The notes beneath the pieces are model-generated. The model had not been told where the DNA came from and did not search any database. It saw only the letters and a program-made list of their open reading frames with translations. Made by a program: the position numbers and the translations under genes. This document shows, one piece after another, positions 1 through 45,563 of a stretch of DNA of 45,563 bases; within the stretch, counting starts at the first letter, position 1, and the number at the start of each line of letters is the position of its first letter. The stretch comes from an uncultured Pirellulales bacterium. GTDB taxonomy: Bacteria > Planctomycetota > Phycisphaerae > Sedimentisphaerales > Anaerobacaceae. The stretch lies in NCBI GenBank assembly GCA_964510545.1, contig CAZECQ010000001.1, positions 1 to 45,563 on the forward strand, in the 5' to 3' direction.

Positions 1-86
1 AAATTCACCATAAATAACATATTTTCTTCGATTTTACCACAAAAACCCCATTATCAAAAAATTCTTAAAAAAATCACAATTTTTGC

Positions 87-115
87 TTGACCAAATTTAT
101 ATTATGTTGTATATT
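87..115 (+). promoter_or_regulatory. sigma70-like promoter upstream of the ATPase gene
   Basis: TTGACC (87-92), 17-nt spacer, TATATT (110-115). An AAGGGG Shine-Dalgarno-like element lies about 8 nt upstream of the ATG at 161. Confidence 0.4.
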
Positions 116-160
116 TATATATAGATATAAATTTAGTCATTCTTATTAAGGGGACTAAAT

Positions 161-1408
161 ATGGCAAAGATAGTTTTTCAAAATCCATTCAGGCCAGGTG
201 CTGGCCATATGCCACCATATTTGGCAGGACGAAATAAGGAAAAAGAAGAATTTCGTAAACTATTGAGGCAAGACCTAATCTTAGAGAATATGGTATTAAC
301 AGGGTTAAGAGGAGTGGGGAAGACTGTGTTGTTAGATACGTTTAAACCGCTTGCACAAAACAGCGGTTGGCGATGGGCAGGCACAGACTTATCAGAATCT
401 ACAAGTATTAGTGAAAAAAAAGTTGCGGTACGTTTGATAACAGACTTATCAATGGTTACGTCAGACATTGTGTTTGAGAGCGAAATTATCCGAACAATAG
501 GTTTTGCTCGCAAAGACGAAATAGTAAATAAGCGTCTTAATTATGAAACTTTAAGTCGAGTTTTTAATTCAACGCCCGGCCTTATTGCAGATAAATTAAA
601 AGCAATAATCGAATTAGTGTGGAATTGCATGAGGAGTAAAAGTTCAAAGGGCATAATTTTCGCCTACGATGAAGCTCAAACCATGTCTGATTATGGGAAA
701 AAAGAACAGTATCCTCTCTCGCTTTTATTGGATGTTTTTCAATCTATTCAAAAAAAAGGAATCCCGTTTATGCTTATTTTAACAGGGCTTCCAACATTAT
801 TTCCCAAATTGGTTGAAGCCAGAACATTTGCCGAGAGAATGTTTAGGGTTGTGTTTCTTGATAAGTTAACAACAAAAGATAGTAGGGACGCAATTGAAAA
901 ACCTATAGCGTTTGACGATTGTCCAGTTGTATTATCAGATGAATCAATTGGACTTATTATTGAAACCTCAGCAGGTTATCCCTATTTCATCCAATTTATC
1001 TGCAAAGAGGTTTATGATGTTTTTGTTCAACAACACAAAAAAGGCAAAATCAAAGGTGTGCCTATGGATGAAATAACACGAAAACTTGATAATGACTTCT
1101 TTGCAGGTCGATGGGCTAAAGCCACAGATAGACAAAGAGATTTATTGCGTGTAATTGCTAATCTGCCCGATGCTGATGAAGAGTTTACTGTACATGACAT
1201 TGTTGAACAATCTGAAATGTTAGAAAATCCTTTTAAGGGTAGTCAAGTTAACCAAATGCTGTTAGCTTTAGCCAACAAGGGATTGGTTTATAAAAATAGA
1301 CATGGAAAATATTCGTTTGCTGTGCCTTTGTTAGGACAATTCATTTTGAGAAAAACGCGAAAAAAAACAGGGCTTTATTTATGGGATGATTTAGAATTTG
1401 ATTCATGA
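161..1408 (+). CDS. Orphan AAA+ ATPase of the archaeal-ATPase/ORC-like type with a C-terminal winged-helix-like domain
   Basis: 415-aa ORF. Walker A is GLRGVGKT (aa 48-55) and Walker B is IIFAYDEA (aa 165-172). The N-terminal YLAGRNKEKEEF resembles the FVGRE.E motif of PF01637-like ATPases. The C-terminal VNQMLLALANKGLVYKNRHGKYSF looks like a wHTH. The gene is AT-rich relative to the core genes. Confidence 0.75.
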   Translation: MAKIVFQNPFRPGAGHMPPYLAGRNKEKEEFRKLLRQDLILENMVLTGLRGVGKTVLLDTFKPLAQNSGWRWAGTDLSESTSISEKKVAVRLITDLSMVTSDIVFESEIIRTIGFARKDEIVNKRLNYETLSRVFNSTPGLIADKLKAIIELVWNCMRSKSSKGIIFAYDEAQTMSDYGKKEQYPLSLLLDVFQSIQKKGIPFMLILTGLPTLFPKLVEARTFAERMFRVVFLDKLTTKDSRDAIEKPIAFDDCPVVLSDESIGLIIETSAGYPYFIQFICKEVYDVFVQQHKKGKIKGVPMDEITRKLDNDFFAGRWAKATDRQRDLLRVIANLPDADEEFTVHDIVEQSEMLENPFKGSQVNQMLLALANKGLVYKNRHGKYSFAVPLLGQFILRKTRKKTGLYLWDDLEFDS

Positions 1409-1410
1409 AA

Positions 1411-1506
1411 AACCCCGCTGAACCTTTGCAACCGAATCAGCTAACTATGCGGGCAGGGATTGCAGACCATATATGGAGTATTGAGGAAATTCTGAAATTT
1501 TCATAA
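1411..1506 (+). pseudogene. C-terminal remnant of a transposase (IS1/IS1595-type tail motif), about 32 codons
   Basis: The frame starting at 1411 reads NPAEPLQPNQLTMRAGIADHIWSIEEILKFS* (stop at 1504-1506). The (T)MxAGIxDHxWSxEEIL tail is one I recognise from the C-termini of IS transposases. There is no upstream coding body because the ATPase stop codon is at 1406-1408. Confidence 0.45.
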
Positions 1507-1560
1507 CAACAAAAAACCTATGCATGATTGGCTTGATAATTTCTATTAGTTTTTTTGCAC

Positions 1561-1575
1561 AAATATACTATTCGC
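1561..1575. repeat. Left copy of a perfect 15-bp direct repeat AAATATACTATTCGC
   Basis: Identical 15-mer at 2920-2934. A hand alignment extends to 26/35 matches (1561-1595 versus 2920-2954). This copy contains the stop codon of the 58-aa ORF. Confidence 0.8.
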
Positions 1576-1744
1576 GATTTCCATTTCTGGTATTGTTCGC
1601 TCTTTCCTCCATAATTTGATGAGTTGCTTCAACAAGTTCTATAGGTGTATAAACAATAGTAGTAGTCTCTGGAGAATATACTTCTTCTTGTTGTTCCTCC
1701 CATCCTTCGCGGGAATTATGTTCATTTATTTTTGAATCACACAT
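1568..1744 (-). CDS. Small strongly acidic protein (58 aa), coupled to the upstream GAF-like gene
   Basis: Hand translation gives MCDSKINEHNSREGWEEQQEEVYSPETTTIVYTPIELVEATHQIMEERANNTRNGNRE*. It is below the 60-aa cutoff of the ORF track. AAGGAG (complement of 1753-1758) lies 8 nt upstream of the ATG. The start is 22 nt downstream of the stop of the 266-aa ORF. Composition is 13 D/E versus 5 K/R. Confidence 0.45.
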   Translation of the reverse strand: MCDSKINEHNSREGWEEQQEEVYSPETTTIVYTPIELVEATHQIMEERANNTRNGNRE

Positions 1745-1766
1745 TTGGTTATCTCCTTATTTACAT

Positions 1767-2567
1767 CTAAACCTTTCGTAATGGTTCTAAAAAAATACCG
1801 AACATATCCGCTAACGATGCGCCTAAATGAAACTGTGCCTTTCCCTCTAATAGTGTGCGATATTTATTTAATTCTTTGTCGCGCCATTCAAAAATATCCG
1901 GCAGATTTCTGAAAGCTCCTTTATTTTTTGAGTCAAATGCCAGAAAACCACTTATAACGCGATGCCTTGTTTTACTATCATCCATATAAAAAATAGGAAA
2001 TACTAAAGTAGACCTATAATAATCTTCCCAATCTTTCCTTGTACATTGGAATTTATCTTTTTGTTCATATAAATCGCCACAATGGAAGCATCTTATGCCA
2101 CCCCAACTAAATTTGCCATCATTTTCGCCAAGGAATGCTGACCAAACACTATTTTTAGTAACTGGGTGAGCATCATATTGTTCAGGGGTTGGAACTCTCA
2201 TATCATACGGCTCTGACCGAGCTACAGTTGCTACTTTATAACCGCCTTTCTCTGCTTCGCCACTCAAAAATCCTTTTAGGCAGCAATGTATTTCATGTTC
2301 TGGTAATTCCAAAAGATTGCCCATTATTCTCCGACAGGCAGTACATAATTCTATGGCAGATTCTCCGCCTAAATGCCAATTTGAGTCTTGTATTGCAACT
2401 GAAAATACTCGTGCCTTGTGAGCAACTTCTTTATGTAGCACATGTGTTAAGTCTAAAGATGCTCGTGATTTGACAGAACTGATAAGTTTTCGCCCAAGAC
2501 GCAATGGCCGCAGTCTCCGTGCGACCCAAACCATTAACTCTGATAGAACTGTGCCTGTTTCTGCCAA
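1767..2567 (-). CDS. Hypothetical protein with a GAF-like sequence pattern and two CxxC pairs
   Basis: 266-aa ORF with a TTG start preceded by AGGAGA 6 nt upstream. The strand/helix pattern is typical of GAF folds (HCCLKGF, YKVATVARS, YRSTLVFPIFY, RVISGFLAFDSKNKGAF, C-terminal helix LGASLADMFGIFL). Cysteines are C75xxC78, C95C96, C160xxC163 and C175. No recognisable output or catalytic domain. Confidence 0.65.
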   Translation of the reverse strand: MAETGTVLSELMVWVARRLRPLRLGRKLISSVKSRASLDLTHVLHKEVAHKARVFSVAIQDSNWHLGGESAIELCTACRRIMGNLLELPEHEIHCCLKGFLSGEAEKGGYKVATVARSEPYDMRVPTPEQYDAHPVTKNSVWSAFLGENDGKFSWGGIRCFHCGDLYEQKDKFQCTRKDWEDYYRSTLVFPIFYMDDSKTRHRVISGFLAFDSKNKGAFRNLPDIFEWRDKELNKYRTLLEGKAQFHLGASLADMFGIFLEPLRKV

Positions 2568-2919
2568 AAAGCTCTCCTGAATAACTTTCTAATTAGTTTA
2601 ATGAGCATTAAACAAAATAACAATTGGAAATTCTTACTTTTTATTAGTCAAACCCCCATTTTCAACCTAAAAACAAGGTTTGGGCAATAATTTTTTATTT
2701 GTCCAATCAATAGACAAGTAACATTTTTCGCGCTAATCATTTTTAGAGAAGGAAAACTCAAATTAGGATACCACCAAAATGTCCTCGTTTAATTTAATCA
2801 TTTTTGCCGCTGCCAGTTTTTATAAGGTACATACCCGCAAACAAACGGGAAATTTCGATTTTGAGCACTATAAAAGTAATCATATAGCCGTTTTGGCGCC
2901 AGTCAAGAGAAAACGGACG

Positions 2920-2934
2920 AAATATACTATTCGC
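2920..2934. repeat. Right copy of the 15-bp direct repeat AAATATACTATTCGC
   Basis: It lies 10 nt downstream (in gene sense) of the stop codon (2945-2947) of the 1485-aa gene, exactly where AT-rich sequence gives way to core composition. Confidence 0.8.
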
Positions 2935-2944
2935 AGGTGATATT

Positions 2945-5900
2945 TCAGGTGGTGGTAATTGGTAGGGGTTTTTCGGAGAGTGTGGATGTTTTTCTGGAGG
3001 CGACCTGCTCGACGAAGGCCTCAAGGCGTGTGGTGAGTGTGGAATCTTCCTGGCCGTCAAAACTTAAATTTAAAATCGGCATATTATCGCAGTCGGCACT
3101 TATGCGCCTTGTCTGGCTGCTGACAATAGTCGAGGGCATACAGGTAAAGGGCATAACGTTTACGACGCCGCCGAAGCCGTGATGATAATATTCAAGTGTT
3201 TTGCCGACGCTTAATATCGCTTCACCCTCGAAGGAGTAGTGCAGGTACGGTGCGGCCAGTTCGATTACGTGCTTTATAGGCTCTTCGGCCAATCCGCCAA
3301 ATTTCTCTTCGAGGGGACGGGCGAGGGTCTTTTCGATTTTGTGCTGGAAATAGTCCTGAACAATGTTTGTAAAGTAGTTTCGTACCTGGCGTCGTCGTTT
3401 TGACATTCTGATTCGATTGAAGTTTGTGTAATAGACCCATTCGGCCAGTGAGGCCAAATCGCATGCGGCTCCCAGCTCTTCCAGGCGGGCGATTATATCG
3501 CTGTTGGCGAAGTGGTGGTTGCGGACGTAAATCTCGCCGACAATTCCGATTTTCGGTTTTTGCAGGGCGGGAGCAAGCTTAACTGCGGCGAAGTCGGCAG
3601 CGATAGCTGCGATAAGGCGGCGCAGCTGGGAGATGCTTTTTCGATTTTCGACGGCAGTAACCCACCTTTCAAGAGAGGAGTTGTAGACGCTCTGCGCTTC
3701 GGCGGTATCGGCGGCGAATGGCCGCAGTCGCAGGATTAATTTCTGGAGTAAATCTACGCCGACGGTAGCGGTCCAGACATCCTTCATAAAAGAGCCGGCG
3801 GCAGAGCCGTTAACGCTTTGGGTCAACTGCCTATAAAAATTGCTGTCCTGGTTGGGCGCAATGACGGGGATATTCGGCAGGCCGGCATACTTTAGAATCA
3901 GCGAGTGCATACAATTGTACATTCCGAACCTACAGGGGCCGGAACTGGCAGGCATAAAGAAGGCCGATTTTTCGGGGTCAAAATCTTTGGCTTTAGTGAC
4001 TTTCAGCATCTCGCCGGTAGTGATGGCAAACGGTAAACACTCCTTGCCGGTGGTGAAGGCCCTGCCTGCCAGAAGGGCTTTTTCGTCGGCGATGGGCATG
4101 ACCTCGGCGTTTTGGCCGTAAGCTCTAAAGCATGCTGCGATAGCATATGAACAATCGCTCATAAATGGAATGTAAAGCGTGCTACCATCTTTGGGTAAAT
4201 TGTAAAGCGGGGTTGTTGTGGGTTTGCCACTGAGAGTTTCAGTCAGAGCAGCTTTTTTTGCGACGACTTGTTGTTTGTCACCATCGCCGTGGTAATTTTT
4301 CAAGCTCTCCAAGAACGCTTCGAGGCGGGTAATGACACCGGCGTCGGCGGAGTGCTCATCAAGCTCCAGCTGGAGAGATGGTTTTTTGCCCATTATGTCC
4401 TTGAAGAATGTCATCAGGAAGGAATCCGGGCCGCAACTGAAGTTGGACATATATATTGCGTAAAGGCGCGGGTCGTTTTTTATGATCTCGGCGGCGCGTA
4501 AAATTTTCTGGCCATACGTCCAGTAAATTTCACTGTGTAGTTTTTCGTCGGTAATCCGAGCCCGGTCAAAATCGAGCATGTCCATAGGTATGACGCGGGC
4601 GCCGAGTTCGGCGAGTTTTTTTGGCAGTCTGAGATTTACGCCTTCATCGCAGCCATTATACGGGCGGGAGACAAGGACAAAGAGTTTTTCGTCAGGGCCA
4701 ATGCTGTCAAGAATTTGGCGCCCTTTTTCCTTCAAAGCGTTTTGGAAGTCGGCCTGTGCGGAGAGGGCTTCTTCGACGGCTGTGCTTACTACAGAAGGTA
4801 AAAGGCCTAATTTGGCGCCAAGGGAAACAAAGCTTTTTGTCAGGAGTTTGCCGCCCTCGCCTAATCGCAGCGGTTCGTTAAGGATTTTCGTTTTGCCTAA
4901 TTTGCCTGCGAAGGCGGTTTCGGCCTGGTATGGGAGTGACTGAACATAGGGACATAACTGATTGTGCTGGTTCCGAGTGAAACAGGCCATTGTCGAAACT
5001 ACGCTGGGCAGGAAGATGTAATCCACTTTCTTTTTGAGCAGTTCGGTGATGTGGCCATAGGCGACTTTGACGGGGAAGCAGGGCTGTGCGGTGACAGATT
5101 CGACACCGCTTCGAATCATAGTCTTGTTGGTCCAGCCGGAAAGGACTATTTCGAAACCAAGTGACTTAAAGAAGCGGACAAACAACGGTAAAAGGTCCCA
5201 GTACAGAAGTGCCATTGGAATACCGATTGAGGTCTTTGAGGTAGAGCTGCTTTTCTGCTTGTCAGTCAATCCGGCGCAGGCGAGCATTTTTTTTCTGCGG
5301 TACTCAAAGGCACCAAGCTCTTCGGTTTTTTGGGTGCTTTTCTTTATATTGTACCTGTCACAACGTGAGCCATAATATAAGGGTTCGGCCCGAGGCAATT
5401 GGACCTTTTTGATTTCACAATTGTTCGGGCAGTGCTCACAAGTAAATGACTCAACGCTGTATTCGATGTGGGCAAGGCTCTCAAAGCCCCGAAAGCTGCT
5501 CTTGAGAAGCTTGCCCGTCTGGGCGGCTTTTATCTTAACATGCTCTGCTGCGATGGCAGCGGCACCGAGTGCGCCGGTTACCTCGTGGTGATCTGGTACC
5601 ATAATCGGTTTTTTGACGACCTGTTCGAAGGCGGCCCAGACAGCCTTGTTGAAAGCGGTGCCTCCCTGAAAACAGATGTTGTCGCCGATTTTGCGGCGGC
5701 CAACGACACGGTTAAGGTAATTTGCAACAATAGCGTAACCCAGGCCTGCTACCAGTTCGCTTGTTTGTGCTCCCTGCTGCTGGTAGCTCAGGAGGTCGGA
5801 TTCCATAAAGACGGTGCAGCGTTCGCCCAGTTTTATCGGTGCTTTGCTGGCGAGGGCAAGCTGTTCAAATTCCTTGTTGATATTTATACCGAGGCGCTGT

Positions 5901-7402
5901 GCCTGCTCTTCGAGAAACGAGCCTGTACCTGCGGCGCAGGCGTGGTTCATTTCAAAATCGACGACGACACCGTTTTCCAGTGAGATGTATTTACTGTCCT
6001 GGCCTCCGATTTCGAAAATGGTATCGACTTTCGGATTGACTATTGCGGCGCCGGCGGCCTGGGCGGTGATTTCGTTGATGACAATATCGGCGCCGATGAA
6101 ATCGCCGGTGAGGTATCTGCCTGAGCCGGTGGTTGCGGCCCCTAAAATATTTACCTTGCCGGTGACTTTTTTGCCGACGATGTCCAATCCCCGGCGTACC
6201 GCCTCGAGAGGTTTGCCTGCAGTCATCAAATATGCTTTGGCCAGCAGGCGTTTGTGCTCATCCATAACCACAACATTTGTGCTAAGCGAGCCGACATCGA
6301 CACCCAGGTATGCATCGAGCGGCTTGGTCGCTTCCGTGAGCAGGTGTTCATAGACGGGACTCTTCGGCGGAGGCAGAGCGGGCTTTTTTAAGCGTTCTCT
6401 CCGCGGGGCTCTCTGTAAAGCTGAACCTCTTTGGGCAAGGTAAGTATCGATTTTATCAAGCTGGATTCGGTAATCGCCTTGATTGGAGGTTTTTCTTTTT
6501 GCGAGCAGGACAACCCCGATAGCGCCTGTAAAAAAGTGTTTTTCCGGTACGAGCAGCTGACCTTTTGGTAAGTTAAAGACCTGTTCGAGCGCCCTGACGA
6601 CACCGATATTGGCTGCCACGCCGCCTGTGAAAATGATTGGTTTCATAAACTCTCTGCCGCAACCGAGGTTGCTTTTTAAGTTCCTTGCCAGCGCAAGACA
6701 CAGGCCGGCAATGATATCACAGGTAGGTGTGGCCTGCTGCTGGAGGTGAATCATATCACTCTTTGCGAAGACTGAGCAGCGGCCGGCCATTCTCGGTACG
6801 GTTTTGCTCTGGACGGCCAATTGGCCAAACTCATCTTCGATATTTATACCGAGCCGCTGGGCCTGCTGGTCGAGAAATGAGCCGGTACCGGCGGCGCAAA
6901 CTGTGTTAAGCGCAAAATCGTGCATTCTTATTTTACCCTGCTCTGTCGAGAGGAAAATAAGCTTGCTGTCTTGTCCGCCCATTTCTATTAGTGTTGCCTG
7001 CTGAAGCTGAGGATAGATGTGGCATATTGCGGCCGCCTGTGCCGGGACTTCGTTGACAAAGGGGATTGACAGCAGCTTAGCAAATAATCTGCCTGCCGAG
7101 CCAGTCGCTGCTGCAAGGGCTATACCCGATGGATTGGTGCGCTTTAAGGCTTCGGTGAGTTGTGAACGTGCGGTTTCGACGGGTCTTCCCATAGTGCGCC
7201 GGTAACTGCTGAAGATTAGCTCAGAATCTTCGTCAAGTACGACCACGTCGCTGCTGGTTGCGCCGATATCGATTCCGATATAAAGCCTGCGTCCTTTTCG
7301 CAACAATTCAGGACGGTATTGTGTCAACCGTCCTGTTGTGGTTCTTTCTATCGGTGCTGTATCACTCATCCTTGTCTGCCCCGTTCGCTTTTCATTAGTC
7401 AC
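2945..7402 (-). CDS. Fusion of two BcrAD/BadFG-type (HgdC-like) activase ATPase modules to a DUF2229/dehydratase-like C-terminal region (acyl-CoA dehydratase activase-related protein)
   Basis: 1485-aa ORF with two ASKHA ATPase modules (YIGIDIGATSSDVVVLD and YLGVDVGSLSTNVVVMD). Each module carries CAAGTGSFL(D/E)(Q/E)QAQRLGI. A Cys cluster CEHCPNNC follows them, then a long C-terminal region of the type fused in YjiL/YjiM-like proteins. Confidence 0.85.
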   Translation of the reverse strand: MTNEKRTGQTRMSDTAPIERTTTGRLTQYRPELLRKGRRLYIGIDIGATSSDVVVLDEDSELIFSSYRRTMGRPVETARSQLTEALKRTNPSGIALAAATGSAGRLFAKLLSIPFVNEVPAQAAAICHIYPQLQQATLIEMGGQDSKLIFLSTEQGKIRMHDFALNTVCAAGTGSFLDQQAQRLGINIEDEFGQLAVQSKTVPRMAGRCSVFAKSDMIHLQQQATPTCDIIAGLCLALARNLKSNLGCGREFMKPIIFTGGVAANIGVVRALEQVFNLPKGQLLVPEKHFFTGAIGVVLLAKRKTSNQGDYRIQLDKIDTYLAQRGSALQRAPRRERLKKPALPPPKSPVYEHLLTEATKPLDAYLGVDVGSLSTNVVVMDEHKRLLAKAYLMTAGKPLEAVRRGLDIVGKKVTGKVNILGAATTGSGRYLTGDFIGADIVINEITAQAAGAAIVNPKVDTIFEIGGQDSKYISLENGVVVDFEMNHACAAGTGSFLEEQAQRLGININKEFEQLALASKAPIKLGERCTVFMESDLLSYQQQGAQTSELVAGLGYAIVANYLNRVVGRRKIGDNICFQGGTAFNKAVWAAFEQVVKKPIMVPDHHEVTGALGAAAIAAEHVKIKAAQTGKLLKSSFRGFESLAHIEYSVESFTCEHCPNNCEIKKVQLPRAEPLYYGSRCDRYNIKKSTQKTEELGAFEYRRKKMLACAGLTDKQKSSSTSKTSIGIPMALLYWDLLPLFVRFFKSLGFEIVLSGWTNKTMIRSGVESVTAQPCFPVKVAYGHITELLKKKVDYIFLPSVVSTMACFTRNQHNQLCPYVQSLPYQAETAFAGKLGKTKILNEPLRLGEGGKLLTKSFVSLGAKLGLLPSVVSTAVEEALSAQADFQNALKEKGRQILDSIGPDEKLFVLVSRPYNGCDEGVNLRLPKKLAELGARVIPMDMLDFDRARITDEKLHSEIYWTYGQKILRAAEIIKNDPRLYAIYMSNFSCGPDSFLMTFFKDIMGKKPSLQLELDEHSADAGVITRLEAFLESLKNYHGDGDKQQVVAKKAALTETLSGKPTTTPLYNLPKDGSTLYIPFMSDCSYAIAACFRAYGQNAEVMPIADEKALLAGRAFTTGKECLPFAITTGEMLKVTKAKDFDPEKSAFFMPASSGPCRFGMYNCMHSLILKYAGLPNIPVIAPNQDSNFYRQLTQSVNGSAAGSFMKDVWTATVGVDLLQKLILRLRPFAADTAEAQSVYNSSLERWVTAVENRKSISQLRRLIAAIAADFAAVKLAPALQKPKIGIVGEIYVRNHHFANSDIIARLEELGAACDLASLAEWVYYTNFNRIRMSKRRRQVRNYFTNIVQDYFQHKIEKTLARPLEEKFGGLAEEPIKHVIELAAPYLHYSFEGEAILSVGKTLEYYHHGFGGVVNVMPFTCMPSTIVSSQTRRISADCDNMPILNLSFDGQEDSTLTTRLEAFVEQVASRKTSTLSEKPLPITTT

Positions 7403-8231
7403 TTTAGTTTGCCAATATATCCTATTTCTTTCTGCAGAGCAAGTGCCTATGTTGCTGGGCTTTTTTTATGCCAACTCCCAACCAGCAAGGCCCGGGTGTT
7501 GTTCGTAGGTATATTGTATATATATGAATTATACACACCCAAGCCCTGGTGTCAAGGATCTTTTAGAAATTTTTTGGAGATTTTCTTAAAAGTATCGATA
7601 TTATTTTCTCTGAAGAGGTATAGTGTTCTGTCATAACTCGGATGACAAGCGTCATTCCAAGTGCAACGTAGAACCTCACTTGCTCGAGGCGGGCGCTTTG
7701 CCTGCCGGCTTAGTATGACAGCCCTATGGATTACCTAAAGCAGAGCGGCGGTTTCTAATTGTGCACAACCTGTTAATAAAAATACTGAGTTAGCCCTCTG
7801 TCGGGGCCTTTGGCTTCAAGGTGCCGCTTTGTGTTAGTTGTTCTCAAGGAAACCACCACAAATCTAACAGTTTTTCCACAGAACCGCACGGCCTTGTTGT
7901 GGGGCCTAACTTCCTTTTCTAACAAGACTTAAGTTGTGAGGACGTGGTGATACATAACAATATAACCGGCTATATGATAATTAATACTGTATTTTTAAAC
8001 AATCTAATTATTAATATATAACAGGTCGCTATAGCAACACAGAGCAAGGTAGATACTCAAGTCTCAACTTACCTTCGTACTTTGTGGGCAGACAAGAGTT
8101 TTTTATGAAAAAATATTGTAGGCGGTTGAGTTTTGATGTAAACTACACAAGTGAAAAAACATTGGGAAACTCAGGAGCAAGTCCTAAGCTAAAAAAAGCA
8201 ATGTTTCTAATTTTTATAGCAGAGGTTTATT
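7403..8231. other. Candidate replication origin / divergent control region (no dnaA gene adjacent)
   Basis: 830 bp with no credible ORF. Gene orientation diverges here (- to the left, + to the right) and dnaN starts at 8232. DnaA-box-like 9-mers are TTATACACA (7529-7537) and TTTTCCACA (7872-7880). An AT-rich stretch runs about 7971-8022. Confidence 0.35.
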
Positions 8232-9338
8232 ATGAAAGTAAATTTCAGCAGGGAAGCCCTTACAGAGGCCTTAGGTTTACTCACATTTGTGGTACCAGGC
8301 CGAACGCCAAAGCCGATACTTCAGTGTGTGCGAATCACGGCAGATGAAAAAAATGTGCGAATCTGTGCAACAGACCTCGAGGTCGGCATTAATTGTCAGG
8401 TCTCCGGAGTTCAGATTGAGGAGGCTGGAGAAACAGTTGTCCCGGCGGACAGATTAGCGGCTGTTGTGCGTGAGAGTGCCGACGAAGTGTTATCAGTAGA
8501 GGCAGAGGGTGGGGTATGCAAGATTACAGGTGCCGACAGTCACTTTACGATTTACGGCCAGGAAGCGGAGCAATATCCGACAGTGCCGGGTTTCGATGGC
8601 GCTGCTGATGTAGAGATTAATCTCGGGGTTCTGCAGGGAGGGATAGAACAATGCCTGTTTGCGACGGCCAAAGAAAGCACTCGCTATGCGCTAAATGGTG
8701 TGCTTTGGGAGATGAAAGGCAAGAAGTTACTGTTGGTTGCGACTGACGGCAGGAGGCTTGCCCGCAGCAGGGTCAACCTTGCTACTTCGCCGAGCAAGGA
8801 AATCTCACAGGCGAAGATAATCGTGCCGGCAAAGACGATGGGGCTTTTAGATAAAATCGGCGGAAGCAATAAAGATGTGGTTGCGATTAAGCTTGTCGAT
8901 AACCAGATAGTGATGAATTGTGCGAACGTTGTTGTAAGCTCAAATCTCGTTGAGGGTAACTTTCCGAAATATGAAGACATAATACCGACTGATAACGACA
9001 AGAAGCTGAGATTATCGACAGAGGCGACACTGAGTGCGGTCCGCCGGGCGGCGCTTTTGACAAGCGAGGAGTCCAGAGGGATTAAGTTAGCAGTTGGTCA
9101 GAACAGCTTAGTGTTTTCCTGCAGGGCTCCGGAGGCGGGGGACGCGCAGATAGAGATGAGCGTTGAGTATAAAGGCGAGCCGATTGAAATCGGGTTCAAT
9201 CCACATTTTCTTACGGATGTTCTGCGTGTTATCAAGGAGCCGGAATTTGAGTTAGAGCTGGGGCAGCAGGACAGGCCGGGCCTGATGAAAAGCGGGCAAA
9301 ATTTTCTGTATGTTTTGATGCCGGTGAGTCTGGGGTAG
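8232..9338 (+). CDS. dnaN: DNA polymerase III beta sliding clamp
   Basis: 368 aa. Motifs: PILQCVRI, RYALNGVLWE, LLLVATDGRRLA, NFPKYEDIIP, GFNPHFLTDVLR, C-terminal YVLMPV. AGAGG lies 8 nt upstream of the ATG. Confidence 0.95.
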   Translation: MKVNFSREALTEALGLLTFVVPGRTPKPILQCVRITADEKNVRICATDLEVGINCQVSGVQIEEAGETVVPADRLAAVVRESADEVLSVEAEGGVCKITGADSHFTIYGQEAEQYPTVPGFDGAADVEINLGVLQGGIEQCLFATAKESTRYALNGVLWEMKGKKLLLVATDGRRLARSRVNLATSPSKEISQAKIIVPAKTMGLLDKIGGSNKDVVAIKLVDNQIVMNCANVVVSSNLVEGNFPKYEDIIPTDNDKKLRLSTEATLSAVRRAALLTSEESRGIKLAVGQNSLVFSCRAPEAGDAQIEMSVEYKGEPIEIGFNPHFLTDVLRVIKEPEFELELGQQDRPGLMKSGQNFLYVLMPVSLG

Positions 9339-9351
9339 CCCGCGGCTCGAC

Positions 9352-9729
9352 GTGAGAGCGGTTAGTCCGGAGTTGAGATGTGTCATGGATGAAGGTGTGC
9401 AATTGCAAAGTATCAGACAGCGGCGAAACAGGGCGACGTCGAAAGGCGCCCAGAGACTGGGGGAGGTCTTAGGTGAAGTTATGGATAGGCGGATTTCGCC
9501 GCGACAGGCGAGATTCGGGCCGGTAGCTGAGTTTTGGAATGAAGTTTTGCCGGTAGAGCTTGGGCGTCACTGCAAAATTGCAGGGGTTTCCGGCGGGCAG
9601 TTAAAAGTGGTGGTGGACTCTCCATCATTTATGCATGAGCTTCGCTTGTGCAGTTCGGAACTTCTTGAAGAGTTGCGGCAGAGATGTCCGCGGGCAAGGA
9701 TAGAGAAAATTAAAATTGTTGCCGGTTGA
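9352..9729 (+). CDS. DUF721 family protein (DciA-like)
   Basis: Sits between dnaN and gyrB. The pattern LGEVLGEVM...FWNEVLPVELGRHCKIAGVSGGQLKVVVDSPSFMHELRLCSSELLEEL is typical of DUF721. The start is uncertain: GTG at 9352 or ATG at 9385. Confidence 0.75.
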   Translation: MRAVSPELRCVMDEGVQLQSIRQRRNRATSKGAQRLGEVLGEVMDRRISPRQARFGPVAEFWNEVLPVELGRHCKIAGVSGGQLKVVVDSPSFMHELRLCSSELLEELRQRCPRARIEKIKIVAG

Positions 9730-12165
<2,436 letters not shown>

Positions 12166-12402
12166 TTCTGTGGAGCAGTTCGCTGGAATGGAATTTGATT
12201 GTTAGTATAACCCAAGAGCACACAGGGATGGTTGAGTAGTCGAAGTCGGTTTGTTTTTTTATTACAAAAAAGTCAAAATTTTTCTTGCAAAGGGCTGGGT
12301 AGTGCTGCAAAATAGCGACATTCGGAAATTGATGAGTTGCGCCAGGGCCGAATAAGGGCATAAGTCGTAAAACCTAAATCCTTTTAAGACTGGAGGCGAG
12401 AA

Positions 12403-13134
12403 ATGACTGGTAAACAAATGGGCAGTTCAAGCAAAATAAAAAATGTTTTGCAGCCTGCGTTTATTGGCATAGCCTTTTTATTTTGTGCGTTGTTGTTCGG
12501 CGGCTGCGGCGGATCGGATAGAGGGGAGGGGGCGAAAGTCGATAAGGTTTTGAGGACGCCGGCAGAAGAGAAGAAGGCTAGGTTGCTGCGTCAGCTTGAC
12601 CGCAAATTCGAAAATCCGGATGCTCACTTCGAGCTGGGTCAGTTGTATCAGGCGGATGGATTATGGGCCAAGGCCGAGCACGAATATAATACTACTTTGA
12701 GTTTTGAGCCTGCTCACAGAAGAGCCCAGGCGGCAATGGTAAAGGTATTGGAGCAGAGTGGCGATACGAGCAGAGCAGAGTTGTCGGCCGATATCTATAT
12801 GAATCAGGTTAGTGCTTCGGCAGAGGAATCGGCACTGTTGGCGATGGCGTTTCAGGAGCAGGGCCTTGACGAATATGCCTTGAGTTGCTGGCGGCAGGGT
12901 CTTCATTTGGCGCCGAATTCAGCGAATATTAACAGGCAAATCGGCTACTATTATCTGAGTAAAGGTAATAAAGAACAGGCGGCGGATTATTTAAGCCGGA
13001 GTTTCCAGCTTAATTCTAACCAGCCGGAAGTTGCCGGTGAACTGGGCCGACTCGGTGTGGTGATAAAAATACCGCGGAAAACCGAAAGGAGTACAAAGAA
13101 GCTGGATAAAATGATAGATGAGCCCGGCAAGTAG
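12403..13134 (+). CDS. TPR-repeat lipoprotein
   Basis: 243 aa. Signal peptide with a lipobox-like LLFGGC. TPR-like repeats (LGQLYQADGLWAKAEHEYNTTLSFEPAH, and the IGYYYLSKGNKEQAADYLSRSFQLN stretch). Confidence 0.7.
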   Translation: MTGKQMGSSSKIKNVLQPAFIGIAFLFCALLFGGCGGSDRGEGAKVDKVLRTPAEEKKARLLRQLDRKFENPDAHFELGQLYQADGLWAKAEHEYNTTLSFEPAHRRAQAAMVKVLEQSGDTSRAELSADIYMNQVSASAEESALLAMAFQEQGLDEYALSCWRQGLHLAPNSANINRQIGYYYLSKGNKEQAADYLSRSFQLNSNQPEVAGELGRLGVVIKIPRKTERSTKKLDKMIDEPGK

Positions 13135-13170
13135 CTAAATAAGCGGTAATTTGAGTTGTTTTTTCTATAG

Positions 13171-13208
13171 CCCTGTAGTGAAAGGATTCACTGCGGGGTT
13201 ATTTTATT
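13171..13208 (+). terminator. Rho-independent terminator after the TPR lipoprotein gene
   Basis: CCCTGTAGTGAA-AGGA-TTCACTGCGGGG forms a roughly 12-bp stem (including G:U pairs), followed by TTATTTTATT. Confidence 0.5.
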
Positions 13209-13281
13209 GGGGTGTTAATTGTGCAGAAAAGTGAGAAACCCTGCCGATATAAATTAGGTCCTTTGGTGGACGAGTAGTTGA

Positions 13282-15741
13282 TTGTTTTCAGAGGTGAGGT
13301 TTTTTATCGGACGTGTTGTGAAAAAAAAGAGTTCATATACGATAGCGGTTGAGTTTGTGGTACTTGCTGTTCTGCTAATGCTGTTGTGCAGTTGTATTAG
13401 CTTCGAGATTGGAGATTGGCCGAGCAGTTTTGTCTATCCGCACAATTCTCCAGCGGCTAATTGGTGCGGCTCTATTGGTGCATTCTGTGCGTATTATCTG
13501 ATGTATTATATCGGGCCGGGCGTTTTTGTTGTATTGATTTCAGCAGTTTTCTTTCTGACTGCTAAACTGGCATGTCGAACAATCGGTCAGCCGGTTCTGC
13601 GAGCGGCTGGTGTGGGTTTGCTGACAATAGCGGTTTCGAGCAGCTTTTACTGGTTCTGGCCGGACTTGATATACCATTTTCCTATAAGCTCCGAGGGTGG
13701 TTCCGGGGGAATACTCGGCGTAGGGATGATACACCTTTTAACTAGACATTTTGCTTCGCTTGGCACGTTCATATTGATAGCGGCAGTCTGGATTGTCGGG
13801 TTTGTTTTAGTGGTGGACAGTTTGGTTCTGATGGCGCTTCGTGGTGTTTATTTAATATTGAAAAAGATGTTTGGGTTTTTTGCAGCGGGCTGGTCTGCGG
13901 CGAGGTGGTGGTCTAAAGCTGTGGACGAGATAAAACAGAAGCTAAATGCAGGGGTTGGCCATTTTGATATGGCCGGCAAAGCGGGTGTTATAAGGCGAAA
14001 AATTTTGCCGGTGATAAGCAGGGTTTTTCATACCAATGGTGGTACTAAGCGTAGAAGAGAAGTTAAAGAATCGGTGGGTGCTGCTGAGCCGCAGGTTCGG
14101 GAATCGGGACCGCAGCCGACAAAAGCGGAGAAGGCAGGCCGCTCTTATGTACCTGCAAGCTTCAAAAGTTACAAGCTGCCGCCTCTGGATTTACTGGCTG
14201 AGCCGGAATATTCATTTTCTTCGGTGCAGGGTAAGGTTGTTAAGGCCAAGGCCTCTGCTTTGGAGAAGCTATTAAGCGAGTTTAATGTTAATGCCCGCGT
14301 GTCGACGGCTGATACCGGGCCGGTGGTTACGATGTTTGAACTGGAGCTTGCGGCTGGAGTCAAAGTAAGCCAGATAGCCGCTCTTGCCAACGATATGGCC
14401 CGTGCGCTTGGCGCTGCTGCTGTTCGTGTTGTGGCGCCTTTGCCGGGTAAGCATACAATAGGCATTGAGGTTCCGAACAGTGAAAAGGAGAAGGTTCGCA
14501 TCAAAGACCTGATGCAGTTGGCAGGCAGTAAGCCCAAGGGTATGGAGATACCGCTTTTTTTGGGTAAGGATTCGTCGGGAGAAGCGCTGGTATCGGACTT
14601 GACGGCGATGCCGCATTTGCTTATTGCGGGGACGACCGGCTCCGGAAAGAGCGTCTGTATAAACAGTATCCTCACGGGGATATTGCTGACGAAGCGGCCG
14701 GATGAAGTCAAGATGATATTGATTGACCCGAAAATGGTCGAAATGACAGCTTTTAATACGATTCCACACCTGATGAGCCCGATAGTAACCGAGACCAACC
14801 GTGCGGTGCAGATACTTGAATGGGCGACGGTTAAGATGGATGAGCGTTATTCGCTTTTGGCTGAGGCGAGGGTAAAAAATATAACCGAATATAACAGGCT
14901 TGGGGGCGAAGAGATTATTAAGCGTTTTAATCCGAGCAGTGCCGACGAAGAAGCGAAGATACCTAAGAGACTGCCCTATATAGTGATAGTGATAGATGAG
15001 CTTGCTGATTTGATGATGACGGCGGCGAAGGATATAGAGGCATATATAGTTCGTCTTGCCCAGAAGAGCCGGGCGGTTGGTATTCATATTGTATTGGCTA
15101 CTCAACGGCCGCAGGCGACGGTTGTAACGGGTTTGATAAAGTCAAATATGCCGACGCGGATTGGTTTTCGCGTTGCGGCGCGGATGGACAGCCGGATTAT
15201 TCTCGACCAGAACGGCGCCGAGACGCTTCTTGGCCAGGGTGATATGCTGTTTCTCAAGCCGGGCACGAGCGATTTGATTCGTGCGCAGGGGACGTTTGTT
15301 GATGAGCCTGAGATAAAGCGGATAGTCAAGTATATTAAAGAGTTTGCCGAGCCGCAGTTTCATCCGGAGCTTACGCAACTTGGGCGGCTGGATACTTCGG
15401 AGATGCCGCAGGACGAGTTGTTTGATGAAGCGGTCCGTGTTGTTCTTGAGACGCAGCGAGGCAGCGTATCTTTACTGCAGCGGCGGTTGAGTATCGGTTA
15501 TGCCCGTGCTTCACGGATAATTGAAATGATGGCGGGTTCGGGGATTCTTGGTGAGTATAAGGGCAGCCAGGCGCGCGAGGTCATGATGAAAATTGAGGAA
15601 TATGAGCGAATCCGTTCCAAGATGGAGGTCGAGCGTCGGGCGGGTTATGAGGACTTGGCAGAAGATGAAGATAGTTCTGAGCCGGCTTATGTAAGTGAGG
15701 GGCAGAAGGGATACGTAGCTGTTGATGGAGAGCAGGATTAG
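13282..15741 (+). CDS. ftsK: DNA translocase FtsK
   Basis: N-terminal transmembrane segments. Walker A LLIAGTTGSGKSV, Walker B YIVIVIDELADLMM, then HIVLATQRP. C-terminal gamma winged helix LLQRRLSIGYARASRIIEMM. The true start may be GTG at 13318 rather than TTG at 13282. Confidence 0.92.
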   Translation: MFSEVRFFIGRVVKKKSSYTIAVEFVVLAVLLMLLCSCISFEIGDWPSSFVYPHNSPAANWCGSIGAFCAYYLMYYIGPGVFVVLISAVFFLTAKLACRTIGQPVLRAAGVGLLTIAVSSSFYWFWPDLIYHFPISSEGGSGGILGVGMIHLLTRHFASLGTFILIAAVWIVGFVLVVDSLVLMALRGVYLILKKMFGFFAAGWSAARWWSKAVDEIKQKLNAGVGHFDMAGKAGVIRRKILPVISRVFHTNGGTKRRREVKESVGAAEPQVRESGPQPTKAEKAGRSYVPASFKSYKLPPLDLLAEPEYSFSSVQGKVVKAKASALEKLLSEFNVNARVSTADTGPVVTMFELELAAGVKVSQIAALANDMARALGAAAVRVVAPLPGKHTIGIEVPNSEKEKVRIKDLMQLAGSKPKGMEIPLFLGKDSSGEALVSDLTAMPHLLIAGTTGSGKSVCINSILTGILLTKRPDEVKMILIDPKMVEMTAFNTIPHLMSPIVTETNRAVQILEWATVKMDERYSLLAEARVKNITEYNRLGGEEIIKRFNPSSADEEAKIPKRLPYIVIVIDELADLMMTAAKDIEAYIVRLAQKSRAVGIHIVLATQRPQATVVTGLIKSNMPTRIGFRVAARMDSRIILDQNGAETLLGQGDMLFLKPGTSDLIRAQGTFVDEPEIKRIVKYIKEFAEPQFHPELTQLGRLDTSEMPQDELFDEAVRVVLETQRGSVSLLQRRLSIGYARASRIIEMMAGSGILGEYKGSQAREVMMKIEEYERIRSKMEVERRAGYEDLAEDEDSSEPAYVSEGQKGYVAVDGEQD

Positions 15742-15955
15742 CGCTTGGTTTACTTAGAGGCTCCTAGTTTAAAGTCTTTGTCTTAAAATATTTACCGAAT
15801 ATTTACCTTTCTGAATTTTTCTATTTTATTGCTAATAGGTATCGAATTTTTTAAAAAAATGGTGATTTTTCGCTGATTTTGGGCTTTTTTGGGTAAGCAA
15901 AGATGGCGATTTTGTTCTGATTACGAGCATTTTTTTGCAGAAAAAAGAAAAAAGG

Positions 15956-15984
15956 TTGCTATGGAGTTTTAAATTGGCTATATT
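15956..15984 (+). promoter_or_regulatory. sigma70-like promoter in the long non-coding region upstream of tRNA-Gln
   Basis: TTGCTA (15956-15961), 17-nt spacer, TATATT (15979-15984). It lies about 240 nt upstream of the tRNA. Confidence 0.3.
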
Positions 15985-16221
15985 TTGCGGATTAGAAAGC
16001 ACTCTGTCGCATGGGGTAGCTTGAGAATTGATTATTGATTTGCTTAGCAAGAATGGGTAGTCAATTTTTTTGGGGCCAGCAGTATCACGGCATGGCTGGC
16101 TCAAGCCTCCGGCAGGGTCAGGTCGGGCCGATACAAGACGGTCACCGTGACAACAGGACACTGAAAAACTTAGTTCCGAAAGCAGCATTTTTTTGTCATT
16201 CGGTTTCTGAGTTTTTCGGAT

Positions 16222-16293
16222 TACCCGGTGGTGTAATTGGTAACACATAGGCTTTTGGTGCCTACATTCCAGGTTCAAGTCCTGGCCGGGTAG
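16222..16293 (+). tRNA. tRNA-Gln (anticodon UUG)
   Basis: Hand-folded cloverleaf. Acceptor TACCCGG/CCGGGTA (U1:A72) with discriminator G. D stem GTGT/ACAC. Anticodon stem TAGGC/GCCTA with loop TTTTGGT (anticodon TTG). T arm CCAGG-TTCAAGT-CCTGG. CCA is not encoded. Confidence 0.85.
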
Positions 16294-16371
16294 CTTTGAA
16301 TTTGTTATTGTCTCGGCGTTGGCGCCGAAGATGATAGTTAGAGATGATTAATTATTTTGTAAAAGGCAGGT

Positions 16372-17142
16372 ATGGCAGAAAGAGCGGCGATAATATTAGC
16401 GGCTGGAGTAAGCAGCAGAATGAACAGCGATGTTCCAAAGGTTTTGCATGAGGTTTGCGGGAGGCCAATGCTTTCTTATGTTCTCGATGCCTGCAGAGGG
16501 GCCGGTGGCGGAAAGTTGTATGTTGTGGTTGGTTTCGGCGCCGAGGAGGTGAAGGAGAAATTTGAAGGTGCGGATGATATTGTATGGATTTACCAGGCCG
16601 AGCCAAAGGGGACTGCTCATGCAGTGATGTGCTGTAAGGAGCAGTTGGGGGGTTTTGACGGCGAGACATTTGTGCTCTGCGGCGACGGGCCGCTGGTTAG
16701 GGCGCAAAGTCTGAAGACGATTCTGGAAAAGCACGAAGCGGAGCAGTCGGCGGTCACGATGGCGACGGCTATTCTGGACGACCCGACGGGGTATGGCCGG
16801 ATATGCAGAAATAAAGACGGCAAGATAGAAGGGATTGTAGAGCACGGCGACTGCACGAGTGAGCAACTTGGTATTAAAGAGGTCAACCCGAGTTATTATC
16901 TGTTCAATAACAAAATCCTCTTTGAGGCGGTGGAGGCGGTCGGTTGTGATAATGTCAAAAATGAATACTATCTGACGGATGCGATTTCTATTATCATATC
17001 GGCGGGCCACAAGGTTGTGGCGGTACCGGCGATGCGGGCTGAGGAGGCGATGAGTATCAATACCGAAGCGCAGCTTAGCCGGGTGAGCGAGTTTATACGA
17101 AGCAGGATGGAAGAGGAAATAAAGTCCAAAGTTAACAATTGA
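16372..17142 (+). CDS. GlmU-like sugar-1-phosphate nucleotidyltransferase (N-terminal uridyltransferase domain only)
   Basis: 256 aa. Motifs: AIILAAGVSSRMNSDVPKVLHEVCGRPML, GTAHAV, LCGDGPL, YYLTD. The ORF ends before any left-handed beta-helix acetyltransferase domain. It sits in the position of glmU upstream of prs. Confidence 0.8.
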   Translation: MAERAAIILAAGVSSRMNSDVPKVLHEVCGRPMLSYVLDACRGAGGGKLYVVVGFGAEEVKEKFEGADDIVWIYQAEPKGTAHAVMCCKEQLGGFDGETFVLCGDGPLVRAQSLKTILEKHEAEQSAVTMATAILDDPTGYGRICRNKDGKIEGIVEHGDCTSEQLGIKEVNPSYYLFNNKILFEAVEAVGCDNVKNEYYLTDAISIIISAGHKVVAVPAMRAEEAMSINTEAQLSRVSEFIRSRMEEEIKSKVNN

Positions 17143-17153
17143 GGTGAAGAGCG

Positions 17154-18107
17154 ATGTTCCTGAGTGAAAGCATTAAAATTTTTGCGGGCAGCAGTAACCC
17201 GGTGCTGGCCAGTGCGGTTTGTACATATTTAGATGTTCCATTAGGGGGGTCGAGGATAGAGAGGTTTCCGGACGGCGAAAAACTCATCAGGATTGAGGAC
17301 GACGTTCGCGGGAGAGATTGTTTTGTTTTGCAATCGACATGTTTTCCCGTTGATGAGCACTTAGTAGAGTTATTGATTTATCTTGATTGTCTTCGTCGAG
17401 CCAGCGCCAGGCGTATAACAGCGGTTATCCCTTATTTTGGTTATGCCCGTCAGGACCGCAAGGATGAGGGTCGAGTTCCTATAACAGCGAAGCTGGTTGC
17501 AAACCTTATAACCACCGCTGGTGCCGACAGGGTGGTTGCGATAGATTTTCACGCCAAACAGCTTCAGGGCTTTTTTGATATTCCGGTTGACCATTTGGCA
17601 GGCGAGCTGGTTCTGAGCAGGTATTTCAGGGAGATGAAGATAGCTAATTTGACGGTGGTTTCGCCTGATGTAGGTAATATGAAGACCGCATCCAGATATG
17701 CGTTGCATTTAAGCGGTGAGCTTGCGATAGTTCATAAAAGGCGTGTTGACGGCAAGGATGTTGAGGCACAGCAAATAATCGGAGATGTGAAAGACAGAAA
17801 TGTGTTGATGTGCGACGACATTATTGCTACGGCCGGTACCATCTGCAGCGCCGCAAGGCTTGTTAAGGAGCGTGGCGCTAAGAAAGTGTATATCGGGGCG
17901 ACACATGGTGTTTTTGCGGAGCCGGCCCTTGAGCGGCTAAGTGAGGCGCCCATTGATGAAATAATCGTTACAGATACGATTCCTCTGAACAGCGAGGCAG
18001 AGAAATTCGGGAAGGTAAAGGTATTGACTGTTGCGTCTATGTTGGGTGAAGCGATAAAGAGAATCCACAGGCACCAGTCGGTAAGCAGTTTGTTTAACAA
18101 TGTTTGA
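17154..18107 (+). CDS. prs: Ribose-phosphate pyrophosphokinase
   Basis: Motifs: IKIFAGSSNPVLA, YFGYARQDRK, VVSPDVGNMKTA, LMCDDIIATAGT. Confidence 0.95.
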   Translation: MFLSESIKIFAGSSNPVLASAVCTYLDVPLGGSRIERFPDGEKLIRIEDDVRGRDCFVLQSTCFPVDEHLVELLIYLDCLRRASARRITAVIPYFGYARQDRKDEGRVPITAKLVANLITTAGADRVVAIDFHAKQLQGFFDIPVDHLAGELVLSRYFREMKIANLTVVSPDVGNMKTASRYALHLSGELAIVHKRRVDGKDVEAQQIIGDVKDRNVLMCDDIIATAGTICSAARLVKERGAKKVYIGATHGVFAEPALERLSEAPIDEIIVTDTIPLNSEAEKFGKVKVLTVASMLGEAIKRIHRHQSVSSLFNNV

Positions 18108-18167
18108 GGACACAAAAAAAGGGCATAAACACAGCAAGGTTATATCGCGGAAAGAAGTGAGAATGTT

Positions 18168-18821
18168 ATGGAAAAAACATTGAGTTTGAAAGCAGAAGTT
18201 CGGGAACATACAGGTACAAAAACGGCGGCCAAGCTGCGCAAGCAGGGGAAGCTTCCGGGGGTTGTTTACGGGCATAAGGAAAAGCCTGTGGCTGTTTCGC
18301 TTGATGCACATACTTTGGTTGAGGGACTTCATCACGGGCATCGGCTCATGGATGTGCAGATAGGGAGAAAGAAGCAAAAGGTGATAGTTAAGGATTTACA
18401 GTATGATTATCTGGGCAAAGATATTATTCATGTTGACCTTATGAGGGTTGATATTACCGAGTTGATTAAGGTAACAGTTCCCATCGAGCTTAAAGGAACG
18501 GCCCAGGGCACGCATGAAGGTGGTATTATCGAGGAGCATGTTGACCATCTGGAGATAGAGTGCAGGGTGACGGACATTCCGGAATCGATAATCGTTTTGG
18601 TAAAAGACGTCGGAGTGGGTGGTTCGGTGCATGCGGGTGATATTGCGCTTGGGGAGGGGATTAAGCTGATAAGCGATGCATCGATGCTTTTGGTAACGTG
18701 TAGTTTGGTTGCAGCGGCCAAGAGTACCGACGAAATTGAGGAAGAGATGCCGGTTGCTCCTGAAGTTATTGGTGAGGGCGAGGAGGCCGAAGGTGAGGCA
18801 TCTGAAGAAAAGGCCGAATAG
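18168..18821 (+). CDS. rplY: 50S ribosomal protein L25 (Ctc form)
   Basis: 217 aa. Motifs: LRKQGKLPGVVYG, DLQYDYLGKDIIHVDL. Two-domain Ctc-type length with an acidic tail. Confidence 0.9.
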   Translation: MEKTLSLKAEVREHTGTKTAAKLRKQGKLPGVVYGHKEKPVAVSLDAHTLVEGLHHGHRLMDVQIGRKKQKVIVKDLQYDYLGKDIIHVDLMRVDITELIKVTVPIELKGTAQGTHEGGIIEEHVDHLEIECRVTDIPESIIVLVKDVGVGGSVHAGDIALGEGIKLISDASMLLVTCSLVAAAKSTDEIEEEMPVAPEVIGEGEEAEGEASEEKAE

Positions 18822-18862
18822 CGTGAGCTTTAAAGTGCTTAATGAGATATGAGACAGAAGCT

Positions 18863-19432
18863 ATGGCCGAGATAAAAATGGTCGCAGGCCTGGGTAATCC
18901 GGGCAAAGAATATGTTAATACGCGGCATAATGCCGGTTTTAAGGTGATAGATTCGCTGGCTGAGGTGCTTGCGATAGATGTTAAAAAGAAGAAGTTCGGC
19001 GCTTTGTTCGGTCTGGGCGAATTTTCAGGTAAGAAGTTAATATTGTTGAAGCCGATTGAATTTATGAACTGCAGTGGTCAGGCGGTTGCGACGGCGGCCG
19101 GTTTTTACAGAGTTGAGCCATTGGATTTGCTAATCATAAGCGACGAGATGGCGTTGGAGCCGGGCAGGATTCGTGTTAGGCGGCAAGGTTCGGCGGGCGG
19201 GCATAACGGTCTGTCGGACGTTTTGGAAAAGCTCGGCACAGAGGAAGTAAACCGGCTGCGTGTCGGCGTCGGTCAGAGTGGTCGGCAGGATGCGGTTGAT
19301 TATGTGCTTGATGAGCCAACGGCGGAAGAGAAGCCGCTGCTCAATGAGGCGATTGAGAAATCGCGGGACGCTGTGCTTTGCTGGATTGAGTACGGTATTG
19401 AAAGAACGATGAATGATTTTAATGAGCCGTAA
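18863..19432 (+). CDS. pth: Peptidyl-tRNA hydrolase
   Basis: Motifs: VAGLGNPGKEYVNTRHNAGF, GSAGGHNGLSDV. The ORF is open from 18842; ATG at 18863 gives a typical N-terminus, but the start is uncertain. Confidence 0.9.
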   Translation: MAEIKMVAGLGNPGKEYVNTRHNAGFKVIDSLAEVLAIDVKKKKFGALFGLGEFSGKKLILLKPIEFMNCSGQAVATAAGFYRVEPLDLLIISDEMALEPGRIRVRRQGSAGGHNGLSDVLEKLGTEEVNRLRVGVGQSGRQDAVDYVLDEPTAEEKPLLNEAIEKSRDAVLCWIEYGIERTMNDFNEP

Positions 19433-19507
19433 GTACATAACAGGTAATTGGTAAGCCGTGAATTGGAAAGTAAAAGTAACATTAAAGTTTGACAGGAGGT
19501 AGTCAGC

Positions 19508-20074
19508 TTGGAAACTATTGTGAAGAAGCTTTACGAGGCGATGTTTCTTATTGATTCGGCCGCGGCCGCATCAGATTGGGACGGAGCCATAGGTGCCATC
19601 GAGACAATACTTAAAAGAGCAGAGGCGGAAGTTATATCAATGAAAAAATGGGACGAGAGACGTCTTGCGTATTCTATTAAGAAGAAGCACCGCGGGACGT
19701 ACATCCTCTGTTATTTTAAGGCTGATGGTCAGAAGATTTCTGCGATTGAAAGGGATGCCCAGTTGTCGGAGCGGGTTATGCGAGTTTTGATTTTGAGCGC
19801 TGAGGCTATGAGCCAGGAAGATATTGGTAAATTGACACCTGCAGAGCAGGCAGAAAGCCGCAGGCAGCAGGCGCTCGATGAATCAGCAGAAAGAGCCCGG
19901 TCAGCGCAGGCAGCCAAACAAAAGGCCGAAGAGCAAAAGGCCGCAGAGGCGTCGGAAAAAACTGGAGACAATGAGAAAGAAGCAGAGGCCGTGATGGAAT
20001 CTTCGAAGGCCGAAGAGCCAAGTGCTCTCGAGAGCAAAGAAGAGAATGAACCGGCTGAAAAACAGGATGAATAA
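19508..20074 (+). CDS. rpsF: 30S ribosomal protein S6 with a long acidic low-complexity C-terminal extension
   Basis: Motifs: LYEAMFLIDS, KKWDERRLAYSIKKKHRGTYI. AGGAGG lies 8 nt upstream of the TTG start. The last ~85 aa are A/E/K/Q-rich. Confidence 0.85.
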   Translation: METIVKKLYEAMFLIDSAAAASDWDGAIGAIETILKRAEAEVISMKKWDERRLAYSIKKKHRGTYILCYFKADGQKISAIERDAQLSERVMRVLILSAEAMSQEDIGKLTPAEQAESRRQQALDESAERARSAQAAKQKAEEQKAAEASEKTGDNEKEAEAVMESSKAEEPSALESKEENEPAEKQDE

Positions 20075-20146
20075 CAGTTGTAGTCCGGCGGCAATTGGAC
20101 GAGGAACAAAGTTTGATTTTTGCCGGATACGGAATGGAGTTTAAGA

Positions 20147-20569
20147 ATGGCTAATTATAATAAAATTTTACTGATGGGTAATCTGACACGTGACCCACAA
20201 TTATCGTATCTGCCCAGTCAGACGGCAGTAGTTGAGTTTGGTCTGGCGGTAAATCGCAGATGGAAGGACAGGGAAGGCGGAGACAGGGAAGAGACATGTT
20301 TTGTAGATTGCCGGGCGTTCGGGCGTACGGCGGAAAATATAAATAAGTATATGAGCAAAGGCAGGCCTTTGTTTGTTGAAGGCAGGCTGACCTACGATAC
20401 GTGGACGGCCCAGGACGGCACAAAGCGCAGCAAGCACCGGGTTACAGTTGAGGGTTTTCAGTTTTTGCCCGGAGGGGCGGGACAAGGGGTACGTGGGGCC
20501 GAGCAGAATGGAGGTGCAGCAGAAAGAGGGGCGGATGTTGGCAACGGAGGTGATGATATACCGTTTTGA
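20147..20569 (+). CDS. ssb: Single-stranded DNA-binding protein
   Basis: MANYNKILLMGNLTRDPQLSY, OB-fold core, Gly-rich linker, C-terminal DDIPF tip. ATG at 20147 has a GGAG upstream (the ORF track starts at 20120). Confidence 0.9.
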   Translation: MANYNKILLMGNLTRDPQLSYLPSQTAVVEFGLAVNRRWKDREGGDREETCFVDCRAFGRTAENINKYMSKGRPLFVEGRLTYDTWTAQDGTKRSKHRVTVEGFQFLPGGAGQGVRGAEQNGGAAERGADVGNGGDDIPF

Positions 20570-20634
20570 AGTCGGAGCTCGAGTCTGACGCGGGCCCGAA
20601 ATTCTAATGATAAAGTGTAAGAATCGAAAGGTAA

Positions 20635-20892
20635 ATGTTGAAAGTAATGGATAGAGACAGAAGAAGAGCTCCCAGCCGAGCAGGTGGTCGCGAACAGACG
20701 CAATGCCGTTTTTGCAGAAGAGGCATCAAGTACGTTGACTATAAAGACATTGATACTCTCGAGAGGCTTTTGACCAATCGCGGCAAGATATACTCTCGCA
20801 AGCGCAGCGGCAACTGCGCCGGCTGCCAGAGGAAGGTAAAAGTGGCGCTTAAACGAGCCAGATATATGGGTCTGTTGCCGTTTACCGCATGA
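20635..20892 (+). CDS. rpsR: 30S ribosomal protein S18
   Basis: Motifs: CRFCRRGIKYVDYKDIDTLERLL, RKRSGNCAGCQRKV, KRARYMGLLPF. Confidence 0.9.
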   Translation: MLKVMDRDRRRAPSRAGGREQTQCRFCRRGIKYVDYKDIDTLERLLTNRGKIYSRKRSGNCAGCQRKVKVALKRARYMGLLPFTA

Positions 20893-20947
20893 GTTGGCAG
20901 TTTGTGACTGGTTATTGTTGCAGTGTGAGTAAGGAAAGGTATGAGAT

Positions 20948-21430
20948 ATGAAGGTTTTGCTTGTTAGTGACATTGACAGACTGGGCTGGCTGGGCGATGT
21001 TGTTGAGGTCAGTACGGGATATGCGAGGAATTATTTGCTGCCACAGGGACTTGCCAAGATGGTGACCGATGCTAATACAAAGGCATTGGCCGAGGAAAAG
21101 CAGCGGCGTGCGGAACAGAGACTGGTTGAGCGTGTCCGGCTTGAGGCGGCATCGTCGTCGGTTGACGGGGCTGAGGCGGTTATCGCGGCAAAAGCGAATG
21201 AACAAGGGCACCTGTTCGGCTCGGTTACCGCAGGACAGATAGCAGCCAACCTCAGGCAACAGCAATTTGAAGTGGCAGATGAGGTTGTTGAGCTTAAGGA
21301 ACATATAAAGCAGGTTGGTACACATACGGTCAGCCTGAAGTTTGCTGAGGATTTGACTGCTACGGTGAATGTTGTTGTGGTAGCCGAGAAAAAAGAAGAA
21401 GAAAACGAATCAGCCGAGGAGGACAGTTAA
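20948..21430 (+). CDS. rplI: 50S ribosomal protein L9
   Basis: MKVLLVSDIDRLGWLGDVVEVSTGYARNYLLPQGLA, with an acidic C-terminal tail. Confidence 0.9.
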   Translation: MKVLLVSDIDRLGWLGDVVEVSTGYARNYLLPQGLAKMVTDANTKALAEEKQRRAEQRLVERVRLEAASSSVDGAEAVIAAKANEQGHLFGSVTAGQIAANLRQQQFEVADEVVELKEHIKQVGTHTVSLKFAEDLTATVNVVVVAEKKEEENESAEEDS

Positions 21431-21445
21431 GGGAAGGGTTTTAAG

Positions 21446-22870
21446 ATGGCTAAGGCGGTCAAGAATGGAGGTGCTGTTACGGCGGTGAACGGGACGACCC
21501 AGGCGCCAAGGGGCGTGTATGCAGGCCGCAGTATGCCGGAATCACTGGCAGCGGAAGCTGCGATTTTGGGCTCGATGATAATTGACCCTGCGTGCATCAG
21601 CGAGGTTGTTGAGCAGCTCAAGGCAGAGGCCTTTTACCGTATCGAGCATCAATATATATTTGATGCTGTGGTTGCACTTTACGAGAAGAATACGGGTGAA
21701 GGGCTTGATGCGGTGCTGCTTCGTGATGAGCTTGAGAAGCGCAAGCAGCTCGAAGCTATCGGCGGCGTGGAATATATCGCCAGGGTTATGGACTCGGTTC
21801 CGTCGTCTGCGAATGTGATGTATTATGCCGGGATTGTAAAAGACAAACAGCTTCTGCGTGAGCTTATCGGAGCGGCGAGTGAAATTCTGGATATGGGCTA
21901 TGAAGAGACGGGTGAGCCGAGCCAAAAACTTGACGAGGCAGAACAAAAGATATTTGCCGTAACCGACAAGAAAATAAGCGGAGCGGCAGTTGTGTTGAAG
22001 GACCTGGTTGTTAGTGCTTTTGAGCTTATCGAGAAGCGCAAAGGCAGTCATGTTACGGGTCTGGCGACCGGTTATTATGAGCTTGATGATTTGACGTGCG
22101 GGCTTCAGAACGGGGAGATGATAATCATTGCCGGCCGGCCGAGTATGGGCAAAACATCTTTGGCGTTGAATTTCGCTGAGCATATCGGTCTGATAGAGAA
22201 ATTGCCCGTTGCGGTATTTTCATTGGAGATGGGCAGGCAGCAGTTGGCGGAGAGATTTTTATGCAGCAGCAGCCATATTGACGCCCAGAAGGTGAGAAAG
22301 GGTATGCTTGATACCGAGCATTATCAGCAGTTGGTAGAGACGTGCGGGGTTCTTTCTGAGGCGCCGATTTATGTGGATGATACGGCTGGTCTGACGCCGC
22401 TTGGACTTCGCGCCAAGGCCAGAAGGCTAAAGAGCCAGCGTGATATAAAATGTTTGATTGTTGATTATCTGCAGTTGATGCATTTGGGTGTGGGCAGGGT
22501 TGAATCGCGACAGCAGGAAATCAGTACAATCTCCAGATATATCAAAGCGCTGGCGAGGGAGTTGAACATTCCTGTGGTGGTTTTGAGCCAGTTGAATCGT
22601 GCTCCGGAGGGCAGAGAAGGTCACAGGCCGAGAATGAGCGATTTGCGTGAGAGCGGCAGTATCGAGCAGGACGCCGACGTTGTGATGCTGCTGCACCGTA
22701 AGGATTACTATCATCGCGGCGACAAGGAGTATGAGCCGGATAATCAGGCGGATTTGATAATAGCCAAGCAGCGCAACGGGCCGACGGGCAATGTAAGACT
22801 TGTCTTCATGGAGAAGTTTACACGGTTCGAAAATGCGTCTGTTTCTCGTGTGGAAGATGCACCGTTTTAG
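21446..22870 (+). CDS. dnaB: Replicative DNA helicase DnaB
   Basis: N-terminal PESLAAEAAILGSMI. Walker A IIAGRPSMGKTSLALNFA, Walker B LIVDYLQLM. Also VVVLSQLNR, RESGSIEQDADVVMLLHR, IIAKQRNGPTG. Confidence 0.95.
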   Translation: MAKAVKNGGAVTAVNGTTQAPRGVYAGRSMPESLAAEAAILGSMIIDPACISEVVEQLKAEAFYRIEHQYIFDAVVALYEKNTGEGLDAVLLRDELEKRKQLEAIGGVEYIARVMDSVPSSANVMYYAGIVKDKQLLRELIGAASEILDMGYEETGEPSQKLDEAEQKIFAVTDKKISGAAVVLKDLVVSAFELIEKRKGSHVTGLATGYYELDDLTCGLQNGEMIIIAGRPSMGKTSLALNFAEHIGLIEKLPVAVFSLEMGRQQLAERFLCSSSHIDAQKVRKGMLDTEHYQQLVETCGVLSEAPIYVDDTAGLTPLGLRAKARRLKSQRDIKCLIVDYLQLMHLGVGRVESRQQEISTISRYIKALARELNIPVVVLSQLNRAPEGREGHRPRMSDLRESGSIEQDADVVMLLHRKDYYHRGDKEYEPDNQADLIIAKQRNGPTGNVRLVFMEKFTRFENASVSRVEDAPF

Positions 22871-22958
22871 CTCTTCACCGGTTAGACGTGAGCTGGAACC
22901 TGATTAGTGTAGAGTGATAGCGTGACAGAGAAATGAAAATTCTTGTGAGGTAAACGAG

Positions 22959-25286
22959 ATGGGAAAAAGAAATTTATCGTGTTTGTTATGTATTGTGTAT
23001 TGCTTATTGGCAGTAGCGCCAGTTTGCGTATGGGGAGCTGGGCAATACGAAATAGACAGTATCAAGACGGCAGGTAACCGTACTATAGCTGCCAGTCGTG
23101 TCTTGGGTATGGTTCGCAGCAGGGTCGGGCAGTTATTTGATGAGAAGGTAGCGGCCGAAGACGCCAAACGCATTGCTGAATTGGCAGGCGTGGAATACTG
23201 CTATTATAATACGGAAATCACTGATGACAGAATCCAGCTGACATTTGTTATTGTCGAACGAAACCTCGTCAGGTCAATCAGTTTTTTCGGCAACCGTAAG
23301 TATAAAGGCAAGAAGCTGGAAAAGAAACTGGACCTGAAGATGGGCGATTATCTCGACCCGGCTTTAGCTGAGGCGGGCAGAAAAGTGCTGAATGATTTTT
23401 ATCTGAAAAACGGCTACGTTTTTGCCAAGGTGGCTCTTGATGAGGGCAGGTTATCGTATGGTGCGTTGGTTTATAAAATTGATGAAGGTCCGAGAGTGAT
23501 GATAGATTCTGTAGAGTTTCGCGGCAATAATTCCATCAAGGCCGGCCCACTTAAGAACGCAATCAAGAGCAGCCGGAAGAAGTACTTTTTTTGGCCGAGA
23601 AGTTATGCCGAAGAGGTGCTGGAGGTGGACCTGGCAAAGCTGCAAAAGATATATCAGAAAAAGGGTTTTCTCGATGTCGAGATAACAGCAAGGCGGCAGT
23701 TCAACGAGGACAAGAGCAAAATCCGCATTACTTTCGCAATTGTTGAGGGAAAGGTTTATAATGTTGGGAATATTTTTCTTGCAGGAAATGAATACTTTGA
23801 CGATGTGAAGCTGCGGGAGATGTTGAGGATTCAAGCCGGCCAGGTCTATAATGAGCAAAGGTGCAAGTCGGACGTAAAGCAGCTGCTTAAGCTTTATCAT
23901 GAGAACGGTTTTATTGACGCTAAGGTCGAGCAGAAGCGCAGATTCGTTTCGCAAGACAAGGTTGATGTTGAGTTTGCGATAACACAGGGGGAGCGTTTTC
24001 GGATAGGCCGGATTAACATCACCGGCAACGAGCAGACGCACGACAAGGTTGTTCGTCGTGTTCTTGATGAATATGATTTTCAGCCCGGTCAATGGTACAA
24101 TGCCGATATGGCGCGTGGTGACGGCGGGGGTGAGCTGGAAAAAATGGTCCGTCGGATAGCTCTGACCGAGTCTGCGACTATAACGCCCACAGGAAAGCAG
24201 CCCGGTCAGAGGGATGCCCAGGTGAGTATTATCGAAGGGCAAACCGGCTCGATAATGTTAGGCGGTGCTGTAGCCAGTGACAGCGGTCTTATAGGCCAGT
24301 TGGTTTTTGACCAGAGGAATTTCGATATTACCGATTGGCCTGAGAGTTTTGGAGAGTTTGTTACCGGCCAGGCGTTCAAGGGAGCCGGTCAAAACCTGAG
24401 GATTGCGCTGCAGCCTGGTACGGTAGTCAGTGAATATCTGATTAGTTTTACCGAGCCATATTTTATGGATAAACCGGTTTCGCTGGATTTGGTTGGTTCA
24501 AGCTGGGAAAGAGAAAGGGAAGCTTATAACGAGCAAAGAACGAAAGGATACATCGGGCTTGAGAAGCGGTATAAAAACCGCTGGCGGAACAGCCTTGGTT
24601 TTCGGGCTGAAAATGTTGATGTCGCCAGTCTTGATGCCGGAGCGCCAACGGAAATCACATCTGTTAGGGGTGATAATGCAATTATGGGAATAAGCGTGGG
24701 CATCGCCAGAGACCTTACCGATAACAGATTTACTCCGAGCAGTGGCGATGTTCTTAGAGCGAGTTATGAGCAGGTTACCGGCGACCACACTTTCGGAATA
24801 TTGAAAGGTAGTTACGGTCGGTACACAACGCTTCATGAGGATTTGGCGGAGCGTAAAACCGTTCTGGCAACCAAGTTCCTTGCAGCGACGATAGTGGGCG
24901 GTGATGCACCTGTTTTTGAGAAGTTTTATGCCGGCGGCACGGGGCTTTACAGTATTAGGGGTTTTGATTATCGCGGCGTGAGCACCAGAGGCAGAAATAC
25001 CATTACCGGCCAAACCGATGACCCGATAGGCAGTGACTGGATATTTCTGGCCAATGCCGAAGTAACGGTTCCTTTGGTGGCCGAGAGTCTTGCGGCGTTG
25101 ATTTTCGTTGACAGCGGCACGATTGATTCGGGCAACTACCGAGCCTCGGCTGGAATTGGTGTTCAAATATTGATTCCCCAGTGGTTTGGGCCTGTTCCGA
25201 TGAGATTCGAGCTTGCGGCACCGTTTATGAAAGAAGGTGATGACGAATTACGGGTCTTCAGTTTTTCTATAGGAAGACTGTTTTAA
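22959..25286 (+). CDS. bamA: Outer membrane protein assembly factor BamA
   Basis: 775 aa. Signal peptide, repeated POTRA-like modules (I..I.F.GN), FYAGGTGLYSIRGF, and a C-terminal beta-barrel ending in ...SIGRLF (terminal Phe). Confidence 0.88.
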   Translation: MGKRNLSCLLCIVYCLLAVAPVCVWGAGQYEIDSIKTAGNRTIAASRVLGMVRSRVGQLFDEKVAAEDAKRIAELAGVEYCYYNTEITDDRIQLTFVIVERNLVRSISFFGNRKYKGKKLEKKLDLKMGDYLDPALAEAGRKVLNDFYLKNGYVFAKVALDEGRLSYGALVYKIDEGPRVMIDSVEFRGNNSIKAGPLKNAIKSSRKKYFFWPRSYAEEVLEVDLAKLQKIYQKKGFLDVEITARRQFNEDKSKIRITFAIVEGKVYNVGNIFLAGNEYFDDVKLREMLRIQAGQVYNEQRCKSDVKQLLKLYHENGFIDAKVEQKRRFVSQDKVDVEFAITQGERFRIGRINITGNEQTHDKVVRRVLDEYDFQPGQWYNADMARGDGGGELEKMVRRIALTESATITPTGKQPGQRDAQVSIIEGQTGSIMLGGAVASDSGLIGQLVFDQRNFDITDWPESFGEFVTGQAFKGAGQNLRIALQPGTVVSEYLISFTEPYFMDKPVSLDLVGSSWEREREAYNEQRTKGYIGLEKRYKNRWRNSLGFRAENVDVASLDAGAPTEITSVRGDNAIMGISVGIARDLTDNRFTPSSGDVLRASYEQVTGDHTFGILKGSYGRYTTLHEDLAERKTVLATKFLAATIVGGDAPVFEKFYAGGTGLYSIRGFDYRGVSTRGRNTITGQTDDPIGSDWIFLANAEVTVPLVAESLAALIFVDSGTIDSGNYRASAGIGVQILIPQWFGPVPMRFELAAPFMKEGDDELRVFSFSIGRLF

Positions 25287-25364
25287 GCTGTGGATGGTAT
25301 CCCAAAAAAGCTAAATGTTAAACGCAATACGATATTTTGTAAGGTAAATCAGGAAAGGGAAATT

Positions 25365-25961
25365 ATGAAGATTAGAGTTGCAGTTTTGGGTTGTTTGATA
25401 GCGGTTGTTTTTTTGTCGGTGGGCCATAGAATTAACCTGGCGATGGCGGCGCCGAAGACAGACAAGGGTGGATTTAAGATTGGTGTCGTCAGTGTTCAGA
25501 AAATCATCATGAATTGCCAGAGAAGCTCAAAGTACCGGCAAGAGAGTCTGGCTGAGCGCAATACCAAGGAGGCGGAATTGAATAAGCTTCTCAAGGAAGT
25601 TGAAGCGGAAGAAGCAGGTTTGAAAACATTGAAGCCGGAGAGTCTGGACCGTTTGGCCAGGACTAAAGATGTGTTCGAGAAACGGGCCAGTCTCCAGGCG
25701 AGGAAGAAGTTTTATGAGCAGGTGATGGTTTTAAGAGAGCAGAGGATGATAGAGTCTCTTTATACGGATATTTTGCGTGTGGTCGGTGAGATTGCGGAGC
25801 AAAACGGACTGTCATTTGTTTTTGAAAGGAGCGAGCCGGAGCTTCCCACGGCAAATCTTAACGACCTTTCGATACTTATTAAGACCAGCAAGGTGTTGTA
25901 CAGCGGCGGCGGCGAGGACATTAGCGATGAGGTAATAGCCCGACTGGATGCGGGAAAATAA
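25365..25961 (+). CDS. OmpH/Skp-family periplasmic chaperone
   Basis: MKIRVAVLGCLIAVVFLSVGHRINLAMA signal peptide, then a K/E-rich coiled-coil region. It sits between bamA and lpxD. AGGAAAGGGA lies upstream of the ATG at 25365 (the ORF track starts at 25290). Confidence 0.75.
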   Translation: MKIRVAVLGCLIAVVFLSVGHRINLAMAAPKTDKGGFKIGVVSVQKIIMNCQRSSKYRQESLAERNTKEAELNKLLKEVEAEEAGLKTLKPESLDRLARTKDVFEKRASLQARKKFYEQVMVLREQRMIESLYTDILRVVGEIAEQNGLSFVFERSEPELPTANLNDLSILIKTSKVLYSGGGEDISDEVIARLDAGK

Positions 25962-26025
25962 TTAAAAAAGTAAGACGAAACGCGCAATCGCCGCATTTTA
26001 GGTTATAGTTTTTAGCTTTTGACTT

Positions 26026-27066
26026 ATGAGAGTGACAGTTGCACAATTGGCTGAACGTCTTGGAGCCGAGTTGGTCGGTGACGGTTCCGGGCAAATAAGC
26101 TCTGTTGGTGCGGTGGAGGCCGCTGACGAGAGCGCGGTCACTTTTGTTACGGATGATAAATATAAGGCCGGTCTGGAGAAGTCGTCAGCAGGTGCCGTTA
26201 TCGTCGGTAGTAAAATGGAGGGTTTTGCCGGCCCTCAGCTTGTTGTTGAAAATGTTGATAAAGCGCTGATAGATGCGTTGACAATTTTTGCGCCGCCACT
26301 AAAGGGTGCGTCTGAAGGTATTGACTCGACTGCAAAGGTTGCCGATGATGCTCAAATTTCCGAAGGTGTTTCTGTGGGTCCTGGCGTGGTAATTGAGGGT
26401 GGAGTCAGGATTGGGCCGAGCACCATAATCGGCGCCGGTTGCAAAATCGGCGAGAATTCCAAGCTCGGTAAAAATTGTCGTCTTGACAGTAATGTTGTTG
26501 TTTATCACAACTGCTGTATAGGCGAGAACGTAATCATCCAGGCAAACAGCACAATCGGCTCGATTGGCTTTGGGCATTCATATATTGACGGCAGACATCA
26601 GCTGATCCCGCACAATGGCGGTGTGGTGATAGAAGATTTTGTCGAGATAGGGGCCAACTGCTGCGTTGACAGGGCAAAGTTCGGCAACACCATAATCGGA
26701 GCCGGGACAAAAATAGATAACCTTGTTCAGATTGCTCATAATGTGGAGATAGGCAAATGCTGTTTGATAGCGGGTCTGGTTGGTATTGCCGGCAGTTGTC
26801 GGCTTGGCGACGGTGTTGTTTTGGCCGGTCAGGTCGGACTGGCGGATAATATAGAAATAGGTGATGGTGTAATAGTCGGTGCTCAGGCCGGTGTTGCCAA
26901 CAGTGTTCCGGGCGGCAAGCAGATAATCGGCTCGCCGGCGATTGACCACAAAAAACAATTTAAGATATTTAGTTTGATGTTTCGTTTACCGAGGCTGGCC
27001 GAGCAGGTAAAGCAGCTCGATGCGAGGGTTGAAAAATTTGAATCTGCAAAAGACAATAAAGAATGA
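26026..27066 (+). CDS. lpxD: UDP-3-O-acylglucosamine N-acyltransferase
   Basis: 346 aa. N-terminal LpxD-type domain, then a long hexapeptide-repeat beta-helix ([40 protein letters not shown]). Confidence 0.9.
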
Positions 27067-28348
27067 GGGCGGGGTAACCGGCAAAAGTTTGTTTGCCGGC
27101 AGGGACGCGAAGGTGGTTTTTCGTCCTGCTCCTGCTGATTCAGGGCTGGTTTTCGTGCGTACTGATGTGCCGGAGCCGGTTCGGATTAGAGCTGTTGCCC
27201 CTAATCTTGCAGAGCGAAGCCGGCGTACGACGATAAGGAAGGATTCTGTCAGCATCGAGACGGTGGAGCATTGTCTGGCGGCGGTTAGCGCTATGGAAAT
27301 CGACAACCTGATCGTGGAAGTTGAAGGTTCTGAGCTGCCGGCTCCGGACTGCAGCAGTGTTGAGTATATCAGGGCTCTAAAGCGTTCGGGCATAGCTGAG
27401 CAGCAGGCTTCTCGCAGGGAGTTTGTTATCACCAAGCCGATAAGTATTACGGCCGGCGGCGCTTCGATATATGCCCTGCCTTATGCCGATAACGGATTAA
27501 GTATCACCTATGATTTGGATTACGGCGGTCATACCGGCATCGGCCGACAGATTTTCGGGTGTTGGGTGACGGCGGAAAATTTTGAAAAAAATCTTGCTCC
27601 TGCGAGGACATTTTTGCTCGAAGCCGAGGCCAAGCAGTTTCAGGCTCGCGGGATGGGGACACATCTTGGGCCTCGTGACATTCTGGTCATTAACTCAGAC
27701 GGTCCGATTAAGAACAGTTACCGATTTGTTGACGAGTGTGCCCGGCACAAAGTGGTTGACCTGATTGGCGACCTTGCACTTGTCGGCCGGGCTGTTAAAG
27801 GAAGGATAGTGGCCTACAGGAGCGGTCATTCATTGAACCAGCAGCTCGTAAAGAAGTTGTATGAAGCGGCTGAAAGGCAGGAACGAATGGCGAGCTTCGG
27901 TACTGATGCGCTTTTGGACATACGGCAAATCGCCAAGATTCTGCCGCACAGATACCCGTTTTTGCTGGTGGACAAAGTAGTTGAGATAGAAGGTAACGAG
28001 CGAATAAAGGGCATAAAGAATGTAAGTTTTAATGAGCAGTTTTTCCAGGGCCATTTTCCGGGTACACCTATTATGCCGGGTGTTCTTATTGTAGAAGCGA
28101 TGGCCCAGGTTTCCGGTTTGTTATTTGCTCAGAAGCTCGAGCATGCGGGCAAGCTTGCGGTGCTTTTGAGCATGGACAATGTAAAATTGCGGAAGACCGT
28201 TGTCCCGGGCGACCAGCTTATTCTTATGGCTGAGACGGTCCGGCTCAGAAAAAGGACCGCGCAATGTCGATGCAAAGCGATGGTAGGCGAAGAAGTTGCT
28301 GCCGAGGCGCAGATTAAATTTATGCTTGTGGATGACGAGAAGATATGA
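27020..28348 (+). CDS. Bifunctional LpxC deacetylase / FabZ 3-hydroxyacyl-ACP dehydratase
   Basis: LpxC part: [48 protein letters not shown]. FabZ part: [43 protein letters not shown] at 27020 overlaps lpxD by 47 nt; TTG at 27038 is an alternative start. Confidence 0.9.
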
Positions 28349-28397
28349 ACTTGAGCAGTAAGGTTAAAATTTCAATGGAGGCAAAAGCGAATACAAA

Positions 28398-29204
28398 ATG
28401 AGCAATATACACCCCAGTGCGGTGGTTGATAAAGATGTTAAATTGGCTGATGAGGTAACGGTCGGCCCCAATTGTGTTATCGGCGGCAGGGTTTCGATTG
28501 GCGCCGGTACAGAAATCGGAGCCAACGTGGTGATTGACGGAGACGCCAGGATAGGGCGGAACAATCGTCTTTTTGCCAACTGTGTAATCGGCGGTATACC
28601 ACAGGTGCTTGGCCTTAATTCAGGCAACGAAATCGGGGGGATTATAGTGGGCGACGGCAACACTATTCGGGAACAGGTAACCATTCATCCGAGTATTCAT
28701 TCCGGTCAATTTACGACAGTGGGGAATGACAATTTACTTATGATAGGTGTGCACATTGGGCACGATTGTACGCTTGAGGATAAAACAGTTTTGAGTAATT
28801 ATGTTCAAATAAGCGGTCATTGCAGAATTGGGACCGGTGTCTGGTTTAGCGGTGTGGTTGCGCTGCATCAGTTTGTAACTGTCGGCAGGTGGAGTTATGC
28901 TGCCGGTCTTGCGGGGATAAATCACGACGTTCCGCCGTTTTTGATTGTCAGCGGTCATTATCCGCCGAGGATTCGGGGTGTTAACGCGCGTGGGATGAAA
29001 AGGGCCGGTCTGAGCGAGCAGCAGCAGCAGAAAATTTTCGAGGCCTACAGAAAGCTCTACCGCTCAGGCGGGGCACTGCTGGAGAATGCAAGGGCCTTAG
29101 CTGCTGATGACGGACTTGACGAAAACGTTCGGGACATGGTCGATGTTATAATAAAAAGCAGCAAGCATCGATTTGGCAGATACCTCGAGACGTTCAGGCA
29201 TTAA
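28398..29204 (+). CDS. lpxA: Acyl-ACP--UDP-N-acetylglucosamine O-acyltransferase
   Basis: IHPSAVVDKDVKLADEVTVGPNCVIGG, hexapeptide repeats, HIGHDCTLEDKTVLSN, C-terminal helical domain. Confidence 0.9.
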   Translation: MSNIHPSAVVDKDVKLADEVTVGPNCVIGGRVSIGAGTEIGANVVIDGDARIGRNNRLFANCVIGGIPQVLGLNSGNEIGGIIVGDGNTIREQVTIHPSIHSGQFTTVGNDNLLMIGVHIGHDCTLEDKTVLSNYVQISGHCRIGTGVWFSGVVALHQFVTVGRWSYAAGLAGINHDVPPFLIVSGHYPPRIRGVNARGMKRAGLSEQQQQKIFEAYRKLYRSGGALLENARALAADDGLDENVRDMVDVIIKSSKHRFGRYLETFRH

Positions 29205-29259
29205 AAAAGAGCGTGAGCACTTTTGCCTTATGTGTTTATGATTTATAAAGCGAGATGGT

Positions 29260-30267
29260 ATGGACAGGATACGGACAGCGGTAGTTGGGGCGGGCAAGAT
29301 GGGGGCGGTTCACGCCAAGGTCTATGACCAGCTTGCCCAGAGCGAACTTGTTGCGGTGGTGGATATCGATGCCGTCAGAGCAGAGCGTCTGGCGAAGAAA
29401 TATGACTGTTTGGCTTTTACCGGTTGTGCTGATTTATTGGGCAAAGTAGATGCGGTAACAATAGCTACTCCGACGATACATCATTTGGAGTTGGCGAAAC
29501 TTTTTATCGAAAACAAAGTGCCCATAATGATTGAGAAGCCGCTGGCGGTCGATGTTAAAGAAAGCAAAAAGATTGTACGGATTGCGAAAAAGAAGGATGT
29601 TGTTGTAGGCGTAGGCCATTCCGAGCGCTGCAATCCGGTTGTACAGGCGATGAAGCGGCTCAATATTGAGCCGAAGTTTATCGAGGCAGACCGTGTCAGC
29701 CCTTATCCATTCCGCTCGACGGATGTGGGCGTTGTGCTGGATGTAATGATACACGATATAGATATTATTCTGTCTATGGCTCAGAGTAAAATTAAAAGAA
29801 TAGATGCGGTGGGCGTTGGAGTTATCGATGACAAGGAAGACATCTGTAATGCGAGAATTGTTTTTGAGAACGGCTGCATTGCAAATATTACCGCCTCAAG
29901 ACTGGCTTTGAAAACTGTAAGAAAGATACGAGTCTTTAGCCGGCAGGGGTATCTGAGTCTGGATTATTTCAAAAAATACGGCATTGCAATTAAGGCCGAA
30001 CCAAATATTGATGTTGTCAAGTGGATAAGAGAGCACAAGGAAGCGGGAGACTTTAATCTGCTGAGTGTCAACTGGCCTGACCTACTGCACATCGAAGAGC
30101 TTGAAATTGATGATAAGGAGCCGCTGCGACTTGAGCAGGAAGCTTTTCTGCGTGCCTGTGCGGATAAGGCGGCCAGGCCTGAGGTTACGGCCGAGGATGG
30201 CCTGGCGGCAATGGAGTGTGCCGAGAGGATTCTGGCCTCTGTGAGAAAGCACAAGTGGGATGGGTGA
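29260..30267 (+). CDS. Gfo/Idh/MocA-family NAD(P)-dependent oxidoreductase
   Basis: Rossmann N-terminus IRTAVVGAGKMGAVHAKV and an EKPLA motif. Located immediately after lpxA. Confidence 0.85.
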   Translation: MDRIRTAVVGAGKMGAVHAKVYDQLAQSELVAVVDIDAVRAERLAKKYDCLAFTGCADLLGKVDAVTIATPTIHHLELAKLFIENKVPIMIEKPLAVDVKESKKIVRIAKKKDVVVGVGHSERCNPVVQAMKRLNIEPKFIEADRVSPYPFRSTDVGVVLDVMIHDIDIILSMAQSKIKRIDAVGVGVIDDKEDICNARIVFENGCIANITASRLALKTVRKIRVFSRQGYLSLDYFKKYGIAIKAEPNIDVVKWIREHKEAGDFNLLSVNWPDLLHIEELEIDDKEPLRLEQEAFLRACADKAARPEVTAEDGLAAMECAERILASVRKHKWDG

Positions 30268-30296
30268 TTGATATTGCTTTATGAAGGGGTTGTTTT

Positions 30297-30938
30297 ATGG
30301 TTAGAAAATCCTGGATTAGTTTATTGTTGGTGACAGTTGTTTTGACGGCCGGTTGTAAACACTGGGAAGATGAGTTTTCAGAAAGCCTGGCTGGAGAAAA
30401 AGCTGCCGGTGAGGAGCGAAAAAAAATGGAGAGTATGCCAAAGAAAGTAAAGCTGGAAACGAGTAAGGGTGACATTATTATTGAGCTTAACGAGGAAAAG
30501 GCACCGGTTACAGTGGCCAATTTCCTTCGGTACGTGGAGGAAGGTTTTTATGATGGGACCATATTTCACAGGGTTATACCAGACTTTATGGTGCAAGGCG
30601 GCGGTTTTACGGCGGATATGCAGAGGGAAGAAACGCATGGGATGATTGTCAATGAAGCCCAAAATGGTTTGAAAAACAATAGAGGCAGTATTGCGATGGC
30701 TCGAATGAATGACCCTGATAGCGCATCAGCTCAGTTTTTCATTAATCACAAAGACAATGACAACCTGAATTATGCCGGACAGATCAATCCGGGGTATGCG
30801 GTGTTCGGCAGAGTAGTCGAAGGTATGGGTGTGGTGGATGCAATTGCGGCGGCGAAGACAACGATTCGTAACGGTATGGGCGATGTTCCCATCGAGCCGA
30901 TAGTCGTAGAATCAGCGAAGGTTGTATCGGGAAAATAG
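30297..30938 (+). CDS. Cyclophilin-type peptidyl-prolyl cis-trans isomerase, probable lipoprotein
   Basis: Lipobox LTAGC. Motifs: FHRVIPDFMVQGGGF, GSIAMAR, SQFFIN, YAVFGRVVEGMGVVD. Confidence 0.9.
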   Translation: MVRKSWISLLLVTVVLTAGCKHWEDEFSESLAGEKAAGEERKKMESMPKKVKLETSKGDIIIELNEEKAPVTVANFLRYVEEGFYDGTIFHRVIPDFMVQGGGFTADMQREETHGMIVNEAQNGLKNNRGSIAMARMNDPDSASAQFFINHKDNDNLNYAGQINPGYAVFGRVVEGMGVVDAIAAAKTTIRNGMGDVPIEPIVVESAKVVSGK

Positions 30939-30951
30939 GGTTCGTAGTAAG

Positions 30952-31659
30952 CTAAGTTTTTAATCTTAGTCTGGTGACCTGTTGGTGGGCAAGGCGAGTA
31001 GGTTCGGGCAGGCGGTATTTAATCACACATTCAAGCACGATTTTAATAGCATCTTTGAGCAGACATTTGTTACCGACGGATACGAAAACCGGCTTGACAT
31101 TGGTGCGTGTTCTGACTACCGCGCCGATTACCTCATCTTTATCCTTTAATAAGCTATATGTGCCTTTTTGTGTTGGGGGTTCTTCGAAGGTGCCAATCAG
31201 TCTGCTTTTTGCACAGCCGATGGTAGGTTTATCGAAGAACAATCCCAGATGTGCCGCAAGACCGAGTCGGCGGGGATGAGCGATGCCCTGGCCATCGACG
31301 ATGAACAGGTCGGGGCAGGTTTTGAGTTTTTCTACGGCTGCGATACAGGCGGGCGCTTCGCGAAAAGAGAGCAGGCCTGGTATGTAGGGCATAGTAACTT
31401 TTCGAGTTGCACTTGTTGTTTCGACAATCTCAAAGGGGATTATCGGCTGTGCGGCGATGGCATTTGTATTGGGAAGTTTCAAGACAACGGCGGCGGCGAC
31501 GATTTTTTGGCCGTCCCTGCAGAGGGAGCAATCCAGGCCGGCAATCAGTTTGGGGCGGTTTTTCAGGGGGGTAAACCGTACTTTGGCAGCGAAACGTCTC
31601 TGCAGCTCTGCCGCCTGTTGATAGGATAAGTTCCAGCTATGTAATCTTTTTGTCCGCAT
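30952..31659 (-). CDS. nfi: Endonuclease V
   Basis: Motifs: IAGLDCS, PYIPGLLSFREAP, LFIVDGQGIAHPRRLGLAAHLG, PTIGCAKSRL. Confidence 0.88.
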   Translation of the reverse strand: MRTKRLHSWNLSYQQAAELQRRFAAKVRFTPLKNRPKLIAGLDCSLCRDGQKIVAAAVVLKLPNTNAIAAQPIIPFEIVETTSATRKVTMPYIPGLLSFREAPACIAAVEKLKTCPDLFIVDGQGIAHPRRLGLAAHLGLFFDKPTIGCAKSRLIGTFEEPPTQKGTYSLLKDKDEVIGAVVRTRTNVKPVFVSVGNKCLLKDAIKIVLECVIKYRLPEPTRLAHQQVTRLRLKT

Positions 31660-31790
31660 AACAGCTATATTTTATTGATTAATAAAAATCAGATTTCATT
31701 TTACCTTCTTGTGTGAGTTTGTTACAATAATTAGCTTGGGTAATTGCAGAATTTTTGAAAAAGCCTGTTGCTCTTAACATTGAGGACGAG

Positions 31791-34685
31791 ATGGCAAAAG
31801 GAATAGAAAAGGCGATAAAGATTACAGGGGCTGCGGAGCATAACCTTAAAAATATCAACCTTAGCGTTCCTCGTGATAAACTGGTGGTGATTACCGGTAT
31901 AAGCGGCTCTGGCAAAAGCTCCCTGGCCTTTGATACGATTTACGCCGAGGGCAGAAGAAAATATGTCGAATCGCTCAGTTCCTATGCACGTCAGTTTCTC
32001 GAACAGATGCAAAAACCGGCGGTGGGAGAGATTACAGGCCTGCCCCCAACAATCGCCATTGAGCAGCGAAGTTCAGCCAGTAATCCCCGGTCAACGGTTG
32101 CTACTACTACAGAAATTTACGATTATTTCAGATTGCTTTTTGCCCGTGTGGGCCAGCCCCACTGCTGGATTTGCGGCAAAGAGATAACCAGCCAGCACCC
32201 TTCACAAATAGTAGATTCGATACTTTCCTTATCTGAAGGGACAAAGGTGCAGATTTGTGCCCCACTGGTTCGCGGTAAAAAAGGCGAGCACAAAAATATT
32301 TTTGCCGAGATACAGCGTGAAGGTTTCGTTCGTGTGCGGGTTGATGGGGTTGTTTACGATTTGCATAATGTTCCTGATTTGAATAAGAACAAAAAGCATA
32401 ATATTGCGGCGGTTGTTGACAGATTGATTATTAATGATTCGGTGCGTGTTCGCCTGACTGATTCGGTGGAGACGGCGCTTAAACTTGCCGACGGGGTGCT
32501 TTTGGTGCTGGCGGCCAGAGCGCAAGCAGAAACGAAAAGCAAAAAATCAGCGACAAACAATAATAGTCAGTGGAAGGAATTTATCTATAGTGAAAAATTT
32601 GCCTGCTCCAGGCATCCGCAGGCGAGTCTTGAGGAGTTGTCGCCGCGGCTGTTTAGCTTTAACAGTCCTTACGGTGCCTGCAGAAGCTGTGACGGGCTGG
32701 GGACAATTCTGGAATTCGATCCCGACCTGGTTGTGTCTGACAAACTAAAGTCGCTGGAAAACGGTGCTATCAGCGCCTGGCGTGGAGGCGGCAAAAGAAT
32801 GAATATATTTTATAATCGGCTTATAAAGAAGTTCTGCAGAAATATGGGTATCAGTAAATCGATACCGTTTGAGCGGATACCTAAAGAGATAAAGAAGGTT
32901 TTGATGTACGGGACAGGGCCGTCTGAGAGACAAAAGTACGGTCTGTCGTTTGAAGGGGTCATCCCGAATCTTGCCCGACGCTGGAGGACAACCACCAGCG
33001 AATACGTTAAAGCCAAATTGCATAGTTATCTTTCTGAGCAGCCCTGCCAAAGCTGCACAGGCTCAAGGCTCAGGCCCGAAGCCGTTGCTGTAACCATAGG
33101 TGGCAGCAATATACATCAACTGACTTCGTTGAGTATTGAAAAGGCGCAGAGATTTTTCAATAAACTTGAACTCGATGAGGAAAAATCGCTGATTGCCGCC
33201 CAGATTTTGAAGGAGATACAGGCCCGGCTGAAATTTATGTTCGATGTCGGGCTTGGTTATTTGACTCTGGATAGGCGCAGCAGCACTCTTTCCGGCGGCG
33301 AGGCACAGCGGATTCGCCTGGCGACACAGGTTGGCAGCGGTCTGGTCGGGGTCTGTTACGTTCTTGATGAACCGACAATCGGTCTGCATAAGCGTGACAA
33401 CGACCGTTTGCTGGGGATACTGCGCCGGCTCAGCAGGCTCGGCAATACCGTTATAGTTGTTGAGCACGATGAGGATATTATTAAAAGTGCGGACCATATT
33501 ATTGACATTGGCCCGGCTGCGGGCGCGCACGGCGGGCGGATTGTTGTGCAGGGTAGTTACAAGGATGTTACCGGATGCAGAAAGTCTTTGACAGGTGAAT
33601 ATTTGAGCGGCAAGAAGAAAATAAGCCTGCCTGTTAAAAGACGCAAATACAATTTGAGAAAAAGCCTTGAGGTAAAAGGCGCTGCCGAGAACAATCTTAG
33701 AAATATAGATGTGAAATTTCCGCTCGGTGTTTTTATCTGCGTGACAGGCGTTTCGGGCTCCGGCAAGAGTTCTTTGGTCAGCCAGATTCTTATAAGGGCC
33801 TTAAAACGCCGGCTTTATGAATCTCGCGAGAGGCCCGGCAAACATAAAACCATTCTTGGCACTTCGCAGATTGACAAAGTTATAGAGATAGACCAGTCGC
33901 CGATAGGCAAAACGCCACGTAGTAACCCAGCCACGTATAGCGGGGTTTTTGACTTGATAAGAAAGCTGTTTAGTATGACGCGGGAGGCAAAGATTCGCGG
34001 TTACAAACCCGGCCGATTCAGCTTTAATGTCAAGGGCGGGCGATGTGAATACTGCAGGGGACAGGGGACAAAGAAAATTGAAATGCACTTTTTGCCGGAT
34101 GTTTATGTAATCTGTCAGAACTGCAAGGGTAAAAGATACAACCCCCAGACGCTGCAGGTTACTTACAAGGGCAAAAACGTTGCTGATGTGCTTGATATGA
34201 GAATAGACGAAGCACTCGAGTTTTTTGCCAACTTTCCGACCATTGTGCGTTTATTGAAGACGCTCTATGACGTTGGTCTGGGATATATGCAGTTGGGCCA
34301 GTCATCAACGACGCTTTCCGGCGGTGAGGCGCAAAGGGTGAAACTGGCAACCGAGCTGGGCAAGGTCGCTACCGGCCGGACACTTTATCTGCTTGATGAG
34401 CCGACAACGGGGCTTCACTTTGCCGATATTCGTAATCTCTTAAATGTCCTGCAGAGATTGACCGATATGGGTAATACAATCGTTGTAATCGAGCATAATC
34501 TTGATGTTATTAAAATGGCGGACTATATAATAGACCTCGGTCCGGGCGGCGGTGATTCGGGCGGCAGAGTCGTTGCTGAAGGAGCGCCGGAGGAGATTGT
34601 CAAAAACAAAAAGAGTTATACAGCAAAATACCTGCGGGACAAACTGAACAGGAAAAAAAGGACAAAAACAAAAAAGCGAGAATAA
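31791..34685 (+). CDS. uvrA: Excinuclease ABC subunit A
   Basis: Two ABC modules (GISGSGKSSLAFDTIYAEG and GVSGSGKSSL, each with LSGGEAQR(I/V)). Zinc modules CWICGKEI, CRSCDGLG and CEYCRGQG...CQNCKGKRY. ATG at 31791 is preceded by GAGGA (the ORF is open from TTG at 31755). Confidence 0.95.
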   Translation: MAKGIEKAIKITGAAEHNLKNINLSVPRDKLVVITGISGSGKSSLAFDTIYAEGRRKYVESLSSYARQFLEQMQKPAVGEITGLPPTIAIEQRSSASNPRSTVATTTEIYDYFRLLFARVGQPHCWICGKEITSQHPSQIVDSILSLSEGTKVQICAPLVRGKKGEHKNIFAEIQREGFVRVRVDGVVYDLHNVPDLNKNKKHNIAAVVDRLIINDSVRVRLTDSVETALKLADGVLLVLAARAQAETKSKKSATNNNSQWKEFIYSEKFACSRHPQASLEELSPRLFSFNSPYGACRSCDGLGTILEFDPDLVVSDKLKSLENGAISAWRGGGKRMNIFYNRLIKKFCRNMGISKSIPFERIPKEIKKVLMYGTGPSERQKYGLSFEGVIPNLARRWRTTTSEYVKAKLHSYLSEQPCQSCTGSRLRPEAVAVTIGGSNIHQLTSLSIEKAQRFFNKLELDEEKSLIAAQILKEIQARLKFMFDVGLGYLTLDRRSSTLSGGEAQRIRLATQVGSGLVGVCYVLDEPTIGLHKRDNDRLLGILRRLSRLGNTVIVVEHDEDIIKSADHIIDIGPAAGAHGGRIVVQGSYKDVTGCRKSLTGEYLSGKKKISLPVKRRKYNLRKSLEVKGAAENNLRNIDVKFPLGVFICVTGVSGSGKSSLVSQILIRALKRRLYESRERPGKHKTILGTSQIDKVIEIDQSPIGKTPRSNPATYSGVFDLIRKLFSMTREAKIRGYKPGRFSFNVKGGRCEYCRGQGTKKIEMHFLPDVYVICQNCKGKRYNPQTLQVTYKGKNVADVLDMRIDEALEFFANFPTIVRLLKTLYDVGLGYMQLGQSSTTLSGGEAQRVKLATELGKVATGRTLYLLDEPTTGLHFADIRNLLNVLQRLTDMGNTIVVIEHNLDVIKMADYIIDLGPGGGDSGGRVVAEGAPEEIVKNKKSYTAKYLRDKLNRKKRTKTKKRE

Positions 34686-34708
34686 AAGGAAGGGTTTGGC
34701 GAATTTTT

Positions 34709-35770
34709 ATGATTGCTCAAACGCTTAAATGGGTTGGTGACATTGACGGTTTTCTGGAGCTTACGGACCAGCGGCTGCTGCCTGCTGAATTTGCCAGGCT
34801 GCAATGCAGGAACATCAGTCAGGTTTATGAAGCGATAAAGACACTTGCTGTGCGTGGGGCGCCTGCCTTAGGGGTTAGCGCTGCTTATGGGCTGGTTTTG
34901 AGTTTGCAGAAGTTGGCTAAAGGTGACGGTGTTCAGGCCGGACTTGTTTGCCTGAAAGAGACCTGTGAGTATCTGGCCTTGTCACGACCGACGGCGGTGA
35001 ACCTATTTTGGGCGATGGAAAGGATAAGGCAAAAAGCTGAGGAATTTACTGCGGCAGACGCGAAGGCGGATGTGAGGAAGCTGCGGCAGTTTGTTTTGGC
35101 TGAGGCGAATGCTATTTGTCAGGAGGATGTTGATATGTGCCGCCTGATTGGAGAAAACGGCCAAAAGTTTATCGAGGAAAGGAGCGGCGTTTTGACACAT
35201 TGCAACGCCGGCGCACTGGCAACTGCCGGTCAGGGGACGGCTTTGTCTGTGCTATTTGAGGCACATAAGAGGGGCAGGAAATTCAAGGTTTATGCTGATG
35301 AGACCCGACCTTTATTACAGGGAGCACGATTGACGGCCTGGGAATTAAAGCAGGCCCGAATTGATGTTACCGTTATTTGTGACAATATGGCAGGAGCGCT
35401 TATGAAGCAGGGGCAAATCAGTATAGTGATAACCGGTGCCGACAGAATCGCTGCAAACGGCGATGCAGCAAATAAAATCGGCACTTACAGCCTTAGTGTT
35501 CTGGCCAAAGAACACAGCATACCTTTTTATATCGCTGCGCCGTCAAGCACATTTGATTTGGGTATAAAAAGCGGGGCCGAGATACCCATCGAGCAAAGGG
35601 CAGCTGAGGAGGTAACGACCTTTGCTGAAGTACAAATTGCACCTGAAGGCGTTGATGTGTATAATCCGGCATTCGACGTTACGGATGCTTCGCTTATTAC
35701 CGCAATAATTACAGAAAAGGGTGTAATTGAGAACCCCAACGCTGACAATATTTCCAGATGTTTAAGGTGA
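34709..35770 (+). CDS. mtnA: S-methyl-5-thioribose-1-phosphate isomerase (eIF-2B alpha/beta/delta-like family)
   Basis: Motifs: LELTDQRLLP, LAVRGAPALGVSAAYG, SRPTAVNLFWA, LTHCNAGALAT, YADETRPLLQGARLTAWEL, GADRIAANGDAANKIGTY, YNPAFDVT. Confidence 0.85.
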   Translation: MIAQTLKWVGDIDGFLELTDQRLLPAEFARLQCRNISQVYEAIKTLAVRGAPALGVSAAYGLVLSLQKLAKGDGVQAGLVCLKETCEYLALSRPTAVNLFWAMERIRQKAEEFTAADAKADVRKLRQFVLAEANAICQEDVDMCRLIGENGQKFIEERSGVLTHCNAGALATAGQGTALSVLFEAHKRGRKFKVYADETRPLLQGARLTAWELKQARIDVTVICDNMAGALMKQGQISIVITGADRIAANGDAANKIGTYSLSVLAKEHSIPFYIAAPSSTFDLGIKSGAEIPIEQRAAEEVTTFAEVQIAPEGVDVYNPAFDVTDASLITAIITEKGVIENPNADNISRCLR

Positions 35771-35777
35771 AAGACTT

Positions 35778-37241
35778 ATGACAGAAACAGGGAGTCAGAA
35801 TTTAGAGTCGGCCGAAACAATTGCCGCAGTGCAGCCGAATGCGGAGTCGTTGCTTCGTTGGCACAGGCGAAACAGTTATTATTATAGCTGGCTGGAGCGG
35901 ATTTATAAATTTGTTGTTCGCCCAAACAGCCGGGTCCTGGACGTTGGTTGTGAGTTTGGAGACCTGTTAGCTGCGGTTGAGCCGTCATATGGTGTTGGGA
36001 TAGATTCGGACGGTGATGCTATTGAACTGGCGAAGAAGCGATTCAGCCATTTGGAGTTTCGCACAGTTGACCCGCACGAAATGGAGATTAACGAAAAATT
36101 TGATTATGTTTTGATTTGCAATTCATTGGGTCAGTGGCGTGACATCCAGGATGTTCTTGAGCGCATTCATCCTGCAACTACAGAGAGCACACGGATTGTG
36201 ATAACCTATTACAATCATTTTTGGGAGAGTGTTTTACGATTGGGGTCTTGGCTTAGGCTTCGTCGGCCGCATTCATATCAAAACTGGCTGCCGTCGAAGG
36301 ACATCGAGAACCTGCTTGGCTTGAGTGGTTTTGATGTTATTCGGTCGGACTCTTTTCTGCTGCTGCCGAAGCGTATTTGGCCTTTTGCAAGTATTTGTAA
36401 TTATTTTCTTACTTTACTGCCGGGATTTCGCTTTTTCAATTTGGTAAATCTTGTGGTGGCCCGTCCATTGCCGGTTGCCTGCCGCGATGAGGACTTGTCT
36501 GTTTCAGTTATAATTCCGTGCAGAAATGAGCGGGGCAACGTTGAGGATGCCATAAGACGGGTTCCGCAGATGGGTAGGGAAACGGAGATAATTTTTGTTG
36601 ATGGCAACAGCACAGACGGCACGGCCGAAGAGATAGAAAATCAGATAAAAAATCATCCGGAACGAAGAATAAGTTTAATTCATCAGGGCGATGGAGTCGG
36701 CAAAGGCGATGCCGTGAGAAAAGGTTTTGCCGCCGCCGAGGCAGATGTACTGGTCATTCAGGATGCGGACCTGACGGCGCCGCCTGAAGATTTGCCGAAA
36801 TTTTTCAGGGCGCTGTGCGATGGTAAAGGCGAGTATATTAACGGTTCTCGGCTTGTTTATCCTATGGAAAAGCAAGCGATGCGTTTTTTGAATCTGCTTG
36901 GGAATAAATTTTTCGGTTCTTTGTTTAGCTGGCTGCTGGGACAGAGATTCAGGGATACACTTTGTGGAACGAAAATGATTCGAAAAAAAGATTATGAGTT
37001 AATAGCAAATAACCGTTCGTACTTTGGCGAATTTGACCCTTTCGGTGATTTTGACCTTATTTTTGGAGCGGTCAAGCAGAACTTTAAGGTTGTTGAGGTG
37101 CCGGTGACATATCGTGCAAGAACTTACGGTTCGACAAATATCAGCCGATTCAGACACGGCTGGCTGCTGCTTAAAATGAGCTGGATTGCATTTAAGAAAA
37201 TCAAGTGGCTTGGAAGGGCACGTGACACAAAAACAAATTGA
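35778..37241 (+). CDS. Fusion protein: N-terminal class I SAM-methyltransferase-like domain plus C-terminal GT2 (DPM1/ArnC/GtrB-like polyprenyl-phosphate glycosyltransferase)
   Basis: Methyltransferase-like part: VLDVGCEFGDLL, FDYVLICNSLG. Hydrophobic linker. GT2 part: VSVIIPCRNERGNV, EIIFVDGNSTDGT, GKGDAVRKGF, VIQDADLTAPPEDL. The start is 7 nt after the mtnA stop. Confidence 0.8.
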   Translation: MTETGSQNLESAETIAAVQPNAESLLRWHRRNSYYYSWLERIYKFVVRPNSRVLDVGCEFGDLLAAVEPSYGVGIDSDGDAIELAKKRFSHLEFRTVDPHEMEINEKFDYVLICNSLGQWRDIQDVLERIHPATTESTRIVITYYNHFWESVLRLGSWLRLRRPHSYQNWLPSKDIENLLGLSGFDVIRSDSFLLLPKRIWPFASICNYFLTLLPGFRFFNLVNLVVARPLPVACRDEDLSVSVIIPCRNERGNVEDAIRRVPQMGRETEIIFVDGNSTDGTAEEIENQIKNHPERRISLIHQGDGVGKGDAVRKGFAAAEADVLVIQDADLTAPPEDLPKFFRALCDGKGEYINGSRLVYPMEKQAMRFLNLLGNKFFGSLFSWLLGQRFRDTLCGTKMIRKKDYELIANNRSYFGEFDPFGDFDLIFGAVKQNFKVVEVPVTYRARTYGSTNISRFRHGWLLLKMSWIAFKKIKWLGRARDTKTN

Positions 37242-37290
37242 CCAAATTAAATTTATTTCTTGAGCATCCGACGCTTGGCAGAGAGGCTGT

Positions 37291-39258
37291 ATGAAACGAA
37301 CGTCCCGGAAATCTTATTTTCTAATGATTTGTGTAGTTCTTGTGGTTGCTACAGGAGTGCTCTATTGGCAGGTGCCGGGTTTTGATTTTGTCGATTATGA
37401 TGACCAGCTTTACGTAGAGGACAACGAGATTGTCCAAAAAGGGCTGACGCGAGAAGGGTTTGTATGGGCTTTTACCACGGACAAAACCGGATACTGGCAC
37501 CCATTGACGTGGTTGTCGCTTATGCTTGATTGTCAATTATCGCAGGATTTGGTGCGCATCTGTCATACGACGAATGTGTTAATTCATATTGCTAACACGT
37601 TGTTATTGTTTTGGATTTTGAAGCGGATGACTTCGGCGTTGTGGTGCAGTGGTTTTGTAGCTGCGCTGTTTGCACTGCATCCTCTGCACGTGGAGTCTGT
37701 GGCGTGGATTTCGGAGCGCAAAGATGTGCTGAGTACTTTTTTCTTTTTTTTGACGATATTGTTTTATGTACGTTATGTTGAGAGGCGGTGCTTTTTCAGA
37801 TATGTTACGGTTGCGTTGTGTTTTGCTCTTGGTCTTCTGGTCAAACCGATGATTGTGACTCTGCCTTTTGCTCTGCTTCTTTTGGACTATTGGCCATTTG
37901 GACGTTTGCAGCCGGGGGAATTGGTCAGTAAGGGAGCAGAAAGGAAAAAGGCCTGGAAGGCGGCAGGGTGTTTGGTGATTGAGAAGGCGCCCCTTTTTAT
38001 TTTGACGGCTGTTTTGTGTGTTGTTACATACCTGCTGAATAAGAGTACTAAGGGGATTATGGATTTGGACCTTGGTGTACGGCTCTCCAATGCAGTTGCA
38101 TCCTATGGCCGTTATATAGGCAAGATGTTTTGGCCGAGCGGTCTGGGAGTTATTTATCTGCATCCTAACAAGATAGAGGTCACACCGACGGTGATTTCGT
38201 TAATTGTACTGATTTGCATATCGGCTGCGGTAATTTTTTGGGGGCGTCGTCGGCCTTATCTGGCGATGGGCTGGTTGTGGTACATAGGATTGCTTGTGCC
38301 GGTCATTGGTTTGGTGCAGGTTGGCAATCAGGCAATGGCTGACAGATATACCTATGTGCCGCTGGTTGGTTTGTTCATTATGATTGCCTGGAGTGCTGCG
38401 GGTGTCACTAAAGGTTTGCGTCATTACAGGATTACATTAGGTGTGGTGGGTGTGTCAATAATTTTGGTTTTGTCGGTTTGTACATGGTTTCAGATACAGC
38501 ATTGGCAGAACGGCATTACGCTTTTTGCACATGCAATTGATGTAACTGGGGGCAATTATGTGGCGTATAATAACTTTGGTATGGCGTTGGATGAGGCCGG
38601 TAAAGTTGATGAGGCGATTGAGCAGTGGAAGCAGGCATTACGGCTAAGGCCGAACCATTACAGAGTCACCGGAAACCTGGTGCGGGTTCTGATTGAAAAG
38701 GGGCGTATTGAAGAAGCAATTTTTTATTACAATAAGTTTTTGGAGCGGTCCCCGGAGGACTGTAAAATACGAATGTATTTGGCTGATGCGCTCTTTCGGC
38801 TGGGGGTTTATGACAGGGCCGGTGAATATTATGAAGTGGCACTTGTTTCCGGCTGCGATGCTGCGAGTATCCATTACAATTTGGCTGCTGCCCTTTCACA
38901 TCAGGGCAGATATGATGATGCGATTTTTCATTATAGTAAGTTTTTGCAGCAGCGGCCGGACAGTTTCAGGGCACACAATAATCTCGGTGCAGTATTGATG
39001 TCCAGACGTGAAGATGCCGAAGCGATAAAACATTTTCAGGAGTCGCTACGGCTGAACTGGGATTATTTTGGTGCGCATATAAACCTGGCGACGATACTGA
39101 TGGACCAGGGCAATATCTCCGAAGCGATAAAGCATTACGAAGAGGCGGTGCGGATTGACCCGAATGACACCGGAGTTCGGGAGGAGCTGAAAAAGGCCAG
39201 GGAGGCTGTAGCCAAACAGGCGAAAAGTGAACAAGTAACAGACAGGGGTACTGTATGA
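37291..39258 (+). CDS. TMTC-like GT-C membrane glycosyltransferase (DUF1736-type) with C-terminal TPR repeats, copy 1
   Basis: 655 aa. First-loop FDFVDYDDQLYVEDNEIV (DD motif), HTTNVLIHIANTLLLF, HVESVAWISERKDVLSTFFFF, multiple TM helices, then about 6 TPR units (NNFGMALDEAGKVDEAIEQWKQALRLRP and others). Confidence 0.8.
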   Translation: MKRTSRKSYFLMICVVLVVATGVLYWQVPGFDFVDYDDQLYVEDNEIVQKGLTREGFVWAFTTDKTGYWHPLTWLSLMLDCQLSQDLVRICHTTNVLIHIANTLLLFWILKRMTSALWCSGFVAALFALHPLHVESVAWISERKDVLSTFFFFLTILFYVRYVERRCFFRYVTVALCFALGLLVKPMIVTLPFALLLLDYWPFGRLQPGELVSKGAERKKAWKAAGCLVIEKAPLFILTAVLCVVTYLLNKSTKGIMDLDLGVRLSNAVASYGRYIGKMFWPSGLGVIYLHPNKIEVTPTVISLIVLICISAAVIFWGRRRPYLAMGWLWYIGLLVPVIGLVQVGNQAMADRYTYVPLVGLFIMIAWSAAGVTKGLRHYRITLGVVGVSIILVLSVCTWFQIQHWQNGITLFAHAIDVTGGNYVAYNNFGMALDEAGKVDEAIEQWKQALRLRPNHYRVTGNLVRVLIEKGRIEEAIFYYNKFLERSPEDCKIRMYLADALFRLGVYDRAGEYYEVALVSGCDAASIHYNLAAALSHQGRYDDAIFHYSKFLQQRPDSFRAHNNLGAVLMSRREDAEAIKHFQESLRLNWDYFGAHINLATILMDQGNISEAIKHYEEAVRIDPNDTGVREELKKAREAVAKQAKSEQVTDRGTV

Positions 39259-41201
39259 AACGAACACCCCGGAAATTTTATTTTTTAATGATTTGTGTGG
39301 TTCTTGCGGTTGCCACAGGCTCTCTCTATTGGCAGGTGCAGGGGTTTGATTTTGTCAATTATGATGACCAGGCTTATGTGGAGGACAACGAGATTGTCCG
39401 GAAAGGGCTGACACGCGAAGGATTTGTTTGGGCTTTTACGACGGACAAAACTGGCTATTGGCATCCATTGACGTGGCTGTCGCTTATGCTTGATTGTGAA
39501 TTGGCCCGCTCTGTAACGCGCACCTGTCATACGACGAATGTGTTGATTCATATTGCCAATACACTGCTGTTATTTTGGGTTTTAAGGCGCATGACATCGG
39601 CCCTGTGGTGCAGCGCTTTTGTGGCAGTACTGTTTGCACTGCATCCGCTGCATGTGGAGTCTGTAGCGTGGATTTCGGAACGTAAGGACGTGCTTAGCAC
39701 GTTTTTCTTTTTTTTGACAATGCTTTTTTATGTGCATTATGTTGAACGTCCGGGCTTTTTAAGATATGTACCGATTGCATTGTGTTTTGCGATAGGGCTT
39801 CTGGCTAAACCGATGTTGGTAACGCTACCATGCGTTCTGCTTCTTTTGGATTACTGGCCATTGGGGCGGTTGCGGCCGGGGCAATTGCTTGGTAAAGGCA
39901 AGGAAGGGGAAGGAGCAAGAAAGGCCGCTGTTCGTCTGATGGCTGAGAAGATACCCCTTTTTATTTTGACGGCTGCTTTGTCCATAGTTACATACCTGCT
40001 GCAGAAGAGCGGTCAGGTTGTAGCTGATTTGGAGTTCGGTGTGCGGCTTTCCAATGCGATTGCCTCCTACGGCCGATATATAGGCAAGATGTTTTGGCCG
40101 AGTGGTCTGACGGTAATTTATCTGCATTCTGAGAGAATAGAGGTATTGCCATTAGTGGTCTCGTCAATCGTGTTGGTTTGTGTATCAGTGGTGATAATTC
40201 TTCAAGTGCGGCGGCGGCCTTATCTGGCGATGGGCTGGTTGTGGTATATCGGTTTGCTGGTGCCGGTTATTGGTTTGGTGCAGGTGGGCAATCAGGCAAT
40301 GGCTGACAGGTACACTTATGTGCCTCTGGTGGGCTTGTTTATTATGCTCACCTGGGGTGCTGCAGATGTTACCAAAGGTTTGCGTTATCGCAGGAATACG
40401 TTAGGTGTGGTAGGTGTGTCAATAATTTTGGTTTTGTCGGTGTGTACAGGGTTTCAGATACAGCACTGGCAAAACGGTGTTACTCTTTTCGGGCATGCAG
40501 TTGATGTAACCAAGGGTAATTACCTTGCACATAGTAACTTTGGTGTGGCGTTGAAAAAGGTTAATAGGGATGAGGATGCGATTGAGCAATGGAAGATATC
40601 GTTACAGATAAAACCGGACTTTGATACCGCCATTGGTAACCTGGGGCCGGTTCTGGTTGAAAATGGACGAGTTGAGGAGGCGGTTTTTTACTATAGAGAA
40701 TTCCTGGAATTGGCCCCGGATGATTGCAGGACACAAATAAATATGGCCGATGCCCTCTCTCGCCTGAAGGTTTATGACCAGGCCGTCGAACATTATGAGT
40801 TGGCGCTGCTGTTTGGTTGCGATTCTGTCGGCATCCATTACAATTTAGCTATGACCCTTTCAAATCTGGGCAGATATGACGAAGCGATTTTGCATTACAG
40901 TAAATTCCTGGAACAGCGGCCGGATAGTTTCAGGGCGCACAATAATCTGGGAGCATTGCTTCTGGCTATGCGTAATGATGACGAAGCGATTAAGCATTTT
41001 CAGGAAGCGCTTCGGCTGAACTGGAATTATCTTGGTGCGCATATGAACCTGGCAATGGTGCTGATGGACCGGGGCGGTATCTACGAAGCAATCCTACACT
41101 ATGAGGAGGCGGTGCGAATTAACCCAAACGACCGTACAGCTCAAAAGGCGCTGAAAAAAGCGAAAGAAATGTTGGCAATGCAGAACAAACAAGATAAGTA
41201 A
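39255..41201 (+). CDS. TMTC-like GT-C membrane glycosyltransferase with C-terminal TPR repeats, copy 2 (tandem paralog)
   Basis: 648 aa with the same motifs as copy 1. ATGA start/stop overlap with copy 1. The first 100 aa are 85/100 identical to copy 1 by hand count. Confidence 0.8.
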   Translation: MKRTPRKFYFLMICVVLAVATGSLYWQVQGFDFVNYDDQAYVEDNEIVRKGLTREGFVWAFTTDKTGYWHPLTWLSLMLDCELARSVTRTCHTTNVLIHIANTLLLFWVLRRMTSALWCSAFVAVLFALHPLHVESVAWISERKDVLSTFFFFLTMLFYVHYVERPGFLRYVPIALCFAIGLLAKPMLVTLPCVLLLLDYWPLGRLRPGQLLGKGKEGEGARKAAVRLMAEKIPLFILTAALSIVTYLLQKSGQVVADLEFGVRLSNAIASYGRYIGKMFWPSGLTVIYLHSERIEVLPLVVSSIVLVCVSVVIILQVRRRPYLAMGWLWYIGLLVPVIGLVQVGNQAMADRYTYVPLVGLFIMLTWGAADVTKGLRYRRNTLGVVGVSIILVLSVCTGFQIQHWQNGVTLFGHAVDVTKGNYLAHSNFGVALKKVNRDEDAIEQWKISLQIKPDFDTAIGNLGPVLVENGRVEEAVFYYREFLELAPDDCRTQINMADALSRLKVYDQAVEHYELALLFGCDSVGIHYNLAMTLSNLGRYDEAILHYSKFLEQRPDSFRAHNNLGALLLAMRNDDEAIKHFQEALRLNWNYLGAHMNLAMVLMDRGGIYEAILHYEEAVRINPNDRTAQKALKKAKEMLAMQNKQDK

Positions 41202-41226
41202 TAGCAAAAGCTGTAAAAAATAAATT

Positions 41227-42003
41227 ATGAAACTGATAAAAAGATGGCTCAAGCTTCCCGGAACCAGGCACATCAAGGACCTTGATGACCCTGCCGCTAC
41301 GTTGTTCCACGCACGCACGGTACAGTGTAAACCGTTTCTTAGAAGGTTATACATTGATTTTTACAAGCAGCTTAAAAAAGCGGTACCTGATTCTGAACAC
41401 AGGTTTGTTGTTGAACTTGGCAGCGGCGGCGGCTTTATCAAGAAGGTGATAGCAGATGCGGTTACAAGTGACATCCTTGAGCTTCCGAATGTTGATAAGA
41501 CGTTCTCAGCTCTTGATATGCCCTTCGAAGAGGGTAGTGTTGATGCGTTTTTAATGATTGACGTTCTTCATCACATCACTGATTCGAAGGGTTTTTTCGC
41601 CGAGGCGCTGCGATGCCTTAAGAAAGGCGGTAAGATTATTATGATTGAGCCGGCAAATACGTTTTGGTCGAGGTTTATCTACAGGAATTTTCATCACGAA
41701 TTGTTTGATACTCAGGCAGGCTGGCAGCTTGAAGAGATTGGCCCGCTTTCGCACGGTAACGGTGCGATTCCCTGGATAATTTTTTCGCGGGACAGCAGGA
41801 TTTTTGAAAGCCTATTTCCTTCTTTGAAGATTGTTTCGATGCACACCCACACACCCCTGCGGTATCTACTCAGCGGCGGTTTGAAGCTCCGCCAGCTGGT
41901 GCCGTCTTTTACTTACCCCGCGGTTAAAGCTGTAGAATTTATCCTGACTCCCGCCAATGGTTTATTGGGTATGTTTCAGACTATAGAACTTCAAAAAGTT
42001 TAG
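41227..42003 (+). CDS. Class I SAM-dependent methyltransferase
   Basis: 258 aa. Motif I VVELGSGGGFIKK, DAFLMIDVLHHI, LKKGGKIIMIEP. Confidence 0.8.
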   Translation: MKLIKRWLKLPGTRHIKDLDDPAATLFHARTVQCKPFLRRLYIDFYKQLKKAVPDSEHRFVVELGSGGGFIKKVIADAVTSDILELPNVDKTFSALDMPFEEGSVDAFLMIDVLHHITDSKGFFAEALRCLKKGGKIIMIEPANTFWSRFIYRNFHHELFDTQAGWQLEEIGPLSHGNGAIPWIIFSRDSRIFESLFPSLKIVSMHTHTPLRYLLSGGLKLRQLVPSFTYPAVKAVEFILTPANGLLGMFQTIELQKV

Positions 42004-42013
42004 GGCAAAAACA

Positions 42014-43705
42014 ATGGCAAGGGCAAGAGGCAAAAAGAAAGAAGCTAAAAAGACAGATGTTTCAGCTTTGCCGGTGTTGAGCGTGCCTGCCTGGGGCCGC
42101 GGTACTGTGATAGCGTTGCTTATTTTAGTTGGAGTAAGCGCCACCTTTAATTTCACGGCAATCAACTGGGGCCAGCCCGCCGGGTATTCCTGGAATCCAG
42201 ATTCTGTAGCAGGGGCCAGAACCGTTCGCCAGTTGCAGTATATATTTAAGCCCTGGACACAGAAATACCCTCGCTTTCATTTTTTGATACTTAAGATTTT
42301 CTATCAGCCGTTTATAGACCACTGGGAGAAGAATCCAGTAACAGGTTTTGACCGGCAGGGCCGTCAGGTCAGCACGCTTTTCAACACCGAACGTTTCAGT
42401 ACCCTGGTTATTGTCTCCAGGACAATCTCTGCACTTATGGGTGTAGGTGCGGTTGTGGGATTATTTTTTACGGCGAGATTGTTTTTTGGCGATTGGATCT
42501 CGGCCTTTTTTTCGGGCCTTGCTCTTGCCTGTTCGATGCTTTTTGTTCTGTACAGCCATCTGGCAAATATGGATGTTCCCTGTGCCTTCTGGTTTGCCTG
42601 GAGTGTGTACTGGGCTGTCAAAGCTGTTTATATAGGAAAATGGCGTCACTTTGTTTTGCTTGGTTTATTCAGTGCCCTGACGGTATGCACAAAAGACCCT
42701 GCTGCAGGTTTTGTCATTGGTCTTGGTCTTGCCGTTTGGCTGGCGATGATAGGTGTGGCAAAGGATGCGGGCCAATCTTTTAAGAGAGGTTTGACTTGTA
42801 TTTTCAGATTGAAAGTGCTGGCGGCGGTTTTGGTTGCGGGATTTGTCTTTGCACTGCTGAATGACCTTTTAACCTCGCCGAGCGCATTTTTCGAGCGAAT
42901 GGATTTCTGGTTTAAGGTAGGTGCTGCCGGATATAATATAGGTTTCAGCGACCATTGGACGTTTCTAAAGAGAAACTTCATGTCTATTTATTATTCATTG
43001 GGCTGGCCATTATTGGCGGCGATTTTGGTTTCTGCAGTGTATTGTATTATCAGGTTCAGGTGGAAGTCGGCCTTTGGAATAGTGCCGGTTGTGGTTTTTT
43101 ACATAGTTGTGATAGCACGTGTTCGCCTGAATATACCTCGGTATTATATACCGGGCTATGTTTGTTTTATGCTGCTTGTGGGCAAAGGCTTTGCTGAGCT
43201 GCTTCGGTGGAAAAAGCTGCCTTTAGCGGTTAGAATTCTGCCGATTGCCGCTGTCTATCTTCTCAGCGGGCTTTATTGTATCGGCATTGATTTGGAAATG
43301 ATTAATGACAGTCGTTATAGGGCCGAAAAATGGCTTAAGACTCAGGTTACTCCGGCTGATACGGTCATAGCGATGTCGCAGCAGGCATATGCACCGCGCG
43401 TTCAAATGCTTGGCTGCAGGTCGAATTTCATCACAGCCAGACCTAAGGACGAAAAGCTTCTGCAACAAATCAGGCCTTTTGCAACCTATCTTGTTTTGCC
43501 TGAGAAGGAATTTGGTATGAGTTCGGCGTTTGCCCCGCAGTTTTTGGACAGGCTTCTTGCCGGCTCGTATGGTTACGAAGAGGTGGAGCGTTTTTCAAAT
43601 AAGTATCTTTATCCGAAGAAAACGGTTTTTGGTCTGGCTGGCTGGCCCGTTCCTCGTTCAAAGCTGGTCAGTCCCGAGATAATCATCTTAAGAAGAAAGG
43701 ATTGA
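42014..43705 (+). CDS. Polytopic membrane protein, GT-C-fold glycosyltransferase-like (PMT_2/DUF2723-like)
   Basis: 563 aa with at least 10 hydrophobic helices. First-loop Asp (SWNPDSVAG) followed by KYPRFHFLILKIFY. The central region FFGDWISAFFSGLALACSMLFVLYSHLANMDVPCAFWFAW resembles ArnT/PMT-family cores. C-terminal soluble domain. Confidence 0.6.
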   Translation: MARARGKKKEAKKTDVSALPVLSVPAWGRGTVIALLILVGVSATFNFTAINWGQPAGYSWNPDSVAGARTVRQLQYIFKPWTQKYPRFHFLILKIFYQPFIDHWEKNPVTGFDRQGRQVSTLFNTERFSTLVIVSRTISALMGVGAVVGLFFTARLFFGDWISAFFSGLALACSMLFVLYSHLANMDVPCAFWFAWSVYWAVKAVYIGKWRHFVLLGLFSALTVCTKDPAAGFVIGLGLAVWLAMIGVAKDAGQSFKRGLTCIFRLKVLAAVLVAGFVFALLNDLLTSPSAFFERMDFWFKVGAAGYNIGFSDHWTFLKRNFMSIYYSLGWPLLAAILVSAVYCIIRFRWKSAFGIVPVVVFYIVVIARVRLNIPRYYIPGYVCFMLLVGKGFAELLRWKKLPLAVRILPIAAVYLLSGLYCIGIDLEMINDSRYRAEKWLKTQVTPADTVIAMSQQAYAPRVQMLGCRSNFITARPKDEKLLQQIRPFATYLVLPEKEFGMSSAFAPQFLDRLLAGSYGYEEVERFSNKYLYPKKTVFGLAGWPVPRSKLVSPEIIILRRKD

Positions 43706-43707
43706 TT

Positions 43708-45132
43708 ATGAAGCACGCGAAATTATTGTTGCATATTATTCTTTGCGTGTTGTTCGTGCTGCTGGTTGTTTGGAATGCGGCGCAGATTTTTGACGGGCGG
43801 CCGCTGCAGAAGGGCAACGATGCAAGTTATCACATCAGGACGGGATACAATCTTATAAATCATAAGACATATTCTTATAGATTGGGTGAAAACCTTAAAC
43901 CTGATGCATATCGTGAGCCAACGATGGCAGCTTACATTGCGATGCTTGTCGGTGCCAGCAGCACACTCGGCAGTGTGGATGCTACAACAACATTAGCGGG
44001 AGGCGACGGGCTGGAAATACTTCGGTATGCTCAACTGCCGATATTAATTCTGACCGCTTTTGGGGCGATGTACTTTGTCTATCTGGTTACGAAAAATTTC
44101 TTCTGCAGCTATGTCGCCTTGTTATTGACCGGCTTTAGCTATTCGTTGTTTTTTTCCGCCTGGAGCGTTAACACCGAACATATGGCAGCGCTGTTTGTGA
44201 CGGCCGCTTCGATATCTTTGTATGAAATCGTAAGGGGCAGAGGTAAAAAATACTTTGCATTCTTAGGTGTATCTTTGGCGCTGCTGGTTCTTACCAAAGC
44301 TGTGTTTATGTACCTGATTGTGTTCATTTTGATTTTTTTGGTTGTTCCTGGGTTGGCCGGGAAATTTGTAAAAAAGGAACTTATTGCAGGGCTGGTCATA
44401 CTGCTGGCGGCGTATTTTGCGTTTGTTGGAAGCTGGATGGTGCGAAATTACATACACTTCGACAAATTTTACATAAGCGGCAGAGGCGGTAATATTTTAT
44501 CGATACGTGCCGAATATGATATGATGAATAGCAGGGAATATTTCGGCTCTTTTCTCTTCTGGACGCCGGACAACTATGTACGCAAGAAATTAATACCGCG
44601 CTTTTTCGGGGAAAAAGCATTTCATCCGGGTGGTGCATTGGAACGGCTTCTCAGAAACAATTATAAGACCGGTTATCTGCGTCAGGCTACCAATAAGAGA
44701 AAAGAACTTATCGCTGCTTACGGTACCGGGATGGAGACTACTGTGATTGATAAGGAAATGCGGCGATATGCCAGGAACAAGATTTTAAGCCATCCGTTCC
44801 GGCATATTTTTGTAACGCTGCCTATCGCCTGGAAAGGGCTTTTCGTTGAGGACAGGTATTCTTTGTCGGTTCCTTTCAGTATGGTTTTAGTCAGCAGCGT
44901 AGGCATCAGTCTGGCGTATTTCGGGTCACTATTCTTTTTGGCAGGTTTGGGTATCAAAAGACGACAATGGGACCTGTTTTCAGTTAGTTTGCCGGCTTTG
45001 TACTTGTATGGGGTGAATTCGTTTTGTACGCACAATATTCCGAGGTATAATCAGCCGATTATCCCTGTTCTTATAGTTGCCCTGCTGATTGTGGTGCATT
45101 TGCTAATCAACAGAAAGAGCTGTTCGCGATAA
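43708..45132 (+). CDS. Polytopic membrane protein, ArnT/PMT-like GT-C glycosyltransferase candidate
   Basis: About 474 aa. Loop-1 pattern GNDASYHIRTGYNLINHKTY...YREPTMAAYIAMLVG resembles the D..Y...A..L...PPLY pattern of ArnT/PMT_2. Many TM helices. ATG at 43708 follows AGAAAGG (TTG at 43702 would overlap the upstream stop). Confidence 0.55.
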   Translation: MKHAKLLLHIILCVLFVLLVVWNAAQIFDGRPLQKGNDASYHIRTGYNLINHKTYSYRLGENLKPDAYREPTMAAYIAMLVGASSTLGSVDATTTLAGGDGLEILRYAQLPILILTAFGAMYFVYLVTKNFFCSYVALLLTGFSYSLFFSAWSVNTEHMAALFVTAASISLYEIVRGRGKKYFAFLGVSLALLVLTKAVFMYLIVFILIFLVVPGLAGKFVKKELIAGLVILLAAYFAFVGSWMVRNYIHFDKFYISGRGGNILSIRAEYDMMNSREYFGSFLFWTPDNYVRKKLIPRFFGEKAFHPGGALERLLRNNYKTGYLRQATNKRKELIAAYGTGMETTVIDKEMRRYARNKILSHPFRHIFVTLPIAWKGLFVEDRYSLSVPFSMVLVSSVGISLAYFGSLFFLAGLGIKRRQWDLFSVSLPALYLYGVNSFCTHNIPRYNQPIIPVLIVALLIVVHLLINRKSCSR

Positions 45133-45143
45133 GGAGAACATTC

Positions 45144-45206
45144 GTGAAATACTCTCATGGCAACTGGTACAAGAGATGGGGGCAGGCTAGGTATTTTGAG
45201 AGTTAA
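45144..45206 (+). CDS. Possible 20-aa micro-ORF (MKYSHGNWYKRWGQARYFES)
   Basis: GTG start 7 nt downstream of a perfect AAGGAG (45131-45136) that overlaps the stop of the upstream gene. Aromatic and basic composition. No other support. Confidence 0.2.
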   Translation: MKYSHGNWYKRWGQARYFES

Positions 45207-45222
45207 AAAAGAATTTTGTCAT

Positions 45223-45563
45223 TTATTGTGTTCTTGGGAATTTTGCTCTAACTATTACAGTCCAGCTTATAAACTTGAGAAAGTTGGGCAAAATTTTATC
45301 AAGCATTGAATCTATAAAGACGGCTGCTTTGGATATTCTCGAAAACAGCCATTGTGGTCTCAATATCACTTCGCCGAAGGGAGTAGAAAAGAAACCGTCA
45401 AATCTGTATGAAATTTCTTCGAACCCATTCCTGTTTAGTAAATCAACCAACTCGGACGGCTTAAAGAAAATTTGGTCTGCAGAATAAGAACTGTCGATTT
45501 TTTTTCTAATCCACCTCATAAACTGGACAATAGGGTTCAGTCTGTGTGGTTCTATGGCCACGA
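45223..45563 (-). CDS. C-terminal part of a class I SAM-methyltransferase-like protein (truncated by the window edge)
   Basis: The ORF is open to the window end. FKPSELVDLLNRNGFEEISYRFDGFF and a terminal ...VIVRAKF are typical of methyltransferase C-termini. Noticeably AT-rich and convergent with the glycosylation operon. Confidence 0.5.
   Translation of the reverse strand, partial: VAIEPHRLNPIVQFMRWIRKKIDSSYSADQIFFKPSELVDLLNRNGFEEISYRFDGFFSTPFGEVILRPQWLFSRISKAAVFIDSMLDKILPNFLKFISWTVIVRAKFPRTQ

Follow-up and report, generated by a model that had tools for sequence, protein, structure and literature searches.

The described system that appears nearest to the one reported here, likened by layout, logic and published description, is the toxFtsL:PanA pair. 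Its larger member, toxFtsL_D9 of Gelidibacter mesophilus (WP_027127282.1), is a protein of 281 aa that combines a GAF domain with a transmembrane segment and a helical region (PMC10440598). When toxFtsL_D9 is present in E. coli, division is blocked and the cells show filamentation and delayed lysis (PMC10440598). Its toxicity is validated, and the adjacent PanA (WP_027127283.1) neutralises the protein by direct binding (Ernits et al. 2023, PNAS, PMC10440598).

We examined a two-gene locus in what we term the window: the whole analysed stretch of DNA, 45,563 nucleotides from an uncultured Pirellulales bacterium, which is the start of one contig in a metagenome-assembled genome (MAG) of 339 contigs. 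A preliminary description of this DNA held that no described system had such a composition. That statement needs qualifying, because toxFtsL_D9:PanA already offers a GAF toxin, albeit with an antitoxin of another kind. The parallels are several. Both systems have two genes, the larger of which encodes a protein of ~270–280 aa whose GAF domain comes after a helical N-terminal region. Each large protein would be neutralised by direct binding of the product of the neighbouring gene, which is validated for toxFtsL and predicted for the window pair. Distant members of the window family also carry N-terminal transmembrane helices, as toxFtsL_D9 does, whereas the window protein itself has none. The smaller proteins differ as well: at 58 aa, the window partner is too short for a Panacea (DUF4065) domain, and it has no Pfam match.

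Other known systems share less of this arrangement. In relatives of the window protein, the GAF-like domain sits beside a TIR domain in the position of a sensor, a layout that recalls Pycsar (cNMP-binding–TIR), CBASS (TIR–SAVED) and Thoeris. The window protein, in contrast, lacks a TIR domain or any other effector; neither a cyclase gene nor a signal-producing one lies nearby, and it is accompanied by a protein partner rather than by a nucleotide-synthesising enzyme. The canonical GAF domains (3trc, the NifA/FhlA type, PDE2/5/6, phytochromes and fRMsr) match the whole core of the protein, with Z values of 10–13.7 over 140–170 residues. Among them, the PDE6 GAF domain binds the small, largely unstructured inhibitory P-gamma subunit, and that complex is among the Foldseek matches. 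Unlike these domains, the window family matches no Pfam GAF model and is stand-alone and mobile. Finally, holin T of phage T4 is encoded in the phage lysis cassette and is a membrane protein that has a domain in the periplasm. Together with the antiholin RI it offers a helix-anchored protein, a globular domain that was matched in BFVD and a small binding partner; this likeness is a fold-level lead against predicted structures, and the window family was not phage-borne in the collections searched. Set against these systems, the pair is a toxin–antitoxin (TA)-like two-gene module with a GAF-containing large subunit, and it lies outside PADLOC, PHROGs, Pfam and NCBIfam: neither window protein had a match in Pfam, NCBIfam, PADLOC (PADLOC-DB v2) or PHROGs.

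The features of the locus are as follows.

1561..1575, plus strand: left copy of a perfect 15-bp direct repeat, AAATATACTATTCGC, overlapping the partner stop codon.
1568..1744, minus strand: gene for the 58-aa partner micro-protein, ATG start (open reading frame, positional conservation, alignments A4 and A5, profile test).
1753..1758, minus strand: Shine-Dalgarno sequence AAGGAG, 8 nt upstream of the partner ATG (sequence reading).
1767..2567, minus strand: gene for the 266-aa protein with a modelled GAF fold, TTG start (open reading frame, AF2 model, Foldseek, VIA-align).
2574..2578, minus strand: Shine-Dalgarno sequence AGGAG, 6 nt upstream of the TTG of the GAF gene (sequence reading).
2879..2906, minus strand: promoter-like site, TTGACT and TATGAT with a 16-nt spacer, 10/12 consensus matches (scan only).
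2920..2934, plus strand: right copy of the 15-bp direct repeat, at the GC boundary, 10 nt past the stop of a 1485-aa core gene.

The sequence confirmed the two open reading frames that the preliminary description had reported, including the 22-nt gap between the stop of the 266-aa frame and the start of the 58-aa frame, and the AAGGAG at 8 nt. Its count of acidic and basic residues in the micro-protein (13 D/E versus 5 K/R) was likewise correct, as were its seven cysteine positions, which on translation fall at C75, C78, C95, C96, C160, C163 and C175. The promoter-like site lies ~310 nt upstream of the GAF start and constitutes weak evidence, since a consensus scan of the region found such sites in numbers not above those in shuffled sequences. 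An Rfam scan of positions 1380–3000 gave chance-level matches only. Both genes lie in a block of ~35% GC (position 1 to ~2940) that abuts core DNA of ~51% GC. The pair is bracketed by the perfect direct repeat; as a family trait the repeat was rejected, for it is confined to the window, the eight other loci having no comparable bracketing repeat. A neighbouring AAA_16/ATPase_2-like ATPase (161–1408) was considered as a third component and dismissed, as it is absent from all other loci.

To what family does the 266-aa protein belong? The family is rare: an exhaustive phmmer search over 1.84 billion cluster representatives yielded 179 clusters (at 50% identity) with E ≤1e-3, 47 of them at E ≤1e-30, and a further protein search with alignment A3 added almost no new members. 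Nearly all members come from metagenome contigs, and most are stand-alone proteins of 260–300 aa. One apparent member, P0066 (2,696 aa, with 23 matched stretches), was discarded as a translated tandem repeat and hence a spurious match. Several relatives are fused to other domains: an N-terminal CAP12/Pycsar-type TIR in P0087, a C-terminal TIR_2 in P0136 and P0145, an N-terminal Ser/Thr kinase (Pkinase) in P0068, PIG-L in P0032, and HTH_3 in P0135, which is from a Bathyarchaeum MAG. True N-terminal transmembrane helices occur in distant members, namely P0137, P0102, P0117 and the proteins of loci L008 and L021. Such a spread of TIR, kinase, PIG-L, HTH and transmembrane fusions would be expected if the domain served conflict and signalling systems as a regulator or receptor.

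The preliminary description had likened the protein to GAF domains by eye and had seen no output domain. The GAF call was right, with AF2, Foldseek, VIA-align and the ESM Atlas in agreement, and no effector domain could be recognised in the stand-alone protein. The AF2 model, built on an alignment of 13 homologues (pLDDT 84, pTM 0.80), has helices at residues 2–19, 23–60 and 64–85, followed by a GAF alpha/beta core at 94–266. When this model was compared with the PDB by Foldseek, the only matches at probability 1.0 were GAF domains, led by the type II fRMsr 4mmn (E 8e-5; TM-score normalised to the target, 0.66). VIA-align, an independent all-against-representatives structure comparison, aligned 163/168 residues of the PtsP GAF domain 3trc (Z 13.7, rmsd 3.2); all of its top 50 entries were GAF domains, some of them bound to cAMP or cGMP. 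Neighbours in the ESM Atlas are likewise labelled GAF. As modelled, then, the protein belongs to the GAF superfamily at the level of fold. By sequence, the family stands apart from the Pfam GAF families, with conserved residues of its own. The 266-aa protein matched none of Pfam GAF, GAF_2 and GAF_3 at E ≤1, and 0 of 87 family members matched a Pfam GAF model at E ≤0.1; a profile search of PDB sequences returned designed coiled coils only, which were matched on the N-terminal helices. Near-invariant among the 87 members are H45, K98, T114, S118, R124, G147, D150, W155, F161, L166, P191, G207, F211, D212, F219 and P223, with R117 slightly less conserved (78/87).

The distribution of the family is patchy: it is present in 3/401 sampled genomes of the phylum and 6/401 of the class. 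In all seven genomes with comparable flanks, the GC content of the cassette is 10–20 points below that of its flanks. The neighbours of the pair differ in each genome (purH/ruvA, flagellin, RmuC, a glycosyltransferase), and most neighbourhoods are made up of housekeeping rather than defence genes. In one genome (G269), the pair is inserted into a complete type I restriction–modification (R-M) operon, with hsdR on one side, hsdM on the other and overlapping stop and start codons. In another (G501), the GAF gene has a frameshift in an A-run while the partner frame is intact, which reflects either decay or a homopolymer sequencing error. The slot that the pair occupies in the window is itself variable and often holds TA or defence cargo: just downstream of the orthologous 1485-aa gene, same-family relatives carry a stand-alone TIR protein, an MNT/HepT TA pair, a WYL-WCX regulator or tsaB. 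Searches of phage and plasmid collections (tblastn) and a scan of IMG/VR gave no match to the family. We conclude that the pair is an autonomous, horizontally mobile two-gene module.

The micro-protein is a constant companion of the GAF gene. A same-strand frame of 53–72 aa follows that gene in 9/9 loci with downstream DNA. The encoded partner has 58 aa in the window (this MAG), 69 aa in L001 (a Planctomycetota MAG), 53 and 58 aa in the metagenomic loci L002 and L003, 72 aa in L009 (G269), 58 aa in both L018 (G543) and L019 (G722), 66 aa in L020 (G409) and 59 aa in L022 (G501). A tenth partner protein, P0165, emerged from a database search, and its contig also carries a family fragment, P0014. 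Frames of ~60 aa also lie downstream of the transmembrane-GAF genes in L008 and L021; these were left out of the count because similarity was undetectable both between the two and with alignment A5, and because their DNA is GC-rich. In the nine counted loci the partner starts between −113 and +32 nt relative to the GAF stop. Type II TA pairs are recognised by small genes that are adjacent, co-oriented, tightly spaced and mobile as a unit; the window pair has this layout, as seen in its spacing in 9/9 loci, its patchy distribution and its foreign GC.

The partners share a common core of ~18 residues, consisting in alignments A4 and A5 of a short strand of alternating hydrophobic residues, in many cases a proline, and a helix with a pattern like L-[VIL]-x-A-G-x-K-[IL]. 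In the window this core spans approximately residues 28–46; the tails are variable. A profile made from four partners was run against a background of 1,400 six-frame ORFs from five independent loci, where the G269 partner ranked first (E 0.004). The more distant partners ranked 2–6 of 1,400 and were individually non-significant, and the L018 partner was not found. Searches of the 58-aa protein against Pfam and NCBIfam gave no match, whether to HTH, RHH or another model, and thus no DNA-binding domain. The preliminary description had asked whether homologues are always followed by a small acidic frame. The frame is indeed there in every one of the nine loci, but the acidity is peculiar to the window copy: of the nine partners with DNA, six carry a net positive charge, two are close to neutral and that of the window alone is clearly acidic. 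Since charge is not kept across partners, DNA mimicry, one of the arrangements first suggested, was rejected; the TA-like arrangement suggested alongside it agrees with the distribution of the pair, with its contexts and with the complex predicted. We conclude that the small frame is a real, conserved gene, and that it is probably translationally coupled to the GAF gene.

Complex formation, raised for checking in the preliminary description, was approached by prediction, which favours binding. Three runs with the GAF protein and its partner gave ipSAE values of 0.85, 0.87 and 0.85, against 0.00 in three controls (the best control was 0.00). In the calibration of the tool, the 0.85 level was reached by 58/80 solved complexes and 2/110 mismatched pairs; these counts apply only roughly here, as our own shallow alignments were used. 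The ipSAE score is the model's own confidence. At least 78% of the contacts were common between runs, and the partner had a pLDDT of ~60. On the partner side, the predicted interface (residues 27–52) is the conserved core. On the GAF side it comprises the stalk helix (59–72), the end of beta-1 (99–102), beta-2 and the loop that follows (110–127), the beta-4/beta-5 hairpin (193–207) and the C-terminal helix (260–264). Among the conserved polar residues, T114 and R117 fall within this predicted interface, and K98, S118 and R124 are adjacent to it. The modelling supports binding of the partner to the GAF protein via its strand-plus-helix core.

What, then, might such a pair do? The reading that we favour, and to which we give an even chance, is a type II TA-like, abortive-infection-like or anti-phage/defence switch. 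The GAF-fold domain would act as the receptor for its own micro-protein and possibly for a small ligand too. In the fused relatives, this receptor would be coupled to killing or signalling outputs (TIR, Ser/Thr kinase, PIG-L, HTH, transmembrane helices); where the protein stands alone, the sole candidate for an output is the N-terminal amphipathic helical extension, rich in Trp and Arg. The co-translated 58-aa partner would dock on the edge of the GAF sheet and on stalk helix 59–72 and thereby keep the protein inactive, and loss of the partner, or entry of a ligand into the GAF pocket, would release the activity. We infer the toxicity, the identity of the toxin and the trigger; by analogy with toxFtsL, the membrane or division may be the target. 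Several observations weigh against the switch. Neither an effector domain nor a transmembrane helix can be recognised in the stand-alone protein, and the partner has no DNA-binding domain. Most type II antitoxins carry such a domain and autoregulate their operon, a trait that is common but not universal. In addition, no phage or plasmid match was found, the neighbourhoods are mostly of the housekeeping kind, and no statistical case for sequence homology can be made between the most distant partners.

The strongest competitor is a non-toxic signalling pair, in which the GAF domain senses a small molecule and engages in partner-switching with the micro-protein, which it captures or sets free or by which it is itself tuned; the output would be control of a third component. 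GAF domains are classic small-molecule sensors, and comparable partner-switches are known from the PDE6 GAF domain with its P-gamma subunit and from NreA with NreB. The cAMP- and cGMP-bound GAF domains among the VIA-align matches are in keeping with this reading, as are the HTH_3 and kinase fusions, which resemble ordinary one-component signalling; the near-invariant K98, T114, R117, S118, R124 and D150, with D212, suggest a binding site, and the prevalence of housekeeping neighbourhoods would also suit such a role. Yet none of the nine loci has a conserved third gene alongside the pair, and the TIR fusions and the insertion into an R-M operon point to conflict systems. The patchy distribution and the foreign GC in every host, moreover, speak against a regulator integrated into its host. 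We consider signalling of this kind unlikely.

A sub-case of the switch is a membrane module that targets lysis or division, either holin/antiholin-like or toxFtsL-like, with the micro-protein as its inhibitor. The N-terminal helix would bring the protein to the membrane, where it would disturb division or permeability. The properties of that first helix (~2–19) speak for the proposal: across 80 members it is amphipathic and rich in Trp and Lys/Arg, with a median hydrophobic moment of 0.55 over 14 residues and, in the N-terminal 25 residues, 5.9% Trp and 16.5% K+R. In distant members it is replaced by real transmembrane helices. The BFVD fold matches of the 266-aa model include T4-type class III holins (E 4e-4 to 6e-4), which have the same layout of a helix plus a globular domain; we treat this match as a lead only, made at the fold level and against predicted viral structures, and it may reflect a generic GAF-like fold and nothing else. 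The filamentation and delayed lysis produced by toxFtsL (PMC10440598) also fit. No 19-residue window of the 266-aa protein, however, reaches a mean Kyte-Doolittle hydropathy of 1.8, i.e. it has no transmembrane segment, and the TIR, kinase and HTH fusions imply that the GAF part is regulatory, with varied outputs, rather than a membrane effector. A membrane module is in our view decidedly improbable.

The cysteines provided the basis for another proposal: that the protein is a thiol- or metal-dependent enzyme or redox sensor (fRMsr-like, or with Zn or Fe-S), with the micro-protein as a small accessory subunit. The top Foldseek match in the PDB, as noted, is a type II fRMsr, and the beta-5 motif GFLAFDS presumably resembles the D-x-D-S strand of fRMsr. 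The 13 closest homologues all retain H94, C96, C160 and C163; a candidate zinc site, limited to a subfamily, may exist. Over the 87 members, in contrast, no cysteine is invariant: C95 is conserved in 85%, C163 in 79%, C160 in 72%, C75 in 67%, C175 in 66%, C96 in 52% and C78 in 40%, with H94 at 83%. The family-wide substitutes are A/S/T/V, as is typical of buried residues, and C160 is missing from the relatives in L001 and L004. With conservation of 40–85% and such replacements, a family-wide metal or redox centre is unsupported, and with it the metal or redox site that the preliminary description had surmised from the cysteines. Nor does the family contain the invariant cysteines of the fRMsr type (the maximum being 85%), and fRMsr structures are not closer to the protein than other GAF domains in VIA-align (Z 10.9–12.2, as against 13.7). 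This explanation also leaves the mobility and the TIR fusions unexplained, and we regard it as highly improbable.

That the 58-aa frame is unexpressed or non-functional and the GAF gene an orphan accessory gene is scarcely credible: although the micro-protein has no database family and the distant partners lack significant similarity, the frame has a consensus Shine-Dalgarno sequence at the correct spacing, it is kept in 9/9 loci, some of them so AT-rich that an open frame of 58 codons is unlikely to arise by chance, and its conserved core coincides with the predicted interface.

We return to the TA-like or defence switch. If that reading is correct, the pair would add a protein family that is missing from every annotation library, a new type of micro-protein antitoxin that is routinely missed by ORF cut-offs, and a role new to the GAF fold, that of receptor for a protein partner instead of a small molecule. 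The fusions make the idea testable, in that one receptor domain should gate varied outputs, which should be activated once the partner is exchanged or taken away; the insertion into the type I R-M operon is a natural construct for phage assays. A broader proposition, about which we are more doubtful, is that a GAF-like domain with a micro-protein of ~60 aa is a general, portable partner-gated switch, in which the domain monitors its labile partner and loss of that partner lets the attached output fire. Were this so, such switches would make up a large class of guard-type immune or TA modules, hitherto unrecognised, across bacteria and archaea. The outputs met in the present family include a TIR NADase, a kinase, a PIG-L hydrolase and a transmembrane or amphipathic helix, and the window would hold the minimal, effector-less form.

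The window's cassette, which comprises the gene for the GAF-fold protein of 266 amino acids (1767-2567, minus strand) and that for its 58-aa partner (1568-1744, minus strand), is flanked by a perfect 15-bp direct repeat (1561-1575 and 2920-2934) located at a GC boundary. Eight other loci from the GAF-fold family showed no such repeat, so the one here may mark the window's own insertion event. The pair shares its low-GC island with a convergently oriented ATPase gene, the like of which was absent from the family's other loci:

161-1408, plus strand: P-loop ATPase with weak matches to AAA_16/ATPase_2 and a winged-helix-like tail

At another locus that carries both genes (L009, G269:C181), the pair is inserted into a complete type I restriction-modification operon (299-6981), where it has hsdR on one side and hsdM on the other and where stop and start codons overlap:

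299-1693: hsdS
1946-3568: hsdM
4561-6981: hsdR

Here, as in the window, the dnaN gene is about 4 kb away. At a further locus (L018, G543:C59), the pair is adjoined by a low-GC run of four more unannotated genes (9594-12082), one of which encodes a multi-pass membrane protein of 227 amino acids. None of the four had a match in Pfam, and the run may represent further island cargo. In the complete genome G501 (contig C1, locus L022), the GAF gene (8362-9146) is broken in two, as a run of A residues (~8895-8905) carries a one-base frameshift; the 59-aa partner ORF 3' of the gene is intact. Either the GAF gene is a pseudogene here, or the homopolymer was misread in sequencing.

When the AF2 model of the 266-aa protein (me9e17a6ceaae) was compared with the predicted viral structures of BFVD, it matched several phage proteins labeled “GAF domain-containing” as well as T4-type class III holins (labeled “T holin lysis mediator” or “Class III holin”), with E-values of 1e-5 to 6e-4. 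These matches between predicted structures suggest a GAF-like globular domain in holin T. One entry from the family's protein search, P0066 (2,696 aa; 23 matches to residues 182-231), was rejected as spurious: this giant “protein” is a translated tandem DNA repeat.

In same-family relatives, different genes lie directly 3' of the orthologue of the window's 1485-aa activase-fusion gene:

L024, 270-1268, plus strand: HTH-WYL-WCX regulator
L027, 174-767, minus strand: stand-alone TIR protein
L032, 2375-3065, minus strand: MNT/HepT toxin-antitoxin pair

This slot, in the vicinity of the replication origin, is a hotspot with variable cargo.

Follow-up and report, generated by a model that had tools for sequence, protein, structure and literature searches.

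The gene cluster analysed here is built around a methyltransferase-GT2 fusion, a very widely conserved, uncharacterised enzyme in which a putative polyprenyl-phosphate sugar synthase is joined to a SAM-dependent methyltransferase. The conserved core consists of this fusion, a separate methyltransferase and variable polytopic/GT-C proteins, and not of the seven genes that the original prediction had taken as the set; exactly these seven genes were found on near-identical contigs only. We estimate the probability at roughly 55% that the module performs extracytoplasmic glycosylation of the GtrB/GtrC, ArnC/ArnT, CsbB/YfhO or DPM1/PMT kind; the probable role of the cluster is to attach a sugar, possibly methylated, to envelope molecules on the extracytoplasmic side. 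We found no literature on this fusion/GT-C module.

The cluster occupies part of a Phycisphaerae (Planctomycetota) chromosome, of which a stretch of 45,563 nucleotides (the window) was analysed. An ORF check bore out the seven predicted ORFs, all on the + strand, with their coordinates and gaps (Table 1). The intergenic gaps from mtnA through GTC7 are 7, 49, -4, 25, 10 and 2 nt; the -4 is an ATGA overlap between the two TPR-GT-C genes, and the last gap is counted from the ATG start of GTC7, which is also called on a near-identical ENA contig.

Table 1. Genes of the cluster and its 3' neighbour
Gene or product	Position	Strand	Assignment
mtnA (S-methyl-5-thioribose-1-phosphate isomerase)	34709..35770	+	TIGR00512, PF01008
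Methyltransferase-GT2 fusion, 487 aa	35778..37241	+	Methyltransf_23 + Glycos_transf_2; putative polyprenyl-phosphate sugar synthase; module anchor
TPR-GT-C paralogue 1, 655 aa	37291..39258	+	GT-C fold model + TPR families
TPR-GT-C paralogue 2, 648 aa	39255..41201	+	TPR Pfam matches; tandem duplicate of paralogue 1
MT258, 258 aa, stand-alone class I SAM methyltransferase	41227..42003	+	Methyltransf_11
GTC6, 563 aa, PMT_2-type GT-C membrane protein	42014..43705	+	PF13231
GTC7, 474 aa, divergent PMT_2-like GT-C	43708 (ATG) or 43702 (TTG)..45132	+	PF13231, borderline
Convergent gene, cut by the window end	45223..45563	-	Class I SAM methyltransferase by L001 equivalent

The tight gaps thus agree with the proposed operon, but their value as evidence for it did not hold, because they equal those of unrelated housekeeping neighbours. 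The end of uvrA lies 23 nt from the start of mtnA, and gaps of -47 to 88 nt separate the remaining co-directional pairs of the window, so that an operon, or its 5' boundary, cannot be defined from spacing alone. Genes outside the set of seven are packed just as closely; the region is a compact housekeeping stretch. Co-transcription of the seven genes is suggested by a spacing that is unremarkable for the region. The cluster stops at 45132, and the next ORF is convergent. The equivalent of this ORF on a sister contig (L001, 13210-13830, - strand) matches Methyltransf_11 with 59 bits, and the convergent methyltransferase gene marks the 3' boundary and perhaps belongs to the same functional neighbourhood. 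The cluster contains no flippase, Wzx/Wzy or nucleotide-sugar genes, as had been stated, and no flippase was detected anywhere in the window.

The predicted domain content was correct for MtnA, the fusion and MT258. Pfam assigns residues 28-188 of the fusion to Methyltransf_23 and residues 243-397 to Glycos_transf_2. The GT2 domain is, as judged from its sequence, of the predicted DPM1/ArnC/GtrB type: its best solved relatives in the PDB are the Pyrococcus furiosus Dol-P-Man synthase (4e-17), ArnC (1e-10) and GtrB (1e-4), and the match to the Dol-P-Man synthase (5mlz) spans residues 239-456, through the amphipathic acceptor-side helices. The top NCBIfam matches are AglJ and Dol-P-hexose transferase, both under their cut-offs, and weaker matches include glucosyl-3-phosphoglycerate synthase. 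At ~25-30% identity, the similarity does not fix the acceptor, which we infer to be a lipid phosphate. The fusion has a single hydrophobic segment (210-228), located in the linker, and no signal peptide or other TM span was found. DPMS, GtrB and ArnC have a C-terminal TM domain that the fusion lacks, so that its association with the membrane is presumptive. Conservation across 74 sequences drawn from more than 10 phyla is at least 95% for the DAD motif (D329/D331), for the SAM motif I residues G57/G61 and for D76. More than 8000 homologues were found, at least 558 species genomes in more than 10 phyla carry the fusion, and identity across phyla is 47-80%.

It is conceivable that these are independent envelope genes lying side by side through chromosome organisation and not function in a compact leading-strand housekeeping region, comprising a GT2 with a non-polyprenyl acceptor, unrelated methyltransferases and several GT-Cs with donors made elsewhere. 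The restriction of the exact gene set to near-identical contigs favours this reading, as do the spacing, which resembles that of the unrelated pairs uvrA-mtnA and skp-lpxD, and the single orientation of every gene from dnaN onward, with strong GC skew. Some chance adjacency is also expected because the TPR-GT-C proteins form an enormous family (>8000 matches). However, the fusion is linked to methyltransferase genes and to polytopic/GT-C genes again and again, across more than 10 phyla and in gene contexts that are otherwise unrelated, and we regard this reading as improbable. ORFs with at least 7 TM spans and at least 380 aa account for 19% of the genes between positions -2 and +3 relative to the fusion versus 6.8% at ±5 to 9, an enrichment that decays with distance (odds ratio 3.2, p = 1.7e-6, from related loci that are not phylogenetically independent and from crude ORF calls). 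The 63 large polytopic neighbours include members with PMT_2 (12), YfhO (4), PMT (2), PTPS_related (1) and DUF2079 (1), and most have no Pfam assignment. A separate methyltransferase gene directly follows the 3' end of the fusion gene in ~40-45% of the loci. The module in L003 lies in different surroundings, and in L085 the frame of fusion and MT258-GTC6-like genes persists around an exchanged cassette. Within the same gene frame, L085 contains a reverse-order GT2-methyltransferase fusion followed by a YfhO-like protein. That the two domains were fused independently in either order argues that the methyltransferase works on the substrate or product of the GT2. The only flippase candidate near the fusion in 73 related loci was an SMR transporter adjoining it in L036.

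Among the partners of the fusion, MT258 (Methyltransf_11, 43.7 bits) shows the widest conservation. It is cytoplasmic; no hydrophobic segment, signal peptide or TM span was found in it. Its homologues occupy position +1 of the fusion in 22 of 70 loci and position +2 in 7 of 64 loci, across phyla, and other class I methyltransferases fill position +1 in L016, L069 and L073.

MtnA scores 434 bits on the TIGR00512 equivalog model (cut-off 279). Conservation of the gene upstream of the fusion is essentially limited to Phycisphaerae; there the two are -8 to 31 nt apart in every locus examined (L003-L010 and L085), even though the next upstream gene differs. This adjacency makes mtnA a candidate functional partner of the module, though an unproven one. 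It also raises the possibility that the donor sugar is a methylthio-pentose from an MtnA methionine-salvage intermediate, in which case the 'methyltransferase' domains might have a different SAM-dependent role. The Mycobacterium tuberculosis MtxS/MtxT pathway, which caps lipoarabinomannan with 5-methylthio-xylose, offers a precedent; Angala et al. reportedly described MtxT in 2017 as a GT-C enzyme and the sugar as derived from methionine salvage. According to PMC8780516, the GT2 MtxS (Rv0539) forms polyprenyl-P-MTX and MtxT (Rv0541c) transfers it to LAM. We consider such a donor very improbable here, because mtnA is not beside the fusion in other phyla, apart from one loose case at 205 nt (L054), although the fusion there is ~50% identical. 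Moreover, MtnA removes MTR-1-P and does not supply it, the methyltransferases would yield SAH and not MTA, and the cluster contains no nucleotidyltransferase or epimerase.

All four membrane proteins are GT-C-like, in agreement with the original prediction, but the predicted likeness to DUF1736 and DUF2723 was not supported, as neither Pfam model matched even at E<=10. TPR-GT-C paralogue 1 consists of an 11-helix GT-C membrane domain (residues 1-~410) and a C-terminal TPR domain (~420-650) that is predicted to be periplasmic. It matches TPR families with up to 123 bits, and PMT_2 with 23 bits, under the threshold. The GT-C fold of the N-domain is evident from its AF2 model (pLDDT 82.3, pTM 0.88), for which the top 21 Foldseek matches in the PDB were all GT-C proteins, including STT3, Pmt4 (TMq 0.54), PglB, ArnT, ALG9, Pmt1/2, AftA and DPY19. 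Residues D37, D38, R143, D145, K185, R352 and Y355, among others, are invariant in 56 homologues. The same residues are present in paralogue 2, which is 73% identical to paralogue 1 over its full length and 80% identical in the N-domain. Homologues of the TPR-GT-Cs lie beside the fusion not only in Planctomycetota but also, independently, in Desulfobacterota; four lie in tandem near it in L064 and others occur in L027, L057, L069 and L073. The TPR-GT-Cs are variable, cassette-like additions to the fusion core.

GTC6 exceeds the gathering score of PF13231 (PMT_2; 36.7 versus 26.1 bits) and combines 8 hydrophobic segments with a soluble domain at its C-terminus. Its distribution is lineage-restricted: just 32 homologues were found, all in Planctomycetota and most with PF13231, with or without PF02366, and one directly follows MT258 in L085 too. 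GTC7, with 7 hydrophobic segments, falls marginally under the same score (25.9 bits). Its family (1022 clusters at 50% identity) has GT-C Pfam domains: 60 scanned members gave PMT_2 in 16, PMT in 8 and STT3 in 1, the sole non-GT-C Pfam hit being one weak DUF6057 match. D38 and an 'AYREP' motif are conserved in loop 1. GTC7 is a cassette-like, variable addition.

ArnT-like enzymes also belong to the PMT_2 family, a JGI homologue found in the GTC6/GTC7 searches bears the name 'Ara4N transferase-like', ArnC ranks second among the solved relatives of the GT2, and, both here and in L004, the same strand carries lpxD, lpxC-fabZ and lpxA ~5.5 kb upstream. These observations would fit lipid A/LPS modification of the ArnC/ArnT (or FlmF/FlmK, LgmA/LgmB) type, in which the fusion would make an Und-P-sugar that GTC6 and GTC7 add to lipid A phosphates or core, the TPR proteins serving a separate purpose. 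However, ArnA, ArnB, ArnD, a deacetylase and a deformylase are all absent, neither GTC6 nor GTC7 has an ArnT NCBIfam match, the surroundings of the L003 module contain no lpx genes, and the methyltransferases and TPR-GT-Cs would be left unexplained. We give this reading a small but real chance of being correct; it is a sub-hypothesis on the acceptor, compatible with extracytoplasmic glycosylation as the best explanation.

For extracytoplasmic glycosylation, we propose the following scheme. The GT2 half would lie on the cytoplasmic side of the inner membrane, anchored by the hydrophobic linker and a C-terminal amphipathic helix, and would load polyprenyl (undecaprenyl) phosphate with one sugar taken from a housekeeping nucleotide-sugar. 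Methylation of the lipid-linked sugar by the fused N-terminal methyltransferase, and probably by MT258 too, would take place on the same side, because SAM-dependent enzymes without export signals act only there. To our knowledge, a methylated monosaccharide on polyprenyl phosphate has no precedent as a GT-C donor. An unlinked flippase would carry the lipid-linked (methyl)sugar across the membrane, and the four GT-C enzymes would pass it to different periplasmic acceptors, most likely proteins for the paralogues with putatively periplasmic TPRs, by analogy with TMTCs, and a glycan or lipid, such as LPS, for GTC6 and GTC7. GT-C enzymes require lipid-phosphate-sugar donors. The framework for these donors is given in PMC11127046.

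Among known systems, MtxS/MtxT resembles the module by description (no sequence comparison) in combining a polyprenyl-P-sugar synthase and a membrane transferase with an unusual sugar tied to SAM/methionine metabolism, mtnA being tightly coupled upstream in the cluster; in contrast, the mtnA linkage is lineage-specific, MtnA consumes MTR-1-P, and the mycobacterial enzymes have no fused methyltransferase. Haloferax AglJ, of archaeal S-layer N-glycosylation, is the best NCBIfam model for the GT2, but the score of 109 bits is far under the cut-off of 325 and the host here is bacterial. The Haloferax SAM methyltransferase AglP acts in the cytoplasm, where its substrate is a dolichol-phosphate-linked sugar, and provides a precedent for methylation of a sugar on a lipid carrier. 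Unlike the AglJ/AglP system, the cluster has no AglB/STT3 oligosaccharyltransferase and its methyltransferase is fused to the GT2. In ArnC/ArnT, FlmF/FlmK and LgmA/LgmB, a GT2 makes an Und-P-sugar, as proposed for the cluster, and ArnC/ArnT-type pathways tailor the lipid-linked sugar (by deformylation or deacetylation) before periplasmic transfer by a PMT_2/ArnT-type GT-C, a logic that would apply here with methylation. The cluster differs in its tailoring enzymes, which are methyltransferases, and in having no ArnA/B/D-type genes, ArnT equivalog match or ArnE/F flippase.

The TPR-GT-Cs share ~11 TM helices, a GT-C fold and C-terminal TPRs (here predicted to be non-cytoplasmic) with eukaryotic TMTC1-4, the protein O-mannosyltransferases (GT105) that act with DPM1. 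The motifs listed for TMTCs are DD, [YW][RH]PL, RxD, K...T and [ED]RxxY (PMC7801869). Matched by eye and predicted topology, and not by alignment to TMTC sequences, their counterparts are D37, D38 and W69, H70, P71, L72 in loop 1, R143, K144, D145 in loop 2, K185...T190 in loop 3 and D351, R352, Y353, T354, Y355 in loop 5. However, loop 4 has no DW motif, DUF1736, which every human TMTC matches at E<1e-30, was undetected, and the GT2 that accompanies the TPR-GT-Cs carries a fused methyltransferase.

Gtr-type three-component systems include GtrA/GtrB/GtrC of Shigella and Salmonella, CsbB/GtcA/YfhO of Gram-positives and the pentofuranose systems of Citrobacter (PMC11127046). The cluster differs from them in having no GtrA, SMR or MATE flippase gene, a synthase with an N-terminal SAM methyltransferase domain and no C-terminal TM helices, a second methyltransferase as a near-constant partner, and one synthase common to four GT-Cs, two of them with TPR domains. 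As in Gtr-type systems, a Dol-P-Man-synthase/GtrB-type GT2 gene adjoins genes for GT-C-fold transferases and, as in Gtr-type serotype conversion, the donor synthase is conserved, the GT-Cs are variable or swappable, and no nucleotide-sugar genes are needed.

The seven genes of the cluster, all on the + strand, occupy exactly the positions given in the original prediction, and the intergenic distances claimed there (7, 49, -4, 25, 10 and 2 nt) were also reproduced. The ATG start of GTC7, the membrane protein encoded by the seventh gene, is the one called on L001, a near-identical sister contig from ENA (99% protein identity). However, the tight packing that had been taken as the sign of an operon is real but not distinctive: the gap between uvrA and mtnA is 23 nt, and other co-directional gene pairs in the window are separated by -47 to 88 nt. 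Since housekeeping genes are packed just as compactly along the leading strand throughout the window, spacing alone cannot define an operon. Scans for sigma-70 consensus promoters and intrinsic terminators yielded no usable operon boundary. The cluster ends at 45132 with GTC7, and the ORF beyond it is convergent. The equivalent of this ORF on L001 matches Methyltransf_11 (59 bits), and the gene may be functionally associated with the cluster.

Upstream of the cluster, the gene order is dnaN, gyrB, ftsK, tRNA-Gln, prs, pth, ribosomal proteins, dnaB, bamA, skp, lpxD, lpxC-fabZ, lpxA, a PPIase gene, nfi (- strand) and uvrA. Nearly all genes from dnaN/gyrB onwards (8232-45132) are on the + strand, and the GC skew is steady at approximately +0.25 (+0.2 to +0.3 across the same interval). 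The window probably begins on the leading strand, close to the origin of replication. The low-GC region at its beginning could be a foreign insertion beside the dnaN region. Other features of the window and of the related loci compared with it are included in the table.

Table. Features of the window and of related loci
Sequence	Feature	Positions	Strand	Length or remark
Window	mtnA (gene 1)	34709-35770	+	353 aa
Window	Methyltransferase-GT2 fusion (gene 2)	35778-37241	+	487 aa
Window	TPR-GT-C paralogue (gene 3)	37291-39258	+	655 aa
Window	TPR-GT-C paralogue (gene 4)	39255-41201	+	648 aa
Window	MT258 (gene 5)	41227-42003	+	258 aa
Window	GTC6 (gene 6)	42014-43705	+	563 aa
Window	GTC7 (gene 7)	43702 (TTG) or 43708 (ATG) to 45132	+	476 or 474 aa
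Window	Convergent class I methyltransferase ORF	45223-45563	-	Cut by window end; equivalent on L001
L001	Equivalent of the convergent ORF	13210-13830	-	
Window	Low-GC region	1-3000		GC 0.35-0.37 versus ~0.48 elsewhere
Window	ORF in low-GC region	161-1408	+	Weak AAA_16 ATPase match
Window	ORF in low-GC region	1767-2567	-	266 aa; no Pfam match
Window	Giant fused CoA-enzyme activase/dehydratase-like protein	2945-7402	-	1485 aa; BcrAD_BadFG ATPase, DUF2229 and HGD-D; only large minus-strand gene of the window
Window	Small stand-alone TPR protein	12403-13134		243 aa; between gyrB and ftsK
Window	LpxC fused to FabZ (FabA-like domain)	27020-28348		442 aa; overlaps lpxD end by 47 nt; same arrangement in L004
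Window	GFO/IDH/MocA oxidoreductase	29260-30267		After lpxA; same arrangement in L004
Window	Cassette			Two TPR-GT-Cs
L003	Cassette			One TPR-GT-C
L009 and L010	Cassette			Extra methyltransferase
L085	Cassette	5458-9185		Reverse-order GT2-methyltransferase fusion (525 aa) and 714-aa YfhO-like protein
L004	Cassette			Larger glycan-gene set
L064	Four tandem TPR-GT-C genes, fusion, TetR regulator	~3700-9000		Smithella MAG
L003	Protein at GTC6 position	14187-16043		611-619 aa (with L009); 10-11 TM; no Pfam match
L009	Protein at GTC6 position	7510-9342		611-619 aa (with L003); 10-11 TM; no Pfam match

The second gene encodes a class I SAM methyltransferase domain (residues 28-188) fused to a GT2 domain (residues 243-470; PF00535, 88 bits). 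The solved structures most closely related to the GT2 half are the dolichol-phosphate mannose synthase (DPMS) of P. furiosus (5mlz, 4e-17), ArnC (1e-10) and GtrB (1e-4), followed by weaker matches to glucosyl-3-phosphoglycerate synthases. The alignment to DPMS spans residues 239-456 of the fusion, taking in the DAD motif as well as the amphipathic helices after it. By homology, the GT2 half is thus a predicted polyprenyl-phosphate monosaccharide synthase of the GtrB/DPM1-like type, as originally proposed. The top NCBIfam models were AglJ and the haloarchaeal Dol-P-hexose transferase, both far under their cut-offs, and the ArnC model, which has a cut-off of 529 bits, scored 44.9. None of the curated NCBIfam models scored high enough to assign the fusion, MT258, GTC6 or GTC7. 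C-terminal TM helices of the kind that anchor DPMS, GtrB and ArnC were not found in the fusion, whose C-terminus is amphipathic rather than hydrophobic and whose sole hydrophobic segment (210-228) lies in the linker between the two domains.

In a cross-phylum alignment of 74 fusion sequences, the GT2 half is very conserved, and G57 and G61 of SAM motif I as well as the acidic residue D76 are at least 95% conserved, which suggests that the methyltransferase half is probably active as well. MT258 is a soluble Methyltransf_11 protein, and export signals are absent from both methyltransferases. With no export signal on these enzymes and SAM confined to the cytoplasm, any methyl group on the transferred sugar would have to be attached before the sugar is flipped. 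In the simplest case, the fused and accessory methyltransferases would act on the lipid-linked sugar on the cytoplasmic side. Such a step would parallel known tailoring reactions: the Arn, Flm and Lgm pathways deformylate or deacetylate Und-P-sugars, and in Haloferax a dolichol-linked sugar is methylated by AglP. Methyltransferase domains are fused to GT2s of this kind in both orders, and a soluble partner of the MT258 type is near-constant.

Genes 3 and 4 lie in tandem and encode paralogues that are 73% identical overall and 80% identical in the membrane domain. Both proteins have strong C-terminal TPR matches, but Pfam hardly recognises their membrane domains, returning PMT_2 (23 bits, below threshold) in one and nothing in the other. 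A full-length model of the gene 3 protein (pLDDT 85.9) was uninformative for the membrane domain, as the fold search was filled with TPR matches. A second AF2 model, covering residues 1-415 and built from 56 homologues (pLDDT 82.3, pTM 0.88), bore out the GT-C fold: in a Foldseek search of the PDB, the 21 top-ranking matches were GT-C enzymes without exception, including human and yeast OST STT3, Pmt4 (TMq 0.54), PglB, ArnT, ALG9, Pmt1/Pmt2, AftA and DPY19. The model contains 11 long helices before residue ~410 and the TPRs thereafter. Because the positively charged N-terminus is expected inside and the helix number is odd, the TPR domains would lie on the periplasmic side.

This arrangement of an ~11-TM N-terminal GT-C domain and C-terminal TPRs is that of the TMTC (GT105) proteins, whose conserved motifs are DD and [YW][RH]PL in loop 1, RxD in loop 2, K...T in loop 3 and [ED]RxxY in loop 5 (PMC7801869). 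Matched by eye against this motif list rather than by alignment to TMTC sequences, the gene 3 protein offers D37-D38 and W69-H70-P71-L72 (loop 1), R143-K144-D145 (loop 2), K185...T190 (loop 3) and D351-R352-Y353-T354-Y355 (loop 5). Of these residues, D37, D38, R143, D145, R352 and Y355 are invariant in the 56 homologues and lie, in the model, in loops corresponding to the TMTC motifs. Human TMTCs also carry DUF1736 (PF08409, E<1e-30) in the TM7-TM8 loop, with a DW motif (PMC7801869). However, the DUF1736 assignment that had been anticipated failed, with no match at E<=10 in the N-terminal domains of either paralogue, and the DW motif is missing from the gene 3 protein, where loop 253-296 has F280-W281. 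Because DW and DUF1736 are missing and the motifs were matched by eye, 'TMTC-like' is a fair description of architecture and not an established family membership.

GTC6, the membrane protein encoded by gene 6, exceeds the threshold of PMT_2 (PF13231; 36.7 versus 26.1 bits), whereas GTC7 falls 0.2 bits short of it. Only 32 homologues of GTC6 are detectable, all in Planctomycetota and most with PMT_2, with or without PMT. The GTC7 family comprises 1022 clusters at 50% identity in an exhaustive search; among the 60 members scanned, Pfam assigned PMT_2 to 16, PMT to 8 and STT3 to one, the only other match being a weak DUF6057, and loop 1 contains an 'AYREP' motif as well as an Asp that is almost invariant. 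When the PDB was searched by sequence, neither the GT-C proteins nor a profile of 60 GTC7 sequences returned a match. In hhalign comparisons among the three GT-C families, scores were weak, the best being that of GTC7 against the GTC6 family (E = 0.019, 206 co-linear columns). Taken together, the fold of the gene 3 N-terminal domain, the GTC6 score and the almost exclusively GT-C assignments of the GTC7 family uphold the predicted presence of GT-C transferases. Membership in GT39 (PMT) was rejected, since no protein of the window matches PF02366 or MIR but only PMT_2; PF02366 is present in some homologues of GTC6 and GTC7. Outside close relatives, neither GTC6 nor GTC7 was traceable by tblastn. 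The L003 and L009 proteins at the GTC6 position have no tblastn-detectable similarity to GTC6; they may represent either another type of membrane protein or GT-Cs that have diverged very far.

More than 8000 homologues of the fusion were found. Among the best 120, identity is 76-90%, and the named ones belong mainly to Planctomycetota, Sedimentisphaerales or Phycisphaerales, which is also the ground for assigning the window to Phycisphaerae. A scan of one genome per species identified at least 558 full-length relatives (47-78% identity) in Planctomycetota, Fibrobacterota, Latescibacterota, Desulfobacterota, Nitrospirota, Myxococcota, Bacteroidota, Omnitrophota, Chloroflexota, Elusimicrobiota and Proteobacteria. 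Across more than ten phyla the fusion, which has no established name, keeps 50-80% identity, a degree of conservation that is usually a sign of a core function. We compared the neighbourhoods of 73 loci, which are not phylogenetically independent and whose ORFs were called crudely. A homologue of MT258 is present at +1 of the fusion in 22 of 70 loci and at +2 in 7 of 64, and other class I or FkbM methyltransferases fill this position in further loci. ORFs of at least 380 aa with at least seven hydrophobic segments make up 19% of the genes at positions -2 to +3, compared with 6.8% of those at ±5 to 9 (p = 1.7e-6 for an odds ratio of 3.2). The 63 polytopic neighbours include matches to PMT_2 (12), YfhO (4), PMT (2), PTPS_related (1), DUF2079 (1), Wzy_C (2) and Polysacc_synt (2), and many have no Pfam match.

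In Phycisphaerae, the fusion has homologues of the TPR-GT-C membrane domain beside it in L003, and the same pairing is seen independently in Desulfobacterota; the cases include L018, L027, L057, L064, L069 and L073. The strongest independent linkage outside Planctomycetota is that of L064, where four tandem TPR-GT-C genes are directly upstream of the fusion. Adjacency by pure chance is contradicted by the linkage of the fusion to its partners across phyla. In Phycisphaerae, the loci share a frame consisting of mtnA, the fusion, a variable cassette, MT258 and a polytopic protein of 550-620 aa. The content of the cassette differs among loci (see table); in L085, from a related Planctomycete, it is flanked by the same fusion, MT258 and a GTC6 homologue.

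The first gene was confirmed as mtnA (TIGR00512, 434 bits versus a cut-off of 279; NF004326, 452 versus 271). Throughout the Phycisphaerae loci (L003-L010 and L085), the gap between mtnA and the fusion is -8 to 31 nt, whatever gene precedes mtnA. This coupling is kept although the methyltransferases yield SAH and not the MTA-derived substrate of MtnA. The adjacency raises the possibility that the donor is a methylthio-pentose, as in the mycobacterial MtxS/MtxT (Rv0539/Rv0541c) system. However, outside Phycisphaerae, mtnA was found next to the fusion in only one Nitrospiraceae locus (205-nt gap), whose sister Nitrospira loci have no mtnA there; as the linkage is lineage-specific and MTR-1-P is consumed by MtnA, we give a methylthio-pentose donor a low probability. 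Being lineage-specific beside the fusion, mtnA was also rejected as a universal component of the module.

GT-C enzymes use lipid-phosphate-sugars on the non-cytoplasmic side, and GtrB/DPM1-type GT2s make these donors on the cytoplasmic side (PMC11127046). The recurrent linkage of the fusion to GT-C genes supports a model in which the fusion would make a polyprenyl-phosphate-sugar that several GT-C transferases use. The original idea of a single donor synthase serving several GT-Cs thus gains support. As in Gtr seroconversion, the synthase is conserved and the transferases are divergent and swappable, an analogy that suggests one donor and many acceptors. By analogy with TMTC proteins, the TPR domains suggest recognition of a protein or a partner. 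For GTC6 and GTC7, the acceptor could be LPS or a different glycan. An ArnC/ArnT-like modification of lipid A is a possible sub-case for the latter two, but every accessory Arn gene is missing. Membership in the Arn pathway itself (ArnT/GT83) was rejected, as GTC6 and GTC7 have no NCBIfam match and the window contains no arnABD-type domains.

The predicted lack of a flippase also held: none is encoded in the window, where no ORF of 70-220 aa with at least three hydrophobic segments was found, and none of the cluster proteins matched a transporter family in Pfam. In a search of the 73 related loci that included GtrA-like flippases, an SMR gene lay next to the fusion in only one (L036). Flipping would depend either on a housekeeping flippase or on one of the membrane proteins without a Pfam assignment. 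An O-antigen or capsule locus was rejected, because no Wzx/Wzy, PGT or nucleotide-sugar gene is present.

We regard the annotations as solid and the mechanism as a plausible proposal. A bolder reading, which we consider unlikely at perhaps one chance in five, is that the fusion serves specifically to make the donor for a bacterial pathway that is widespread but has not been described, in which the very large family of TMTC-like TPR-GT-Cs would use a methylated or otherwise SAM-derived polyprenyl-phosphate-sugar to O-glycosylate periplasmic or surface proteins. If true, this O-glycosylation pathway would correspond in prokaryotes to the TMTC O-mannosylation of eukaryotes, to which it may be related by evolution, and would use a new kind of lipid-linked donor. 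A methylated lipid-linked monosaccharide donor, if confirmed, would represent a new tailoring step in extracytoplasmic glycosylation and could help to reveal what the TMTC-like enzymes of bacteria do. Should the module do no more than attach a side-chain sugar to a polysaccharide, it would be one more Gtr-like system.

Bacterial TPR-GT-Cs form thousands of clusters annotated only as 'tetratricopeptide repeat protein', and we know of none with a known donor or substrate; a search of full-text literature found no paper on the function of these proteins, the fusion or MT258. Linking the fusion to the TPR-GT-Cs makes two very large uncharacterised families experimentally approachable. The cluster fits a known class, that of multi-component extracytoplasmic glycosylation systems. 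Unlike the three-component Gtr/Csb systems, which possess a dedicated small flippase (GtrA/GtcA, SMR or MATE), it has none, and its missing flippase and TM anchor, its fused and accessory methyltransferases and its TMTC-like transferases are features not described before in this class.
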